Assembly: GCA_965277805.1 (NCBI GenBank)
Contig: OZ255842.1
Span: 4,352,001 to 4,416,000, forward strand
Direction: 5' to 3'
Length of the DNA: 64,000 nt
From: Candidatus Lustribacter sp.
GTDB taxonomy: Bacteria; Vulcanimicrobiota; Vulcanimicrobiia; Vulcanimicrobiales; Vulcanimicrobiaceae
Part shown: positions 1 through 64,000 of the stretch, one piece after another
Layout: the number at the start of each line of letters is the position of its first letter
Position numbering within the stretch: the first letter of the stretch is position 1
Position numbers and translations under genes: made by a program
Notes under the pieces: model-generated
Seen by the model: the letters and a program-made list of their open reading frames with translations, nothing else
Database searches by the model: none
What the model was told of the DNA's origin: nothing

Positions 1-2177
1 ATACGAATGATCAGGTAGACCTGATCGCGCGTGCCCGCCGAGAGCGATTCGAGGTCTTCGATCCGGCCCGTCTCCGGCACGCGCGCCTTCACGACGAAGC
101 TCGTCGGGTCGACGCGGATCTCGCTGTAGCGGCCGCCGGTTACGCTGTGCAGCGCGTCCGCCGCATAGGTTTCCAAGCGCCGCGCGAAGGCTTGGTGCGC
201 TTCGTGCGTCAGCCGCGAGACGGTCGAGCCGGCTAAGGCCAACGCGCGATCGAAGGTTTCGAGCTGGTCGAGCTCGGCGCGCAAGCGTTCGACGTCCTCT
301 TCGAGCGGCGCGAGATCGGGGATCGCATTCTCACCGAGCTTGAGTTCCACCGTCAGCGTGGCGGTGGCAAGTTCGGCGTCGCGCATCAAGCGGTCGAGCT
401 CGGCGATGCGGGCGTGGACCTCGTCGCGCAATGCGCGGCCGTAGGTTTCGGCCGGGACGATGCCGGCGGCGGCGAGCGCATCGCGTTCGCTGACCAGCGC
501 GAACTCGTCGTCGTCGCGTAAGATCTCGCTGCGCTGCAGGGCCAGCATCGCCATGCCGTTGTCGACGCCGTCGCGTTTGCGCCGCCGCTGCGCGCGGTCG
601 CCGGCGATGGCCTGGCGTTCGGCGCGCGTCCCGGGCGCGTCGGGAATCAGCTCCGCGGCGATATTGTCGAAGAGTGCGGCCGCACGCCGTTCTTCGGCGC
701 GCAGCTCGGCGGCGCGTTCGGTCGCGCGCTCGGCGCCGGCGCGCATGCGCAGCAGTTCCGCCAGCCGGTCGCGCCGGTGCGCGAGATCCTCGATGCTCGC
801 AACGCCGAGCCGGTCGAGCACGGCAGCGACGGTGGCGCTGGCGTTGCGTTCGGCCGTGAGCGATTCGTCGGCGATGCGCTGCTTCTGCGCGGCGGCCCGG
901 GCGTTGCGGATGCGTTCGCGGCTGCGCCAGCCGACGACCGCGAACGCGACCGCGGCAACCGCGGCGAAGACTTCGGTGAACGACCACCAATGGGCGATCG
1001 CCATGGCGACCGCGAGCACGCCGAACACCGCGCCGATCGCGAGCGCGACGCCGGCCAGCGTGCGGCCGCCGCTGCCTTCGCGCCGGGCCGCCGCCGCTTC
1101 GTTCGCGGCCGCGGCCGCCGCGATGCGCGCCGCCGTGGCCGCATCGGCGGCATCGTGCAGCGCCTGGAACTCCACATCATCGATCGTGCCGGCGTCGGCG
1201 CGCCGTGCCGCGAGTTCGCTTCGTTCGACCAGCGTGAGCGCGCGCAGCTCGGCATCGCTCTCGGCCGAGGCCGCCGCGTTCTCGCTCGCGCGCCAGGCAT
1301 AGAAGGCGGCATCGAGTTCGCCGACGCGGTCGGCCGGGAAGCCGGCGACGTCGTCGTATTGCGCGCGCTCCGATTGGAGCGCGGCCAGGTCATCGCGATA
1401 GACGCGCAATTGTTCGAGCCGCGAACGCAGCTCCGCCGCGTGCAGCGCTTTGAGTTCGCGTTCCGCGCCGGCGCGCCGCTCCGCCAGGCGATCGCGCTCG
1501 GCCACGTTGGCCGCGCGGCGTTCGCGCAATGCGGCCAGCGCGTCGCGGCGATTGCGCGCGCCCTCGGCTTCGGCCGTGCGCCGGGCGAGCGCGTCGCGCA
1601 GCGTTTTCAGCGGGTTGTTCACGGTCGAACGCGGCGTCCCGATGTGCGTTTTACGCGCGTCCTCGAGCCGCTTCACGGCACCGAGCGCGGCGTCTTCCTT
1701 CGGTCCGCCGTCGAGCGCGCGCGCGAGCGCGGTCGCGATCGGCGCGTTGCGCTCGGCTTCGATCCCGACACCTCGCTGCAACACGCACGAGGCGTTGATG
1801 AAGGCATCGTACGGAATCTTCAAGTGCACGTCGCCGGGCGAGATCGTCCGTCCCATCGCAACGTCGCCGGCGATGTCGTTGCCGTCGCGATCGTAGACGT
1901 GCACGCCCTTGCCGTCGCGCGCGTAGTCGCGCTGCACCTCGAACTCGCGCCCGTCGGTCAGCTCGTAGAACAGCGTCGTCGCGTAGGTTCCGCCGTCCCA
2001 CGGCCGCCACGCCTCTTTGCGCCGCCCGCTGCCGTAGAGCGAGGCGACGATCGCCGCTGCGACCGTCGACTTGCCGGCCTCGTTCGGGCCGTAGACCACG
2101 TTGAGCCCGTCGGTGAAGGCGAACGTGCGGCCGGCAAGCCGTCCGAAGCCCGCGACCGTCAAGCGGCGCAGCTTCAC
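1..2177 (-). CDS. Rad50/SbcC-like (YhaN-type) ABC-ATPase with coiled coil and internal hydrophobic hairpin; runs off the window's left edge
   Basis: Absent from the ORF track (no stop in window). Manual translation from GTG at 2177, overlapping the upstream stop (GTGA), gives MKLRRLTVAGFGRLAGRTFAFTDGLNVVYGPNEAGKST (Walker A). The same frame gives ESLSAGTRDQVYLIIR (ABC signature) at positions 50-3. Confidence 0.9.
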   Translation of the reverse strand, partial: MKLRRLTVAGFGRLAGRTFAFTDGLNVVYGPNEAGKSTVAAAIVASLYGSGRRKEAWRPWDGGTYATTLFYELTDGREFEVQRDYARDGKGVHVYDRDGNDIAGDVAMGRTISPGDVHLKIPYDAFINASCVLQRGVGIEAERNAPIATALARALDGGPKEDAALGAVKRLEDARKTHIGTPRSTVNNPLKTLRDALARRTAEAEGARNRRDALAALRERRAANVAERDRLAERRAGAERELKALHAAELRSRLEQLRVYRDDLAALQSERAQYDDVAGFPADRVGELDAAFYAWRASENAAASAESDAELRALTLVERSELAARRADAGTIDDVEFQALHDAADAATAARIAAAAAANEAAAARREGSGGRTLAGVALAIGAVFGVLAVAMAIAHWWSFTEVFAAVAAVAFAVVGWRSRERIRNARAAAQKQRIADESLTAERNASATVAAVLDRLGVASIEDLAHRRDRLAELLRMRAGAERATERAAELRAEERRAAALFDNIAAELIPDAPGTRAERQAIAGDRAQRRRKRDGVDNGMAMLALQRSEILRDDDEFALVSERDALAAAGIVPAETYGRALRDEVHARIAELDRLMRDAELATATLTVELKLGENAIPDLAPLEEDVERLRAELDQLETFDRALALAGSTVSRLTHEAHQAFARRLETYAADALHSVTGGRYSEIRVDPTSFVVKARVPETGRIEDLESLSAGTRDQVYLIIR

Positions 2178-3271
2178 GGTGCGATCTCGATGCCGTCGAA
2201 CGCCGCGACCACGAGCGCGAGTGCGCGGCGCGCATCGTCGTCGCCGCCGTCGGCTGCGGCGAGCAGTTCCGCGACCGCGCGGCCGCGCACGTTCGACTCG
2301 TGCGCGATGGCGGGGTAGTCGGCGATGACGCTGCGGTCGATGAGGTCGAGCCCGCCCAGGTGCGCGCCGGTGCGTTCCGCGAGCAACGCGCGGTCGACGC
2401 GCGTGCCCGGCTGCACCATGCCGCGCAGCGTCGCGCGGACGTAGTCGTCCTTGCCGAGCGTTTCGAACGCGCGTTCGCAGGTCACCATTACCGTGCGCTC
2501 GTCGGCCGCATCTTCGATCGGAATCACGATGTCGAGCAGACGCGTGCGCGCGATCGGCACGCTTTCGATCGCGATCGACGCATCGCCGTGCACGGTGACG
2601 ACGAGCGCGCCGTGGTCGCCGCGCTCGCCGAACTTCACCGGTTCGGGCGACCCGGGGTAGGCGAAGACGGGACCCGCAACGTCGCTGACGATCGAGCCGC
2701 CGTGATAATGACCCGTCAACGTGAGCGTCGTGCCGGCGGCGCGAATTTCGGCCGCGGTGAACGGCGCGGTCGCGCGCTTCCCGGGCGGACAGCGTTCTTC
2801 ATCGCTGCCGTGCACGAGCGCGATGCGCACGCCGCTGCGATCGAACGACGCGCCGGCGAACGGGCGGCCGGGCTCGGCCGGCGTGTGGCCGTAGCCGTAG
2901 AGCGTCACGTCGTGCGCGAGCGGCACCGCGGCCCACGATGCGTCGGCGAATACGCGCACGTTGGGCGGCAGATCGTCGCGCGCGTAGAGCGAGCGCGCGG
3001 CGAACGGATCGTGATTCCCCGGCGCAACGAACACTGGTTTGCCGAATCGCGCGAAGGCGGCGAAGAGAAAACGCGCGGTTGCGGGGCCCGCGCGTTCGCT
3101 TTCGTAGAGATCGCCGCCGATGGTCAAGACGTCGGCGTTGCGCTCGAGCGCGAGGTCGACGATTCGCTCGAACGCATCGGCGAGGGCGGCGCGGCGGGCA
3201 CCGCCGCCGCGCACGTCGGGGAAGACTGTTTCGAGATGCACGTCCGCGGCGTGAACGATCGTCGTCGCCAT
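2174..3271 (-). CDS. Mre11/SbcD-like metallophosphoesterase DNA exonuclease
   Basis: Motifs HAADVHL, GGDLYE, PGNHD, HGS and GHYH; translationally coupled to the Rad50-like ATPase. Confidence 0.9.
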   Translation of the reverse strand: MATTIVHAADVHLETVFPDVRGGGARRAALADAFERIVDLALERNADVLTIGGDLYESERAGPATARFLFAAFARFGKPVFVAPGNHDPFAARSLYARDDLPPNVRVFADASWAAVPLAHDVTLYGYGHTPAEPGRPFAGASFDRSGVRIALVHGSDEERCPPGKRATAPFTAAEIRAAGTTLTLTGHYHGGSIVSDVAGPVFAYPGSPEPVKFGERGDHGALVVTVHGDASIAIESVPIARTRLLDIVIPIEDAADERTVMVTCERAFETLGKDDYVRATLRGMVQPGTRVDRALLAERTGAHLGGLDLIDRSVIADYPAIAHESNVRGRAVAELLAAADGGDDDARRALALVVAAFDGIEIAP

Positions 3272-3287
3272 CGCGGACTTCTTCGCG

Positions 3288-4154
3288 TTAGGTAGTGGTC
3301 AGATACTTCCCATACCATGCGGTCATCTTGGTAAAGGCGTCCGTCGCGTCGGGACCGTTGTAGCTCGCACGCGTGTCGTCGAGAAAACCGTGCTTGCCGT
3401 CAGCGTAGACCACCACCTCGTGTGGGCCGGCGATCTTCGCATACGCGGCCTGCACGTCGGGAATCGCGATGCTGGCGTCGAGCCCGGCATAGAAACCGAT
3501 CACCGCTGCGCTCACCTTCGGCGCCCAATCGAATGCACCGTCCGGCGGCGGTTCGGTCGTCTTGCGATCCGCGCGCACGTAGCCGTAGAGGATAGACGCG
3601 GCGTCGTAGTCTTTGTTCCCGACCATCGCTTGCAGCGCGATGCCGCCGCCCATGCAGTTGCCGTAGAGGCCGACCTTGCCGCGCGCCGACTTCGTGCGGA
3701 TCCACTCTTTGCCCGCGAGCAGGTCGCCCGTCATTTTGTTTCCGGCGTACAGCGCGGTAACGGCCGCGGCCATCACGCTGGTGTCGGCAACGCCGTCGCC
3801 ATTGGGCGGGTTCGCGCGGTCGAAGATGCCGGGCGCGATCGCGATGTAGCCGAGTTTGGCGAACCGGCGCGCGAGATCGCGATACTGTGCATCGACGCCC
3901 CAGATGTGGGCCGACATCACGATGCCCGGCGTCGTCGGCGTGATGTTCTTCGGCATCGCGACATACGCGCTGATCGTTGCGTCGGGCCGCGTGAGCGAGA
4001 TGTGTTGCGTCGTGATTGCCGGGTCGTTCTCCGGAACGATCGGCGGATGAGGGTGCCCGAAATCCGTGGACTGTGCGCCGGCGGGAACGGCTTGCGCGGC
4101 AGCGATTGCCGCAACGGATCCGCCCATAAACTTGCTGCGGTCGATCGTCGTCAT
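3288..4154 (-). CDS. Dienelactone hydrolase family protein with export signal
   Basis: G-N-C-M-G-G nucleophile motif, HIWG, D...HGF. Start chosen at ATG 4154 (MTTIDRSKFM), downstream of an AGGAG RBS. Confidence 0.85.
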   Translation of the reverse strand: MTTIDRSKFMGGSVAAIAAAQAVPAGAQSTDFGHPHPPIVPENDPAITTQHISLTRPDATISAYVAMPKNITPTTPGIVMSAHIWGVDAQYRDLARRFAKLGYIAIAPGIFDRANPPNGDGVADTSVMAAAVTALYAGNKMTGDLLAGKEWIRTKSARGKVGLYGNCMGGGIALQAMVGNKDYDAASILYGYVRADRKTTEPPPDGAFDWAPKVSAAVIGFYAGLDASIAIPDVQAAYAKIAGPHEVVVYADGKHGFLDDTRASYNGPDATDAFTKMTAWYGKYLTTT

Positions 4155-4214
4155 GGAGAAGCTCCTATTCACGTGATCAGGGGAGTTGTGGTAATCGGCA
4201 CCAAACGTCCTCGG

Positions 4215-4868
4215 ATGCGTATCACGAACAGCGTCCCTTTCCTGCGTGCCGCCGCCGTAGCAGCTGCCGTTGTTGCGGTGGTACTCGGTCAATGCGGAAC
4301 GGCACGTGCCGACATCGTCGACGAGTGGAGCACGATCAAACCGCCGGCAGCAGCGCCCGAACTCAAGCCGGTTGCGCTGGACGCAAAGACCACCGCGCTC
4401 TTGATGCTCGACTTCTTACCGCCGAACTGCGGCGCCTCGCCCCGCTGCATCGCCTCGCTTTTGAAGGTTCGTCCGCTGCTCGATGCGGCGCGCGCGGCAA
4501 AAGCACTTATCGTTTATTCAGAATTTCCACCCGTACCGATGACGTCGATCTTGGCGCAGGTCACGCCGCTGGGCGGCGAACCGAACGTCGTCGCGCTCGC
4601 CGACAAGTTCATCAACACGAACCTCGATCAGATCCTCAAGGATAAGGGGATCAAGACCGTGATCGTGGTCGGCGCAGCGGCCAACGGCGCCGTGCTCTAT
4701 ACGGGCAGCGACGCCGCGATGCGCGGTTACAAGGTCATCGTGCCGGTCGACGGCATGTCCGGAAATTCACCCTACGCGGAAGCCTACACGGCGACGCAGA
4801 TGGCCACCGGACCGACGGTCGGACAAAACGTGACGCTCACGCGGAGCGGGATGGTGACGTTCCAGTAA
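4215..4868 (+). CDS. Isochorismatase/cysteine-hydrolase family protein with signal peptide
   Basis: TALLMLDF, DKFINTNLDQILKDKGIKTVIVVG and RGYKVIVPVD motifs; hydrophobic N-terminus ending ARA. This is the 3' part of ORF 3390..4868. Confidence 0.85.
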   Translation: MRITNSVPFLRAAAVAAAVVAVVLGQCGTARADIVDEWSTIKPPAAAPELKPVALDAKTTALLMLDFLPPNCGASPRCIASLLKVRPLLDAARAAKALIVYSEFPPVPMTSILAQVTPLGGEPNVVALADKFINTNLDQILKDKGIKTVIVVGAAANGAVLYTGSDAAMRGYKVIVPVDGMSGNSPYAEAYTATQMATGPTVGQNVTLTRSGMVTFQ

Positions 4869-4893
4869 CATCCCGCCCGGTGAACGCGTTCTT

Positions 4894-5322
4894 CTATTGG
4901 TAGAGCTGGCCGCAGGCGACGGGCTTCCCGCCCGGCGTGTTGTTGCTGTACACGACCACGACGTAGTTGCCGGAGAGCAGCCGGTCTTGCGTCATGTGGA
5001 CGACGCCGCGCGAGATGCCGTGCACCAGATCGGCGCTGCGGGCGATGATGCCGGGCGAGATCGTATCGCATGACCTGCCGCGCTGCACGGCGACGGTCTG
5101 CACGCGGCCGGGGCGCGTGCCCTCGAGCGAAGTGACGAGGCGGGTCGATGCGCCGGCCTTGAACAGCGTGACGAACCCGGTTTGGCCCGAGTTGTTGAGT
5201 TCCATCACCCCGCGCTGCAGACCGGCCCCGAAAGGCACGCCGCCGGGCGGCGCTTGAGCGAAGGCCGGCGCGGCCGATAGCAGCAGCGCAGCCGAAATTA
5301 GACCGAAAATCGATTTCATCAT
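4894..5322 (-). CDS. Secreted beta-rich hypothetical protein (Cu/Zn-SOD-like or CHRD-like pattern)
   Basis: Signal peptide [33 protein letters not shown]; Cys pair in GRSCD and C-terminal VACG. Confidence 0.65.
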
Positions 5323-5431
5323 AAGAGCATCCCCCTCCAACAGCGGATGCGGACCTGTTTGGCGCGCGCGGTACCGTGCCTCCCGGCCCGCCCGGAGGCC
5401 CCTGACGGCCTTCCTGGGAAGGCGTTTGGCC

Positions 5432-6685
5432 ATGGCAACGACGGTAATGGCCCACGGCGGCCCCGGAATCGAGAACGACGACGCGCTCGGCATCGAGCGC
5501 CGGGCGATCTGGTTCATCTCCAGCGCGCACTTGGTCTCGCACTTTTACATCCTGGCCCTGGCGCCGCTCTTTCCGCTCCTCAACGGGTTCCTCGGCGTCA
5601 GCTTCGTGCAACTGGGCCTCGCTCTGACGGTCTTCAACGTCGTCTCGGTGCTCGTGCAAACGCCGGTCGGCATCATGGTCGACCGCGTCGGTTCGCGCAA
5701 ATTGCTCGTCGCTGCGCTCGTCTTGGGCGGTCTGTCGCTTGCGTCGTTTGCCGTTATCCCAACCTACGCGTGGCTGCTCGTCGTGATGGCGCTGCTCGGT
5801 TTGGCGAATGCCGTGTACCATCCGGCCGACTACGATCTCCTCAATGCGGCGGTCGCACCCAAGCGTGTCGGGCGCGCCTTTTCGTATCACACGTTTTCGG
5901 GCTACGTCGGCTTCGGGCTCGCCCCGGTCGTGATGATCGGCGTCGGCACGACGTACGGCGTGAAAGCGGCGTTCATCGTCGCCGGACTGCTGGGATTGAT
6001 CGCGGCGATTCCGCTCGTGTTCGCGCGGCAGCTCGACCGTCGTCCGGCGAACGAGCAACACGAAGCGGCCGCCGCGCCGGCCGGTACGCGCGCGCTGCTA
6101 ACGCCGACCATCCTAACCTTGACGCTATGGTTCATGCTGCTCGCGCTATCGACCAGCGGCATGCAGAACTTTTCGCTCGTTGCGCTCAACACGATGTACG
6201 GGATTCCGCTCGGTCTCGCCGGCGTTGCGCTGACCGTGTTTCTCGTCGGTAGCGCGCTCGGCGTTCTAGCCGGCGGTCACATCGCCGACAAAACGACGCG
6301 TCACGGCGAAGTCGCGATGGCCGGCTTCTTCGCGTGCGCGGTGGTGACGATCGCCATCGGCACGTTCAACGCCGGCGCCTACGGTATCGCGGCGCTGCTC
6401 GGCATCGCCGGCTTCTGCTCGGGCTTGATTCAGCCGTCGCGCGACATGCTCGTGCGCAAAGCCGCGCCGCCCGGCGCGATGGGGCGCACGTTCGGCGTGG
6501 TGACGACCGGTTTCAGCCTCGGCGGAACGGTCGGCCCGCTGCTCTACGGCGCGCTGATCGATCACGGTCAGCCGCGCCAGATCTACTACGTCGGCGCAGC
6601 CTTCATGCTCGTCACCGTAGCGCTCGCGTTCTACTCACAACGCCTCGAGAAGGTCACCCCGAGCGTGTCGAGGGACAGCGCCTAA
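5432..6685 (+). CDS. MFS transporter (FSR-like)
   Basis: About 12 hydrophobic segments; motif [17 protein letters not shown]. Confidence 0.9.
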
Positions 6686-6687
6686 AG

Positions 6688-7350
6688 CTACGAGGCCTTG
6701 CGGAGCGTGATGCTGTAGCGGCGTACGCCCGTAAGCGGATGCGTCTCGCCGCCTTTGAGTTGCTTGACGCCGTGGAAATGGAGCCGCGAGGGTCCGCCAA
6801 ACACCATCACGTCGCCGTGCCGGAGCAAGTGCGGCTTCGTCTTATCGGTGCGCTCGTTGCCGCCCCACATGAACGAAACCGAAACGCCGACCGAAATCGT
6901 GACCACGGGTTGACTCGTATCTCGCTCCCCGTCTCGATGCAGCGAAGACGTCGTGTCCGGGTTGTAGCGGTTGATCAAGCACGAATCCGGCGTGAAGTCC
7001 GCGTAACCGGCCGTTGCCGCAGCAGAGCGTGCAACCTCGAAAAATGACGGCGGCATCGGCGGCCACGGTTTGCCCGTCAACGGGTCGATGGGATCGTAGC
7101 GGTAACCGCTGCGATCGCTCACCCAGCTAAGTGGTCCGCAACCGGTCGTCTCGACATGAATTTCGAAGCCCTTGCGCGTCACCATATGGCGGAACGGAGA
7201 GACGGCTTCGACCGCGCGCAGATCGGCGAACAGCGTCTCCATCTGCTCGCGCGCGTAGCCGGCCAAGATGACCGCACCCGGGCTCACCCAGATCTCTTCT
7301 TTTTTCCGTTCCGGCTCATCGAAGAGACGGAGACTCGTCGGCTGATTCAA
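6688..7350 (-). CDS. alkB: Alpha-ketoglutarate-dependent DNA oxidative demethylase AlkB
   Basis: WVSDRSGYRY, PLTGKPWPPMP, PDSCLINRY, HxD (LHRD), FHGV and RYSITLRKA. Confidence 0.92.
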   Translation of the reverse strand: MNQPTSLRLFDEPERKKEEIWVSPGAVILAGYAREQMETLFADLRAVEAVSPFRHMVTRKGFEIHVETTGCGPLSWVSDRSGYRYDPIDPLTGKPWPPMPPSFFEVARSAAATAGYADFTPDSCLINRYNPDTTSSLHRDGERDTSQPVVTISVGVSVSFMWGGNERTDKTKPHLLRHGDVMVFGGPSRLHFHGVKQLKGGETHPLTGVRRYSITLRKAS

Positions 7351-7380
7351 AATTGGATTCAGAAAACGCGCCGATAGCGT

Positions 7381-9069
7381 CTAGCGCCTGGCGTTTGCAA
7401 CCGGAATGACGATCACGGTCGAACGCTTCGACGCTAACGCCGCAGCGATCGCGGGTTCGAGCTTCGCCGGATCGTCGATGCGCATCGCATCGGCGCCGTA
7501 ACCGCGCGCGACGGTCACGTGATCGAGCGCCGCGAGGTTGGTGCCGGGGTGCGTTTCGTCGGCCTTGTCGACGCCAAGGTGACGTTCGATCGCGAGCTTC
7601 ACCGCGAGGTAGCCGCTGTTGTCGACGACGATGCAGAGGATCGGCGCGTCTTCGCGCGCCGCGGTCCATAGCGCCTGTGGCGTGAAGTTGAACGAGCCGT
7701 CGCCGACGACGGTGACGACGGTGCGATCCGGACATGCGATCTTCGCGCCGACGGCCGCGGGCAGCGCCCAGCCGAGCGAACCACCGTTGGTGCGGAAGAC
7801 GCGCGAATCGGCGGGAAACGCGGTATGGCGCAGCAACGGACGAGATGACGACACGGCCTCATCGAAGAGCAGCGTGCCGGGCGGCAGCGTCGCGCTGAGG
7901 GCATCGCAGAGCGTGGCCAGCGAAATCGCGCCGGCTTCTTCGGCGAGTTCGTCGTGGCGTTTGCGATCGGCGGCATTGGCGGCGCGATACTGCGTGCGCA
8001 GATCTTCGAGCCGCGCGATGCGTTCGGCACGCGGCTGCGCCGGCAAACCGCCGGCCTTAACCGTTTCGGCGAGCAGATCGGCCAGCACCGCGTGCGCATC
8101 GCCCGCGAGCCCGACGTCGGGCACGAACGTCCAGCCGATTTGCGCGGCATCGGCCGACGCGTGGATGAGCTTCGCGCCCTCGGGCAACTTCGCGGCGCCT
8201 TCGGTCGAGAACGGAAAGAACGCGCGCGCACCGATCACCGCGACGCAGTCCGCATCGGCGATCAGTGAGCGCTGTTCGCCGTACTGACCGAGATAGCGCG
8301 GATCGCCGACCGGATACGGCAGTTCGTTGAGCTGCGTGCGCTCGATGGCGAACACCGGCAACTCCAGCGCTTCGGCGAGCGCGCGCGCCGCGGCAGCGTA
8401 TGGCGCCGTCGACGAGCCGAGCACGAGCATCGGGCGGCGCGCATCGAGCAACGAGCGCACGGCGGCGGTCACCGCTAGCGCGTCGGGCCGGCGTTCGAGA
8501 TGCGCGTCCGGTGACGCGGTAAAGGCGCGCGCATCGCCGGCGTCCGCTGGGACCGCGCCGGCTTGCACGTCCTCGGGAATCGCGAGATACGCCGGCCCGG
8601 GCGGGTTCGCCGCGGCGATGTTGATCGCGCGGCGCAGGTCGCTGCCGACGGCGTCGGCGGTAAGGCTCTGCCACGAATGTTTGACGAAGCTGCGCGCGAG
8701 CGACGGCAGGTCGGGCAACGCGCAGAAACCGTCGTTCGCCAGGACGCCCGAATCTTTGTGCCCGGCGGTGACGACGATGGCCGAGTTGTCGCGCGCCGCG
8801 TTGTAGATCTGGCTGAGGCCGTTCATCGTGCCGACGGTCGTGTGCAAGCCGGCCACGCCGATGCGATTGCCCGCGCGCGCGTAGCCGTCGGTCATCGCGA
8901 CCGTGATCGTCTCTTGCAGCGTGAGGACGTAGCGAATCGCCGGGTCGGTGCGCATCGCTTCGAGCAGCGGCGCCTCGGTCGAGCCGGGCAAACCGAACAG
9001 CACGTCGATCTTATTGGCTTTGAGCGTGGCGAGGAAGGCGTGCGCGCCGGTCGTTTGCGTCTCGAGCAT
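7381..9069 (-). CDS. Thiamine-diphosphate-dependent enzyme, benzoylformate decarboxylase-like
   Basis: FGLPGSTE, LQE, GGSLGWALP and the ThDP motif GDGS...DNSGY. Confidence 0.88.
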   Translation of the reverse strand: MLETQTTGAHAFLATLKANKIDVLFGLPGSTEAPLLEAMRTDPAIRYVLTLQETITVAMTDGYARAGNRIGVAGLHTTVGTMNGLSQIYNAARDNSAIVVTAGHKDSGVLANDGFCALPDLPSLARSFVKHSWQSLTADAVGSDLRRAINIAAANPPGPAYLAIPEDVQAGAVPADAGDARAFTASPDAHLERRPDALAVTAAVRSLLDARRPMLVLGSSTAPYAAAARALAEALELPVFAIERTQLNELPYPVGDPRYLGQYGEQRSLIADADCVAVIGARAFFPFSTEGAAKLPEGAKLIHASADAAQIGWTFVPDVGLAGDAHAVLADLLAETVKAGGLPAQPRAERIARLEDLRTQYRAANAADRKRHDELAEEAGAISLATLCDALSATLPPGTLLFDEAVSSSRPLLRHTAFPADSRVFRTNGGSLGWALPAAVGAKIACPDRTVVTVVGDGSFNFTPQALWTAAREDAPILCIVVDNSGYLAVKLAIERHLGVDKADETHPGTNLAALDHVTVARGYGADAMRIDDPAKLEPAIAAALASKRSTVIVIPVANARR

Positions 9070-9073
9070 GATG

Positions 9074-10030
9074 TCAGGCTTTCGGTGCTTTCCAGATGAT
9101 GTCGTTAGCGTTGAGGGCGTGATCGACGTCGTTGTACTTCACTCCGGTATCGATCAGCGCTTGAATTTGACTGGGCACGATGTCGACGCCGAACGTGGAG
9201 CGCGTCATCGCGGCGATCGTTTCCGGTTTGATCGGCGTGTACCGCACGAGGATCGCGCCGCTCTCTTTCGGATGACCGTTGGCCCAGATCGCGGCGCGGC
9301 GCAGCACATCGACGACTTTCGCCGCGACGGCCGGTTGCGTTTGCAGCCAGGTGCCGTTGGCGAACCACGTCGTCGCCGGAATGGTGGGGGCGATCGCATC
9401 CATCGGGCTCGCCAGAATGCGCGCGACCGGTCGCGCGGCTGAGATGTACGGTTCGGCGAGCGTCGCCGCATCGACGCGGTGCGCGGCCAGCGCATCGGCC
9501 ATTGCCGGAAACGGCAGCTCGAGCCACTTCACGCTCTTGCTGTTGCCGCCGTTCTTGTCGATCCACGCTTGCGTCGCGTACATCAATACGTTGCCGAGTC
9601 CGTTGACCGCGATCGTCTTGCCGTTGAGGTCGGCGGCGGTTTTGATCGGCGAGTCGAGCGCGACCATCGTGATGTCGGTGGGCGCGGTGCTGAGCGACAT
9701 CCCGGCCGGCGCGATGATCTTCACGCCGAGGCCTTTGACGAAGCCCTGCGCGACCGGCCCGACGGCCGAGAGCCCGACGTCGAGTGCACCCGAGACGACC
9801 GCCGCAACGAGCGCGCCGCCGTTGGCGAGCGTCGTGATCTCCACGTCGATGCCGGCTTGATCGAACCAGCCCAAGTCTTTCCCGTAGAACGTCTGCCCGG
9901 CCGATTCGACCGGCTGAACGCCGATGCGCACCGGGGCATTCGCCGCTCGTGCAGGCAGGGCGGTAGCGGCCGACGCCGCCGCGATCAGGGAAAGTGCCGC
10001 GCGGCGGCCGAGATGGCGTTCGGGCATCAT
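9074..10030 (-). CDS. SsuA/NMT1-type ABC substrate-binding protein
   Basis: Tat-like LGRRAAL signal; DLNGKTIAVN; RVDAATLAEP. Confidence 0.88.
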   Translation of the reverse strand: MMPERHLGRRAALSLIAAASAATALPARAANAPVRIGVQPVESAGQTFYGKDLGWFDQAGIDVEITTLANGGALVAAVVSGALDVGLSAVGPVAQGFVKGLGVKIIAPAGMSLSTAPTDITMVALDSPIKTAADLNGKTIAVNGLGNVLMYATQAWIDKNGGNSKSVKWLELPFPAMADALAAHRVDAATLAEPYISAARPVARILASPMDAIAPTIPATTWFANGTWLQTQPAVAAKVVDVLRRAAIWANGHPKESGAILVRYTPIKPETIAAMTRSTFGVDIVPSQIQALIDTGVKYNDVDHALNANDIIWKAPKA

Positions 10031-10064
10031 CCCACCTTTGGAGGGACGCCGCACGCCGCCTGCG

Positions 10065-11054
10065 TTAGGCCGCCACCGCCGCAAACGCGCCGGCCAGCAG
10101 TTCGTAGGAGCGCTGCCGCAGCGCGTAATCGGGCGCGATCGTCACGACCATGATTTCATCGGCGACATAGTTTTGAACGGTCGCTTCGATGTGCGCGCGA
10201 ACGGTCTCCGGCGACCCGGTGATCAGGTTGCGCGTGGCGCGCGCTTCGGCGAGCTCGCGTTCGGTCCATGGATACGCCTTTGCTTCGTCGAGCGAGGGCA
10301 GCTTCGATGAGAGACCGCGCGTGCGCCGCAAGACGGCGAGCAGCGTCGGCAAGGCGAGCTCGGCCGCTTCTTCATCGGTCGGTGCGACGATCGCCGCAAC
10401 GGTGACCATCACGTGCGGCTGCGCGAGATATTCCGACGGTGCGAAGAGGTGGCGATACAGGCGCGTGACTTGCGGATAGTCGCCGCCGATGAACTGCGCG
10501 AACGAATACGGCAAACCGAATTGCGCCGCCAATTGCGCGCCGTAATCCGACGAGCCGAGAACCCACATCTCGGGCGAGGTGTCGACGGCCGGCTGCGCGA
10601 CCAGCCCGCGCAGCCGCGGATCGGGCACGTCGTTGCCGAAATATTTGAGGATGTCTTGAATCTGCTGCGGGAATTGCAGCGCGTCGCCGCTCTGCAGTGC
10701 CATCGACACCGCACGGGTGCCGCCGGGCGCGCGGCCGACGCCGAGATCGATGCGCCCGGGCGCCAGAGCTTCGAGCATGCGAAACGACTCGGCCACTTTG
10801 AACGCGCTGTAGTGCGGCAGCATGATGCCGCCGCTGCCCAAGCGGATGCGCGAGGTCTCACCGCTCAATCGAGCGAGCAGCACTTCCGGCGACGCATCGG
10901 CCACGTTCAAACCGTGGTGTTCCGCGCACCAGTAACGCGCGTAGCCGAGTTCGTCCGCTCGCCGCGCCAGCGCAATCGTCGCCTCGATCGCTTCCCGCGC
11001 CGACGCCCCGCTCACGGTCGGCGATTGGTCGAGGATGCTCAGCGGTACGGACAT
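10065..11054 (-). CDS. LLM-class flavin-dependent oxidoreductase (luciferase-like)
   Basis: LSILDQSP, YWCAEHHG, RLGSGGIMLPHY, GRIDLGVGRAPG. Confidence 0.92.
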   Translation of the reverse strand: MSVPLSILDQSPTVSGASAREAIEATIALARRADELGYARYWCAEHHGLNVADASPEVLLARLSGETSRIRLGSGGIMLPHYSAFKVAESFRMLEALAPGRIDLGVGRAPGGTRAVSMALQSGDALQFPQQIQDILKYFGNDVPDPRLRGLVAQPAVDTSPEMWVLGSSDYGAQLAAQFGLPYSFAQFIGGDYPQVTRLYRHLFAPSEYLAQPHVMVTVAAIVAPTDEEAAELALPTLLAVLRRTRGLSSKLPSLDEAKAYPWTERELAEARATRNLITGSPETVRAHIEATVQNYVADEIMVVTIAPDYALRQRSYELLAGAFAAVAA

Positions 11055-11087
11055 ACTCCCGTCATGACGTGCCAGGTGCGCAAAGGG

Positions 11088-11828
11088 ATGCATCGGGGAA
11101 TAGTTGCGCTGATGGGAAGCGCGGAGCGGCGGATCGGTACGGCCGGCTGGGCATTGCCGCCCGGCGTCCGCGACCGGTTCGCCGCCGGCGCCACGCAGCT
11201 CGAGCGTTACGCGAGCCGCTTCAATTGCGTCGAGATCAATTCGTCATTCTATCGCCCGCATCGCGCATCGACCTACGAGCGCTGGGCACGCACCGTTCCC
11301 GATGATTTCCGCTTTGCGCTGAAGGTGCCGAAAGAGATCACGCACGTGCGCCGGCTCGTCGATGTGGACGATGAAGTCGAACGCTTTCTCGAAGCGAGCG
11401 CGGGGCTCGGTCACAAACGCGATGTGCTGCTCGTTCAACTGCCCCCGTCGTTTGCCTACGATGATGTCGTCGTGCCGGCATTTCTCGCGCACTTGCGCTC
11501 GCGTTACGACGGCCGCATCGCGTGCGAACCGCGGCATGCGACGTGGTTCGCCGCCGAGGCCGACGCAGCGCTCGCAACGCTGCACGTCGCACGCGTCGCC
11601 GCCGATCCTCAGCCGTCGGGTGCCCCGTTCGCTCCGGGCGGCTGGGCCGGTTTCACCTATTGGCGTTTGCACGGCTCGCCGCGGATGTACTATTCCGCCT
11701 ACGACGATGCACGGCTCGACGAGATCGCCGCGATGATGAATTCGCCGGGCGTGCCGGCGTGGTGCATCTTCGACAACACGACGTTCGGTGCCGCAACCGC
11801 GAACGCGTTGACGATGACTGCGCGTTAG
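11088..11828 (+). CDS. DUF72 (YecE-like) protein
   Basis: RIGTAGW, VEINSSFY, FALKVP, LVQLPPSF, EPRH, RLHGSP, CIFDN. The start could be 11112. Confidence 0.9.
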   Translation: MHRGIVALMGSAERRIGTAGWALPPGVRDRFAAGATQLERYASRFNCVEINSSFYRPHRASTYERWARTVPDDFRFALKVPKEITHVRRLVDVDDEVERFLEASAGLGHKRDVLLVQLPPSFAYDDVVVPAFLAHLRSRYDGRIACEPRHATWFAAEADAALATLHVARVAADPQPSGAPFAPGGWAGFTYWRLHGSPRMYYSAYDDARLDEIAAMMNSPGVPAWCIFDNTTFGAATANALTMTAR

Positions 11829-12754
11829 AAGGTGAGTTCCCAGGTTTCGCTGGTGAGGTGCGGGCCCCAGAGGTCGTTGGACTCGGTGGCGATCAGGACG
11901 AAGCCTTCGCTCGCGTAGATCGCGCGCGCGGCGGTGAGGATCGAGTGCGTCCACAGCACGATTTTGCGATAACCGGCGGCGCGTGCGAACGCAATGCATT
12001 CGCGCACGAGGCGGCGGCCCAAGCCGCAGCCGCGCGACCACGGTTCGGTGAGCAGCAGGCGCAGACGCGCAACCGTCGGGTCGTCGTAGTCGTGCACGGC
12101 GAAGATGCAGCCGGCGCGTGCGCCGTTGCGTTCCGCGACCCACATGCGGTCGCGCGCGGCGTCGTAGTTGGCGACGTACGCGGCGATGACTTCCGACACG
12201 TAGCCTTCCATGTGCGCATCGAAGCCGTATTCGCTGCCGTAGAGCACGCCGTGGCGTTCGATCACCCAGCCGTAGTCGCCGACTTGCGGATCGCGCAGCA
12301 CGATCTCGCTCGGAGCCTCGTCCGGCGCGAGCGCCTCAGCAATCGTCGCCATCGCGTCGAGCACGCGCTCCTGACGTTCGTCCGGCAGCGGCGCCAAGAG
12401 CGCGGCGATATCGTCGTGCGAGCGTTCGTTCAGCGGCGCGTAGGCGGCGCGACCGGCGGCCGTGAGCGTGAGGACGTCGCGGCGGCCGTCGTCGGGCGAG
12501 GGCGTCCGCGTCACAAACCCTTGGCCCTCGAAACGGCGGAGGATCCGGCTCAGGTAGCCTGGGTCGAGGTCGAGCGCGCCCGCGACGTCGCTCGGCGAGG
12601 GCGCTTCCCGGTTGGCCAGCTCGTGGAGCACCCGCCCCTCGGCAAGCGTGAACGGGGAGCGCAGAAAGTTCTCGGCCAGGACGCCGAGGCGCTTGGTGTA
12701 GAGGCGGTTGAAGCGCCGGACCTGATCGACCCGGCGATCGAGCATGCTGGTCAT
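11825..12754 (-). CDS. Bifunctional MarR-HTH / GNAT acetyltransferase
   Basis: VRRFNRLYT, LDPGYLSRIL and DGRR (MarR); RLRLLLTEPWSRGCGLG and LWTHSILTAARAIY (GNAT). Confidence 0.92.
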   Translation of the reverse strand: MTSMLDRRVDQVRRFNRLYTKRLGVLAENFLRSPFTLAEGRVLHELANREAPSPSDVAGALDLDPGYLSRILRRFEGQGFVTRTPSPDDGRRDVLTLTAAGRAAYAPLNERSHDDIAALLAPLPDERQERVLDAMATIAEALAPDEAPSEIVLRDPQVGDYGWVIERHGVLYGSEYGFDAHMEGYVSEVIAAYVANYDAARDRMWVAERNGARAGCIFAVHDYDDPTVARLRLLLTEPWSRGCGLGRRLVRECIAFARAAGYRKIVLWTHSILTAARAIYASEGFVLIATESNDLWGPHLTSETWELTF

Positions 12755-12766
12755 GCCGGGGTGAAT

Positions 12767-12786
12767 TAGTTGACGATCGTCAACTA
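12767..12786. promoter_or_regulatory. Perfect 20-bp palindrome, probable MarR-GNAT autoregulatory operator
   Basis: TAGTTGACGA|TCGTCAACTA, 12 bp upstream of the ATG at 12754. Confidence 0.75.
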
Positions 12787-12794
12787 CCCTCCGC

Positions 12795-13199
12795 TCAGGC
12801 GTCCTCGGGCGGGTTCACGGCGAACCAATCGACGATCGCCGGCATCTGCGGCTCGAACGCGCCCGGAGCCGAGAAGTTCAGGACCCCCGCGCGCTGATCG
12901 GTCCGGTTTTCGAAGTCGTGCACGACGCCGCCGGGGACGAGGATGAACGAACCCTTGGCGGCGTGCGTCCAGTGCTCGCCGACGAGCAGGCTCATCGTTC
13001 CCTCGATCACGTAGAACGTGTCGTCTTTCTCGTGGGAGTGCGGGCCGGGCCCCTTCGTATGCGGGTCGAGCCACCACTCGGAGATCGTGTAGCGGTTTTC
13101 CGTTTCCGCACCGTCCGCTTTGAACACGGCCGCAATGCGTCCCATCGGATACGCGCGGCCGCCGCCGGGTTCGAGTATCACCGCTTCGCGAGTCGACAT
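12795..13199 (-). CDS. Cupin domain protein
   Basis: PGPHSHEKDDTFYVIEG and VPGGVVHDFEN cupin motifs. Confidence 0.88.
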   Translation of the reverse strand: MSTREAVILEPGGGRAYPMGRIAAVFKADGAETENRYTISEWWLDPHTKGPGPHSHEKDDTFYVIEGTMSLLVGEHWTHAAKGSFILVPGGVVHDFENRTDQRAGVLNFSAPGAFEPQMPAIVDWFAVNPPEDA

Positions 13200-13223
13200 G
13201 ACGCGCTATTTCGCGCTCCGCCG

Positions 13224-14633
13224 TCAGGACGCTTTAGCGAGAACGATCGAACCCACCGCCACCCCGCGCCACAGGCTGGCCAACGTGGCGAGCACCGCGC
13301 ACGCGGTCGCCGCGCCCATCGCGATCACTACGGCGGTGTCGGTGATGCCGCTGCCGTTCGCCGTCGGATGGCCTTGCGTCGCGAAGATGATCGCCACGAT
13401 GACGGCCCCGGTCGTTTGCCCGAACACGCGCGCCACGCCTTGAACCGCTTGCGGCGCGCCGCTGCGTTCCCGCGGCGCGCTGCCTTGCATCGAGCGGTTG
13501 TTCGGTGATTGGAAGAGACCGTAGCCGATGCCGCACACGGCCATGCGCCACGCGATGTCGAACGCTGATGGCGAGGGGCCCATCAATGTCGTGAACAGCA
13601 GGCCGGCGCTGAAGAGGCCTAGCCCGATCACCGCGAGCCGCGAGGAGTTATAACGATCGGCGAGCCGGCCCGAGAGCGGCGCCATCGCGGCGGACGCGAG
13701 CAGCCACGGTAAGAGCAGCGCGCCGATCTGCAGCGGCTTATATCCCATCACGGTTTGCAGTGCGAACGGCAGCGCCACCCACGCGATCGTCTGTGAGATG
13801 AACGACGCGTAGCACGCGAAGACGGCCAGCGTGAAGCGCAGCTGCGCGAACAGATCGACGGCGAACATCGGCAGCGGCGTCGCCAACTGCCGGCGGATGA
13901 ACAGCCAGCCGACGATCGCCGCGGCAACGATTTCGGCGAGGGCGAGCGGCGCCGAGCTGTTGTGCGACAACGAATCGAAGCCGATCACTGCCAGGCCGAA
14001 CATCGCGACGCTCATGACCGCGCTCACCGCATCGAACGATCCGCGATGGCCCGGCGTCTTCGGAATGACCGCGATTGCCATGATGTACACGGCAATGCCG
14101 ATCGGGATGTTCAGCGCGAAGAGCCATTGCCAGGGTCCGATCGCGAGGATCGCGCCGCCGACGATCGGACCCGTGGCCGCGCCGAGCGAGACCGCCATCG
14201 CGCTCACGCCGGTCGCACGCCCCAGCATCTTCGGCGGATAGACGAGCCGGTTGATCGGCGACGACGTGACGGTCAGCGCCGCGCCGGCGAGGCCTTGCAC
14301 GAAGCGCGACGCCGTGAGCATCACCAGATCGTGCGAGAGCACGCAAGCCAGCGATGCCAAGATGAAGACGAGCAGGCCGGCGCGATACACGCGCCAGTAG
14401 CCGAGGATGTCGCCGGCCGCAGCCAACGGCACGATCCCGACGGTGAGAGCGAGCTGATAGCCGTTGATCACCCAAATCGATGACGCGGCGCTCGCGTTGA
14501 TGTCGTGCGCGATCGTCGGCAGCGCGGTGTTGGCGATCGTCTGATCCATCATCGAGAGGACCGTTACAATGCTCGTTGCGACCAGCGTCCACACGCGCTT
14601 CGATGGGGCAACGACGCCCAGGGTCTCATCCAC
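13224..14633 (-). CDS. DHA2-family (14-TMS) MFS transporter
   Basis: DQTIANTALPTI, WVINGYQL, RFVQG, WQWLFALNIPIG, FQSPNNR. Confidence 0.9.
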   Translation of the reverse strand: MDETLGVVAPSKRVWTLVATSIVTVLSMMDQTIANTALPTIAHDINASAASSIWVINGYQLALTVGIVPLAAAGDILGYWRVYRAGLLVFILASLACVLSHDLVMLTASRFVQGLAGAALTVTSSPINRLVYPPKMLGRATGVSAMAVSLGAATGPIVGGAILAIGPWQWLFALNIPIGIAVYIMAIAVIPKTPGHRGSFDAVSAVMSVAMFGLAVIGFDSLSHNSSAPLALAEIVAAAIVGWLFIRRQLATPLPMFAVDLFAQLRFTLAVFACYASFISQTIAWVALPFALQTVMGYKPLQIGALLLPWLLASAAMAPLSGRLADRYNSSRLAVIGLGLFSAGLLFTTLMGPSPSAFDIAWRMAVCGIGYGLFQSPNNRSMQGSAPRERSGAPQAVQGVARVFGQTTGAVIVAIIFATQGHPTANGSGITDTAVVIAMGAATACAVLATLASLWRGVAVGSIVLAKAS

Positions 14634-14645
14634 GCTGACAGCTGC

Positions 14646-15389
14646 TCAAACGAGACCGCGTCCGACGCCCCACGTCGCGAGCGCTCCGCCGTCGACGCGG
14701 ATGTCTTCGCCGGTGATGAAGCCGGCGTCGTCCGATACGAGGAAGGCGATCGCTTTTGCAATGTCTTCGGGTTCGCCGAGCCGGCCGAGCGGAATCTCAT
14801 CCCAGCTGCGGTGCTTCGGTCCGGTTTTCGTCGGCGTCGCCGAGTTGACGCGAATTTTGTACGGCGCCAGATCACTCGCCATCGCGCGCACCATGTTCAA
14901 CGTTCCGCCTTTAGCGGAGCAGTAGGCCAGGGCATCGGGCCGGCCGCGGTGTCCCGACGTCGAGGCGACGAGCACGATCGATCCGGGCTTCTTCAGCTCG
15001 ACGAGACGTTGCGCGACGGCCTTAGAGCACAGAAACGAGCCGGTGAGCACGACGTCGATGATGCGCCGGAATTCTTCAAGGCTGGTGTTGAACAAACTGT
15101 TCTTGCCGGGCGTCGTCGGATTGCAGACGAGCGTGTCGACCGGGCCGAACGTCCGCTCCGCAATCGCAAGAAAACTCGCGACCGCATCGGGATCGGTAAC
15201 GTCGCCGGGTGCCGCGACGGCGCGCCCGCCTTGACTCTTCACGGCGTCGACCACTTGCTGTGCGACTTCGGGATAGAGGTTATTGCAGACGACGGCAGCG
15301 CCGCGTGCCGCAAACGTTTGGGCGACCGCCTGCCCCATGCTCGGTCCGCAGCCGGTGATGAGCGCGACTTTGCCTGCGAGTTCGTTCAT
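14646..15389 (-). CDS. SDR family oxidoreductase
   Basis: GKVALITGCGPSMG, YCSAK (YxxxK), IRVN, ITGEDIRVDGG. Start at ATG 15389. Confidence 0.9.
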   Translation of the reverse strand: MNELAGKVALITGCGPSMGQAVAQTFAARGAAVVCNNLYPEVAQQVVDAVKSQGGRAVAAPGDVTDPDAVASFLAIAERTFGPVDTLVCNPTTPGKNSLFNTSLEEFRRIIDVVLTGSFLCSKAVAQRLVELKKPGSIVLVASTSGHRGRPDALAYCSAKGGTLNMVRAMASDLAPYKIRVNSATPTKTGPKHRSWDEIPLGRLGEPEDIAKAIAFLVSDDAGFITGEDIRVDGGALATWGVGRGLV

Positions 15390-15478
15390 GCCGATGGCAT
15401 TAGTGCTGCTGCGCGCGTCCCCTTGCCAAGGGAGTGCGCCCGCTCCGTCTGAATGGGCAGAACATCGTAAGGAGAAGC

Positions 15479-16444
15479 ATGATGTCGAATCGTTTGACGC
15501 GTCGAGATGCACTCGTTGGTGCCGGCGCCGCAGCGGCAACGCTGGCGCTGCGTGCCCCCGCACTTGCGGAACCGGTGGTCCTGCACGTGTCGACCGTTGC
15601 GATCTTCGGCGCCGCGCCGTTCTATGCGGCCGACGCACAAGGCTATTTCACCGCCGAGAATCTCGCGGTGACGACCGATCCGGTGCAATCCGGAGCGGTC
15701 GGTGTGCCGGCGCTGGCAGTCGGCCAATTCGACATTCTCTATGCGAACACGGTTTCGACGATTACGGCGATCGACAAAGGGATCGACCTGCGCGTCGTCT
15801 TCGGCGGCGGCACGAACGGCAGCAAACCGCCGGGAAACTCGGCGTTGATGAAACGCCGCGGCGATGCGATCAAGACCGGCAAAGACCTCGAGGGCAAAAC
15901 GGTCGGCGTCAACGGCGTGAACGGCATCAATTGGGTGCTCACGCGATCGTGGGTGAAGATGACCGGCGGCGACCCCGACAAAGTGAAGTTTCTCGAACTC
16001 CCGAATCCCGCGCTAGTCGCGGCGATCAAAGCCGATCGCATTGACGCAGCGTACGTCGTCGACCCGTTCATGACGACCGGCTCGCAAGACCCCGCGATCG
16101 AGAGCTTCGCCTGGCCGCAGAGTTCGGTGTTCGCCGGCGGCCAGAACGGGCTGTGGGTCGTGATGGGTCAGACGATCGCGCAGCGTCCGGAACTCGTCCG
16201 CGCATTCAATCGGGCGATGCGCAAAGGCGTCGCTTGGATCAATGCCAACCTCGGCAACGACAGCTACCTCAAGCTCGTGGCCGGCTTCACCAAAATCGAT
16301 GCGACGCTGTTGGCGAAGATGGCGATGGTGCCGTTCGGGACGACCGTCACGGCGGCGCAGATCCAGCCGATGGTGAAGCTGATGCGCGAAAACGGTCTGC
16401 TCGCGGCCGACGTCGATCTTCGCCCTAAAATATTCGCCGGCTAG
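15479..16444 (+). CDS. SsuA/NMT1-type ABC substrate-binding protein
   Basis: AAGGAG RBS; Tat signal LTRRDAL; KDLEGKTVGVN; paralog of 62378..63337. Confidence 0.88.
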   Translation: MMSNRLTRRDALVGAGAAAATLALRAPALAEPVVLHVSTVAIFGAAPFYAADAQGYFTAENLAVTTDPVQSGAVGVPALAVGQFDILYANTVSTITAIDKGIDLRVVFGGGTNGSKPPGNSALMKRRGDAIKTGKDLEGKTVGVNGVNGINWVLTRSWVKMTGGDPDKVKFLELPNPALVAAIKADRIDAAYVVDPFMTTGSQDPAIESFAWPQSSVFAGGQNGLWVVMGQTIAQRPELVRAFNRAMRKGVAWINANLGNDSYLKLVAGFTKIDATLLAKMAMVPFGTTVTAAQIQPMVKLMRENGLLAADVDLRPKIFAG

Positions 16445-19400
16445 TGAAAATTGCGCGAGCGGACCTTGTCGGTCGTGCCGGATGTATCGAAATGCCAGCA
16501 GCGCTTCATGATCACATCGATCGCGCCCGACTCTTTCTGTAACACGCCCTCGACGATCAGACATTGGGAAGCGCGGATCGTGCGGCGGTACTTCTCGTAG
16601 ATGTCCGGCTTCACGATCACGTTGACGAGGCCCGTCTCGTCCTCGATGGTGAGGAACACGAAGCCTTTCGCCGTGCCCGGACGCTGACGCGTGATCACGA
16701 GACCGCCGATCTTGCACACCAGGTTCTTGGGCATCGCCGGCAAGCGTCCGGCCGCGAGCACGTGGCGCGCATTGAGTTCGGCGCGGAAGTGCGCGATCGG
16801 CTGCACGTCGGCGACGCCCGTCGCGGCGATGTCGAGCGCGGTGCGTTCGATTGCGCTGAGCGCAAGCAGCTGCGGCGGCGGCTCGTCGTCGATCTCCATC
16901 GCACGCCCCAGTTCGCCGCGTGCTTCGCGTTCGTTCAGCGCGCGCAACGCCCAGATCGCATCGCGCCGCGCCGGATACCACGGCGCGAAGGCCCCGCCCG
17001 CGGCGAGGTTCTCGAGCGGCTCGCGGGCCAGCTGCGTGCGGCGCGTGAAGTCGAGCAGATCCTCGAACGGGCGGCGTTCGTTCAGCGCGCGCTCGACGTG
17101 CTCGCGTTGCGCCTCGCCCATGCCGCGTACGAGGTGAAAGCCCAAGCGCAATGCGCCGTCGGGTTCGACGAAGCTCCACCACTCGCTGGCGTTCACCTCG
17201 ACCGGCCGCACGACGACGCCGTGCCGGCGCGCGTCGTTCACCAGCACTTCGGTTGAATAGAAGCCCATCGGCTGCACGTTGAGGATCGCGGCGCAAAAGA
17301 TCGCCGGCTCGTGGCACTTCACGTACGCCGATGCGTAAGCGAGCAGCGCGAAGCTCGCCGCGTGCGATTCGGGAAAGCCGTAGTCGGCGAAGCCTTCGAG
17401 CATGTGAAAGAGCCGCTCGGCCACCTCGCGCTCGATGCCGTTGCTCACCATCCCGTTCACCAAGCGCGGATAGATGTCGGCCATCCGGTCGCGCGAACGC
17501 TTGTGGCCCATCGCGCGGCGTAACTCGTCGGCCTCGCCGCCCGAAAACCCAGCAGTCTCCATCGCCATCCGCATCCCTTGCTCTTGAAACAGCGGCACGC
17601 CGAGCGTGCGCTCGAGAATCGGTTTGAGCGAGGGATGCGGATACGTCACTGGTTCCATGCCGTTGCGCCGGCGCAGGAACGGATGGATCATGTCGCCCTG
17701 AATCGGGCCCGGGCGAATGATCGCGACCTGCATGACGATGTCGTAGAAACACTTCGGCCGCAAGCGCGGCAGCATCGATTGCTGCGCGCGCGACTCGACT
17801 TGGAAGACGCCGATCGAATCGGCATTACACAGCATCTCGTAGGTGGGTTTGTCGTCGATCGGGATCGTCTCGAGCGAGAGCGGCTGGCGCTCGGGATAAC
17901 GGCGCGTATGCAGCGCGAACGCATCGCGCAGGAGTGAGAGCATGCCCAGGCCCAGCAGATCGATCTTGATCAGTCCGAGGTCGCTCAGATCGTCCTTGTC
18001 CCACTGCACGATCGTGCGGTCGCGCATCGTAGCCCACTCGATCGGCGCGACGTTCATCAACGGATCGCGCGTGATGATCATGCCGCCGGAGTGGATGCCC
18101 ATGTGACGCGGAAAGCCGTTGATGCGCCGGCACAGCGCGAGCAAGAGCGCGCCGGTTTCGCCGCCGATCGCGCCGCGCAGCCCCGATACGATCACCGGCG
18201 TGCGCGTGTCGTCGATCGCGCCGAAGCCGGGGGCGACGGGCGTGCCGCGTGAGGGCACGATGTTGCTGCCGGAGTCGAAGTCGCGCCGCCGTTCCACCGA
18301 TGCCGGCAGCGCTTTTGCCATCGCCGGCGGTGCGACGCCGACCGTTTCAGCCAAGGATTCCGTTGCATCGTACTCGCGCACGATTTGATCGACTTGGCCG
18401 AGCGAAAGCCCGAGCGCCTTGCCGACGTCGCGAATCGCCGAGCGCGTGCGATACGTGATGACCTCGGCCACCATCGCGGCGTGGTGGCGGCCGTAGCGGT
18501 TGTAGACGTACTGCAGCACTTGCTCGCGATCTTGATGCGCGAAATCGATGTCGATGTCGGGGATCTCGTTGCGCTCTTCGCTCAAGAAACGCTCGAAGAG
18601 CAAATCGCCGGCGATCGGATCGACCGCCGTGATCCCGAGCGCGTAACACACCGCCGAATTGGCCGCCGAACCGCGGCCTTGGCCGAGCACCCCGAGCGCA
18701 CGGGCCTCGCGCGAGATGTCCCACACGACGAGAAAGTAGCCCGAGAGATCCATGCGCGCGATGATGCCGAGCTCGTATTCGAGTTGCCGCTCGACCTTCG
18801 ATGAAAACGGCCAGCCGTAGCGTTTGCGCGCGCCTTCGTAGACGAGGGTGCGCAAGTAGGAGTGATGGCTCGTCTCGCCGTCGGGAACCGGAAAGTACGG
18901 AAACTGTCCGGCGAGTTTTTCGAGCCGGAACGTGCAGCGTTCGGTGATCGCGAGCGTATTGGCAAGCGCGAGCGGATAGGCATGAAAGAGCCGCGCCATC
19001 TGCTCCGGCGTCTTGAGCACGTATTCCGCATTCGGGCGCAACAGCGTGCCGGCAGTCGCTAAGGTGGATTTGTATTTCACGCAGGTGAGCACGTCGCACA
19101 GTCGTGCGTCCTCGCGATCGACGTAGGCGACGCCGTTGGTGGCGACGTACGGCACGTCGAGCTTTCCGGCGAGTGCCACCAGTGCTTGCACGAGCGCGCC
19201 GTCCTCGGGCCGTAAGTGATGCTGCAGTTCGAGATAGAAGCGGCCGGGGAAGAGATCGCGCAAGCGCGCGCCGATCGCGAACGCGCCGTCGTCGTCGCGG
19301 GCGAGCAGGGCTTTCTCAACGAGGCCGTTCGCGCCGCCGGAGAGCGCGATGATGCCGTCGGTACGGCCGGTAAAATCGTCGAGCCGCGCGCGCGCGTCGC

Positions 19401-19779
19401 GCTTGCGTCCGCGCAATTGCGCGAGCGAGATCAATTCGCACAGGTTGGCGTAACCGCGCGCGTTTTCGGCGAGTAGGACGATCCGCGGCGTATGCGTCGG
19501 CACCTCGCTCGCCGCTCGCGCGGGGCGGCTGGGCCGGATCGGTTCCGGGTCGGCCGTCTCGAGCGTTAACTCGGCACCGCAAACGGCGGGCAGCTTTCGC
19601 TCTTTGGCCGCTTTCGCGAATCGCACGGCGCCGTAGAGCCCGTCACGATCGGTCAGCGCGATCCCGGCGAGGCCCGCCGCCACGGCCGCGCCGACGAGTT
19701 CTTCCGGGTGCGAGGAGCCCTCGAGAAACGTAAAGTTCGACCAGGCGTGGAGTTCGGCGTAGCGCGGAGCGGCAGCCAT
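16441..19779 (-). CDS. dnaE2: Error-prone DNA polymerase DnaE2 (ImuC)
   Basis: PHP start YAELHAWSNFTFLEGSSHPEE, GRGSAANS, PDIDIDF, FQVESRAQ, YGFPESHAASFA, OB-fold RQRPGTAKG and the DnaE2-type C-terminal SRNFH. Confidence 0.97.
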   Translation of the reverse strand: MAAAPRYAELHAWSNFTFLEGSSHPEELVGAAVAAGLAGIALTDRDGLYGAVRFAKAAKERKLPAVCGAELTLETADPEPIRPSRPARAASEVPTHTPRIVLLAENARGYANLCELISLAQLRGRKRDARARLDDFTGRTDGIIALSGGANGLVEKALLARDDDGAFAIGARLRDLFPGRFYLELQHHLRPEDGALVQALVALAGKLDVPYVATNGVAYVDREDARLCDVLTCVKYKSTLATAGTLLRPNAEYVLKTPEQMARLFHAYPLALANTLAITERCTFRLEKLAGQFPYFPVPDGETSHHSYLRTLVYEGARKRYGWPFSSKVERQLEYELGIIARMDLSGYFLVVWDISREARALGVLGQGRGSAANSAVCYALGITAVDPIAGDLLFERFLSEERNEIPDIDIDFAHQDREQVLQYVYNRYGRHHAAMVAEVITYRTRSAIRDVGKALGLSLGQVDQIVREYDATESLAETVGVAPPAMAKALPASVERRRDFDSGSNIVPSRGTPVAPGFGAIDDTRTPVIVSGLRGAIGGETGALLLALCRRINGFPRHMGIHSGGMIITRDPLMNVAPIEWATMRDRTIVQWDKDDLSDLGLIKIDLLGLGMLSLLRDAFALHTRRYPERQPLSLETIPIDDKPTYEMLCNADSIGVFQVESRAQQSMLPRLRPKCFYDIVMQVAIIRPGPIQGDMIHPFLRRRNGMEPVTYPHPSLKPILERTLGVPLFQEQGMRMAMETAGFSGGEADELRRAMGHKRSRDRMADIYPRLVNGMVSNGIEREVAERLFHMLEGFADYGFPESHAASFALLAYASAYVKCHEPAIFCAAILNVQPMGFYSTEVLVNDARRHGVVVRPVEVNASEWWSFVEPDGALRLGFHLVRGMGEAQREHVERALNERRPFEDLLDFTRRTQLAREPLENLAAGGAFAPWYPARRDAIWALRALNEREARGELGRAMEIDDEPPPQLLALSAIERTALDIAATGVADVQPIAHFRAELNARHVLAAGRLPAMPKNLVCKIGGLVITRQRPGTAKGFVFLTIEDETGLVNVIVKPDIYEKYRRTIRASQCLIVEGVLQKESGAIDVIMKRCWHFDTSGTTDKVRSRNFH

Positions 19780-19787
19780 GGGCCGCT

Positions 19788-19816
19788 ATCGTAATCGAAC
19801 ATACGTTCGATAACAA
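19788..19816 (-). promoter_or_regulatory. LexA (SOS) box inside the sigma70 promoter of dnaE2
   Basis: TCGAAC-ATAC-GTTCGA at 19795-19810. On the minus strand: TTGTTA (-35), 17 bp, TACGAT (-10), 8 nt, ATG. Confidence 0.88.
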
Positions 19817-19842
19817 GAGGAATGTCGCTTGTATTGACATGT

Positions 19843-19892
19843 TCCGACATATCGGATAATGTCGGATCTATCAATATGATTCGATATATCGA
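19843..19892. promoter_or_regulatory. Probable PadR-family operator sites
   Basis: CCGACATATCGG (19844-19855), TCCGACAT-N8-ATGTCGGA (19843-19866) and perfect TCGATATATCGA (19881-19892), just downstream of TTGACA (19834-19839) and upstream of padR. Confidence 0.6.
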
Positions 19893-19914
19893 CACAAACC
19901 CGGAGGAACACCCC

Positions 19915-20505
19915 ATGGTCGACTGGCAGAGCGAGTTCGGCAGACACTTCGGCAAGGCCCAAGCCAAGGCCGGAAAGGTCTTCCGCAAAGCGGGCGGACC
20001 GTTCGGCGAGTTCAACGAGCGCCAGCAGATGCATCAGCGTCGCGGCGGCCGCCGCCCGTTCGGCGAATCCGAGCGCGGCAGCATCAAGTACGACATCCTC
20101 GAGATCCTGTGGGACGGCCCGCGCCACGGCTACGATCTCATGCTCACGATTGAAGAGAAGCGCGGCTTCCGCCCGAGCCCGGGCTCGATCTACCCCGCGC
20201 TGCAAATGCTCGAAGAGGGCGACTTCCTCACCGGGCAAGACATCGACGGCAAGCGCGTCTACACGATCACCGAAAAGGGCAGCGAGATGCTCGCCAAGCA
20301 CCGCGAGACCACGCCCGCGGACGAGGCATCGCCCGACTTCAAAGGCGCGGTATCGCTGATCACGCGCGGCATGCACACGATGATGGGCGTCAAGATGGTG
20401 CTAAAGGAAATCGGCCGAACGCGGAACGTCGAAATGTACACGCAGGCCCTGGCGATTCTCGAGCGAACGCGCCGCGATCTCTACGCGTTGCTGACACACG
20501 AATAG
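19915..20505 (+). CDS. PadR-family transcriptional regulator (YqjI-like)
   Basis: GGAGG RBS; RGSIKYDILEIL, PRHGYDLM, PSPGSIYPALQMLEE, KRVYTITEKG. Confidence 0.92.
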   Translation: MVDWQSEFGRHFGKAQAKAGKVFRKAGGPFGEFNERQQMHQRRGGRRPFGESERGSIKYDILEILWDGPRHGYDLMLTIEEKRGFRPSPGSIYPALQMLEEGDFLTGQDIDGKRVYTITEKGSEMLAKHRETTPADEASPDFKGAVSLITRGMHTMMGVKMVLKEIGRTRNVEMYTQALAILERTRRDLYALLTHE

Positions 20506-22023
20506 ATGAGCGCAACGACGCTGGCGGTCGCGCCTGCTCCGGCACGTCCGGCCGCCTCGCCGTACCTGATTTCACTAACGGTCATGCTCGGCATGATCAT
20601 GGCGATCGTCGACGGCACGGTCGTCAACGTCGGGCTGAATACGATCGCCGGCACGCTGGGCGCATCGCTCGACGATGCGGCGTGGGTCGTCACCGGTTAT
20701 CTGCTCGCGAGCGTCATCACCATGCCGCTCAACGGCTGGCTCACCGCGAAATTCGGCCGTAAGCGCTTCTACGCCGGCTGCGTTGCGATCTTCACGATCG
20801 CTTCGTTTTTGTGCGGTACGGCGACGACCGTCTGGCAACTGACGTTCTACCGCATTCTGCAAGGCTTCGGCGGGGGCGCGCTGCAGCCGACCGCGCAAGC
20901 GATCATCTTCGAAACGTTTCCGCCCGGCAAACGCGGCATGGCGACGGCGATCTTCGGCATCGGCGCGATGGTCGGTCCGGCGCTCGGGCCGCTGATCGGC
21001 GGCTACATCATCGACAACGCCACCTGGCCGCTGTTGTTTTTGGTGAACATCCCGATCGGCATCGCGGCGTTCTTCATGACGGTCGCGTTCATCCCCGATC
21101 CCACGTATCTCGAGAAGCCCAAGGGCGGCATCGATTGGCTCGGACTCGGGTTGCTCTCGGCCGGTGTCGGCGCGATTCAGTACGTGCTCGAGCGCGGCCA
21201 GCACGATGATTGGTACGACTCGCCCACGATCGTCATTCTCACGGTGGTGTCGGTTGCGGCGAGCGCGTGGTTCATTTACAAGTCGCTGAATGATAAGCAT
21301 CCGCTGGTCGATCTGCGCTCGTTCCGGTTCCCGACGTTCGTGTTCGGCAATTTGCTGCTCGTCGTCGTCGGTTTCGGACTCTACGGCACCTCGCTGATCA
21401 TGCCGCTCTTCTTTCAAACGTCGATGGGCATGACCGCATACGACACGGGCTTGGCGTTGCTGCCGGGCGCGATTGCAACGGCGGCGTCGATGATTGTCGT
21501 CGGCCGTTTGATGCAAGTCGTCGACCCGCGCATTCTCACCGCCGTCGGCCTCGTGCTCTCCGCGTGGTCGTGCTGGGCGCTTGGGGATCTCAATCAATAT
21601 GCCGGTGTCGGCGACATCTTTTGGCCGCGCATCATCCAAGGCTTCGGCATGGGCCTGATGTTCGTGCCGGTAACGACCGTGATGCTCTCGCCGCTGCCGA
21701 AGAACGAACTCGCAAGCGCGACGGGCATCTCGATGCTGGTGCGCCAGCTCGGCGCGAGCGTCGGCATTGCGGTGCTGACGACGCTGCTCGCGAGCGAAAC
21801 GACCGTCGCCTGGATGGCCCTCGCCGGCGGCGTGACGCAGAACCACGGCGCCTCGGTCGGCCAGATCAACGGCCTGCTCGTGCAGTCGGCCACCGTGATC
21901 GCCTACGATTACCTCTTCCGAATCTGCGCCTTCGTCTTCTTGTTCGCCCTGGTCTTCGTCTTCTTCATGAAACCGAACAAAGCAGCCGCCGGAGCCGCCC
22001 CTGCTATGGCACCGGCCGAGTAG
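20506..22023 (+). CDS. DHA2 EmrB/QacA-family efflux MFS transporter
   Basis: DGTVVNV, WVVTGYLLA, RILQGFGGG, GPALGPLIGG, VNIPIG, RQLGASVG. Confidence 0.93.
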   Translation: MSATTLAVAPAPARPAASPYLISLTVMLGMIMAIVDGTVVNVGLNTIAGTLGASLDDAAWVVTGYLLASVITMPLNGWLTAKFGRKRFYAGCVAIFTIASFLCGTATTVWQLTFYRILQGFGGGALQPTAQAIIFETFPPGKRGMATAIFGIGAMVGPALGPLIGGYIIDNATWPLLFLVNIPIGIAAFFMTVAFIPDPTYLEKPKGGIDWLGLGLLSAGVGAIQYVLERGQHDDWYDSPTIVILTVVSVAASAWFIYKSLNDKHPLVDLRSFRFPTFVFGNLLLVVVGFGLYGTSLIMPLFFQTSMGMTAYDTGLALLPGAIATAASMIVVGRLMQVVDPRILTAVGLVLSAWSCWALGDLNQYAGVGDIFWPRIIQGFGMGLMFVPVTTVMLSPLPKNELASATGISMLVRQLGASVGIAVLTTLLASETTVAWMALAGGVTQNHGASVGQINGLLVQSATVIAYDYLFRICAFVFLFALVFVFFMKPNKAAAGAAPAMAPAE

Positions 22024-22092
22024 ACGTTCCCCGTTGTCATCCCGAGCTTGTCCAGGGACCGCCGCAATCACCGTCGCTGAGCTCGGAAATAA

Positions 22093-22138
22093 AATAGTAT
22101 CATAAATGTAGCCTCAAGGGTACGATTGTGATACTATT
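22093..22138. promoter_or_regulatory. Imperfect inverted repeat, probable operator of the wHTH-NTase operon
   Basis: AATAGTATCATAAATGTA (22093-22110) versus TACGATTGTGATACTATT (22121-22138): 15/18 complementary with a 10-bp spacer. The right arm contains TACTAT, 9 nt before ATG 22147. Confidence 0.65.
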
Positions 22139-22146
22139 GACGAGCG

Positions 22147-22467
22147 ATGGATCTCTTCGGCTCCCGCGCCCGCAGCCGTATTTTGCTCTATCTAGCCCTG
22201 GCTGAGGAAAGCTATGTGGCGGAGATGGTCACTGTCCTTGGATATCCGAAATTGACCATCCAGCGGATCACCCGGGACCTCGAGGAGTTAGGGGTTGTGG
22301 CTTCGCGCGTACGCGGTCGCGTTCGATTCGTCTCGCTCGATAAGACGTGGTTCGCAGCCGCTGAACTACGCGCCCTTTTGCAGCGCTTGTCCACAGCGGA
22401 TCCCGACATTTTAGATGCCGCTGCGTCCGTACGCCGCCGTCCGCGCCGGCCCGGTAAACCATTATGA
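22147..22467 (+). CDS. Winged-helix DNA-binding protein (putative antitoxin/regulator)
   Basis: LFGSRARSRIL...IQRITRDLEELGVVASRVRGRVR (wHTH pattern); overlaps the next gene by ATGA. Confidence 0.75.
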   Translation: MDLFGSRARSRILLYLALAEESYVAEMVTVLGYPKLTIQRITRDLEELGVVASRVRGRVRFVSLDKTWFAAAELRALLQRLSTADPDILDAAASVRRRPRRPGKPL

Positions 22468-23027
22468 ACCTCACGAACGCCTCGACGCTCATCGACGTTG
22501 CTTTTGCCGTTTGCACGGCGCTGGCTCGAGCGAGTGCCGTGGGCGTACTCACCGGTGGAAGCGCCGCGACATATTACGTTCCCGAGCGTTATCAGTCGCT
22601 GGACGTCGACTTTGTCTTGCGTGTCGTGCCGCAGAAGGGCGCCATCGACGAAGCCATGGGTAGCCTCGGATACCATCGCGCTCCAACGGGAATGTACGAG
22701 CACTCTGATATCCCGATAACCGTGGAGTTTCCGCATGGTCCGCTGAGTATTGGGCGGGACCTCATTCAGACATGGGCAACCGAACGCCGGGGTGATGAAC
22801 TATTGTATATCCTGAGCATAACGGATTGCGTACGCGATCGCTTTATGCACTTCTGGGCTTGGAACGATCGTTCAGCACTTGAGCTCGCACTCGAGATAGC
22901 TCAGCGATACAGCGAGCGATTCGACGCAGACGCTTTTCGCGCGTGGACAGCAGCGGAGCAAGTCGCAGATGCCTCGTACGCGCAAGAAAAAGTCGACGAG
23001 TTCTTTCGTCGCTTAACGGCCATATGA
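22464..23027 (+). CDS. Pol-beta-superfamily nucleotidyltransferase-like protein (putative toxin)
   Basis: VLTGGSAA...SLDVDFV (GG/GS plus DxD), later VEFP, and a helical C-terminus. Confidence 0.7.
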   Translation: MNLTNASTLIDVAFAVCTALARASAVGVLTGGSAATYYVPERYQSLDVDFVLRVVPQKGAIDEAMGSLGYHRAPTGMYEHSDIPITVEFPHGPLSIGRDLIQTWATERRGDELLYILSITDCVRDRFMHFWAWNDRSALELALEIAQRYSERFDADAFRAWTAAEQVADASYAQEKVDEFFRRLTAI

Positions 23028-23527
23028 TTCCGGATCCGGTGGCGGTTGACGCCAACGAGTTCGATGCGGAGATCGTGCGCGCAGATTATCGAGCGCATCA
23101 TCGGGTGCCGCGGCCGGGACTCGCCGTCGCCGGAGCCGGCTTTCTCGTACTTGCACTGCTCAATTGGATGCGACACTGGCCGTTCTCACATTACTGGTGG
23201 CTGCTGCTTTTTGGTGTCGCGTACATCGCAATGTCGATGCGCGCCGGGAAAGGCTTTCCGTCGGTGGTGCTTCCATCCGGCCTGCATTTTTCGGGCACGG
23301 GTATCGATCTCGATGTGCCGTTTGTAAAAGACCCGCGTCGCCATTATTCGTGGCACGGAATACGGATCGACGATATCGGCGAAGTGTTCGTGCTCGTTCC
23401 GTCGTTCGGGAAACGCGTGGTGATCCCCAAACGCTCGTTCCCCGACGGCGGACGTGAAGCATGGGCATTCTTCACCGCCAATCACGTTGCCGGAAGGACG
23501 CCACTCGCAACTCCCGTACGGGCGTAA
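23024..23527 (+). CDS. YcxB-like membrane protein
   Basis: Two TM segments followed by YSWHGI...VIPKRSF; ATGA overlap with the upstream gene. Confidence 0.6.
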   Translation: MIPDPVAVDANEFDAEIVRADYRAHHRVPRPGLAVAGAGFLVLALLNWMRHWPFSHYWWLLLFGVAYIAMSMRAGKGFPSVVLPSGLHFSGTGIDLDVPFVKDPRRHYSWHGIRIDDIGEVFVLVPSFGKRVVIPKRSFPDGGREAWAFFTANHVAGRTPLATPVRA

Positions 23528-23529
23528 CG

Positions 23530-24489
23530 ATGCAGTATCGGAAGATTGGCCGCTGGGGGATGGCGGTTTCGAGCGTTGGACTTGGGTCGTGGCTCACCTA
23601 TGGCGGCAGCGTGGAAGAAGCGACGGCGCGGGCGTGTATGCGGCGGGCGTACGAGCTGGGAGTTACGTTCTTCGATACGGCCAACGTGTATGCGGGCGGT
23701 CGGGCGGAAGAAGTCGTCGGGCGCGCGATCAAAGATTTCGCGCGCGATTCGATCGTGCTCGCAACGAAAGTCTATTTTCCGATGGGCCGCGGCCCCAACG
23801 ATGCGGGCCTCTCGCGCAAGCATATCCGTATGCAGATCGACGCGAGCTTGCGGCGCTTAGATGTCGAATACGTTGACCTCTACCAGTGCCATCGCTACGA
23901 TGAGGACACGCCGCTGGACGAAACGTGCAGTGTGATGAACGATCTCGTGCGCGCCGGCAAGATTCTGTACTGGGGTGTCTCGGAATGGAGCGCCGACCAG
24001 ATTACCGCTGCCTGCACGTTGGCGCGGGAAAACGGCTGGGCGCCGCCGATCAGCAATCAGCCGCAGTACAGCGCGCTCTGGCGCCACGTGCAGCGCGACG
24101 TCTTTCCGGCCTGCCGCGAATTCGGGCTCGGCAACGTCGTGTGGTCGCCGCTCGCGCAAGGCATTCTCACCGGCAAGTATACCTCGGCGCGCACCGTGCC
24201 GCAGGGTACGCGCGCATCCTCGAACGCGGCCGGCATGATGACCGACTACTTCACGCAGCCCGTGCTCGATGCGGTGGCGCGCATCAAACCGCTGGCCGAA
24301 CGCGCCGGCTGCACGATGGCGCAACTTGCACTGGCGTGGTGCTTGCGTGACACGATCGTATCGGCGGTGATCGTCGGTGCAACGCGGCCCGAACAGGTCG
24401 ACGACAACGTTGCCGCCGCCGACCTGCAGATCGATCCGGTCATCTTCCAGCAGATGGACCAGATTCTCACGCCGGTCGCGCCGGGCTAA
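23530..24489 (+). CDS. Aldo/keto reductase (Kv-beta-like)
   Basis: MQYRKIG, GLGSWLTYG, FFDTANVY, LATKV, DLYQCHR, WSPLAQGILTGKY. Confidence 0.93.
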   Translation: MQYRKIGRWGMAVSSVGLGSWLTYGGSVEEATARACMRRAYELGVTFFDTANVYAGGRAEEVVGRAIKDFARDSIVLATKVYFPMGRGPNDAGLSRKHIRMQIDASLRRLDVEYVDLYQCHRYDEDTPLDETCSVMNDLVRAGKILYWGVSEWSADQITAACTLARENGWAPPISNQPQYSALWRHVQRDVFPACREFGLGNVVWSPLAQGILTGKYTSARTVPQGTRASSNAAGMMTDYFTQPVLDAVARIKPLAERAGCTMAQLALAWCLRDTIVSAVIVGATRPEQVDDNVAAADLQIDPVIFQQMDQILTPVAPG

Positions 24490-24492
24490 GTT

Positions 24493-25680
24493 TTACGGCG
24501 CCGGCAGCTCTTTTACCAGCCAATCGTCGATTGCCGCGGCGATCTGCTGATTATTTTTTTCAAGCATCATCATATGAGCATTGCCGAAGATTCCGAGATC
24601 CGTAAGATGCTTGAATTCAACCGGGACGCCCGCGTCTTGCAAAAATTTAGCGGTGCAGTGATCGTAGGGAGCATGATACGATGCTTGAGAAAGTATCATC
24701 AAGACCGGCACGTGTTCTAGATTGACCAGCTTGTGCGCCGGGGGCTTTTGTTCGACGCATGGTACGAGGTCTGGGCCGTCCGCGCTTGGCTCCGTCTCGG
24801 TTTCCAACTGTGCCGGATCGGTCACCGGGGGATCGTAGCCGACGGCAATATCAGTTATTCCCCAAACGCGGGCTTTGCTTGCGCCAACGGTGCCCGCGCC
24901 CAGATTCTCGAACGGTGGTCCGCTCGGCTCGACGGCAACGATTGCTTTGGTGAGTTTCGGCCGGCCGTCGGCGATCACCCATCCCAGCGTTCCGCCTTGC
25001 GAGTGCGTCAGCACGATTGATGGGCCGATGCGATCGAGCAGCGCATCGATTGCGCTTTTCGCGAGCGTTTCTTGCAGAACTTGGTCTTTGATCGATGGAT
25101 ACTGGCCGGCGATAAATTGATCGAACACCGGATTGCCTTCGCTCTCGGATTCCGGTCCTTGATCGGGCCATTGCGTGTGAAATTTCGCTTGCGGATATTG
25201 GTTGTGGCGTTCCGGGTCGACAAACGAGGCCGCTGCGCTTGCCGGCGGCACGTCGAGGACGTCACCATCCAGTCGTGCACGATAGGGCGACCGCGCACGT
25301 CCCGGCACATCGACGATATACACGACGTATCCCCGGCTCAAAAAATAGTCCGCCCAGCCGGGCCGGCCGTCGGGAGTTTGCTCGAAGTTGGTCCCGGCTT
25401 GGCCGCCGCCGGGAATCATGACGATTGGATACGGTCGTGCGGGGCGTTTCGGAACGAGCACTTCAATATACGCCTGGCCGTTCATCGCCCGCGTGTTCCC
25501 ACTTCCGGCGTATTGCCCGCCAACGTACAAGTAACCGCGCCTCGCGAGGGCAGACTGATCGGTCGTTTTGGGAATCGATCGCATCTCGGGCAGCGTGCTG
25601 CTCTGCGACAGAACGACGCTCGGCGAAACGGTAAAAAGCAAAAGTAAGGACAGGAGTGAGCAAAAGCGTTGGAGGCTCAA
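24493..25680 (-). CDS. Secreted alpha/beta hydrolase
   Basis: Signal peptide; TPDGRPGWA; THSQGG nucleophile elbow; GNAHMMMLEKN. Confidence 0.85.
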   Translation of the reverse strand: MSLQRFCSLLSLLLLFTVSPSVVLSQSSTLPEMRSIPKTTDQSALARRGYLYVGGQYAGSGNTRAMNGQAYIEVLVPKRPARPYPIVMIPGGGQAGTNFEQTPDGRPGWADYFLSRGYVVYIVDVPGRARSPYRARLDGDVLDVPPASAAASFVDPERHNQYPQAKFHTQWPDQGPESESEGNPVFDQFIAGQYPSIKDQVLQETLAKSAIDALLDRIGPSIVLTHSQGGTLGWVIADGRPKLTKAIVAVEPSGPPFENLGAGTVGASKARVWGITDIAVGYDPPVTDPAQLETETEPSADGPDLVPCVEQKPPAHKLVNLEHVPVLMILSQASYHAPYDHCTAKFLQDAGVPVEFKHLTDLGIFGNAHMMMLEKNNQQIAAAIDDWLVKELPAP

Positions 25681-26609
25681 GCGATGTATATCTCCCCTAG
25701 TAGCTGCTGCGCATTTGCAGCTTCGATGGCGATCAGGTCGTCTGCGCTAAATCCGCACGCGTGCAGACCGCTCACGTGTTCTTCAGTGCCTCGGTACGGA
25801 TAGTCGGTACCAAAAAGGATTTGCGATACGGGCACGATCTCGCGCAGTGCCGACATCGCTGCACGGTTCGACGTTTGCGCCGTGTCGTAGTAGAACCGCT
25901 GCAGCTGTGCCATGAGTCCGTCCGGCAAGCGGGCCGCCATTCGCGGTTCCCGCGCAAGAATGACGAAGCGTTCGATGACGGAGGTCAGCGTGCCGCCGGC
26001 ATGCGAGAAGATGAACTGAATATCGGGAAAGCGTGCGGCCACGCCGCTAAAGACCAAGCTCGCAATCGTTCGCGTGGTATCCGTACCGTATTCGATGACC
26101 GTCGGACCGACATCCGGGACGAGGTTCGCGCAGCACTCGTTGAGCGTCGGATGGGTGTAGACGATTGCCTTCCGGCGGTTCAGTTCCTCAAACACCGGCG
26201 CAAACGACGCGTCGCCGAGGTAGGCGTTTCCGTAACTTGTGAACATCCCGACGCCGTCGGCCTGCAGAACGTCCAAGGCGTAGGCGATCTCACTGAGGGT
26301 ACCGTCGATATCGGGCAGCGGCAGCGCGGCGAACAAGCCGAAGCGGCCGGGATACCGATCGATGAGCCCAGCGGCGTAGTCATTGCACACGCGCGCACTG
26401 ATGCGAGCAGCATCTGCGTTTCCGAACCAAATGCCCGGTGTCGTGATCGAAAGCAGCGCCCTTGCTACGCCGCCCCGGTCCATATCCTCGAGGCTTCGCT
26501 CGGGAGTCCACGTCTTCACGACGTCCGGCAGACGCTCGGGGTGTTCGAGCCCAGCGAGATATGCCGGCGGAAAATAGTGGTGGTGGATGTCGATCCGCTC
26601 GGCTATCAT
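25677..26609 (-). CDS. Amidohydrolase_2 family protein (possible non-oxidative decarboxylase)
   Basis: IDIHHH, YTHP, SHAGG, YYDTA, LFGTDYPY. Confidence 0.9.
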   Translation of the reverse strand: MIAERIDIHHHYFPPAYLAGLEHPERLPDVVKTWTPERSLEDMDRGGVARALLSITTPGIWFGNADAARISARVCNDYAAGLIDRYPGRFGLFAALPLPDIDGTLSEIAYALDVLQADGVGMFTSYGNAYLGDASFAPVFEELNRRKAIVYTHPTLNECCANLVPDVGPTVIEYGTDTTRTIASLVFSGVAARFPDIQFIFSHAGGTLTSVIERFVILAREPRMAARLPDGLMAQLQRFYYDTAQTSNRAAMSALREIVPVSQILFGTDYPYRGTEEHVSGLHACGFSADDLIAIEAANAQQLLGEIYIA

Positions 26610-27550
26610 TGAATCACGCGGATCGGTTGATCACTCATCCACGCCGCGATATCTTCGACCATTTGTTCGTAAAAGTCGCGGAAGCTTTCGGTGGAAACGT
26701 AACCGAGGTGGGGTGCAAGCACCGTGTTGTCGAGGGTCAACAGCGGATGATCGGCCGGAATCGGTTCAACGTCGAAGACGTCGAGCGCCGCGCCGGCAAT
26801 CGCGTGATTTCGCAATGCTGCGATGAGCGCTTCCTGATTGATCAACGGTCCCCGGGCCGCGTTCACCAGATACGCCGTCGGTTTCATCAGCGCCAACTCG
26901 CGCGCGCCGATCAGACCGCGGGATTGCGGATTCAAGACCGCGTGCAACGAGACGACATCCGCGGCGCGCAGAAGATCCTCCAACGACGACGCGCACTCGG
27001 CGCCGTGCTCGGCAGCGCGGGCCGGAGTAAGATGCGGACTCCAGGCCACAACATTCATTTCGAGCGCGGTGCCGACGCGCGCGACGGCGCCTCCAACGCG
27101 CCCGAGTCCGACGAGCCCGAGCGTTTTACCGCTGAGCTGCATGCCGATCGTCGTCTGCCAACGCCCTGATCGCAACGCCCGGTCTTCGGTTGGAATATGC
27201 CGGACGAGTGCCAAGATCAGCGCCCAGACGAGTTCGGGCGTCGCGCCGCCGCGCGCGCTGGTGCCGCAGACGCAGATCCCGCGTTGCGCTGCGAACGCCA
27301 TATCGACGCCGAGATTGCGCATGCCACTGGTAACGAGCAGCTTAAGCCCAGGGAGAGCGCCCAGGACGGATGCAGGAAACGCCGTCCGTTCGCGCATGAT
27401 GCACACGACGTCGAACGGCGCCAGGCGCTCGATCAGTCGTGCTTCGTCCGCAAGATGATCGTGAAAGAACGTGACCTCGGCGTGCAATGAATCCCAGTCG
27501 GCGAGATCGCGAGCCGCGTCTTGGAAGTCATCGATAACGGCGACCTTCAA
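26606..27550 (-). CDS. D-2-hydroxyacid dehydrogenase family protein
   Basis: TTG start after GGAGG; MRERT, GLVGLGRVG, VNAARG, LDVFDVEP, PHLGYV. Confidence 0.9.
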   Translation of the reverse strand: MKVAVIDDFQDAARDLADWDSLHAEVTFFHDHLADEARLIERLAPFDVVCIMRERTAFPASVLGALPGLKLLVTSGMRNLGVDMAFAAQRGICVCGTSARGGATPELVWALILALVRHIPTEDRALRSGRWQTTIGMQLSGKTLGLVGLGRVGGAVARVGTALEMNVVAWSPHLTPARAAEHGAECASSLEDLLRAADVVSLHAVLNPQSRGLIGARELALMKPTAYLVNAARGPLINQEALIAALRNHAIAGAALDVFDVEPIPADHPLLTLDNTVLAPHLGYVSTESFRDFYEQMVEDIAAWMSDQPIRVIQ

Positions 27551-28506
27551 TGTGGCCTCCCGAAGTAGCGCCGGGCCATCGCTTCGCGAAGCGTCATGAT
27601 GGATGCGGGACGATCGTCGCCCTCGATCTCGCGATAACAAGCAAAAACGTTGACCACGATGCGTTCGGGATCGACCCAATCGCGAAAGGCGTCCAGTGCG
27701 ATATCGTCGGCAGCTTCTTCGTAGCTCATGCCGGCAGCGTGGCGTTTGATCGATTCCGCGAGCAAGAATTCAAAGTACTGCTTCAAGCGGCGGATGCCCG
27801 ACTTGTCGGTGATCGGGCCGTGCCCGGGAACGACCGTCTCCACGTCGAGAGCGAGCATCAGATCGCATGCGCGAATCCAATTGCTGACCGGCCCTGCCCA
27901 GACGATCGGGTGACCGTCCATAAACAAAATATCGCCGGTGAAAAGTGTCCGGTCTTGCGGAACGAATGCGATGATATCGCCGTCCGTGTGTGCGGGCCCG
28001 ACTTCGATGAGGCGTACTTCCTTGCTGCCGACGCGAAGTTCGAGCGCACCGCTGAACGTGCGAGTCGGCATGGTCAGTACGACGCCTTCCGCGCTGAAGA
28101 CGCTGCCCATCACTTCTTGGAAGAATTCTCCCGCGATGCCCATGCGTTGCCAGTCGCGGCGAATCGATCCCGGAGCGAGCGGCGCGCCTTGTTCGCGCAT
28201 CTCACGCGCGCATGCCTCGGAGGCGACGATCTGGGCGCCTTCGACGAGTTGGTTACCGAAAGTATGATCGCCGTTTGAGTGCGTGTTCACCAGCGTTCCG
28301 ATCTTGCCGGCGGACGGTACCGCAGACCGCATCGTCGCGAGCATCTCGCCGGTGAGTTTCAGATCGAAGAGTGTATCGACCAGGAGCGACTCGCTGCCGT
28401 CGACGATGAGTCCGGCATTGCTGTAACCCCAGCTGCCGTTCGGCTGAAGATAGGCATAGCTCCCTTTACCGATAGCGTGCAAGCCTTTCGTATACGGCCA
28501 TTTCAT
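27547..28506 (-). CDS. Metallo-beta-lactamase-fold hydrolase (cyclase-like)
   Basis: NTHSNGDHTFGN, AHTDGD, TGDILF, VPGHG. Confidence 0.88.
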   Translation of the reverse strand: MKWPYTKGLHAIGKGSYAYLQPNGSWGYSNAGLIVDGSESLLVDTLFDLKLTGEMLATMRSAVPSAGKIGTLVNTHSNGDHTFGNQLVEGAQIVASEACAREMREQGAPLAPGSIRRDWQRMGIAGEFFQEVMGSVFSAEGVVLTMPTRTFSGALELRVGSKEVRLIEVGPAHTDGDIIAFVPQDRTLFTGDILFMDGHPIVWAGPVSNWIRACDLMLALDVETVVPGHGPITDKSGIRRLKQYFEFLLAESIKRHAAGMSYEEAADDIALDAFRDWVDPERIVVNVFACYREIEGDDRPASIMTLREAMARRYFGRPH

Positions 28507-29891
28507 CGTCCCGGCACCGTTAGCAGAGACCGGAGGGGATCAAGATTTTTTAGGCGATCGATCGTCCAGACGGCTTCGATCAAACGGCGGGATTTGCGAT
28601 CTCCCAGCACCGGCGCCATTAGATCGAAGGCCTTCGTTTCGATTTCATCGATCCCCATCGGGTTGGCAACCGTTCCGCGAACGGCGGTGGTGCGTCGTGT
28701 CAGGACGCGACCATCGGCGAGGTGAACGTGCACGATGGCTTGCCGCGCGGGCCGCGCATGCTGAAGCTCAGAGCTCGGAATCAAGCGAACCTTTGCCCAA
28801 AGCGCGCGGACTCGGGCAGTCGTCATGCGGTTACGGTCATGCGCCGCGGCAAAGGAGACCGTGCCGTCGAGCAACATCACCGCGACGAGATATTGGACGC
28901 ACACGCCGGGCAGATCGCGGTTGTCGACGACGGGAAGGGAGCCGTCCGGCAACTCGACGTCGACGCGATCGATGTCCGAGGCGGAGAACGTCTCGTGCTT
29001 GATGAGAAACTCGAGCGCGTCGAGCACGGATTGATTCGGCGAGCCCACCGACCACCGTTTGATGTTCGTGTTGAGGATTTCGAACCGCGTTCCGAGTTCG
29101 CGCGCGATCGCCTCGCGGTCGGCGTCGGGACAGAACGCGTCGAAGAAATTGCGCGGCCCAAAAAAGGGATCGTCGGCGGCCGTCATGCCGGATGCGACCA
29201 TGGTTGCGGCGGCGACCCCGTTGCGCGCCGGCATTCCGCCGAAGTCAAAGGCCTTTTCAATGTGCCCTTTGTCGCCGAACCAGCACATCGTACCGGATGC
29301 TTGTTGCACGGCATAGGTGAAGAGATACCGCATCTGTTGCGCGTTGATGCCGGCGAGCGAGCCGGCTGCGACCGCCGCTCCGAAAATGCCGCCGATGGCA
29401 TGGGTGCTTCGCGCTCGCGCCACCATTCGTTCGTAGCCGAGCGCGAGAACGATGCGAGCGCAGATGTCATATCCTAAGACGATCGACCGCAAGAACGCTG
29501 CCCCGTTGCGTTCGTGCCGTTCGGCCATGGCCAACGCCGCTGGGATCACCGCGCAGCCGGGGTGCGTCAAGCTGGCCGGGTGGCTATCGTCCGTCTCGTC
29601 GGCGTGAGCAAACATCGCGTTGGCTAATGCAGCGTTGACGGCGGAACTCCGCGCCTTCGTTCCCACGATGGCGGATTCACGCACGCCGCCCTGATCGGCG
29701 ATGTAGGCGATCGCCGCACGGCCGGCGGGCAGACGGCTTCCCGATACGATGGCGGCCAGCGTGTCGAGAAGATGAACCTTCGTCTTTAGGACGACATCTG
29801 CGGGCAGTTTGCGGCGTACGGCCCCGGCGGCATACGTTGCCAAGACGCCGGTCGCGTCAGGCGCCGCCAAAATATAAGCCTCCGTTGACAT
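28503..29891 (-). CDS. MmgE/PrpD family protein
   Basis: HADETDDSH, HPGCAVIPAALA, GYDICAR, IKRWSVG, RGTVANPM. Confidence 0.9.
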   Translation of the reverse strand: MSTEAYILAAPDATGVLATYAAGAVRRKLPADVVLKTKVHLLDTLAAIVSGSRLPAGRAAIAYIADQGGVRESAIVGTKARSSAVNAALANAMFAHADETDDSHPASLTHPGCAVIPAALAMAERHERNGAAFLRSIVLGYDICARIVLALGYERMVARARSTHAIGGIFGAAVAAGSLAGINAQQMRYLFTYAVQQASGTMCWFGDKGHIEKAFDFGGMPARNGVAAATMVASGMTAADDPFFGPRNFFDAFCPDADREAIARELGTRFEILNTNIKRWSVGSPNQSVLDALEFLIKHETFSASDIDRVDVELPDGSLPVVDNRDLPGVCVQYLVAVMLLDGTVSFAAAHDRNRMTTARVRALWAKVRLIPSSELQHARPARQAIVHVHLADGRVLTRRTTAVRGTVANPMGIDEIETKAFDLMAPVLGDRKSRRLIEAVWTIDRLKNLDPLRSLLTVPGR

Positions 29892-30627
29892 GCAGCGTCT
29901 GTCCCGTCATGTAGGACCATTCGTCGCCGCACAGCGACACGATCGCCGCGGCGAGCTCATCCGACCTGCCCATGCGCCCGAGCGGCAATTGATCGTCATG
30001 GATGTAGCCGCGCAGACGCGCGACGCGTTCCGGTGCATCTTCCGGCGAGACGATAGGCCCGGGTGAGACGCAATTGACCGTGATGTTCTTTGGTCCAAGC
30101 TCGCCAGCTAACGCTTTCGTGAGCCCGACGATGCCGGCTTTGGCCGTCGTCTGCGCCGCATGGTTCCGGCCGCCGATATGTGCACTCACGCCGCCGATGT
30201 TGATGATCCGTCCGACGCCGCCTTGCGCGAGATGCGGTGCCGCCGCTTGCGCGCAGAGAAAAGCGCCATCGAGCACCGTGCGCATGATGAAGTGCCACGC
30301 TTCGAGCGTGGTCGATTCGAAGGCGCCGTCGCCTCGTACGCCGGCATTGTTAATGAGGATATCCAGACGTCCGAACTGCGCGACGGTCGCCGCGACCAAT
30401 TGCGCGACGGCCTCGGCGTCGCGCACGTCGGCGATGTGCGCAGCCGACCGTGCCTTACCGTGCCGGTCCTCGATCTCGGCCGCGACCGCGCGTGCTGCGT
30501 CGATCGACGAATGGCCGGTGATCATCACCGCCGCCCCGGCCGCGGCAAGGCGCATTGCGATGGCCTTTCCGTTTCGGCGCGTACTGCCGGTGACGAGAGC
30601 GACGCGGCCGTCTAACGGTGTCATCAA
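29857..30627 (-). CDS. SDR family oxidoreductase
   Basis: GRVALVTGSTRRNG, NNAG, VNCVSPG, TGQTLHVNGG; the catalytic Tyr position reads QTTAK. Confidence 0.85.
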   Translation of the reverse strand: MMTPLDGRVALVTGSTRRNGKAIAMRLAAAGAAVMITGHSSIDAARAVAAEIEDRHGKARSAAHIADVRDAEAVAQLVAATVAQFGRLDILINNAGVRGDGAFESTTLEAWHFIMRTVLDGAFLCAQAAAPHLAQGGVGRIINIGGVSAHIGGRNHAAQTTAKAGIVGLTKALAGELGPKNITVNCVSPGPIVSPEDAPERVARLRGYIHDDQLPLGRMGRSDELAAAIVSLCGDEWSYMTGQTLHVNGGLYFGGA

Positions 30628-30643
30628 GCTTCCTATATACCTA

Positions 30644-30701
30644 ATTGGGTGACCTATCCTGGAGGTATTGGTTCACCCAATCCGTATATTGGCCCACGCA
30701 T
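30644..30701. promoter_or_regulatory. FadR/PdhR-type operator repeats in the divergent promoter
   Basis: ATTGGTTCACCCAAT (30667-30681), ATTGGGTGACCTAT (30644-30657) and ATTGGCCCACGCAT (30688-30701); ATTGGGTGA/TCACCCAAT form a 9-bp inverted repeat. Confidence 0.55.
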
Positions 30702-31818
30702 GGCAGCCGGCAGTGTACTGATCGTGGGCGGGGGGATTGCCGGCATGTCTGCGGCGATCTCGCTTCAGCGCGCCGGGTTTCCGGTCGAGATCGCGGAGGC
30801 CGATCCGCAGTGGCGCTCCTCGGGTGCCGGCCTCACGATCAACGCTCCCTCGTTGCGCGCGTTCGCCGCGCTTGGGATCCTCGAGCACGTGAAGCGCGAG
30901 GGACATTGCCACGGCGGCACCCGGTTCTGTAACGCGCAAGGTGACGTAATTTCTGAACCGCCGTTGAACCAAATGTCACCGGACATTCCAACCGGCGCCG
31001 GCATCTTGCGTCCCGTTCTCCATAAGATTCTCGCGGAGGCGACGCGCGCATCCGGCGCGACGGTGAATCTCGGCGTGACGGTCACGGCGCTCGCACAGAC
31101 CGCGGATCACGTTCAGGTGACGTTTGCCGGACGTCCGAGCGCCGAATACGACGCCGTCGTTGCGGCCGACGGGCTCCACTCAACGATGCGCAAAGCGATC
31201 TTTCCGCACGCGCCGGAGCCGCTGTTCAACGGTCAAGGATGTTGGCGCGCCGTCTTCACGCGCGATCGAAGCATCGAGACGGGCACGGTTTTCGTGGGCC
31301 TCGAGCACCGCGCCGGATTGAATCCGGTCTCGGATGAAGAGATGTATCTGTTCCTCTTGCAGAGCGTTCCCGATAACCGCCGCATGGAAGAGACGCAATG
31401 GCCGCAGCTCTTAGCCGCCGAACTCGCCGAATTCGGCGGCATCCTCGGACGTCTGCGCGAGAATCTCGGCCCGGATTCGCGCATTAACTACCGCCCACTC
31501 GAAAATTTGCTGCTCGCGCGGCCCTGGCACCAAGGACGGGTGCTGCTGATCGGCGATGCCGCGCACGCGACGACGCCGCATCTCGCATACGGCGCCGGTC
31601 TCGCCGTCGAGGACGGATTGGTGCTGGGCGAGCTTGCACAGCCGGGCGTCGCGCTCCACGACGTCTTCGAGCGTTTTACCGAGCGGCGCTTCGAGCGCTG
31701 CCGCATCGTCGTTGAGGGTTCGACGCGTCTCGGCGAACTCGAACTTAAGGGAGCACCGGCTCACGAACATCGCGCGACGTTTGCGCAAGTAACGGAGTAT
31801 TTATGGCAGCCGATCTAG
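30700..31818 (+). CDS. FAD-dependent aromatic monooxygenase
   Basis: VLIVGGGIAG, AADGLHS, LIGDAAHATTPHLAYGAGLAVEDG. Confidence 0.92.
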   Translation: MAAGSVLIVGGGIAGMSAAISLQRAGFPVEIAEADPQWRSSGAGLTINAPSLRAFAALGILEHVKREGHCHGGTRFCNAQGDVISEPPLNQMSPDIPTGAGILRPVLHKILAEATRASGATVNLGVTVTALAQTADHVQVTFAGRPSAEYDAVVAADGLHSTMRKAIFPHAPEPLFNGQGCWRAVFTRDRSIETGTVFVGLEHRAGLNPVSDEEMYLFLLQSVPDNRRMEETQWPQLLAAELAEFGGILGRLRENLGPDSRINYRPLENLLLARPWHQGRVLLIGDAAHATTPHLAYGAGLAVEDGLVLGELAQPGVALHDVFERFTERRFERCRIVVEGSTRLGELELKGAPAHEHRATFAQVTEYLWQPI

Positions 31819-32339
31819 TCGATCCCGTTTTGCGTTTGGTGATGACGATGCGCATCGAGTGCACGCCGTTTGAAACCGTCGGTGACACCGGCAAGGGAAC
31901 GCGCCGGATTCAGCACTTGCTCGGCGGTACCTTCGAGATCCCGGCGCAGACGGGCGGCACGTTCTCAAATCCCGCCAAGTCCGGCGTCGTCCTCGGTGGG
32001 TACGATTGGCAGATCCTGCACAGCGAGTCGCTGGCTGAATTGGATGCTCGCTACAACCTCCGCACGAACGACGGACACCTCATCTACGTGCGCGCCAGCG
32101 GTCGCCGCTATGCATCGCCGGAGATTTTGCAAAAGCTGATGCGCGGAGAACCGGCCCGTCGCGGTCCGAATTATTACGGCGTTTCCACGCCGCTCATCGA
32201 GACCGGCGATCCGGATCTGCAATGGATGAACTATCACGCGTTCATCGGCAACTCGCGAAGCGAGCCGTCGTTTCAGAACATCCGCTTCTTCACGGTAGAT
32301 TACAACGACGAACCCGACTCCGGAACGGCAACATCATGA
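31803..32339 (+). CDS. DUF3237 family protein
   Basis: GTRRI...GG, GGYDWQ, LDARYNLRTNDG, IETGDPDLQWMN. Confidence 0.82.
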   Translation: MAADLVDPVLRLVMTMRIECTPFETVGDTGKGTRRIQHLLGGTFEIPAQTGGTFSNPAKSGVVLGGYDWQILHSESLAELDARYNLRTNDGHLIYVRASGRRYASPEILQKLMRGEPARRGPNYYGVSTPLIETGDPDLQWMNYHAFIGNSRSEPSFQNIRFFTVDYNDEPDSGTATS

Positions 32340-33007
32340 TGCAACACGACGCCGATCTGGCTTCATTGCGGAAATATCTCGAAGATCGCGGTTTTGCGCA
32401 AAACGACCGGTTGCCGCCGGAACGCGAGCTCGCCGACAAGCTCGGGTTGACGCGTAACCGCGTTCGGGGCGGATTGCGCAAGCTCGAGTCGGAGGGACTC
32501 ATTTGGCGCCACGTGGGCCAAGGCACCTATTTCGGTCCGCGCCTTTCGCCGCTGGTCAACCGTCGCGCACTCGAGACGTTGGCGGAGATGACCTATCCGC
32601 GCGAAGTCATGGATGCGCGCCTAGCATTTGAGCCCGAACTTGCGCGCCTCGCCGCGCTGCGCGCAACCGGTTTGGACTTCAGCGCACTCGACGGCTGCTT
32701 AGAACGCATGCGCACGACCACGGACTGGTCGGTATGGGCCCTTTGCGATGCCCAATTTCACCGGCTGATGGCCGTCGCTGCAGGTAATACCCTGATGCTG
32801 GCGATGTTCGATACGATGCAGGCGGGACGCAATAAACAAGTGTGGGGCCGCTTGGGTACGAGCAAGATCCGCGATTCGCGGCGCGGTGAAATTCTCGCCG
32901 AACATGGCGCGATCGCTGCGGCTCTCCGCGACCGCGATCCCGAAGGCGCCGCCGCTGCAGTCCGTGCGCACCTGACAATTGCGCGGAAGAATATTCTCCA
33001 CGAATGA
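32336..33007 (+). CDS. FadR/GntR-family transcriptional regulator
   Basis: RLPPERELA...RHVGQGTY wHTH; FCD motifs ARLAFEP, DAQFH and EHGAI. Confidence 0.92.
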   Translation: MMQHDADLASLRKYLEDRGFAQNDRLPPERELADKLGLTRNRVRGGLRKLESEGLIWRHVGQGTYFGPRLSPLVNRRALETLAEMTYPREVMDARLAFEPELARLAALRATGLDFSALDGCLERMRTTTDWSVWALCDAQFHRLMAVAAGNTLMLAMFDTMQAGRNKQVWGRLGTSKIRDSRRGEILAEHGAIAAALRDRDPEGAAAAVRAHLTIARKNILHE

Positions 33008-33945
33008 AGCTAGCACTGTACGAACACGGCGGCGAAACGCGCCCGGGAATCATCAGCGACCGCGGCATCGTCGACGTCTCTTCGGCGGTAACGATCGCGT
33101 ACACGCCGCAGCTCACGATGGTCGGCATCATCGATGCCTTCGGCGACCTGCGGAGCGAACTGGAATCGCTCGAGCGATCGGGCAGCGCAACGCCGCTTGA
33201 CGCCGTTCGCCTGCGCCCGCCCTTGCCTCGGCCGGGCAAAATTCTCGCCTGCATCGCCAACTACTGGGAACATGCGCAGCGCGAGGCTCGTCCGCTCAAC
33301 ATGTTCATGAAAAATCCCGACGCCGTCGTCGGGCCGGGCGACACGATTGCGCTCCCCGATTTCACCGAACCGTGGATGTTCATGCACGAGGCCGAGCTGG
33401 CAATCGTTATCAAAGGCCCTGCGAAGATGGTGAAGGCGGAAAACTGGCGCGATGCGGTTTTCGGGTATACATCGATGATCGACGTATCCGCTCGTGGCGA
33501 CGGCCGGCGCACGTGGCCGGCAAACCCGATCATGAGCTGGCTTGGGAAATCGTTCGATACGTTCGCGCCGATTGGGCCGTGTATTACGACGGCGGATGAG
33601 ATCCCGGATCCGAACGATTTGATCGTCCGCTTCTGGAACGACGGTCAATTGCGCCACAATTACAGCACCAGCGACATGGAACATCACGTGCCTGAACTGA
33701 TCGCTTTTGCGACGACCGTGATGACGATGAACTCCGGCGATCTCATCGCTTGCGGGACCAACCATGAAGGGTTGGGCGCCGTTCAAGACGGCGAGACGGT
33801 CGAAATCGAAATCGAACGGATCGGCCGCATGTCATTGACCGTTACCGATCCGCTAAAACGAACGTGGGAGCGAGGAATCTACATGGGAGTCGACTCGACC
33901 AATCCCGAGGCAGTTAAACGCCATCGTCCGAGCGCGGCATCGTGA
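33004..33945 (+). CDS. Fumarylacetoacetate hydrolase family protein
   Basis: PGKILACIANY, HEAELAIVI, DVSAR, GKSFDTFAPIGP, GDLIACGT. Confidence 0.92.
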   Translation: MKLALYEHGGETRPGIISDRGIVDVSSAVTIAYTPQLTMVGIIDAFGDLRSELESLERSGSATPLDAVRLRPPLPRPGKILACIANYWEHAQREARPLNMFMKNPDAVVGPGDTIALPDFTEPWMFMHEAELAIVIKGPAKMVKAENWRDAVFGYTSMIDVSARGDGRRTWPANPIMSWLGKSFDTFAPIGPCITTADEIPDPNDLIVRFWNDGQLRHNYSTSDMEHHVPELIAFATTVMTMNSGDLIACGTNHEGLGAVQDGETVEIEIERIGRMSLTVTDPLKRTWERGIYMGVDSTNPEAVKRHRPSAAS

Positions 33946-34799
33946 ACGTCGTTCGCCTGGAATCCTTGACCTACGGCGTGGACGATCTCGACGCCGCCAA
34001 ACGCTATTACGACGACTGGGGCTTGATCGTCGCTGAAGAGGGCCGCCACGGGGTGGACTATCGCTTGGATTCGGGTCAAACGATCCGCCTGCGTGAGTCC
34101 GGCGATCCGACGCTTCCGAAAGCAATTGAGGGCGGTTCGACGGTACGCGAGGTGACGTGGGGCGTAGCGGATGCTGCGTCGCTGGACGCCATCGGCGCCG
34201 CGTTGAGTACCGACCGCGATCCCGAGAGTTCGAATGGAACCGTGAGTACGCGGGACCCGTGGGACATGGGGATCGCCTTTCGCATCGCCGCGCCGGGTCT
34301 GGCCGCGCCTGTGCGTTCGGAACGTCCGCGCAATCAGGCGTTCGCGGTCGCACCGCGCATTCGCCCTTGGCGTATCGGGCATGTCGTCCTGAACGTCCCC
34401 GAAGCGAAGATGCAAGCAACCTCGGAATTCTATCTCGACCGGCTGCAATTCCGGCTGTCGGAGCGGGTGAACCGATTCGGTGATTTCATTCGCTGCGCCG
34501 GTTCCACCGATCACCACAATCTTTTTCTCTTGCAGAAGCCCGAGGGCGGCCTCAACCATGTTGCGTTCGAGGTCGCTAATTTCGACGAAATCGTCATGGG
34601 CGGGAAATTCATGCAAGCGAAAGGCTGGGAGCCCGCAACGTCGCTCGGACGGCACGTGATGGGTTCGAATCTTTTCTGGTATTTCAAAAATCCGGGCGGC
34701 GGGTTAGCCGAGTATTTCTCCGACATGGACGTGGTGGACGATGGCTGGCAGCCACCGATTTGGGACACGAATCCGGGCTTCTCACTCTGGATGACGTAG
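33942..34799 (+). CDS. VOC-family extradiol-type dioxygenase
   Basis: IGHVVL, DHHNLFL, LNHVAFEV, LGRHVMGSNLFWYFKNPGG...EYFSDMD. Confidence 0.88.
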   Translation: MNVVRLESLTYGVDDLDAAKRYYDDWGLIVAEEGRHGVDYRLDSGQTIRLRESGDPTLPKAIEGGSTVREVTWGVADAASLDAIGAALSTDRDPESSNGTVSTRDPWDMGIAFRIAAPGLAAPVRSERPRNQAFAVAPRIRPWRIGHVVLNVPEAKMQATSEFYLDRLQFRLSERVNRFGDFIRCAGSTDHHNLFLLQKPEGGLNHVAFEVANFDEIVMGGKFMQAKGWEPATSLGRHVMGSNLFWYFKNPGGGLAEYFSDMDVVDDGWQPPIWDTNPGFSLWMT

Positions 34800-34816
34800 G
34801 CGAAAGGGCTCTGCTC

Positions 34817-35779
34817 ATGTCTGCAAATAATGCGCTCTCGCGCGGGCTCTTTCTCGCGTCGGGCGTCGCGGCGCTCGCTGCGCCGGCCGCGGCTGCGAAT
34901 GGACCGCTAACAACGATTCGCCTCGCCGGCACGACCGATCCCGATGTCGTGGCCGTCATCTGGGGTGCGCGTAACGGGATCTTCCAGAAGCGAGGACTCG
35001 ACGTCCAAGTGCAGCGCTTCAACAACGGTGCTGCCGTGTCGGCGGCCGTGGTCGGCGGTTCGATCGACATCGGTAAAGCGAACATCTTCAGCTTGATGAC
35101 GGCGCATCTGCGGAACATTCCGTTCGTCATCGAGTCGGTCGCTGCGATCTACTCTTCGGATAGCCCGATCGTCGGTTTCGTCGTCGCGAAGAACTCGACG
35201 TTGACGGGAGGTGCGGGCCTCAACGGCAAGACCATTGCAACCGCCGCGCTGGGTGACATCTTTTCCCAGGTAACGTCCGTGTGGATCGATCAAAACGGCG
35301 GCGACTCAAAGACGGTCAAATTCATCGAGCTGCCGTCGAGCGCCACGCCGGCCGCGATTTCCGCCGGCCGCGTCGACGCCGGAATTATGGTCGACCCGCT
35401 TTTGGCCGAAGCCGTTCGCAGTCAGAACTGCAAGGTGATCGGCCGCCCGTACGACGTCGTTGCAAAGCGTTTCGGTACCGCGTTCTACTTCTGCATGCAA
35501 GACTACGCGGCAAAGAACGCCGACGTGCTGATGCGCTTTCGCGCCGGCTTGGACGAGGCCACGAAATACGCCCTCGCGCACAAGCGCGAGATGGTTCCGA
35601 TCATGGCAGACTACACGGGCATGGAGCAAAAGCTGCTCGAGGATCTCCCGCTGGTCATCGGCTCCGGCGTGGTTCTCGACGAGATTCAGCCCGTCATCAA
35701 CTTTGCGTCTCGTAACAAATTGATCCGGAGCGCCTTCCCGGCGTCTGAGATCATCGATCCTTCGGCACTCCGGGCTTAG
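34817..35779 (+). CDS. SsuA/NMT1-type ABC substrate-binding protein
   Basis: LSRGLFL signal; NGAAVSAAVVGGSID; LNGKTIA; GRVDA. Confidence 0.87.
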   Translation: MSANNALSRGLFLASGVAALAAPAAAANGPLTTIRLAGTTDPDVVAVIWGARNGIFQKRGLDVQVQRFNNGAAVSAAVVGGSIDIGKANIFSLMTAHLRNIPFVIESVAAIYSSDSPIVGFVVAKNSTLTGGAGLNGKTIATAALGDIFSQVTSVWIDQNGGDSKTVKFIELPSSATPAAISAGRVDAGIMVDPLLAEAVRSQNCKVIGRPYDVVAKRFGTAFYFCMQDYAAKNADVLMRFRAGLDEATKYALAHKREMVPIMADYTGMEQKLLEDLPLVIGSGVVLDEIQPVINFASRNKLIRSAFPASEIIDPSALRA

Positions 35780-35790
35780 AAAGCGTACTC

Positions 35791-36731
35791 ATGCGTCGCA
35801 CTTCGTTTCTCACATCGACGGCCGCCGCTGCCCTAACCATGCTCGGAGCGCCGGCCTTGGCCGACGTTCCCACACCGGCGTCGATCGCCGTCGCGCCGTT
35901 GGCCGGCCCTGATGTCGCGGGTCTCTACTACGCGCTCCAGCAAGGCTGGTTCAAACAGGCCGGCCTCGACGTCGTCAATCAGCCGGTTCCCAATGGCGGC
36001 GCCGGGATGTCCGCGCTTGTTGGCGGCACGGTCCAGATCGCATACACGAACGTGTTGTCGCTCTGTGTTGCGCACCAAAAGGGCATTCCCGTCGTGCTCG
36101 TGGCTCCGGGCGCCGGCTACCACTCGGCGACGGCGGTCGCGCGGCTGCTCGTACCCGGCGATTCACCGGTGAAGACGGTCAAAGATCTCGACGGGAAAGT
36201 GATCGCGGTCCCGTTGCTCGGCGATATCAACACGATCGGCGTCGACGGACTGCTCGACCAAGTGGGCGTGAATCGGAGCAACGTCAAGTTTACCGAAATT
36301 CCGCCGCCGAATATGCCTTCGGCGTTGGCGGCGAAGCGGGTCGATGCGATTTCGATTTACGAACCCTTCGTCAGCGCCGCGATAGCGCAGGGCGCGCGTG
36401 CGATTGCCAAGCCCTACGATTCAGTTGCCCTCGACTTTACGATCGCCGCGTGGGTTGCCTATGGTCCGTGGGCTGCGGCGCATCGCAGTGAAGTTCTGCG
36501 ATTTGCTTCGACGCTCAATCGCGGCTCGCAGTATGCGAACGCGCACTATCAAGACCTGATACCGATGATTTCCGGCTTCTCGAAAATGGAACCCGACACG
36601 TTGAACAAGATGGCGTATCCGACGGTCGCTCCGAACCTTTCGATCGCGTTGATTCAGCCGGTCATCGACGCGGCAGCAAAATACGGCGCGATCCCGGCGG
36701 CTTTTGCCGCCAAGGATTTTCTGTTCGCCGG

Positions 36732-36735
<4 letters not shown>
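35791..36735 (+). CDS. SsuA/NMT1-type ABC substrate-binding protein
   Basis: MRRTSFL Tat signal; KDLDGKVIAV; KRVDAISIYEPF. Confidence 0.87.
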
Positions 36736-38087
<1,352 letters not shown>

Positions 38088-38162
38088 GTCATTGTCGCAC
38101 GTTTGCTTGCTTCCGTCAACGCGCGAAGTCGCAGCTGGGTGACGGTTCTCCCGCCGGAATGC

Positions 38163-39230
38163 CTAAATGAAGGTATGGGGCCAGGTCGGGATTGCTGCCC
38201 ATCCGCCGTCGACTGTTGCAGTAATGCATCCTGGCGTCATACGAGCTCGGAACTCATATTGCGCGGACTCGTTGTCGAACAGTTCGTCAACGGTTAGCGT
38301 TCGCGCAACTAAGCCTTGCTCGTACGCGTAACCGAGAAAACGCCCCAGCACCGGGCGATTCGCTTCAACCCCGTACGGCCATGGGTCGTCACCCCAAATC
38401 TCCACGGTTTCATCGAGATATCTCCTCATGAACGGCAAACTCGTCATGCGCTCGTCCTGAAGGATGCGATACGCGTACTCCTTGGATTCATCGAATGCGC
38501 TGCAGAGATCCGCCGCGAGGCCTGCCCGTCGCTCGATCGAGGCCCGCCGGACGACGATCACATGCAAAATTGGGAAGAACCCGGTGCGTGCGACGCTTTC
38601 CCGATCGCGCTCGTGCGCATCGGTTGCGACGCGAACCACCTTGCCGGCGTCGTAGGGCAAAACCATCGCGGTCCGCGCAGTCATCAGGGCGTCGACCGTC
38701 CCATCGAGCAAGCGCTCCAGGCCGAGGTACGAAGCCCGGCAGTAGGCGACGCGTACGCCGGGTGGGTAACTCGTGTCCGCCCTGGCGGGAGTAGCACTGA
38801 ACCACTCGATCTCATGTGGTTCGATGCCGCATTCTTCTTTGAGGAGTGCCCTATGCCAGAACGCCGGCGTACCGAAGTAGGATGGCGCACTCATCACGCG
38901 CCGCCCGCGAAGATCAGCCAGATTCTTGATCCCGGTGTCCGGCCGCGTATAAATGTAAGGACGTTGGAAGAGGCGATCGCTGAAAACGGGTATTGCCGTC
39001 ACGTCGCGCCGGTTGAACTTCCAGGCAACATACTGAACGAGCGGAATGTCGGCCGCGTCAAACGCTCCGCTCATCAGACCATCGGCAGCCGTCGGGCCGC
39101 CGGGCACGTTCACGAAGGTCATATTTTCGCGGCGCACGCGGCCATCGAGCAGCGCCGCGGTTCGATCGAACTTCAATGCGGCCACAGTTACAGCAGGCAG
39201 CGCTGTTGAGGTAAGCCATGGCTGGTCCAC
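38163..39230 (-). CDS. 4,5-dihydroxyphthalate decarboxylase-like protein (periplasmic-binding-protein II fold); start uncertain
   Basis: FDRTAALLDG, AIPVFSDRLF, TGFFPILHVIV, DPWPYGVEANR, YEQGL...VDELF. Confidence 0.78.
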   Translation of the reverse strand: MDQPWLTSTALPAVTVAALKFDRTAALLDGRVRRENMTFVNVPGGPTAADGLMSGAFDAADIPLVQYVAWKFNRRDVTAIPVFSDRLFQRPYIYTRPDTGIKNLADLRGRRVMSAPSYFGTPAFWHRALLKEECGIEPHEIEWFSATPARADTSYPPGVRVAYCRASYLGLERLLDGTVDALMTARTAMVLPYDAGKVVRVATDAHERDRESVARTGFFPILHVIVVRRASIERRAGLAADLCSAFDESKEYAYRILQDERMTSLPFMRRYLDETVEIWGDDPWPYGVEANRPVLGRFLGYAYEQGLVARTLTVDELFDNESAQYEFRARMTPGCITATVDGGWAAIPTWPHTFI

Positions 39231-39380
39231 CAGCCGGTCTTCTGCCAATACCGGGGATGGGGCCTGGAGGGTTTGCCGGCGCAAGCCATACCGTCATGGT
39301 ATAGACGAACGGCGGGGACGGCGGTGCGCCCCGAACATACAATACTTGCCAGCGCGTACGAGCGGCGAACAGGAGCAGCA

Positions 39381-40151
39381 GTGGACGCAAAACTCGACAC
39401 CGCGATTCGCGAAGTCGTTATCGCTAACCGGATACTCGCGCATGAGAACATCGTTGATGCATCTGGGCATGTGAGCGCGCGCCACCCCCTGTATCCTGAC
39501 CGTTTTCTGATCTCCTGGTCGAGAAGCCCTGAACACGTGACGCGCGAAGACATCATGGAATGCGCGCTTGACGGCACGCCATTGAACGGGGACACGCGTC
39601 CGCCATACAAAGAGCGGTTTATTCACGGCGCAATCTACGAAATGCGGCCGGAAGTCAACGCCGTCGTGCACGCGCACCCGGAGGAGGTCTTGCCCTTCAG
39701 CGTGACCGACGAGCCGCTACGAGCGTTGATCTCTTCAGCGAGCATGATCGGCACTGAAGTTCCAGTATGGGACATTGCCGATAAATTTGGCGACGAAACC
39801 AGCCTGCTGGTCGAGAACATCGAACAAGGACGCGATCTCGCAAAATCCTTGGGAAAAAATGGGCTGACGCTGATGGCCGCGCATGGAATCGCGGCCGGCT
39901 GTCCGACGATGATCGAAGTCGTTCGTCTAGCCGTTTATGCCACCCGAAACGCTCGCGTTCAGTTAGCAGCTCTCCAGATTGGAAAGAAGATCCGTTTTCT
40001 CTCCGCGGGCGAAGTCAACGTGCGCGGAGCCGGCGGCTACTTCGCCGCCGACTCGCACGGCATCTATCGAGCCTGGGAGCACTGGGCGTTGAGGGCCGGA
40101 TGCGGCGATCTACTTCCGAAGCGCGATGAAGCGACGATGCGAACCCATTAA
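39381..40151 (+). CDS. Class II aldolase/adducin-fold protein (HMPD decarboxylase-like)
   Basis: AGGAG RBS plus GTG; VIANRILAHENIVDASGHVSARHP, ERFIHGAIY, VVHAH, HG. Confidence 0.85.
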   Translation: MDAKLDTAIREVVIANRILAHENIVDASGHVSARHPLYPDRFLISWSRSPEHVTREDIMECALDGTPLNGDTRPPYKERFIHGAIYEMRPEVNAVVHAHPEEVLPFSVTDEPLRALISSASMIGTEVPVWDIADKFGDETSLLVENIEQGRDLAKSLGKNGLTLMAAHGIAAGCPTMIEVVRLAVYATRNARVQLAALQIGKKIRFLSAGEVNVRGAGGYFAADSHGIYRAWEHWALRAGCGDLLPKRDEATMRTH

Positions 40152-41101
40152 GCGATACCGGGCGCGAAAACATCGCTAACGCGAAACGCGGACTTGATGA
40201 CGCCAAACCTTGCGGTGGCATCGACAACGGGTTGAAAATCTGACGCTCGCATATGCAGCGGATAGAAACACCGGTGCATTCCGGCCGGCAAAGTTGTCTT
40301 ACCGTATTTTTCGAGAATCTTCGCCGTGAGCGGCCGGTTCTTGTTTGCCCAATCGGCCGTCAACGCAAGCGCTTCGCTGAATTTCTTAACGACGTCCGAA
40401 TTGGCTCGCGCATAATCGGCCGAACATACCCACGCAGCTTCACAGAACTGGGTCGACAGCGCGTCGTAGCCGTTCGCCAAGAGGCGTCCGTTGCTTGCCA
40501 ACGTTTGGCTGAGCACCGGCTCCTCGATGCAGGCCGCATCGATCCGCCCGGAAAGCAGAGCCGCATCCATTGCCGAGTAGGGAAGCTCGACGTATTTGAT
40601 GCTGTCAATGTTGGCGCCGCTCTTTTGGAGCCATGAGTGCAATGCGATGTCTGCGAGTTGCTTGAGGAGTGAAACAGCTACCGTTTTCCCTTCGAGGTCC
40701 TTAGCGGTCCGAATCGCCGACGTCTTCGCGACCACCATGGCTGCGGTCGGCGATTGGCTGGAATACGCACCTGCGGGCGATACCCACACAAACGGGATAC
40801 CGTTTTCGTGTGCGCTCGAAAGTGCAACAATATTGATGCAACCGAATTCAAGAGTACCGGAAACGATGGCTGCCGCTGCCGCAGCTCCGTTTGCGATGGT
40901 CGCGAGCTCGGCATTGAGTCCGACCTTATTGAAGAAGCCGCCATCCTGAGCGTAGAAACCCGCGGCCGTGATGTCCAATGAGCCACCGGCTATACGCACT
41001 GGTTGGGACGTTTGTGCGCCGGCGGGGCTCGCAGTTGCGAGTCCGAGAAGCGCAGGTGCTGTTAGGAGCTTGAGCGCGTTACCACGTGTCAGGCGTTCCA
41101 A
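40148..41101 (-). CDS. SsuA/NMT1-type ABC substrate-binding protein
   Basis: LTRGNAL signal; NGAAAAAAIVSG; KDLEGKTVAV; GRIDAACIEEP. Confidence 0.87.
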   Translation of the reverse strand: MERLTRGNALKLLTAPALLGLATASPAGAQTSQPVRIAGGSLDITAAGFYAQDGGFFNKVGLNAELATIANGAAAAAAIVSGTLEFGCINIVALSSAHENGIPFVWVSPAGAYSSQSPTAAMVVAKTSAIRTAKDLEGKTVAVSLLKQLADIALHSWLQKSGANIDSIKYVELPYSAMDAALLSGRIDAACIEEPVLSQTLASNGRLLANGYDALSTQFCEAAWVCSADYARANSDVVKKFSEALALTADWANKNRPLTAKILEKYGKTTLPAGMHRCFYPLHMRASDFQPVVDATARFGVIKSAFRVSDVFAPGIA

Positions 41102-41131
41102 CCGGGATGACCTCCTCTGTGATGCGTTATG

Positions 41132-42340
41132 TTAAACGGGTTGTGGCTCTGGCGGGTGTTCGTTGCGGAGCTGCGAGTTGTACATCGCTTCCCACTCTTC
41201 ACCTCGCGAAATGCTCAGCGCGTTCAAGTCGTAGGTCCACGAGCTCAGTGTTTTGCCGCCGCGCAGCGCGCGTAATTCACGCTGCCAAATCTTGCGAATC
41301 AAGATGACCGCGCGATCGCTCTGGCCGAGGCGCTCTGCTGCCGGCGGCGCGAACGCCTGGGCAACGTCGTCTTGAAGGCGCACCCAATCGACAGTTTCAG
41401 GGTCGATCTGATCCAGATACAGCTCACCGGCCAGGATCTTCTTTACGAATTCGCGGTTCGGTCCGACGCGCTTCGCTAAACGCGCTTTACGCCGCTCCTT
41501 GTATTCGGCTGCCTTATCTGCCGGCAGGCGAACTGCCGCCACGGTGAATTGCCAATGGCTTTCGTCATCGATCGGAACCCACCACGCCATAAACTCGCGG
41601 AAGATCGCGATCGTCGGATCGGTGGGCTGGGCCTTATGGTGGAAAATGTTGGGCATTCCAATTTGCGACTGTTGTTTGCGGTCGCGCCAGCGTGCCGAAA
41701 CGGTTATGCCCCAGCAGCTCTCTTCGGCCGAAATGACCGGGCTTTCGACGAAGCCGTCAAACGAGCCAGGATTGTTCTGATGCACGAACCCTGAGTGCGT
41801 CAAGTCACCTGCGTTCTCGAGATTATTAAAGTAATTGCAGTCGCGAACATAGCTGTCGCATTCGAGGAATCCCTCGAAGTCTTCTAGATTCGGATAGCGT
41901 GGGAAGGCGGGCGGTGCGCCTTCACCGAGATATGCGAATACGAGACCGAGATAATCGCGACAGGGATATGAGCGAATCGAAACTTTGTCGCAAAAGTTCT
42001 GCGGTTCTGCCGGTTGATCCGTACACTGACCGGTCCCGTCAAACTTCCATCCGTGGTAGAAACAGCGAATCTCGCTCGCTTCGACGATCCCGATCGACAT
42101 ACGCGCTCCGCGGTGCGGGCAAACAGCATCGACGAGATAGGGGTCGCCGTTGCTGCCGCGATAGAGGGCGTAATCGCAACCCATGATCTTTATCGGCTTT
42201 ACGCGATTCGCCGGAAGATCGTCGCTGTGAAATACCGGCTGCCAGAACGATCGCAGGTACCGCCCCCCTAAAGTGCCCGGGCCAGTCTCATGAAAGTTGA
42301 CGTCCTTCTTGGTGGCCGGACCTTGACGTACTGTTGGCAT
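41132..42340 (-). CDS. Rieske non-heme iron oxygenase, alpha-only type (phthalate 4,5-dioxygenase / O-demethylase-like)
   Basis: TGPGTLGGRYLRSFWQP; Rieske CPHRG...CFYHGW; mononuclear Fe site ENAGDLTHSGFVH and QD; ERLGQSDRAVI. Confidence 0.9.
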   Translation of the reverse strand: MPTVRQGPATKKDVNFHETGPGTLGGRYLRSFWQPVFHSDDLPANRVKPIKIMGCDYALYRGSNGDPYLVDAVCPHRGARMSIGIVEASEIRCFYHGWKFDGTGQCTDQPAEPQNFCDKVSIRSYPCRDYLGLVFAYLGEGAPPAFPRYPNLEDFEGFLECDSYVRDCNYFNNLENAGDLTHSGFVHQNNPGSFDGFVESPVISAEESCWGITVSARWRDRKQQSQIGMPNIFHHKAQPTDPTIAIFREFMAWWVPIDDESHWQFTVAAVRLPADKAAEYKERRKARLAKRVGPNREFVKKILAGELYLDQIDPETVDWVRLQDDVAQAFAPPAAERLGQSDRAVILIRKIWQRELRALRGGKTLSSWTYDLNALSISRGEEWEAMYNSQLRNEHPPEPQPV

Positions 42341-42392
42341 GAAGCCCTGATCCTGTTCGCGGCGTCCCGACGCCTGGCGAACACGGGCAACT

Positions 42393-42407
42393 ATACTGCA
42401 TCGGCAT
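42393..42407. promoter_or_regulatory. Possible LysR (BenM/CatM-like) recognition site
   Basis: ATAC-N7-GCAT (one mismatch to ATAC-N7-GTAT) between the divergent Rieske and LysR genes. Confidence 0.4.
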
Positions 42408-42495
42408 GGAAGGCGCTCCCCAATTGAATGGGAACCCGCGCCGTCCGCAAGTACGGCGGAGCCTTGGGCGACAGGGAGAATAAACCGCCTTAATC

Positions 42496-43449
42496 GTGCA
42501 GTCGCTCTTTAGTCTCCGCGATCTGGAATGCTTCATGGCCGTCGTGGAGCACAAGACGTTCAGCCGCGCGGCAAAGAGCCTCCACCTTGCCCAACCACCT
42601 TTGAGCCGGCGGATCGCGGAGCTGGAACGAGCGCTCGGCGCGCATCTCTTCATTCGTGGCGCACGGCAAGCCCAGCTTACCGACGCGGGTGTGGCTTTGG
42701 CGCGCGAGGCGCGCATCGTTCTCGAGCAGGCGAAGCTCGCCGAATCGATCGTTCGTGACGCCATTCAAGGAAAGACGGGACACGTCCGCGTCGGCTACGC
42801 TAGCCAAAGTGCATTTGCAGCCGTCCCGCCCGCCGCGCAGCTCTTCCGAAAGATGCATCCGCGCGCAACTCTAAAATTCGTTCGTTTCTTTATCGCGCAT
42901 CTGAACGACGCGCTGCGTTCAGGCGCGATCGATATCGGCCTCATCAATGGCTGGTTTGAAGCGGAAAATTTTCGTGCTGACTGCCTTGAAATCGATCGGC
43001 TCGTCATCGCGTTGCCGGAGAATCATCCGTTAGCGCAGCAAAGCGTTGTCGCGATCGCCGACCTTGCCGATGAACCGTTCATCGAATTCCCACGCTTTGG
43101 TCCGACTGGAATTCACGATCTCGTCCGAAGCGTGACAGCCCGTGCTGGATTTACACCGAAAGTCTCGCACGAAGTCGAAGGCCACAACGTGGTCACCGCA
43201 TGCGTTGCGGCCGGTCTAGGAGTTGCGCTCGTGAATGAAGCTGCCTGTCGGCACGCGATCGGCGGCGTGGTGTTCCGCGAGATTTCGCCGCCCTCGCCCG
43301 AAGTTCGAATGACCGCGCTATCGCGTCATGACGAACTGAATCCGCTCGTTTTGTCGTTTATCGATCAACTGAAAATCGTCTGTGCCGATCGCCAAGCGAC
43401 TTCGCTTGGGACTAACGGGTCGCGAGTTTCTTCCCGCCCGGGCGCGTAA
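42496..43449 (+). CDS. LysR-family transcriptional regulator
   Basis: FSRAAKSLHLAQPPLSRRIAELE, LTDAG, VAAGLGVALV. Confidence 0.93.
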   Translation: MQSLFSLRDLECFMAVVEHKTFSRAAKSLHLAQPPLSRRIAELERALGAHLFIRGARQAQLTDAGVALAREARIVLEQAKLAESIVRDAIQGKTGHVRVGYASQSAFAAVPPAAQLFRKMHPRATLKFVRFFIAHLNDALRSGAIDIGLINGWFEAENFRADCLEIDRLVIALPENHPLAQQSVVAIADLADEPFIEFPRFGPTGIHDLVRSVTARAGFTPKVSHEVEGHNVVTACVAAGLGVALVNEAACRHAIGGVVFREISPPSPEVRMTALSRHDELNPLVLSFIDQLKIVCADRQATSLGTNGSRVSSRPGA

Positions 43450-44599
43450 CCGGAATCCAGCGTTTCGAGAGCGGGTCGAATTTCACCACCATCTCGGTAT
43501 TGATTCCGAGACCGCGTTGACTGCCATCGCGGAAGTCATAGAGTCCGTTGATGCCCGCAAAGCCATGCAAACCTTCGATATAATCGCGAACTTGCACCGC
43601 GGTAGCGTCCGGGCCGATATGCCGTAACGCATCGATCAGGATCATGGCAGGATCCCAGGCAAAGATATAGCCGTTATCCGGGATGACCCCGCGCGCTTTA
43701 AGCGCCCCATTGAATTGCTGGAGTGCATCGAGGATGGGTCCCGGGCGTAGCACCGTCACCCCCAGTCCGACCATCGAAGAGAAGTAAAGCTGCTTCGGCA
43801 AGATCGTGAGATACTGATTCATTTGATCGGTGATCGCATTTCCCGAGTTACTGAGAACGGGAACGTCAAGGCCGCTTTGCGTCAGTTGCTTCAAGATCAA
43901 ACCAAATGGTGTGCCCGTCGTCCACGCGATGAGTATGTCGGGTGAGGATGCCTGAATGCGTGTGATCTGTGCGGCGACGCTTAGATCTGTGATATTGAAA
44001 TGTTCGTTATCGACAATTGAGAGATCATGGTTTTCTGGCCGAAGCAGGGCTGCCTTAACGTTGTCCTCACCCTCCTGACCCGTCGCATCTGTAGATGTGA
44101 TCAACGCGATCTTGTGCCAGCCGCGTGTGTGAAAATACGTGAGCGCGCCACCGACCGAGTCTCGCACAGCCATGCTCGTCGAGAAGATAAAACTGTTTGG
44201 CGCCGGATGGATCGACGGTGACACGCAGTACGTGACGGGACCGGCTTTATTAACAATTGGCAGCACAGCCGAACACGTTCCCGAACCGGACGGCCCGAGC
44301 ATCACCGCTGTATGTTGGCCGATGAATTCGCTCGTCAATTGTACCGCGAGTGCGGGATTGCTCTGGTCATCGACGACTTCGAAATGCACCGGCCGACCGC
44401 GAATGCCGCCGGACTTGTTGGTCAGGTCTTCGACCGCTTGGAGGGCTAAGGCGTCCGAATGGCCGAGGAAGGCACCGGCTCCAGTTAGCGAGAGAACGGC
44501 CGGGATTGTGTACGTCGGCAGCGTCGCTGCGTCGGCCGAGGTCGTCCCTACGAACACGCCCAACAAAGCGATCGAAAATGCGAAGGCCCGTATACTCAT
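43412..44599 (-). CDS. LivJ-like (branched-chain amino acid type) ABC substrate-binding protein
   Basis: Signal peptide; LSLTG, NKSGGIRGRP, DDQSNP; paralog of 50981..52174. Confidence 0.87.
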   Translation of the reverse strand: MSIRAFAFSIALLGVFVGTTSADAATLPTYTIPAVLSLTGAGAFLGHSDALALQAVEDLTNKSGGIRGRPVHFEVVDDQSNPALAVQLTSEFIGQHTAVMLGPSGSGTCSAVLPIVNKAGPVTYCVSPSIHPAPNSFIFSTSMAVRDSVGGALTYFHTRGWHKIALITSTDATGQEGEDNVKAALLRPENHDLSIVDNEHFNITDLSVAAQITRIQASSPDILIAWTTGTPFGLILKQLTQSGLDVPVLSNSGNAITDQMNQYLTILPKQLYFSSMVGLGVTVLRPGPILDALQQFNGALKARGVIPDNGYIFAWDPAMILIDALRHIGPDATAVQVRDYIEGLHGFAGINGLYDFRDGSQRGLGINTEMVVKFDPLSKRWIPVTRPGGKKLATR

Positions 44600-44732
44600 C
44601 TTGCAAAGTGCCCCGCATGGGGAGCGAATCCTAGCGCTCGTAATATCAGTTTTGACCGTCTGCTATACGGAAGTAGTATCAAACGCGAGCTGGAAGGCGA
44701 TGGTGCTTTAAGGAAGCTGCATTCGTCCAACA

Positions 44733-46949
44733 ATGACTATCGAAGTTGCTCCATTCGTTGTACCCGCGATATTCAGAAGCGATGAGTATCGTGTCGAAGG
44801 ACGCGCCAAAGTTACCGGTGCGGCTCAATTTGCGGCGGACTTTCAACGCGAAGACATGCTCTGGGCAGCTTTTGTTTCGAGCTCGGAACCGCACGCCAAA
44901 ATACTTAGCTACGATCTGCGCGCGGCGCGCGAATTGCCGGGCGTACGCGCCGTTCTCACGGGCGAGGACCTAGCGGGCCGATATTTTGGGCGTGTTTTGG
45001 CCGATTGGCCCGTATTGGCGCAAGGCCGCGTCCTGTTCGTTGGCCAGTATGTGGTCGCCCTTGCCGCCGATACGCGCGAGATTGCTGAAACAGCAGCAGC
45101 GCTGGTGGTGGTTCACTACGAATCGTTGGAGCCGATCTTCGAGACAGCCGAAGCACTTGCCGACGACGCCACGATACTCCACGAGCAGCGATCGATCTAT
45201 GCTTTTCAAGGTAGACCTGGAACTGCACCGGTACAATCGCACGGGAACATTCAGGGCAGTCTTTTGGTGGAACGTGGCGATATAAGGGCCGGCTTTGCGT
45301 CGGCCGTGCGGACGTTCGAGCATACTTTTACGACTCCGCGTCATCATGGTGGTTACATCGAGCCGCGTGCCACGCTGGTTTGGGTCGAAGAGAACGAGCA
45401 TGTCCATGTGATCTCAACATGCAAGACGCCGTATGCACTGCGGAACATGCTGTCCGTGTGCACCGGCGTTCCGGTGGCAAAAATTACCGTCGAGCAATCT
45501 AACATTGGCGGTGACTTCGGCGCAAAGGGCTTATCGGTTGACGATTTCCCGTGTTACTTTCTGGCGAAAGCTACGGGCCGGCCAGTGAAGTATGTACGCA
45601 GGTATATCGAAGACGTCCGCTCGACGAATACTCGTCACGCAGCAACCGTAACGATGAAGACCGGGGTCGACGCGGCCGGAAGTATCGTCGCATTCTACGG
45701 ACGGGTCGTCTATAACGGCGGTGCATTTGCTGCCGCAAAGCCGGTACCGCACCTCTTACCTGGTTCATTTTTGTCGAAGACGCCGTATCGCATACCAAAC
45801 GCAAAGGTCGAGCTATTTTCGGTTTATACCAATACGGTACCGGCCGGACACGTGCGATCTCCGGGCGATGTCCAAATTATTTTCGCGTTAGAATCGCACA
45901 TGGATATGGTTGCCGATGAACTTGGCATCGATCCGGTCGACTTCCGGCTCAAAAATGTTCTGACCGGCGACGAACAGGATCTCGACGGCGCCCCGTATAT
46001 CTGTCCGCGCGGAAGAGACGTGCTCGAAATATTGCGGCGCGAGGGTGATTGGGATGTCCCTTTGCCACCCGGTCGTGGTAAGGGCATCGCGATAACCGCG
46101 CATCACATCGGACACGGGAGCTCGCAAGTACGAATGCGTCTCGTTCGCGACGGGACGATCACGATTTATACGCCACTTATGGATCAAGGGGTCGGTACGC
46201 TCACGATGCTAGGACGTATCGCCGAGGCAGTTTTGAATGTCGGGCTCGAACGGTTTCGGTTCGTTCAGGAAAATACGGCTGGGGGACTTGCGGAATCCGG
46301 TCCTGGCGCTACGCGAGTTACGGCAATCACGGGGCAAGCATGTCATGATGCGGCGCAGCAACTTCGTGCCCGGCTCGGCGATGCGGGTTGGAACGGAATC
46401 GAGAATAGCTATGCCCGTGCCGCGGAAGAGGCATGTATCCGTGGCGCGGTTGAGGTAACGGGCACCCACGAACGGCATTGGACGTGCGGCGAGCTCGATT
46501 CGCACAATTTCTCCGGTTATCTGGCGGACGTCTCGGTCGATTTGGAAACGGGCGCCGTTCGCGTAAACAAGGTCATCTTCGTTGCGGATGTGGGTGTCGT
46601 CATCAATCCCCTTGCTCACCAAGGACAGATCGATGGGGGCTTTATTTTTGGTCTCGGTCACGCGCTCAGTGAGGAGCTTATTGTGGAAGACGGCCGAATC
46701 GTCAACTTGACATTTGCCGACTACAAAGTGCCGGTACAAAAAGATATCCCGCCGTTCAGGACGATCTTGTTGGAAACCCCGGGCGGCCCGGGGCCTTTTG
46801 GCGCCAAGGCGATCGGAGAATCAAGTTCGTCTGCGATTGCACCGGCGATAGCGAACGCTGTTGCACGCGCGTGCGGTGTTCGCGTTGCGCAGCTCCCGAT
46901 CAGTGCGGAGCGTGTGCTGAATGGCCTTTCACAAAACGCGCGCGGTTAG
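44733..46949 (+). CDS. Xanthine-dehydrogenase-family molybdopterin-binding large subunit
   Basis: RVEGRAKVTG, YIEPR, IGGDFGAK, RSPG, DQGVG, INP...GQIDGG, GPFGAKAIGE. Confidence 0.92.
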   Translation: MTIEVAPFVVPAIFRSDEYRVEGRAKVTGAAQFAADFQREDMLWAAFVSSSEPHAKILSYDLRAARELPGVRAVLTGEDLAGRYFGRVLADWPVLAQGRVLFVGQYVVALAADTREIAETAAALVVVHYESLEPIFETAEALADDATILHEQRSIYAFQGRPGTAPVQSHGNIQGSLLVERGDIRAGFASAVRTFEHTFTTPRHHGGYIEPRATLVWVEENEHVHVISTCKTPYALRNMLSVCTGVPVAKITVEQSNIGGDFGAKGLSVDDFPCYFLAKATGRPVKYVRRYIEDVRSTNTRHAATVTMKTGVDAAGSIVAFYGRVVYNGGAFAAAKPVPHLLPGSFLSKTPYRIPNAKVELFSVYTNTVPAGHVRSPGDVQIIFALESHMDMVADELGIDPVDFRLKNVLTGDEQDLDGAPYICPRGRDVLEILRREGDWDVPLPPGRGKGIAITAHHIGHGSSQVRMRLVRDGTITIYTPLMDQGVGTLTMLGRIAEAVLNVGLERFRFVQENTAGGLAESGPGATRVTAITGQACHDAAQQLRARLGDAGWNGIENSYARAAEEACIRGAVEVTGTHERHWTCGELDSHNFSGYLADVSVDLETGAVRVNKVIFVADVGVVINPLAHQGQIDGGFIFGLGHALSEELIVEDGRIVNLTFADYKVPVQKDIPPFRTILLETPGGPGPFGAKAIGESSSSAIAPAIANAVARACGVRVAQLPISAERVLNGLSQNARG

Positions 46950-48424
46950 TCATATACCCCGCGGATGCTCCAGGCACTCGATTCGTGCGCGATGCGCACG
47001 AGGGAACCGTCGTCGAGCAGCACGTCGTACTCATCGCGCACCAACGGCTCGCCGGCGCCGACCGCACCGGCCCACCAGCCTTCTTCAACGCGCCACGGCC
47101 CGGCCGCATCGAGCACCGTTTGCGCGGGCGTGCCGACGAATCGCGGTGCGCCGCCGATCACGCGCACGGCGACCGCTTGCGGTGCGATCGGATGGAATTG
47201 CAGCGTTGCGGTCTGCGGTAACGGTGCCGGCGCGGTAACAGTCCAGCTTTTCGTTACGAGCGGTTCGAGCGTGAACGGGTCGTGCGCGAAGCGCCGCTCG
47301 ACGCGCGGACCGTTCACGATGCGCGTGCGCAACGCGCCGCCGTCGCCGAATGCGGCCTCGAGTCGCGCGAGCACGACGCCGAGCGCATCCGGATCCGGAT
47401 CGCCGGCCGCAAAGAGCGCGAGCGGCACGCCGCCGTCTTCGAGTCCCTCTGCAACGAGCCGCAAACCGGTGACGGGCGCGTCTAGCACGACGCCTTCGAG
47501 ACGTGCGCGCAGCAGGTTGAACAGCGTTGCCGGCACCGCGGTGGGCTGCGCGACGCGCGTGGTGAGTTCGCGGATGTCGCCGTTTTCGCACTCGAGCGCG
47601 AGGACGAGCCGTCCCGCGCGCTTCCCCGCCGCGCCCAAATCGTCGACGACGCGGTTGACCAGCGAGCGCAGCGCGAACAGCACGGCTTCTTCGGAGCTGG
47701 CTTCACCCTCGCCGTAACTGCTGCGGTCGATCCGCAAGGCGCGCGGGCGCGGGCGCAGCCGGCGGCGATCGATGCCGCACGCCCACTCATGCCAGCGTCC
47801 CGACGCCGGGCCGAAGCGGCGCACGAACGGTCCGTGCGGCAGCGCCGCCAGATCGCCCAGCGTGGCGACCCCAAGCAAGCGCAGCCGGTCGCAGACGTCG
47901 TCACCGCAATCGAGCAGCTCCAGCGGCAGAGGGCTGAGGAAGGCCGCCGGATCGCCGTCACAGATGGCCCCATCGCCGAGCATCGCCGCCGCCCGCGCGA
48001 CGAACGGGTTCGGCCCAAGACCGACCCGTAGCGGCAGATCAAACCCGGCCAGCGCGTTGCGGACCGCGCCGATCCAGCCGTAGGCGCTGCCCTCGATGCC
48101 GTGCATCTCAAGGAAGGCCCGGCCCCAGCCGCCGTCCTCAACCAGCGGCGAGGCGGCGTCGAGCGCCTCGAGCACGTCGGCCCAGACCGCCGCGTCCCGC
48201 TCGCGATCGTCGACCACGGTGCGGGCTTCGTTGGCCACGGCCTGCGCCTGGACGAGCGTCATCCCCGGCCGTACCCCAAGCGCCGCCGCCGGCAGCGAGC
48301 AGTCCACGACCCGGCCGCGTTCGAGCTTGTCGGCCACGATCACGGGTGCATCGAGGTCGACGGCCTGGGTCAGCCGGGCGACGGCCAGCCGGAACGCCGG
48401 GATCCAGAGACAGATAATCGGCAT
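46946..48424 (-). CDS. imuB: ImuB, catalytically inactive Y-family polymerase homolog
   Basis: GVRPGMTLVQAQA, LRLLGVATLGDLA, clamp-like PLALF and ImuB-C-type GPWRVEEGWW...RDEYDV...WSIRGVYD. The DxD and SxDE catalytic acids are absent. Confidence 0.87.
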   Translation of the reverse strand: MPIICLWIPAFRLAVARLTQAVDLDAPVIVADKLERGRVVDCSLPAAALGVRPGMTLVQAQAVANEARTVVDDRERDAAVWADVLEALDAASPLVEDGGWGRAFLEMHGIEGSAYGWIGAVRNALAGFDLPLRVGLGPNPFVARAAAMLGDGAICDGDPAAFLSPLPLELLDCGDDVCDRLRLLGVATLGDLAALPHGPFVRRFGPASGRWHEWACGIDRRRLRPRPRALRIDRSSYGEGEASSEEAVLFALRSLVNRVVDDLGAAGKRAGRLVLALECENGDIRELTTRVAQPTAVPATLFNLLRARLEGVVLDAPVTGLRLVAEGLEDGGVPLALFAAGDPDPDALGVVLARLEAAFGDGGALRTRIVNGPRVERRFAHDPFTLEPLVTKSWTVTAPAPLPQTATLQFHPIAPQAVAVRVIGGAPRFVGTPAQTVLDAAGPWRVEEGWWAGAVGAGEPLVRDEYDVLLDDGSLVRIAHESSAWSIRGVYD

Positions 48425-48433
48425 TGGGCGCCG

Positions 48434-48462
48434 ATTGTATCGAACATACGTTCGATACGCAA
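48434..48462 (-). promoter_or_regulatory. LexA (SOS) box inside the sigma70 promoter of imuB
   Basis: GTATCGAAC-ATAC-GTTCGATAC at 48437-48458. On the minus strand: TTGCGT (-35), 17 bp, TACAAT (-10), 9 nt, ATG. Confidence 0.9.
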
Positions 48463-48518
48463 GAGCCGGGATTCGCCGGTCCTTGCCTCGTCTGCAAAGA
48501 CTGGACGGCGCTGGTAAG

Positions 48519-48545
48519 CGCTAACCTATGAGTTAGCGATTTTTT
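48519..48545 (+). terminator. Possible intrinsic terminator or operator hairpin upstream of the GGDEF gene
   Basis: CGCTAAC-N6-GTTAGCG followed by ATTTTTT. Confidence 0.3.
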
Positions 48546-48599
48546 GGCGAACAGGGTCAGGATCTGTATGAGATTGCCTATCAATGAGGTCGTTTCCGA

Positions 48600-49466
48600 T
48601 TGTTCTTCCGCGTGAAGAAGAAGGCAAGCGCATCGGTAACTGTCGCTGAACAACTCGTGCTCGGCATAATCGGTCCTCCGGTAGCGACCCAACAAACACT
48701 ATCGAACGACGTTCTCATTCGGATTCAACGCGATTGGGCTTGCGGTTGCCGAACGCAGTTACTCTCGCCGGGGCTCTCCTCGTGGGAGCTGTGCCGGCGG
48801 CACGAAATCATGTATTTGGGTGCGGACGAAGGGAAGCCGTCGATCGGGCTGCGGGAGTGGCTCGAGGCGCTCGTTCATAATGTCCACGCTCCCGTTTGGA
48901 GTGCGCCGCTCGTCGGACTCGGCGTGGCGCTCGCAATAAAAGTCGCTTACGATTCGAAGGCGTTGGCGAAGCGCGCGAAAGAAGCCGAAAACACCGCCTT
49001 GATCGATCCGTTGACCGGTCTGTACAATCGCCGTGGTTGGAATCGCCGTGTCGACGAGGAGCAAAAGCGTCTAAAGCGCGATGCAAAAGCGCCCGTTGCC
49101 GTTGCTGTGTATATGCTCGACGTCGATGGCCTGAAAATTACCAACGATGAACGTGGGCATGCCGCCGGTGATGCGATTTTACGTCAGGTATCGAAAGTGA
49201 TTTCGTCGGTTACTCGGGAGCATGACATCACTGCCCGGCTCGGCGGCGATGAATTTGCGATCATGACGATTCAATCGCAACCTGCCGAAGCCGATCTCAT
49301 TCGCGCGCGCCTCGAGCGTGGCTTTCAATCGGCAAGCCTTGCGGTCTCGATCGGCTGCGCATTCGCCGAGTCGCTCGAGACGATCAGTGACGCGATGGAT
49401 CGCGCCGACAGCTTGATGTACGAAGCGAAGAAAAGTCGCGTCGGACGCGCCGCAAAAAGCCTCTGA
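48600..49466 (+). CDS. Diguanylate cyclase with N-terminal Cys/His motif and hydrophobic segment; start uncertain
   Basis: DPLTGLYNRRG, DVDGLKITND, GHAAGD, I-site REHD five residues before GGDEF, ADSLMY. Confidence 0.88.
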   Translation: MFFRVKKKASASVTVAEQLVLGIIGPPVATQQTLSNDVLIRIQRDWACGCRTQLLSPGLSSWELCRRHEIMYLGADEGKPSIGLREWLEALVHNVHAPVWSAPLVGLGVALAIKVAYDSKALAKRAKEAENTALIDPLTGLYNRRGWNRRVDEEQKRLKRDAKAPVAVAVYMLDVDGLKITNDERGHAAGDAILRQVSKVISSVTREHDITARLGGDEFAIMTIQSQPAEADLIRARLERGFQSASLAVSIGCAFAESLETISDAMDRADSLMYEAKKSRVGRAAKSL

Positions 49467-49552
49467 AACCGTGATTGTGTGATCTGCATCCGGGTACGAT
49501 GAGAATCTGAAAATGCGGATAACGGCCGTTACAGAGTTCCAGTTCTCGTAGC

Positions 49553-49831
49553 ATGCCGAAACATCCATCGCTAGGCGACCTTCGAGCGGTACTCGGCTTG
49601 TACGAGCTTTCGAGAGCACCCATGGAAGCGGTTAGTTCCGGCCAGGCAACGATCCTCATCGCCAAATGGGCGTGCGGCTGCTCGTCACGCGGAACCGACA
49701 TGCGCGCGATGGAACACCTGAACTGCAGCCGGCACGAGCGGATTGGGCCACGCCCTCCCTTCCCCGGCGACCGTAGAACGCGTTTACGGCGCCAGCGCGG
49801 TCAGATCGCCGAGCGTGGCGACGCCGAGTAA
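49553..49831 (+). CDS. Small hypothetical protein with WACGC-x14-CxRH motif
   Basis: Shares the exact motif and spacing with the N-terminal region of the upstream GGDEF ORF, which supports its being coding. Confidence 0.55.
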   Translation: MPKHPSLGDLRAVLGLYELSRAPMEAVSSGQATILIAKWACGCSSRGTDMRAMEHLNCSRHERIGPRPPFPGDRRTRLRRQRGQIAERGDAE

Positions 49832-49840
49832 TGCCAGTCG

Positions 49841-50461
49841 CTAACGCGGCTCAGCAGCGTACGAGCTGCCCGTCACCGGATCGATATAGACATCGCGTGT
49901 TGCAGACGTCTTGCCACGATGCTCCTCGAACTGCACGTGCCAAGTCTGTTCGTCGGCCCGATTGCTTTCGAACCCGCGAAGCAGCTCGACGTTCTCCACC
50001 TTCGTCAGCATGACGCCCGCACCAAGCTCGGCTTGCGCGCGCCGCACGGCCGCCATCGGCGTCGCAATCAATGGGTGAGTAGCGACGGGAGCACTCCCGA
50101 GCGCCAGGATCAAGGCGAGCGCCACGCCGAGAATGCCGATGCCGATTGCTAGTTCCTGGATCGCCACCGCGCCCTTGAGCCGCCCATCGTCAATCTTCGG
50201 CGTCGACGCATTGAGCAGCAGCAAGGCGCGCCCTAAAGCGAAGATGCCCGCGGCGGCGGCGACGAACAGAAAAATCCAAGACACGATCAGCATCGACTTC
50301 TGCAACGGCGTAAACGTGAAACCGGTCGGGGTCACGAGACCGATGCTAAAGACGAGCGCTCCGCTCGCAAGAGACAGAAGTAACTTACTGAGATCGACGG
50401 CCGCCGCGAACGCTGCCGGCACCGGCGGATCCTGGGCCTCCTTAACCACCGTCGCCGTCAT
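49841..50461 (-). CDS. Membrane protein (3 TM) with a PepSY-like C-terminal domain
   Basis: Three hydrophobic helices; C-terminal AVRRAQ...WHVQF...DVYIDPVTG. Confidence 0.6.
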   Translation of the reverse strand: MTATVVKEAQDPPVPAAFAAAVDLSKLLLSLASGALVFSIGLVTPTGFTFTPLQKSMLIVSWIFLFVAAAAGIFALGRALLLLNASTPKIDDGRLKGAVAIQELAIGIGILGVALALILALGSAPVATHPLIATPMAAVRRAQAELGAGVMLTKVENVELLRGFESNRADEQTWHVQFEEHRGKTSATRDVYIDPVTGSSYAAEPR

Positions 50462-50832
50462 CAGTCGAACGGCCAGAAACCGAGCGAGATGCCGAAGAAC
50501 GAATGGCCCGTGATTTGCGCCGGGCCCATCGCCCGTAATCTCTCCGCAACATCGTCGGGCGTGTCGAGGAAGCGCGTCCCCGGTCCGTATCCCGCGTGTC
50601 TCGTCGCTTCGTCGTAGCGAGCTCGCGCCTCGGCCGACGATGCGGCGTCGAACGCCTTCATCGCAGCCTCGCGCAACGAGCCGGCTTGATCCGGAGCAAT
50701 ATTCGCGAGGGCAGCGTCCGAAATCTGCGCGACCAGAAACTTGCGCGCTTCCGGGGTTACGGCTTGGGCGCGGCGTTCCTGAAACTCCGCCGCCGCGTCA
50801 TCGACAATGCGGGCGGCCTCTTCCCGTGTCAC
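50461..50832 (-). CDS. Hypothetical helical protein ending in FWPFD
   Basis: GTG start 8 nt after a GATAGT -10-like hexamer; the stop overlaps the next ATG by 1 bp (TGATG). Confidence 0.6.
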   Translation of the reverse strand: MTREEAARIVDDAAAEFQERRAQAVTPEARKFLVAQISDAALANIAPDQAGSLREAAMKAFDAASSAEARARYDEATRHAGYGPGTRFLDTPDDVAERLRAMGPAQITGHSFFGISLGFWPFD

Positions 50833-50980
50833 GCGGCCGCACTATCCGTTCCGTCGCCGGCCACCCTGTCGGCCAATCGAGGCCTCGCCGATTGCCGACA
50901 GCCATTGGACGAAGCGCGGAGCGAGCGCGTGCGCGTCGACCATAGGACTTTAGTCGGGGCTCCTTGTAAGCATCATTGCT

Positions 50981-52174
50981 ATGGCTCCTGGGTATTTTCG
51001 CAAATTAATTGCGTTGGTCATTACCGTTGCGTCACTTGCCGCGGTGGGTTCACCGGTGGGTGCGGCCGACCCGTATGAGATCAACGTGATCCTGCCGCTC
51101 ACCGGCCGGCTCGCGTTCGTCGCTGCGACCGATCAGCAAGCCCTCAAAGCCCTGGAAACATACACCAACAAGACCGGCGGCATCCGCGGAAGGCCGCTTT
51201 CGTTCGTTTTCGCCGACGATCAGTCCGATGCAAAAGTCGCGTTGCAACTCGCGCAGGGCCTGATCGCGAAGAATGTGCCGCTCATCATGGGACCTTCGAG
51301 TCCGGATGCTTGCGCTGCGATCGCCCCGATCATCGAACAGAACGGTCCGTTCTTGTATTGCTTAGCGAACGCGGGGCATCCCACGCCCGGAAGCTACAAC
51401 TTCCTCACCCTCTTCCCGTACGAACCGCAGTTCGTCGTGACGATGCGCTATTTCCGCGAGCGCGGCTTCAAGAAGCTCGCTTATGTGGTTGCCTCCGATG
51501 CCGGCGGTCACGACGCGGAGAAGGCATTGCTCTACGCGACCGGATTGCCGGAAAACAAGTCAATCCAAATCGTCGACCACGAGTACTTTACGCCCGGCGA
51601 TCTCAGCGCTGCGGCGCAAATGGAGCGGATCAGCGCTGCGAAGCCCGACGTGCTGGTCGTTTGGGCCACGGGCACGGCGGCTGGCACGCTCTTCCGCGGC
51701 GCCCAAGACGTGGGCATGGACCTGCCCACGGCCACCTCCCCCGGCAACCTCAATGCTGCCTTCTTCAAACAGTACGCATCGAAATTGCCGAGCAATTTGC
51801 TGTTCGCATCGGTGCCGTATTACGGCGGCGACGCGCAGATGAACCCGGCCACGCGCGCAGCGGTCGCGACGCTGACGAACGCGCTTGCGCCGCTGGGTGC
51901 GAAGCCCGACACGATCGAGATCTCAGCTTGGGATCCGGGCTTGATCATGGTCGATGCGCTGCGCAAGATCGGGCCGGGTGCCACGGCCGCACAACTCAAA
52001 GCGTACGTCAGCAACTTGCAAGGCTTTACCGGCGTCAACGGGCCATACGATTTCAAAGCGGAACCGCAACGCGGACTTGGCTCGAAGAACATCGTCGTGG
52101 TGAAATACGATCCAAAAGACGGTTCATTTACGGCGGTGAGCAAAGCCGGCGGCGATCCGCTCCCCGGCAAATAG
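50981..52174 (+). CDS. LivJ-like ABC substrate-binding protein
   Basis: Signal peptide; LPLTG, NKTGGIRGRP, DDQSD, FTGVNGPYDF. Confidence 0.88.
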   Translation: MAPGYFRKLIALVITVASLAAVGSPVGAADPYEINVILPLTGRLAFVAATDQQALKALETYTNKTGGIRGRPLSFVFADDQSDAKVALQLAQGLIAKNVPLIMGPSSPDACAAIAPIIEQNGPFLYCLANAGHPTPGSYNFLTLFPYEPQFVVTMRYFRERGFKKLAYVVASDAGGHDAEKALLYATGLPENKSIQIVDHEYFTPGDLSAAAQMERISAAKPDVLVVWATGTAAGTLFRGAQDVGMDLPTATSPGNLNAAFFKQYASKLPSNLLFASVPYYGGDAQMNPATRAAVATLTNALAPLGAKPDTIEISAWDPGLIMVDALRKIGPGATAAQLKAYVSNLQGFTGVNGPYDFKAEPQRGLGSKNIVVVKYDPKDGSFTAVSKAGGDPLPGK

Positions 52175-52180
52175 CCGATC

Positions 52181-52708
52181 ATGGTTGACGACGTCGAGTC
52201 GCTCATCACCGATGAGATGCGCGCGTGCATCGGCTACACGACGCCGCCGCTCGCGATTCCCGAAGAGATCAGCGCATCCGATGTGCGGCACTTCGTCTCC
52301 GTCATCGGCGAGACGAACCCGATCTACCGCGACGCGGCCTACGCACGGCGCATGGGCTACAAGGGCGTCGTCGTCCCGCCGATCTTCGTTGTCATTCTCT
52401 TCCGCCGCATTCAGGTACCGGTCGGACAACGGCCGGGTCTCGATTGGGGTCCGCTCCAGTTGCCGCCATCGTTCAAGAACACACGCAACGCCGGTCAAGT
52501 CTATGAGTGGCTGCGACCGGTGTACGTCGGCGACACGCTTACGATCACGACGAAGCTCGTCGATCTGCTGGCGCGCCGCACGCGCGACGGCCGGCCGATG
52601 ATCCTCATCGTTTCGGAATTCGAAATCCGCAATCAGCACGGCGAACTGATCCTCCGTCAGATGAATCACGACGCAAAACTCGAGCTGACGTCGTTCAAAG
52701 CGAGCTGA
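52181..52708 (+). CDS. MaoC/FAS1-like hot-dog dehydratase subunit
   Basis: IGETNPIYRD...VVPP, RPVYVGDTL, NQHGEL. Confidence 0.85.
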   Translation: MVDDVESLITDEMRACIGYTTPPLAIPEEISASDVRHFVSVIGETNPIYRDAAYARRMGYKGVVVPPIFVVILFRRIQVPVGQRPGLDWGPLQLPPSFKNTRNAGQVYEWLRPVYVGDTLTITTKLVDLLARRTRDGRPMILIVSEFEIRNQHGELILRQMNHDAKLELTSFKAS

Positions 52709-52710
52709 CA

Positions 52711-53838
52711 TTGGGACGGGTGCTCGATCTCTCGCGTCAAGCCGGCGTCTATGCGACCCGGCTCTTGGCCGAGCAAGGTCACGACGTGATTCGGCTCGAG
52801 CCGCCCGGCGGCGATGCGGTGCGGCGTCAAGGACCGTTCCTCGGCGGCGCGCCCGACATCGAAGACGGCGCCTACCATCAGTTCTTCAACGCCGGCAAAC
52901 GCAGCGTTGCGCTCGACGTGACGACGGCCGCCGGCCGCGAAGCATTCGCGCGGCTCGCGCAAATGGCCGACACGATCGTCGCGAGTTTGCCGCTGCCGAT
53001 TCCCGAAGCCGAACTGCGCGCGCGCAATCCGGATCTCGTGCTGGTGCTGATCACCGAAGACGACCGACCCGAGCTGTGCGCGTACGCGCGGTCGGGCCTG
53101 CTCTCGATCACCGGCCATCCCGATCGCGCGCCGGTGCTGATGGGCGGTCACATTATGTACGCCGCCACCGGTCTCTGGGTGATGATCGCGGCCGCATCGG
53201 CGCTGCTCGTGCATCGCATGACCGGCGAAGGCCAAACCGTGACGGTCGACATCCAGCAGTGCTTCGAATCGTTTCTCGATCACGGCATCGAAAACTACAT
53301 GGCGCGCGGACGGCGCGTCGAGCGCAGCGGCGCGCGCGGCTCGGTGACGGCGCTCGCCGGGGCGCTGCCCAGCAGCGACGGCTTCTGGATGCTGAGCTTG
53401 ATGGACTCGCGCGAACAGTGGCGGATGCTGCTCGAGTGGATGGACGATCCGGCGCTGACCAACGACGAGACGCTCGGCAAGTACGAAGCGCGGCTCGCGC
53501 GGCGCGACGAACTGCTCGACCGCATCGGCAACTGGGCGAGCGGATCCACCAAGCTCGACGTTGTGAGCGAGGCGCAGAGCCGCCACATTCCGGCGGCGCC
53601 GATTGCGACCTCGCTCGATCTGGCCGAAGACGCGCAGTTGATCGACCGCCGCTTTTTGGTCGAGATCGATCACCCCGCGCACGGTCATATGCTCTTCCCG
53701 CGCGGCGCGCTCGCCACGATCTGGGATCGCGAAATGCCGGTCGCGCCACGGCTGGGTTCGGCCAACGCCGAGATCTTGCGCGAAGTGGGTTACACGGAAG
53801 AAGAATGCGTGCTGCTGTTCGAACGGAGCGTGATATGA
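52711..53838 (+). CDS. Family III (CaiB/BaiF) CoA-transferase, BbsE-like subunit
   Basis: RVLDLS, VIRLEPPGGD, NAGKRSVALD, APRLG; TTG start. Confidence 0.87.
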   Translation: MGRVLDLSRQAGVYATRLLAEQGHDVIRLEPPGGDAVRRQGPFLGGAPDIEDGAYHQFFNAGKRSVALDVTTAAGREAFARLAQMADTIVASLPLPIPEAELRARNPDLVLVLITEDDRPELCAYARSGLLSITGHPDRAPVLMGGHIMYAATGLWVMIAAASALLVHRMTGEGQTVTVDIQQCFESFLDHGIENYMARGRRVERSGARGSVTALAGALPSSDGFWMLSLMDSREQWRMLLEWMDDPALTNDETLGKYEARLARRDELLDRIGNWASGSTKLDVVSEAQSRHIPAAPIATSLDLAEDAQLIDRRFLVEIDHPAHGHMLFPRGALATIWDREMPVAPRLGSANAEILREVGYTEEECVLLFERSVI

Positions 53839-54332
53839 GGCATCCCGATCCGGTTGAGGTCGAACAGCGGTATTTCGAGGATGTCCACGTCGGCACCGAG
53901 ATCCCGCCGCGCGACTTCGGGCCCCACACGCTGCTCAGCGCGGTGTTCTGGGCGGCCGTGCAAGAAAACGCCGGACTGCTGCACCTCGATCGCGATTACG
54001 TGCGCGAATTCCGCGGCGCACCCTCGATCGTGGTCAGCGGTCAGCAGCGCCAGAGTTTGCTCACCCGCGCGCTGATGGACTGGGCCGGCCCGCGCGGCTT
54101 CCTGCGCAAGATGGATTGCCGGCACCGCACCTCGACCTACGAAGGCGACTCGCACATTTTCTCGGCCAAGGTGATCGAGAAATCGAGCGATCCCGAATCG
54201 CCGTGGATCGTATTGGAGTTCGACGGCCGCAATCAAAAAGACGAGCAGATCTTGCGCGGCACGTGCACGATTCTGTTGCCGCGCCTCGACTGGCCGATCG
54301 AGCGCCACGTGTGGGACGCCGAGACGCCGTGA
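53835..54332 (+). CDS. MaoC-like hydratase subunit
   Basis: YFEDVHVG, ENAGLLHLDRDY, DWAGP; ATGA overlap with the upstream gene. Confidence 0.82.
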   Translation: MRHPDPVEVEQRYFEDVHVGTEIPPRDFGPHTLLSAVFWAAVQENAGLLHLDRDYVREFRGAPSIVVSGQQRQSLLTRALMDWAGPRGFLRKMDCRHRTSTYEGDSHIFSAKVIEKSSDPESPWIVLEFDGRNQKDEQILRGTCTILLPRLDWPIERHVWDAETP

Positions 54333-55489
54333 GCAGCCTGAGCGGCAAGTACGCAATCGTGGGCGTCGGTGAATCCGACGTCGGTCAGCGCACGGGCCGC
54401 ACCGGCATGGAACTGCACCTCGAAGCGGCGACGCGCGCCATCGCCGATGCGCGCATTGAGAAGTCGGCGATCGATAGCGTGATCGCGCGGCCCGCGCACA
54501 GCGCGAACATGGACAACTACTCCGCCGTGCTGGCCTACCAGCTCGGCCTGCAGCCCGCGTACATCACCGACGTCGGCCTCAGCGGCGCATCGTCGGTGTC
54601 GATGATCCTCGCCGCGGTGGCGGCGCTCGAAGCTGGGTTCTGCACGATGGCGCTGTGCGTGAACGGCGACTCGTCGAGTTCGCGCGGTTCGGCCAAAGAG
54701 ATGCACGCCGCGCACCGCAATTGGATCGACGATCTCGAGCGGCCGTACGGCTTGGTCGGTGCGCCGATCCAGTACGCGCTGCCCGCGATGCGGCACATGT
54801 ACGAATTCGGTACGACGAGCGAACAGTTCGGCGCGATCGCGGTCGCCTGCCGCAAGCACGGCGCCCTCACGCCCAACGCGGTGTGGCGCGAGCCGATTAC
54901 GCTGGCCGAGCATCAAGCCTCGCGCATGATCGTCGATCCGTTCCATCGCCTCGATTGCTGCGGCACGACCGACGGCGCGGGCGCCGTGATCGTGACGTCG
55001 GCCGAACGCGCGCGCGACCTGGCGCAAAAGGCCGTGTACGTACTCGGCCTCGGCCAGCACGCCTCGCACGCCGACGTGCAGTACGCCGCCTCGATGACGA
55101 CGAGCGCCGCCAAAGGCGCCGCGGACCAAGCCTACGCGATGGCGGGCCTGCGGCCGATCGACATCGACGTGGCCGAACTCTACGATTGCTTCACCTCGGT
55201 CGTGCTCGTCACGCTCGAAGATTACGGCTTTTGCAAGAAGGGCGAGGGCGGACCGTTCGTCGAGGGCGGCCGGATCGAACTCGGCGGCGAATTGCCGGTG
55301 AACACGAGCGGGGGACTGCTCTCGCAAGTCAACGCCAGCGGATTCTTTCACATCACCGAAGCGGCCACGCAGATGCGCGGCAGCGCCGGTGCGCGTCAGG
55401 TCGAGGACGCGGAAACCGCCATCGTCAGCGGACAGTGCGCGGTGACCGGCGTCAACGCATGTCTCATTCTCGGAAACCAACAGCCTTAA
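54329..55489 (+). CDS. SCP-x/Ltp2-type thiolase-fold protein
   Basis: AIVGVGES, DCCGTTDGAGAVIV, ELYDCFT, LEDYGFC, PVNTSGGLLS; GTGA overlap. Confidence 0.88.
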   Translation: MSSLSGKYAIVGVGESDVGQRTGRTGMELHLEAATRAIADARIEKSAIDSVIARPAHSANMDNYSAVLAYQLGLQPAYITDVGLSGASSVSMILAAVAALEAGFCTMALCVNGDSSSSRGSAKEMHAAHRNWIDDLERPYGLVGAPIQYALPAMRHMYEFGTTSEQFGAIAVACRKHGALTPNAVWREPITLAEHQASRMIVDPFHRLDCCGTTDGAGAVIVTSAERARDLAQKAVYVLGLGQHASHADVQYAASMTTSAAKGAADQAYAMAGLRPIDIDVAELYDCFTSVVLVTLEDYGFCKKGEGGPFVEGGRIELGGELPVNTSGGLLSQVNASGFFHITEAATQMRGSAGARQVEDAETAIVSGQCAVTGVNACLILGNQQP

Positions 55490-55504
55490 CATGGGAGCCT
55501 TCGC

Positions 55505-56608
55505 ATGATCGCCTGTCTTTCTCCGAACGGACAAAACACGACGCGCGGCAACGATGCCGTGACGAAGTTGCTGGTGGCAACGGTCGAGGGCATCAGCGTA
55601 CTCGAGCGCGAGCGGCCCGGTGCCGAGTGGCAAAACCGCGGCCACAAGCTCGAGGGCAAGCACTGCAGCTCGATCATGATCGAGCCCAAGCGCGGCGGCA
55701 TCTTTGCCGGTTTTCACGAGAACGGCGGCCTCTACTTCAGCAGCGACGGCGGCGAGACGTGGGAGCGCCGTATGAACGGTCTCACGATCGATCACGTCTT
55801 CTCGGTCGCGTACGCGCATCACGGCGATAAGGTCGTGTTGTATGCGGGCACCGAACCCGCGTCGATCTTCCGCAGCGACGACTACGGCTTGACGTGGGTC
55901 GAGCAGACCGGCGTGAAAGAGGCGCCCGATCGCGACAAGTGGCTCTTCCCGGGCAAACCGCACATCCCGCACGTGAAATCGATCACGGTGAGCCTCGCCG
56001 ATCCGAACATGGTGTGGGCGCTGGTCGAACAGGGCGCGCTCATGCGCACGACCGACGGCGGCGCGACCTGGATCGAACAAAAAGATTACTCCAAGCCCGA
56101 AGATCACAACTACCGCGACGTGCACCAGCTCACCATGCACCCGGTGAACACGAACGAGTTGTGGCTCACCACCGGCATGGGCGCCTACCACAGCCTCAAC
56201 AGCGGTGAGAAGTGGGAGCAGATCACCGACACGTCGTTCCGCGTCGGCTATCCCGACCATACGTTCGTCTCGCCGCTCGATCCCGACATGATGTTCGTTT
56301 CGGGCGCGATGATGTATCCGGGGCACTGGAAGAAAGTGCACCGCGCCGATCCCACGGTGATGAAGTCGCGAGATCGCGGACGCACGTGGGCTGATTCGAG
56401 CGAAGGTCTCGCCGAAGACCGCCGCGCGAACATCGAAGCGATGAGCATGGCGATCTATCCCGGCGGCTTCTCGCTCTTCGTCGGCAACACCGACGGCGAG
56501 GTCTACGAAACCGGCGATGCGGCCGAACACTGGACGCAGATCGCGCGTGCGCTCGGCCCGGTGTCGAAGATCTATCACTACAAGAACTTGCTGCCCGTTC
56601 CGGCGTGA
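55505..56608 (+). CDS. BNR/Asp-box beta-propeller protein (no signal peptide)
   Basis: Repeated S/T-x-D-x-G-x-T-W: SSDGGETW, SDDYGLTW, TTDGGATW, SLNSGEKW, SRDRGRTW. Confidence 0.85.
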   Translation: MIACLSPNGQNTTRGNDAVTKLLVATVEGISVLERERPGAEWQNRGHKLEGKHCSSIMIEPKRGGIFAGFHENGGLYFSSDGGETWERRMNGLTIDHVFSVAYAHHGDKVVLYAGTEPASIFRSDDYGLTWVEQTGVKEAPDRDKWLFPGKPHIPHVKSITVSLADPNMVWALVEQGALMRTTDGGATWIEQKDYSKPEDHNYRDVHQLTMHPVNTNELWLTTGMGAYHSLNSGEKWEQITDTSFRVGYPDHTFVSPLDPDMMFVSGAMMYPGHWKKVHRADPTVMKSRDRGRTWADSSEGLAEDRRANIEAMSMAIYPGGFSLFVGNTDGEVYETGDAAEHWTQIARALGPVSKIYHYKNLLPVPA

Positions 56609-57813
56609 TCGCACACGAACGGGCGCAAACGGCGTCCGGTGTCAGCCCGATTGCCGGGCTGAAGGTCTTCGACTTCACCCACGTCTTCGCCGGCCCGTTC
56701 TGCACGCGCACGCTGGCCGATCTCGGCGCCGACGTCGTGCACGTGGAAAGCCCGTCGCGCGATCCGGGCGACCGCCATCGCGCGACCTACGCGCACCGCA
56801 ACAAACGCTCGATCGCGCTCGACCTCAAGAGCGAAGCGGGACACGCTGTTGCGATGCAACTGGCGATGGGCGCCGACGTGATCGTCGAAAACTTCAGCGC
56901 CGGCGTAATGCGACGCTTGAAGCTCGACTACGAAACGCTCAGCAAAGACAACCCGCGCCTGATCTACATCAGCCTCTCGGGTTACGGCCATACCGGTCCG
57001 CGCAAATCGTGGACCAGCATGAACATGAACCTGCAGGCGTACACAGGTCTCATGCTCACGACCGGCGCTGAGGGCGATCCGCCGACCGCGATCTCGAATT
57101 CGTGGAACGACTACATCGGCGGCCTGCACGGTATCATCGCCGTGCTCGGCGCACTGACCGAGCGCGAAGACACCGGCCGCGGCCGCAACATCGACTTGAG
57201 CCAATTCGAGTGCAGCGTTGCGACGGTCGGCGCGCTCTTGATGGCGTCGGCCGTTTCGGGCAAACCGCCGAAGCGCTGGGGCAACCGTTCGAGCAGCGCC
57301 GCGCCGCAAGGCGCCTATCCGTGTGACGGCACCGACGAATGGTGCGTGATCGTCGCCGAAACCGACGAGCAGTGGCGTGCGCTGGCAAACGCGATCGGCC
57401 GCGCCGACCTCGCCGCCGACGAACGCTTCGCAACGGTGGTCGGACGGATGCGTCATCACGACGAGCTCGATGCGGCGATCGGCGCGTGGACGCGCGGCCG
57501 CCGCAACACCGAGGTGGAGCAGACGCTGCAGGCCGCCGGCGTTCCGGCCGAACGGATGCGGCGCGTGGACGACGTCGTCGAATCGCCGGATTCGGGCGGC
57601 GCATACCGGCCCGTGCCCGGCGAGCGGAAGAAGCCGCTCGTTGCCCCGTCGGTGCCGTTCACGTTCAGCAAGAGCACCGTGGCAACGTTCACCGCGCCGT
57701 GCACGTTAGGAGAACATACCGAAGAGGTACTGCGTGACTGGCTAGGCTTAGACGCCGCCGCAATCGCGTCGTTGCAGAGCCGGAACGCGTTCGGAGCTGA
57801 AAGGACAAACTGA
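56605..57813 (+). CDS. Family III (CaiB/BaiF) CoA-transferase, BbsF-like subunit
   Basis: DFTHVFAGP, LADLGADV, RNKRSIALDLK, ENFSAG, and catalytic-position Asp in WNDYIGG. Confidence 0.92.
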   Translation: MIAHERAQTASGVSPIAGLKVFDFTHVFAGPFCTRTLADLGADVVHVESPSRDPGDRHRATYAHRNKRSIALDLKSEAGHAVAMQLAMGADVIVENFSAGVMRRLKLDYETLSKDNPRLIYISLSGYGHTGPRKSWTSMNMNLQAYTGLMLTTGAEGDPPTAISNSWNDYIGGLHGIIAVLGALTEREDTGRGRNIDLSQFECSVATVGALLMASAVSGKPPKRWGNRSSSAAPQGAYPCDGTDEWCVIVAETDEQWRALANAIGRADLAADERFATVVGRMRHHDELDAAIGAWTRGRRNTEVEQTLQAAGVPAERMRRVDDVVESPDSGGAYRPVPGERKKPLVAPSVPFTFSKSTVATFTAPCTLGEHTEEVLRDWLGLDAAAIASLQSRNAFGAERTN

Positions 57814-58757
57814 TGGCCTCGTATTCGCGCGCCGCAGCATTGACCGGTATCGCCGCACTCGCCGCCGCGCCGGCGATCGTTCGCGGCGCCGACTTGGCTC
57901 CGATCCGCATCGGCGCCGCGCCGACCGACGCGACCGCCCAGCATCTCTACGCGCAAGACCTCGGCATGTTCGCGGCTGCCGGGCTCAGCGCGGAAATCCA
58001 GCCGATGCGAACGTCGGCATCGCTGATCGCGGCGATCGTCGGCGGCTCGCTCGATGTCATGACGAGCACGGTCGTTTCCATCGCGCTCGCGCACAACAAG
58101 GGCATCGATATGCGCGTGATCGCGGAAGGTAACGTCTACGACGGCCCGCCGCCGCAAGCGGCGATCGTGGTCGCGCCGAACTCGACGATCAAGAACGGCG
58201 CCGATCTCAACGGCAAGACCGTTGCGGTGAACGGTCTCGGCGATCTCACCCAAGTGGCGATCGCGGCGTGGATCGACGCTAACGGCGGCGAGTCGAAGTC
58301 GGTGAAGCTGATCGAGGTGCCGTTCTCCGGTGTCGGCGCGGCGCTCGCGCAAGGACGCATCGATGCCGCGCTGCTGGTCGAACCGTTCACGGCGGCGGCC
58401 CGCGCGGCGGGCCAGATCAAGATTCTCGGTGACCCGCAAGCAGCGATCGGACGCGGCTATATGGTCACCGGCTGGTATGCGAAGGCCGACTGGCTGAACG
58501 CGAATCGCGATACGGCGCGGCGGTTCGTCGACGTGATGCTGCAGACGGCGAAGTGGGGCAACGCGCATCATCCCGAGTCGGCAGCGATCCTGGCGAAGTA
58601 CGTGGGCATGACGGCCGATGCGATCCAGACGTCGCCGCGCGCCGTTTACGGCGAGAAGCCGATTCAGCCGGCGATGATTCAGCCCGTGCTGGACTTCTCG
58701 ACCAAGTACATCGGCCTCGAAAAGACGTCGGCCGCGGCGTTGATCTGGCGCGCTTAA
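57813..58757 (+). CDS. SsuA/NMT1-type ABC substrate-binding protein
   Basis: YSRAAAL signal; DLNGKTVAVNGLG; GRIDAALLVEPF. Confidence 0.88.
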   Translation: MASYSRAAALTGIAALAAAPAIVRGADLAPIRIGAAPTDATAQHLYAQDLGMFAAAGLSAEIQPMRTSASLIAAIVGGSLDVMTSTVVSIALAHNKGIDMRVIAEGNVYDGPPPQAAIVVAPNSTIKNGADLNGKTVAVNGLGDLTQVAIAAWIDANGGESKSVKLIEVPFSGVGAALAQGRIDAALLVEPFTAAARAAGQIKILGDPQAAIGRGYMVTGWYAKADWLNANRDTARRFVDVMLQTAKWGNAHHPESAAILAKYVGMTADAIQTSPRAVYGEKPIQPAMIQPVLDFSTKYIGLEKTSAAALIWRA

Positions 58758-59125
58758 AGGCGCGGTTGGAAGAGCGGCAACGTTGCCGCATCGGCGCGCT
58801 CGAGATAGGTAACCTCGACCGGCATGCCGATGCGCACCGCATCGGGATCGACGTTGACGACGTTGCTGAGAAAACGCGGTCCCTCTTCGAGTTCGATCAC
58901 GGCGACCACGTAGGGCACCTTTTCTTCCCAGCCGCGCCCGAGCGCCTGGCGCACGACGGCGAAGGTGTACACCGAGCCGCGGCCGCTCGCCGGTACCCAT
59001 TCGTGCTGGTCGCTCAAGCAATTTTGGCAGATGGGACTCGGCGGATGCCGGAACGCCCCGCACGCGTTGCAGCGCTGGATCAGCAGCTCCTTGCGCGAGG
59101 TTCCGTCCCACAGCGGCGTAAACAT
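58754..59125 (-). CDS. DUF35 zinc-ribbon / OB-fold protein (ChsH2-C / BbsA-like)
   Basis: QRCNACG...PICQNC, SGRGSVYTF, ELEEGPR, IGMPV. The start could be 59167. Confidence 0.9.
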   Translation of the reverse strand: MFTPLWDGTSRKELLIQRCNACGAFRHPPSPICQNCLSDQHEWVPASGRGSVYTFAVVRQALGRGWEEKVPYVVAVIELEEGPRFLSNVVNVDPDAVRIGMPVEVTYLERADAATLPLFQPRL

Positions 59126-59207
59126 GAGGTGAACATCTTCGCGCGGAGATCGATATCTCCGGCGCAAAGGAGAACTGTTAGGTACCTAAGTAACGCCGAA
59201 AGACGCC

Positions 59208-59720
59208 ATGGCTGAATCCGAACGCACGCGCTCGCGAGAGCGCGAACGCCCCACCCAAAGCGCTTACGAGGTGGCAATCACCTACGATAAGGAGCGCACC
59301 GAGCGGCAAAGCGTCGGCCGCGTCGTTTTGCGGTTGGAAGATTGCCCGCAAGAGCAAACGCGTCAGGGCCTCTTGCGCCCGTACCTCGATCCCTTCCTCA
59401 TTCCCGACACGCCGTTGCAGCACTGGGCCGTGTTCACGCACGAGATCCATACGAAATCTGGTAAGCACCGTCATCAAGGCGGTCTCGTGATCTACGTGAT
59501 CGACGGCAAGGGCTGGTCCGTGGTCAACGGCGAGAAAGTCGATTGGGAGAAGGGTGACCTGGTGTTGCTGCCGTTGGAAAAAGGCGGCGTCGAGCACCAG
59601 CACTTTAATGCCGACCCGGCGCATCCGGCGCTCTGGATCGCGTTCATTCACTTTCCGCTGCGCGACTACGTCGCCTCCGAAATGACGCAACTCGAAACCG
59701 CGGTGGACTATCGTGAGTGA
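59208..59720 (+). CDS. Cupin protein with intact metal-binding His residues
   Basis: SGKHRHQGG, YVIDGKG, WEKGDLV, EHQHFN. Confidence 0.85.
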   Translation: MAESERTRSRERERPTQSAYEVAITYDKERTERQSVGRVVLRLEDCPQEQTRQGLLRPYLDPFLIPDTPLQHWAVFTHEIHTKSGKHRHQGGLVIYVIDGKGWSVVNGEKVDWEKGDLVLLPLEKGGVEHQHFNADPAHPALWIAFIHFPLRDYVASEMTQLETAVDYRE

Positions 59721-60231
59721 TCGTACCGAACGGCTCGCCGAACAAAACTTCTGGGATCAGATTTTCGAGCTGCGCGACGAACAGCGCGCGCAGCGCAAGA
59801 ACGGCATCATGGTCATCAAGGAAGCGCAGCTGCCGCTCGAGGTCAACAAACAAGGCTTGATGCGCTGGTACATGCATCCGGGCATCAAAGACACGATCCT
59901 TTCGTGCTATCTCGTGTACTCGCAAGAGATTCCGCCTGGCAGCCGCTCGGGGCGGCTCTTGTTCGGCGGCGATCAGGTGATCTACGTCGTGGCCGGTCAA
60001 GGCTATACCGTGCTCGACGGCGTGAAGCATCCGTGGAAGGCCGGCGACGCGTTGAACTTGCCGCTGCGCAAGCCCGGCATCACCGTGCAGCACTTCAACA
60101 CCGATCCCGAGATCACGGCGAAGTTGATCGCCGTCGAGCCGAACTTTCTGCAATGCGCGAGCGTCGATCGAGGCACCGGTTTCGAACAGCTTGAAAACGC
60201 CCCCGAATACGACCGCGCAAAACGAGGCTGA
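59713..60231 (+). CDS. Cupin paralog lacking the HxH metal motif
   Basis: EIPPGSRSGRLLFGG, YVVAGQG, WKAGDAL, TVQHFN. Confidence 0.82.
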   Translation: MSDRTERLAEQNFWDQIFELRDEQRAQRKNGIMVIKEAQLPLEVNKQGLMRWYMHPGIKDTILSCYLVYSQEIPPGSRSGRLLFGGDQVIYVVAGQGYTVLDGVKHPWKAGDALNLPLRKPGITVQHFNTDPEITAKLIAVEPNFLQCASVDRGTGFEQLENAPEYDRAKRG

Positions 60232-60236
60232 TCCCG

Positions 60237-62381
60237 TTGACTCACGCTCATAACCACGCCCACGCTCCGAACGCCGTCCCGCACGTGCACGCAACCGTCG
60301 ACAATCTCGGGGCCACGGCCGGCGGGAGTGCGCGGCAGCGTATCGTGCTCGACGCGGCTCAGATGCAACAGCTCGGGCTTGCGGCCGGCGATACGGTGCG
60401 CGTTGCGACCGAGCGCGGCCGCAGTACGGTTGCCCGGCTCGAGGCTCCGGCCGCCGACGGCAACACCGATATCGTGCGCATGGACCGCTTCGTGCGCCAA
60501 GCGTTGAAGGCGCGTCTCAACGAGTCGGTCGAGATCGAGCCGATCACGCTGGGGCCGGCCAAGCGTCTGGAGTTACTGCCGGCCGCCGACGTCACGACCG
60601 CGCACGATCTGATTCCGCACTTGACCGCGCTGCTCAGTGCCGACAGCACGGTCGTCAGCCGCGATACCGTTCTGTATCTGCCGTTTCCCGGCACGAATTC
60701 CGGCACGACGTATCAAGTCATCACGGTCGACGACGGTCCGGGCTACGTCACGGCCGACACGCAGATCGTCATGCACTATGCCGACGCGCACGTGCCGACC
60801 GGCGCGATGGACGTCACGTTCGAAGACGTCGGCGGCCTCGGCTCGCAGATCCGCGCGGTGCGCGAATTGGTGCAGCTGCCGCTGAAGTTTCCACACGTCT
60901 ACCAGCAGCTCGGCATCGTGGCGCCGCGGGGCATCATCCTCTACGGCCCGCCGGGCGCCGGTAAGACGCGCATGGCACGCGCGATCGCAAACGAGGTCGA
61001 GGCGCGCTTCTACTACATCAACGGTCCCGATATCATCGGTACCTATGCCGGCGAGACCGAAGGCAACTTGCGACGGATCTTCGGCGAGGCCGGACACCAC
61101 TCGCCCTCGATCATCTTCATCGACGAACTCGATGCGATCGCGCCCAAGCGCGGCGAAACCGGCGCGCATGCCGACATTCGCGTCGTCACCCAATTGCTCT
61201 CGTTGATGGACGGTCTCGGGCAAGTGGATGCGGTGGTCGTCGTTGCCACGACGAACCGGCTCGACAGTGTCGACCCGGCGTTCCGGCGTCCGGGCCGCTT
61301 CGATCGCGAGATTTTCGTCGGTCCGCCCGACATCGCCGGCCGTCGCGAAGTGCTCGATATCCACACGCGTGAGATGCCGCTCGCGCCCGATGCAATAGCT
61401 GCGCTCGACGATGTGGCGTATCGCACGCACGGTTTCGTCGGTGCCGACTTGATGGAGCTCTGTCGCGAGGCGGGCCTCTCCGCGCTGCGCCGCAACACGT
61501 CGATGCTGGCCGATCACCGCTCGGCGTTTCGTTTGCAGTCGGAGCAGATCACCGTGTCGCGCGGAGACTTTGAGCACGCGCTCGCGCATGTACGGCCGTC
61601 GGCCTTGCGCGAAACGCTGATCTCGCGACCCGACGTCACGTGGGCCGATGTCGGCGGCATGGACGCGCTGCGGGAAGAGCTGCGCGAGCTCGTCGAGATG
61701 CCGCTGCACAAGCCGGATGTGCTCGCCCAAATGGGACTGTCGGCGCACTCGGGGGTGCTGCTCTACGGCGCGCCCGGCACCGGCAAGACGCTGCTCGCGC
61801 AGGCGGTCGCCAACGAATGCGGCGTGAACTTCATCGCCGTCAACGGTCCGGAGCTGTTCACCAAGTGGCTCGGCGAGTCGGAAGAGGCCGTGCGGCACAT
61901 CTTCCGTATCGCGCGTCAAGTTGCGCCGGCGGTGATCTTCTTCGATCAGCTGGATTCGATCACGCCGGTGCGCGGCGACCATAGCGGTTCGATGACGACC
62001 GAACGCGTCGTCAACCAGCTGCTCGCGGAACTCGACGGCATCGAACCGCTCTCGGGCATCGTCGTGCTGGCCGCGACCAATCGCATCGATCTCGTCGATC
62101 CGGCGATCCTGCGTCCGGGACGGTTCGGCACGCACGTCCACGTGCCGCTGCCCGACGCGGCCGGCCGCCGCGCAATTCTCGAACTCTTCCTCACCGGCAA
62201 CGTCGATGCATCGATCGACGAGCTGGTGCCGCTCACCGAAGGGTTTTCCGGTGCGCAACTGCGCGAACTTTGCGCGCGCGCCAAACGGCTCGCGCTCCGG
62301 CGCACCGGTTACACCGGCGCCGTCGCCACCACCACAGCGGATCTGCTCAAAGCTATCGAAACCGTGAAGGAGCCGACATGA
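60237..62381 (+). CDS. Cdc48/p97-family double-ring AAA+ ATPase
   Basis: N-domain, then VTFEDVGG. D1: [25 protein letters not shown]2: [29 protein letters not shown]. Confidence 0.93.
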
Positions 62382-63337
62382 CCTCACGCATCTCACGCCG
62401 CGGAAGCCTCGCCGGCATTGGGGCCGCGCTCGCCGCGAGCACGTTGCCGCGCGCCGCGCGTGCCGACGCCGTTCCGCTGCGCGTCGCGCTCGTGCCGATC
62501 TGGGACGTTGCGCCGTACTATGCCGCCGAGCAGCAGGGCTACTTCGCGGCGGAAAATTTGGTGTGCACGCCGTCCTTCGTGCGCGGCGGAGCGGTCGGTA
62601 TTCCGGCCGTCGTCGGCGGGACGTACGACATGGTCTACGCTAACGGCACGAGCATCGTTCAGGCGATCTCGAAAGGTATCGACCTGCGGATCATCATCGA
62701 GGGCGCGCCGATCGGCTCGAAGCCGCCGGATCCCGGCGCGCTGCTCAAGCGCAAAGGCGACCCGTTCAAGACGGGCAAGGACCTCGAAGGCAAGGTCGTC
62801 GGCGTGAACGCGCTGCGCGACGTGCAGTGGATGCTCGTCACGGCGTGGGTCAAAGTCACCGGCGGCGACCCCGACAAAGTGCAGATCGTCGAGATTCCGC
62901 TGCCCTCGATGGTCGACGCCCTCAAGCAAAAACGCGTCGACGCGGCGCTGGCGCTCGATCCGTTCATGACGATGGGCTTAGCCGATCCCGCAATCGAATT
63001 GCTCGACTGGGCCTTGAGCCGCGCGTACCCCAACGGCCCCGTCGGCTTCTTCGCCGTCACGCCGGAGTTGACGGCGAAACGCGGCAACGATCTGCGCGCG
63101 TTCGTGCGGGCGTACAAGCGCGGGGCGGCGTGGTGCAACGCCAACGCCGGCAAGGAACCGTTCATCAAACTCGTGGCCGGTTACAGCAGCATCGCGCCCG
63201 ATCTCGTCGCGCAGATGAAACCGATTCCGGCCCATGCCGAAATCGTGCCGAGCGACTTGCCGCGCCTGACCGCGCTCATGACGCAAACCGGTCTGCTCAA
63301 CACTCCCGTCGATCTGCGCAGCAAGATCTTCACCTAA
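62378..63337 (+). CDS. SsuA/NMT1-type ABC substrate-binding protein
   Basis: AAGGAG RBS; ISRRGSL Tat signal; KTGKDLEGKVVGVN; paralog of 15479..16444. Confidence 0.88.
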   Translation: MTSRISRRGSLAGIGAALAASTLPRAARADAVPLRVALVPIWDVAPYYAAEQQGYFAAENLVCTPSFVRGGAVGIPAVVGGTYDMVYANGTSIVQAISKGIDLRIIIEGAPIGSKPPDPGALLKRKGDPFKTGKDLEGKVVGVNALRDVQWMLVTAWVKVTGGDPDKVQIVEIPLPSMVDALKQKRVDAALALDPFMTMGLADPAIELLDWALSRAYPNGPVGFFAVTPELTAKRGNDLRAFVRAYKRGAAWCNANAGKEPFIKLVAGYSSIAPDLVAQMKPIPAHAEIVPSDLPRLTALMTQTGLLNTPVDLRSKIFT

Positions 63338-63349
63338 AAAGGAACGACC

Positions 63350-64000
63350 ATCAGCAACGGTCACGGTCTCATCGATGTGCACGTGCATCACTTCAGCGGC
63401 GCGTACATCGATTTGCTCGAGCAGCTCGGCTGCGACGAACGCATCCTCTTCGATTCTCGCCGGGTGGTCTCGCCGGCAGCCGATGCCGGCGTCGCCGAAC
63501 GGCTGGCGGTCATGGACAACAGCAACGTAGCCCGTCAGCTGCTCTCGATGTCGGCGGCGACGCCGTATCTCGAGAACGAACGCGATGCGGTGCGCGCGGC
63601 CCAGTTCATCAACGACGAGCACGCCGAGCTGCGGCGCACGTATCCCACGCGCTTCGGCTTCTTTGCCGCACTCCCGATGCCGCACATCGATGCGGCGCTG
63701 ACCGAGCTGCGACGCGCGTTCGACGAGCTGCACGCCGACGGCGCGACGTTCACCACCAGCGTCAATGCGCGATCGCTCGCCGATCCGGCGTTCGAGCCGG
63801 TATTTGCGGAACTCAACCGGCGCGGCGCGGTGGTGTTCATCCATCCGCCGGGCTTCGCGTGCGAATCGCCGCTGATCGCGGAGAGCCGGCTGACGTGGCC
63901 CCTGGGCGCGCCGGTGGAAGACGCCGTGTGTGCGATGCAGTTGATGCAGGCCGGATTTCCGCGCCGCTATCCGCAGTTGAAAGTCATCTTGCCGCACCTC
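63350..64000 (+). CDS. Amidohydrolase_2 family protein, truncated at the window edge
   Basis: Manual translation: ISNGHGLIDVHVHH...RFGFFAALPMP...FAELNRRGAVVFIHPP...YPQLKVILPHL; paralog of 25677..26609. Confidence 0.85.
   Translation, partial: MSNGHGLIDVHVHHFSGAYIDLLEQLGCDERILFDSRRVVSPAADAGVAERLAVMDNSNVARQLLSMSAATPYLENERDAVRAAQFINDEHAELRRTYPTRFGFFAALPMPHIDAALTELRRAFDELHADGATFTTSVNARSLADPAFEPVFAELNRRGAVVFIHPPGFACESPLIAESRLTWPLGAPVEDAVCAMQLMQAGFPRRYPQLKVILPHL

Follow-up and report, generated by a model that had tools for sequence, protein, structure and literature searches.

Organization of the locus

Within the window, by which we mean the whole 64,000-nucleotide stretch of DNA that was analyzed, two small cupin genes, here termed cupA and cupB, precede a gene for a Cdc48/VAT-type AAA+ ATPase, which is followed by a gene for a solute-binding protein (Table 1). 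The GTG start codon of cupB overlaps the stop codon of cupA (GTGAGTGA), while a spacer of 5 bases separates the cupB stop codon at 60229-60231 from the TTG start codon of the ATPase gene at 60237. The ATG start of the binding-protein gene at 62378 shares ATGA with the TGA stop of the ATPase gene and is followed by a Tat-like SRR signal; both the 5-bp gap and this overlap had been described in the original prediction and are as stated there. Homologs of the NMT1-type binding protein lie near the ATPase only in loci of Eremiobacterota and Stellaceae. A known defence system was rejected as an explanation of the locus, since PADLOC matched the ATPase to generic AAA proteins only (IetA, TRIP13) and matched neither cupin.

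Table 1. Genes and sequence features at the ATPase locus, with window coordinates
Feature	Description	Position	Strand	Basis
cupA	170-aa monocupin, gentisate-dioxygenase-type metal motif intact	59208..59720	+	Pfam Cupin_2 4e-9; alignment; 3bu7 profile match
cupB	172-aa degenerate monocupin	59713..60231	+	Pfam Cupin_2 1.1e-4, below cut-off; 3bu7 profile 5.2e-12; alignment A2
Ribosome-binding site	GAGG, 9 nt 5' of ATPase TTG start	60224..60227	+	Direct reading
ATPase gene	Cdc48/VAT-type double-ring AAA+ ATPase, 714 aa	60237..62381	+	Translation; Pfam; VAT 5g4f 3.2e-180
His-rich N-terminal extension	Residues 2-18, 7 His, predicted disordered	60240..60290	+	Translation, homolog comparison, AF2
N domain	Residues 19-190	60291..60806	+	PF02359; VAT/p97 match from residue 32-37; beta-rich AF2 model
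D1 AAA module	K243, Y270 pore loop, D296-E297, N340, R351, R354	60819..61616	+	Alignment
D2 AAA module	K517, W544 pore loop, D570-Q571, N615, R626, R629, G631, H633	61662..62336	+	Alignment
CAG codon	Gln571, site of Walker-B catalytic Glu	61947..61949	+	Direct reading; contig from another study
Solute-binding protein gene	NMT1/THI5-type, Tat-like signal	62378..63337	+	Neighbour, outside conserved module

The N-D1-D2 layout proposed for the ATPase was borne out by Pfam, which recognized a CDC48_N domain (PF02359, residues 32-104, 44.5 bits against a cut-off of 35.1), two AAA modules (PF00004) and two lids (PF17862); the score against the NCBIfam model TIGR01243 was 679.2 bits, under the cut-off of 802.65. 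The AF2 model had a pLDDT of 79.6, with residues 1-12 below 50 and the first beta-strand at residues 17-23. The translation likewise agrees with the motifs read earlier from the sequence, namely an intact Walker A in each ring (Lys243 and Lys517), the pore loops GTYAG and TKWLG, RPGRF in both rings, and a Walker B motif that reads IIFIDELD in D1 (D296, E297) and VIFFDQLD, with its CAG codon, in D2 (D570, Q571). The His-rich N-terminus is present as predicted, but it is not a trait of the whole family: the tail is confined to a subclade of Alphaproteobacteria and Eremiobacterota and is absent in the outer cupin-linked lineages, so that the core function must be possible without it. The protein ends in KEPT and thus lacks an HbYX motif, and C-termini vary across the family. 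A search of the whole genome for a proteasome partner gave a 179-aa frame as the sole PF00227 match, so that nothing points to the proteasome, in line with the role outside general proteolysis that had been suggested.

Conservation was assessed in 26 cupin-linked sequences. In D1, the Walker A Lys, the Walker B Asp-Glu, the sensor Asn and both Arg residues were kept in 100%, and the pore-loop Tyr in 73%. In D2, the Lys, the pore-loop Trp and both Arg residues also reached 100% and the Asn 92%, while the position of the catalytic Glu was occupied by Gln in 92% and by His in the remainder. After RPGRF in D2, G631 (96%) replaces the usual Asp and H633 (92%) replaces a variable residue; at the corresponding sites, 74 relatives with Asp-Glu (DE) in D2 have Glu in 100% (Walker B) and Asp in 85% (the G631 site). 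Judged by these residues, D2 can still bind ATP and retains its pore-loop Trp and Arg fingers, yet has Gln, rarely His, in place of the catalytic Glu. A kept Lys517, a lost Glu and a complete D1 fit an NSF-like type of ATPase, and, in view of the invariant D2 Trp and the family-specific Gly and His, D2 may still work on substrate or hydrolyse ATP in another way.

The cupin pair

The metal motif of cupA (H87, H89, E129, H130, H132, N134) is invariant in a 21-sequence alignment across phyla. The best PDB match of the cupA profile is gentisate 1,2-dioxygenase (GDO) 3bu7 (2.4e-19), with HRH and HxH aligned, and the protein scores 24.6 bits against TIGR02272, the cut-off of which is 442.1. Its AF2 model had a pLDDT of 83.7, with residues 1-9 below 50; Foldseek placed this model in the generic cupin fold, and GDO was one of the top matches, while the ESM Atlas gave only generic or unnamed cupin clusters. 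A tblastn search for cupA in 72,556 plasmid records gave no match. The N-terminal tail of cupA, MAExERTRxRER, is predicted to be disordered and is conserved across phyla as well as in all five paralogs (5/5) of the source genome, and it is a possible recognition tag.

Compared with the gentisate and salicylate 1,2-dioxygenases (3bu7, 2phd), cupA can be aligned to either cupin domain of 3bu7, HRH and HxH included, and the alignment of cupB to 3bu7 is weaker. While GDO is a single-chain bicupin of about 340-390 aa, cupA and cupB are two chains of 170 and 172 aa; unlike GDO, cupB lacks HxH, in place of which stands QEIPPGSRSGR, cupA carries the additional conserved N-tail, and the pair is partnered with an ATPase. 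Together, cupA and cupB look like a GDO-type bicupin split into two chains, in which cupA would carry the His metal site and cupB would act as a metal-less structural partner. An FAA-hydrolase gene adjoins one of the cupin pairs, and gentisate pathways have such a gene alongside. From the motifs and the gene context, we infer that cupA and cupB are ring-cleaving dioxygenases of aromatic catabolism. A complex prediction with cupA, cupB and the N domain of the ATPase (residues 1-195) had a score of 0.01 and is uninformative on binding either way.

The glutamine in D2 across homologs

The CAG codon stood up in independent sequence: the X4 contigs, which come from a different study and span 61828-62200, show 10 differences from the window and leave the codon unchanged, and of the differences listed, the four closest to the motif (61916, 61934, 61952, 61970) are third codon positions. 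Two further sets of contigs (X1 and X2) match the window exactly and may be its own source. The combination of DE in D1 and Asp-Gln (DQ) in D2 was found in 120 of 120 homologs among the matches listed (98-65% identity). Across 71 bacterial loci, the D2 residue was Gln in 67, His in three and Glu in none, with one locus cut by a contig end, and it was Glu at all nine archaeal loci (9/9). In a tree of 118 rows, all 44 non-Glu rows fall on one side of a single branch with an SH-like support of 94 (96 for the next inner branch), and the same split was recovered in a 58-row IQ-TREE with an SH-aLRT of 99. Relaxed selection on D2 was rejected, as the ratio of D2 to D1 identity is 0.86 in the cupin-linked family and 0.88 in the DE relatives. 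By these comparisons, D2 is under purifying selection, with no decay, and Gln571 is a clade trait rather than an error.

A metagenome scan with the deeper-DQ alignment A4, which picked up generic AAA patterns and did not reach the deep DQ lineages, listed 32 of 80 loci. Among these 32, L085 alone was DQ, and it had both cupins; another had Asp-Thr on a 3-kb contig and the others were DE or unreadable; no cupin match was found at any listed locus besides L085. For the cluster members of ten deep DQ proteins, the single taxon name given was Chloroflexota.

Co-occurrence of the ATPase and the cupins

Both cupins were found at 57 of the 71 bacterial ATPase loci, one cupin at eight and neither at six, the last comprising three short or cut contigs and three genomes with cupin pairs elsewhere; at the archaeal loci there were none (0/9). 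The gene immediately upstream of the ATPase gene is cupB in 48 of the 57 two-cupin loci. Presence and absence in whole genomes agree with this linkage. Among 41 relatives, the same six genomes carry cupA (2-8 matches each) and one ATPase, and 35 carry neither. Among 201 Xanthobacteraceae, cupA occurs in 11 genomes and an ATPase of at least 53% identity in the same 11; eight others have only a Cdc48-like gene of 43-49% identity, without cupA. No genome in either sample had cupA without the ATPase or the ATPase without cupA. In Chloroflexota, cupins lie at most 1.5 kb from five of seven DQ loci, compared with 0 of 14 DE loci; of the Chloroflexota genomes with a DQ ATPase, G561 had no cupA-type match at E ≤ 1e-20 and G534 had distant cupA-type matches only. 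An order-level sample around G001 contained cupA in one of 151 genomes, the centre itself, and thus too rarely to bear on co-occurrence.

The expectation that DQ would be conserved in a clade co-occurring with the cupin pair was borne out by the 120 listed homologs, the 57 two-cupin loci and the two genome samples alike. Linkage to a combined cupin/CoA cluster, as originally proposed, proved right for the cupins and not for the CoA part, since a CoA-transferase/thiolase cluster stands beside the ATPase only in close Eremiobacterota relatives (L001-L003, L051). Nor did the idea of a pathway-dedicated ATPase survive: one copy coexists with 2-11 cupin pairs across different catabolic clusters, and the ATPase is therefore not tied to a single pathway. 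The source genome has one ATPase and five cupin pairs, G002 has one ATPase and about four pairs, and the Chloroflexota MAG G391 has 11 cupA-type copies and one ATPase. The cupin pairs occupy different aromatic-catabolic clusters, many of them unlinked to the ATPase gene, with neighbours such as FAA hydrolase, UbiD, Amidohydro_2, a GDO-like bicupin, Rieske oxygenase and Mo-hydroxylase. The carriers are mostly uncultured soil or bog bacteria rich in aromatic-degradation genes. On this genomic evidence, cupA, cupB and the ATPase are a conserved three-gene module, and the conserved partner of the ATPase is the cupin pair rather than the CoA-ester genes. In the literature searched, we found no description of a module of a Cdc48-type ATPase and a cupin pair.

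Relation to known systems

The ATPase has its N-D1-D2 architecture in common with archaeal VAT/Cdc48 and eukaryotic p97/VCP (PDB 5g4f, 7lmy), which it matches at 3.2e-180 (VAT) and about 1e-169 (p97) over residues 32-690, and it shares their pore loops, sensor-1 and Arg fingers. It differs from VAT and p97 in having Gln instead of Glu in the D2 Walker B, and no ubiquitin-type adaptors are evident, the partner being the cupin pair; moreover, the archaeal Cdc48 loci end in GYR, whereas the ATPase lacks HbYX, the motif by which archaeal members dock onto the 20S proteasome. In NSF, D1 is the working ring, and D2 binds ATP without hydrolysis and holds the hexamer together. The ATPase is closer in sequence to VAT/p97 than to NSF and, unlike NSF, retains the pore-loop Trp and both Arg fingers in D2, and while the clients of NSF are SNARE complexes, those of the ATPase would be enzymes.

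Another bacterial double ring of the Cdc48 family with one degenerate ring is the actinobacterial Cpa, which is described as having a degenerate D1 and a D2 with sensor Asn and Arg finger, as binding the 20S proteasome and as sharing an operon with psd and one further gene (PMC6017811). The ring pattern is opposite, with D1 degenerate in Cpa and the catalytic Glu missing from D2 in the ATPase, the partners of which are cupins. The red-type Rubisco activase CbbX is an AAA+ motor for one metabolic enzyme family and threads a terminal extension that is conserved in its client (PMC5437159). In the module, too, the motor co-occurs with one putative client family, and this family bears a conserved terminal extension. 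CbbX is single-ringed, whereas the ATPase has two rings of the Cdc48 type and an N domain, its client would be a cupin with an N-terminal tail, and its role as an activase is putative.

Possible role of the module and alternative explanations

Here we propose, with about even confidence, that the ATPase acts on a family of cupin dioxygenases, ring-cleaving enzymes split into two chains, as a remodeller or activase powered by D1, with the cupins as presumed clients and D1 as the presumed motor. The hexamer would be held by an ATP-bound D2 ring with slow or no hydrolysis, in the fashion of NSF, while D1 would pull on the cupin complex, probably via the disordered N-terminal tail of cupA. We speculate that this pull might open or reset the cupin enzyme, with metal loading or exchange, assembly, or the release of an inactivated state as the outcome. 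In the subclade of Alphaproteobacteria and Eremiobacterota, the metal might perhaps be held by the His-rich tail at the mouth of D1, and one ATPase would act in trans on every cupin pair of a genome. A fuller version, which we regard as possible but doubtful, is that the cupin dioxygenases are unable to mature or to stay active alone, that a D1-pulling, D2-clamped Cdc48 motor unfolds them from an N-terminal tag, and that in one subclade the metal comes from the His tail. A motor driven by D1 only is not guaranteed to work, because p97, the best-studied relative, shows the reverse: in human p97, E578Q abolishes unfolding and the effect of E305Q in D1 is mild (bioRxiv 10.1101/129528).

Alternatively, the ATPase may carry out NSF-like disassembly, subunit exchange or turnover of cupA-cupB hetero-oligomers, sorting mis-paired subunits or removing damaged enzyme, possibly to a protease. 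NSF disassembles complexes, and the layout of an active D1 and an inactive D2 resembles it; the 2-11 closely similar cupin pairs per genome could mis-pair, and the aromatic pore loops in both rings are what full threading requires. Nonetheless, we consider this explanation unlikely, given that no protease gene recurs in the neighbourhoods of the ATPase and the cupins, that the ATPase lacks HbYX and that the PF00227 match is a 179-aa frame, while pure turnover leaves unexplained why the cupins are absent without the ATPase in both genome samples. Rather improbable is a scheme in which the cupins are adaptors or ligand sensors that bind pathway metabolites and steer a common ATPase to regulators or cluster enzymes. 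Such a scheme would account for the many cupin pairs in different catabolic clusters per single ATPase, and cupA does match the AraC ligand-binding cupin family PF02311 (1.8e-5); however, a sensor has no need of the complete GDO-type His motif that is invariant here, neither a DNA-binding domain nor a shared third partner turns up repeatedly in the neighbourhoods, and the tag-like tail is borne by cupA itself.

The exact co-occurrence in both genome samples, together with the position of the ATPase gene, which in 26 of the 57 two-cupin loci is inserted between the two cupin genes, would also suit an ATP-dependent holoenzyme with the ATPase as a stoichiometric subunit, in which ATP turnover is tied to each catalytic cycle of the cupins. 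We nevertheless hold this to be very improbable, as a single ATPase gene faces as many as 11 cupin pairs, of which many are not linked to it, and the conserved pore loops point to work on polypeptides and not to small-molecule chemistry; furthermore, GDO-type dioxygenases are not known to need ATP. Finally, the high overall similarity to VAT and p97 might suggest an ordinary Cdc48/VAT homolog of general proteostasis that stands beside the cupins by chance, or a Gln that stems from sequencing error or decay. This can be given next to no credence in view of the non-Glu residue (Gln, rarely His) in all 70 readable bacterial loci, the CAG codon in a contig from another study, the exact co-occurrence in two genome samples and the purifying selection on D2.

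Significance

The biology of Cdc48 and p97 is built on D2 as the driving ring, and E578Q is the usual means of inactivating it. The same change from Glu to Gln was fixed by evolution at the root of a large clade of bacteria with the rest of D2 intact, and hence the family is a natural experiment on the contribution of each ring. The association of a Cdc48-type unfoldase with one family of catabolic metalloenzymes would extend the idea of dedicated AAA+ activases, familiar from Rubisco, to aromatic ring cleavage, and it suggests that attempts to express this cupin dioxygenase family in another host will probably fail if the ATPase is not supplied. If the fuller version set out above is true, the module would be the first bacterial example of a Cdc48 activase or metallochaperone devoted to particular enzymes, and its D2 would be a Walker-B trap ring of natural origin that plays a constructive role, with the division of labour between D1 and D2 reversed.

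Results

The ATPase carries CDC48_N at residues 32-104 together with two AAA modules and two AAA lids according to Pfam; TIGR01243 (CDC48) is its top NCBIfam model, at 679 bits below the cut-off of 803, and among solved structures it comes closest to VAT (5g4f, 3.2e-180) and then p97. Walker B reads IIFIDELD in D1 and VIFFDQLD in D2, and both rings have their Walker A lysines (K243 in D1, K517 in D2), pore-loop aromatics (Y270 in D1, W544 in D2), sensor-1 asparagines (N340, N615) and RPGRF. Seven His residues lie among residues 1-18, and as the C-terminus reads KEPT, it is without HbYX. In the AF2 model (pLDDT 79.6), residues 1-12 are predicted to be disordered and the N domain to open with a strand at 17-23. 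A GAGG stands 9 nt upstream of the start codon, five bases separate that start from the cupB stop, and the ATG of the downstream binding-protein gene overlaps the ATPase stop (ATGA). Every item in the original prediction's description of this ORF and its surroundings was found in the sequence. The longer ORF of the binding-protein gene, from a TTG at 62270, is probably an over-call.

Coordinates of the features discussed (window positions unless a locus or genome contig is named; G000, the window's genome; C, contig)
Feature	Position	Strand	Remarks
cupA	59208..59720	+	small monocupin upstream of the ATPase gene
cupB	59713..60231	+	small monocupin upstream of the ATPase gene
ATPase ORF	60237-62381	+	TTG start; 714 aa
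D2 Walker-B Gln codon	61947-61949	+	CAG, read from sequence
D2 motif RPGRFGxH	62109-62135		after the Arg fingers; ATPase residues 625-633
Start of the binding protein 3' of the ATPase	62378-62440		begins [20 protein letters not shown], a Tat-type signal
Upstream catabolic island	40148-58757		NMT1 binding protein, Rieske oxygenase, Peripla_BP_6 protein, molybdenum hydroxylase, MaoC-like hydratase, two family-III CoA-transferases, thiolase-like protein, BNR/Ycf48-like protein
Cupin pair L081	G000:C1 near 248343		Amidohydro_2, acyl-CoA-dehydrogenase-like protein, glyoxalase-type dioxygenase, NMT1 binding protein
Cupin pair L082	G000:C1 near 1041708		two CoA-transferase subunits, AMP-ligase, NHL protein, MmyB-type regulator
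Cupin pair L083	G000:C1 near 1137981		Peripla_BP_6 binding protein
Cupin pair L084	G000:C1 near 3745113		FAA hydrolase adjoining cupB, molybdenum hydroxylase, class II aldolase, UbiD
Split ATPase frame in a close MAG	L051 10001-12143		two pieces
Split ATPase frame in a close MAG	G006:C4:560179-562321		two pieces

All 120 homologs among the matches listed (98% down to 65% identity) combine DE in D1 with DQ in D2. We also collected 80 loci from species-representative genomes, 71 of them bacterial (Eremiobacterota, Alpha-, Beta- and Deltaproteobacteria, Acidobacteriota, Bacillota and Chloroflexota) and nine archaeal (ANME/Methanosarcinales). The D2 Walker-B residue is Gln in 67/71 bacterial loci, His in 3/71 (Terriglobia), Glu in 0/71 and unreadable in one, at a contig end; it is Glu in all nine archaeal loci, whose C-termini all read GYR. 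A contig from a different study leaves the CAG unchanged, the nearest four listed differences (61916, 61934, 61952 and 61970) being at third codon positions; two further contigs are identical to the window and may be its own source. Since Gln is shared by the homologs, nearly all bacterial loci and the different-study contig, the substitution that the original prediction took to be natural is neither an assembly error nor a private mutation. The His-bearing motif reads IVFFDHLD in the cupin-linked ATPases of L046, L047 and L048 (Terriglobia/Acidobacteriota), and a Cdc48-like ORF on a 3-kb metagenome contig (L108) has Thr at this position (LLFFDTID). Two close MAGs (97-99% identical) have a split ATPase frame, which probably reflects assembly indel errors and not real pseudogenes.

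A FastTree phylogeny of 118 rows (the window, 29 of the 80 loci, selected for complete two-ring ORFs, and the 88 of 150 library representatives with 600-860 aa and two readable Walker B motifs) placed all 44 non-Glu rows (39 Q, 3 H, 1 N, 1 D) on the same side of a branch with support 94. The branch next inside has support 96, and the cupin-linked loci form a nested clade of 27 rows (support 98). An IQ-TREE mixture-model tree of 58 rows, holding all 32 non-Glu rows and a random draw of 26 of the 74 Glu rows, recovered the identical single split (SH-aLRT 99), with the trait's own column making up one of its 703 columns. A single loss of the D2 Glu is the simplest reading, and only that, because the tree is unrooted.

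Apart from the Walker-B Glu, D2 keeps its key residues: in 26 cupin-linked sequences, which we compared with 74 DE relatives, the Walker A Lys, pore-loop Trp and both Arg are conserved at 100% and the sensor Asn at 92%. The position after RPGRF is Gly in 96% of the cupin-linked set versus Asp in 85% of the DE relatives, and the His two positions further on, variable in the DE relatives, is present in 92%. This RPGRFGxH change accompanies the loss of the Glu and might be compensatory. D1 retains its full set, with 100% conservation of the Lys, the Asp-Glu pair, the Asn and both Arg, and 73% of the pore-loop Tyr.

We directly observed a module of cupA, cupB and the ATPase. At thresholds of at least 40% identity and at least 60% coverage, both cupins are present in 57/71 bacterial loci, one in 8/71 and none in 6/71; the archaeal loci have none (0/9). 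Three cupin-less loci (L043, L044, L050) are short or cut contigs, and the other three (L020, L028, L075) have cupin pairs elsewhere in their genomes. Among the 57 loci holding both, the order is cupB-ATPase-cupA in 26, cupA-cupB-ATPase (the window's own) in 15 and a divergent cupA followed by cupB-ATPase in seven, the remaining nine having other arrangements within 5.4 kb. No third gene recurring alongside the module was found in the neighbourhood gene clusters; recurrent clusters that appeared inside the ATPase gene were antisense frames. The predicted link to the cupin pair is thus borne out, and that to the CoA cluster is limited: the upstream CoA-transferase, thiolase-like and BNR genes are shared only by L001-L003 and L051, close relatives from the Eremiobacterota. 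In the window, the BNR/Ycf48-like gene is packed tightly between the thiolase-like and second CoA-transferase genes.

The same association is seen across whole genomes, although the counts are not independent trials because the genomes are related. Of 41 genomes related to the window's, six carry both cupA (two to eight matches each at E≤1e-40) and one ATPase, and 35 carry neither. In 201 Xanthobacteraceae, the 11 with cupA, and no others, have an ATPase that is 53% identical or more; 182 lack both, and eight (G384, G253, G341, G177, G259, G296, G199, G195) lack cupA and have only a 43-49% identical Cdc48-like gene, which is another bacterial Cdc48 lineage. Neither sample includes a genome with cupA and no ATPase, or the reverse. 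The 401 Chloroflexota genomes hold 21 Cdc48-like loci, seven DQ and 14 DE, with cupin matches in the 1.5-kb flanks of 5/7 versus 0/14. Two DQ genomes have no cupin nearby: one gave distant matches only and the other none (E≤1e-20), and three DE genomes searched at E≤1e-20 gave no cupA-type match.

Copy numbers, likewise observed directly, are unequal. The window's genome, a single 5.53-Mb contig, has one ATPase and five cupin pairs; G001 has one and two, the pairs being on other contigs, and G002 one and about four. G391, a 3.5-Mb Chloroflexota MAG of several contigs (genome of L056), shows a striking expansion, with 11 cupA-type copies (E 1e-68 to 1e-79) and one DQ ATPase. The window genome's four other pairs are spread over four different catabolic clusters, and all keep the ERTRxRER N-tail. 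In other phyla, UbiD recurs as a neighbour in 30 loci, a GDO-like 366-aa bicupin and TctC in 29 each, and a LigXa-like Rieske oxygenase in 24; Amidohydro_2 recurs too. Aromatic or heteroaromatic catabolism is the setting throughout, with the pathway varying from pair to pair, and therefore the ATPase would serve a protein family and not a pathway; one ATPase beside many pairs in differing clusters does not fit the pathway-dedicated remodeller originally proposed.

H87, H89, E129, H130, H132 and N134 are invariant in a cupA alignment of 21 sequences (mean column identity 65%; 61% for cupB). The cupA profile best matches both cupin domains of gentisate 1,2-dioxygenase (GDO; 3bu7, 2.4e-19), HRH falling on HRH and HxH on HxH; the cupB profile matches it too (5.2e-12), with QEIPPGSRSGR in place of HxH. 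Judged from these profiles, the pair resembles a GDO-type bicupin divided between a metal-binding and a metal-less chain. The extra N-terminal segment of cupA, MAExERTRxRER, is retained from phylum to phylum and by each of the five paralogs of the window's genome, and is predicted to be disordered (residues 1-9, pLDDT <50). At E≤1e-10 cupA matches 746 proteins, and the 120 of these that were listed have generic names only.

Discussion

We propose a trans-acting ATPase whose substrates are the cupin complexes, with D1 doing the work and ATP-bound D2 serving as a scaffold or clamp. NSF has a similar layout, in which D1 is the working ring and D2 an ATP-bound scaffold. A decayed D2 is ruled out: large-subdomain identity, averaged over sequence pairs, is 0.78 in D1 and 0.67 in D2, a ratio of 0.86, near the 0.88 of DE relatives. 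The p97 precedent speaks against a D1 motor, as a D2 Gln can block threading; one study reports that E578Q abolishes unfolding and E305Q has little effect (bioRxiv 10.1101/129528), so that the ring roles proposed here would be the reverse of those in p97. Cpa likewise shows the opposite pattern, D1 being its degenerate ring (PMC6017811), whereas in the ATPase it is D2 that is without the Glu. The invariant D2 Trp, and the Gly and His newly present by the Arg fingers, also count against our reading, as D2 could still work in another way. Against the cupins as partners stands at least one DQ genome without a cupA-type match.

If the cupins are nevertheless the clients, the conserved cupA tail would be the natural handle for a pull, by analogy with red-type Rubisco activase, which is described in PMC5437159 as threading a terminal extension of its client. 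Such a pull could load or exchange metal, release an oxidised or inhibited site, or drive assembly or disassembly. The His-rich ATPase tail would fit metal handling but is confined to an Alphaproteobacteria/Eremiobacterota subclade; in the outer cupin-linked lineages, the ATPase starts directly at the first N-domain strand. We found no literature on the module and no model for the cupins in NCBIfam or PADLOC. We class the ATPase as a putative client-dedicated helper of the Cdc48 AAA+ family, with a Walker-B Gln fixed in D2 and an apparently obligate cupin partner.
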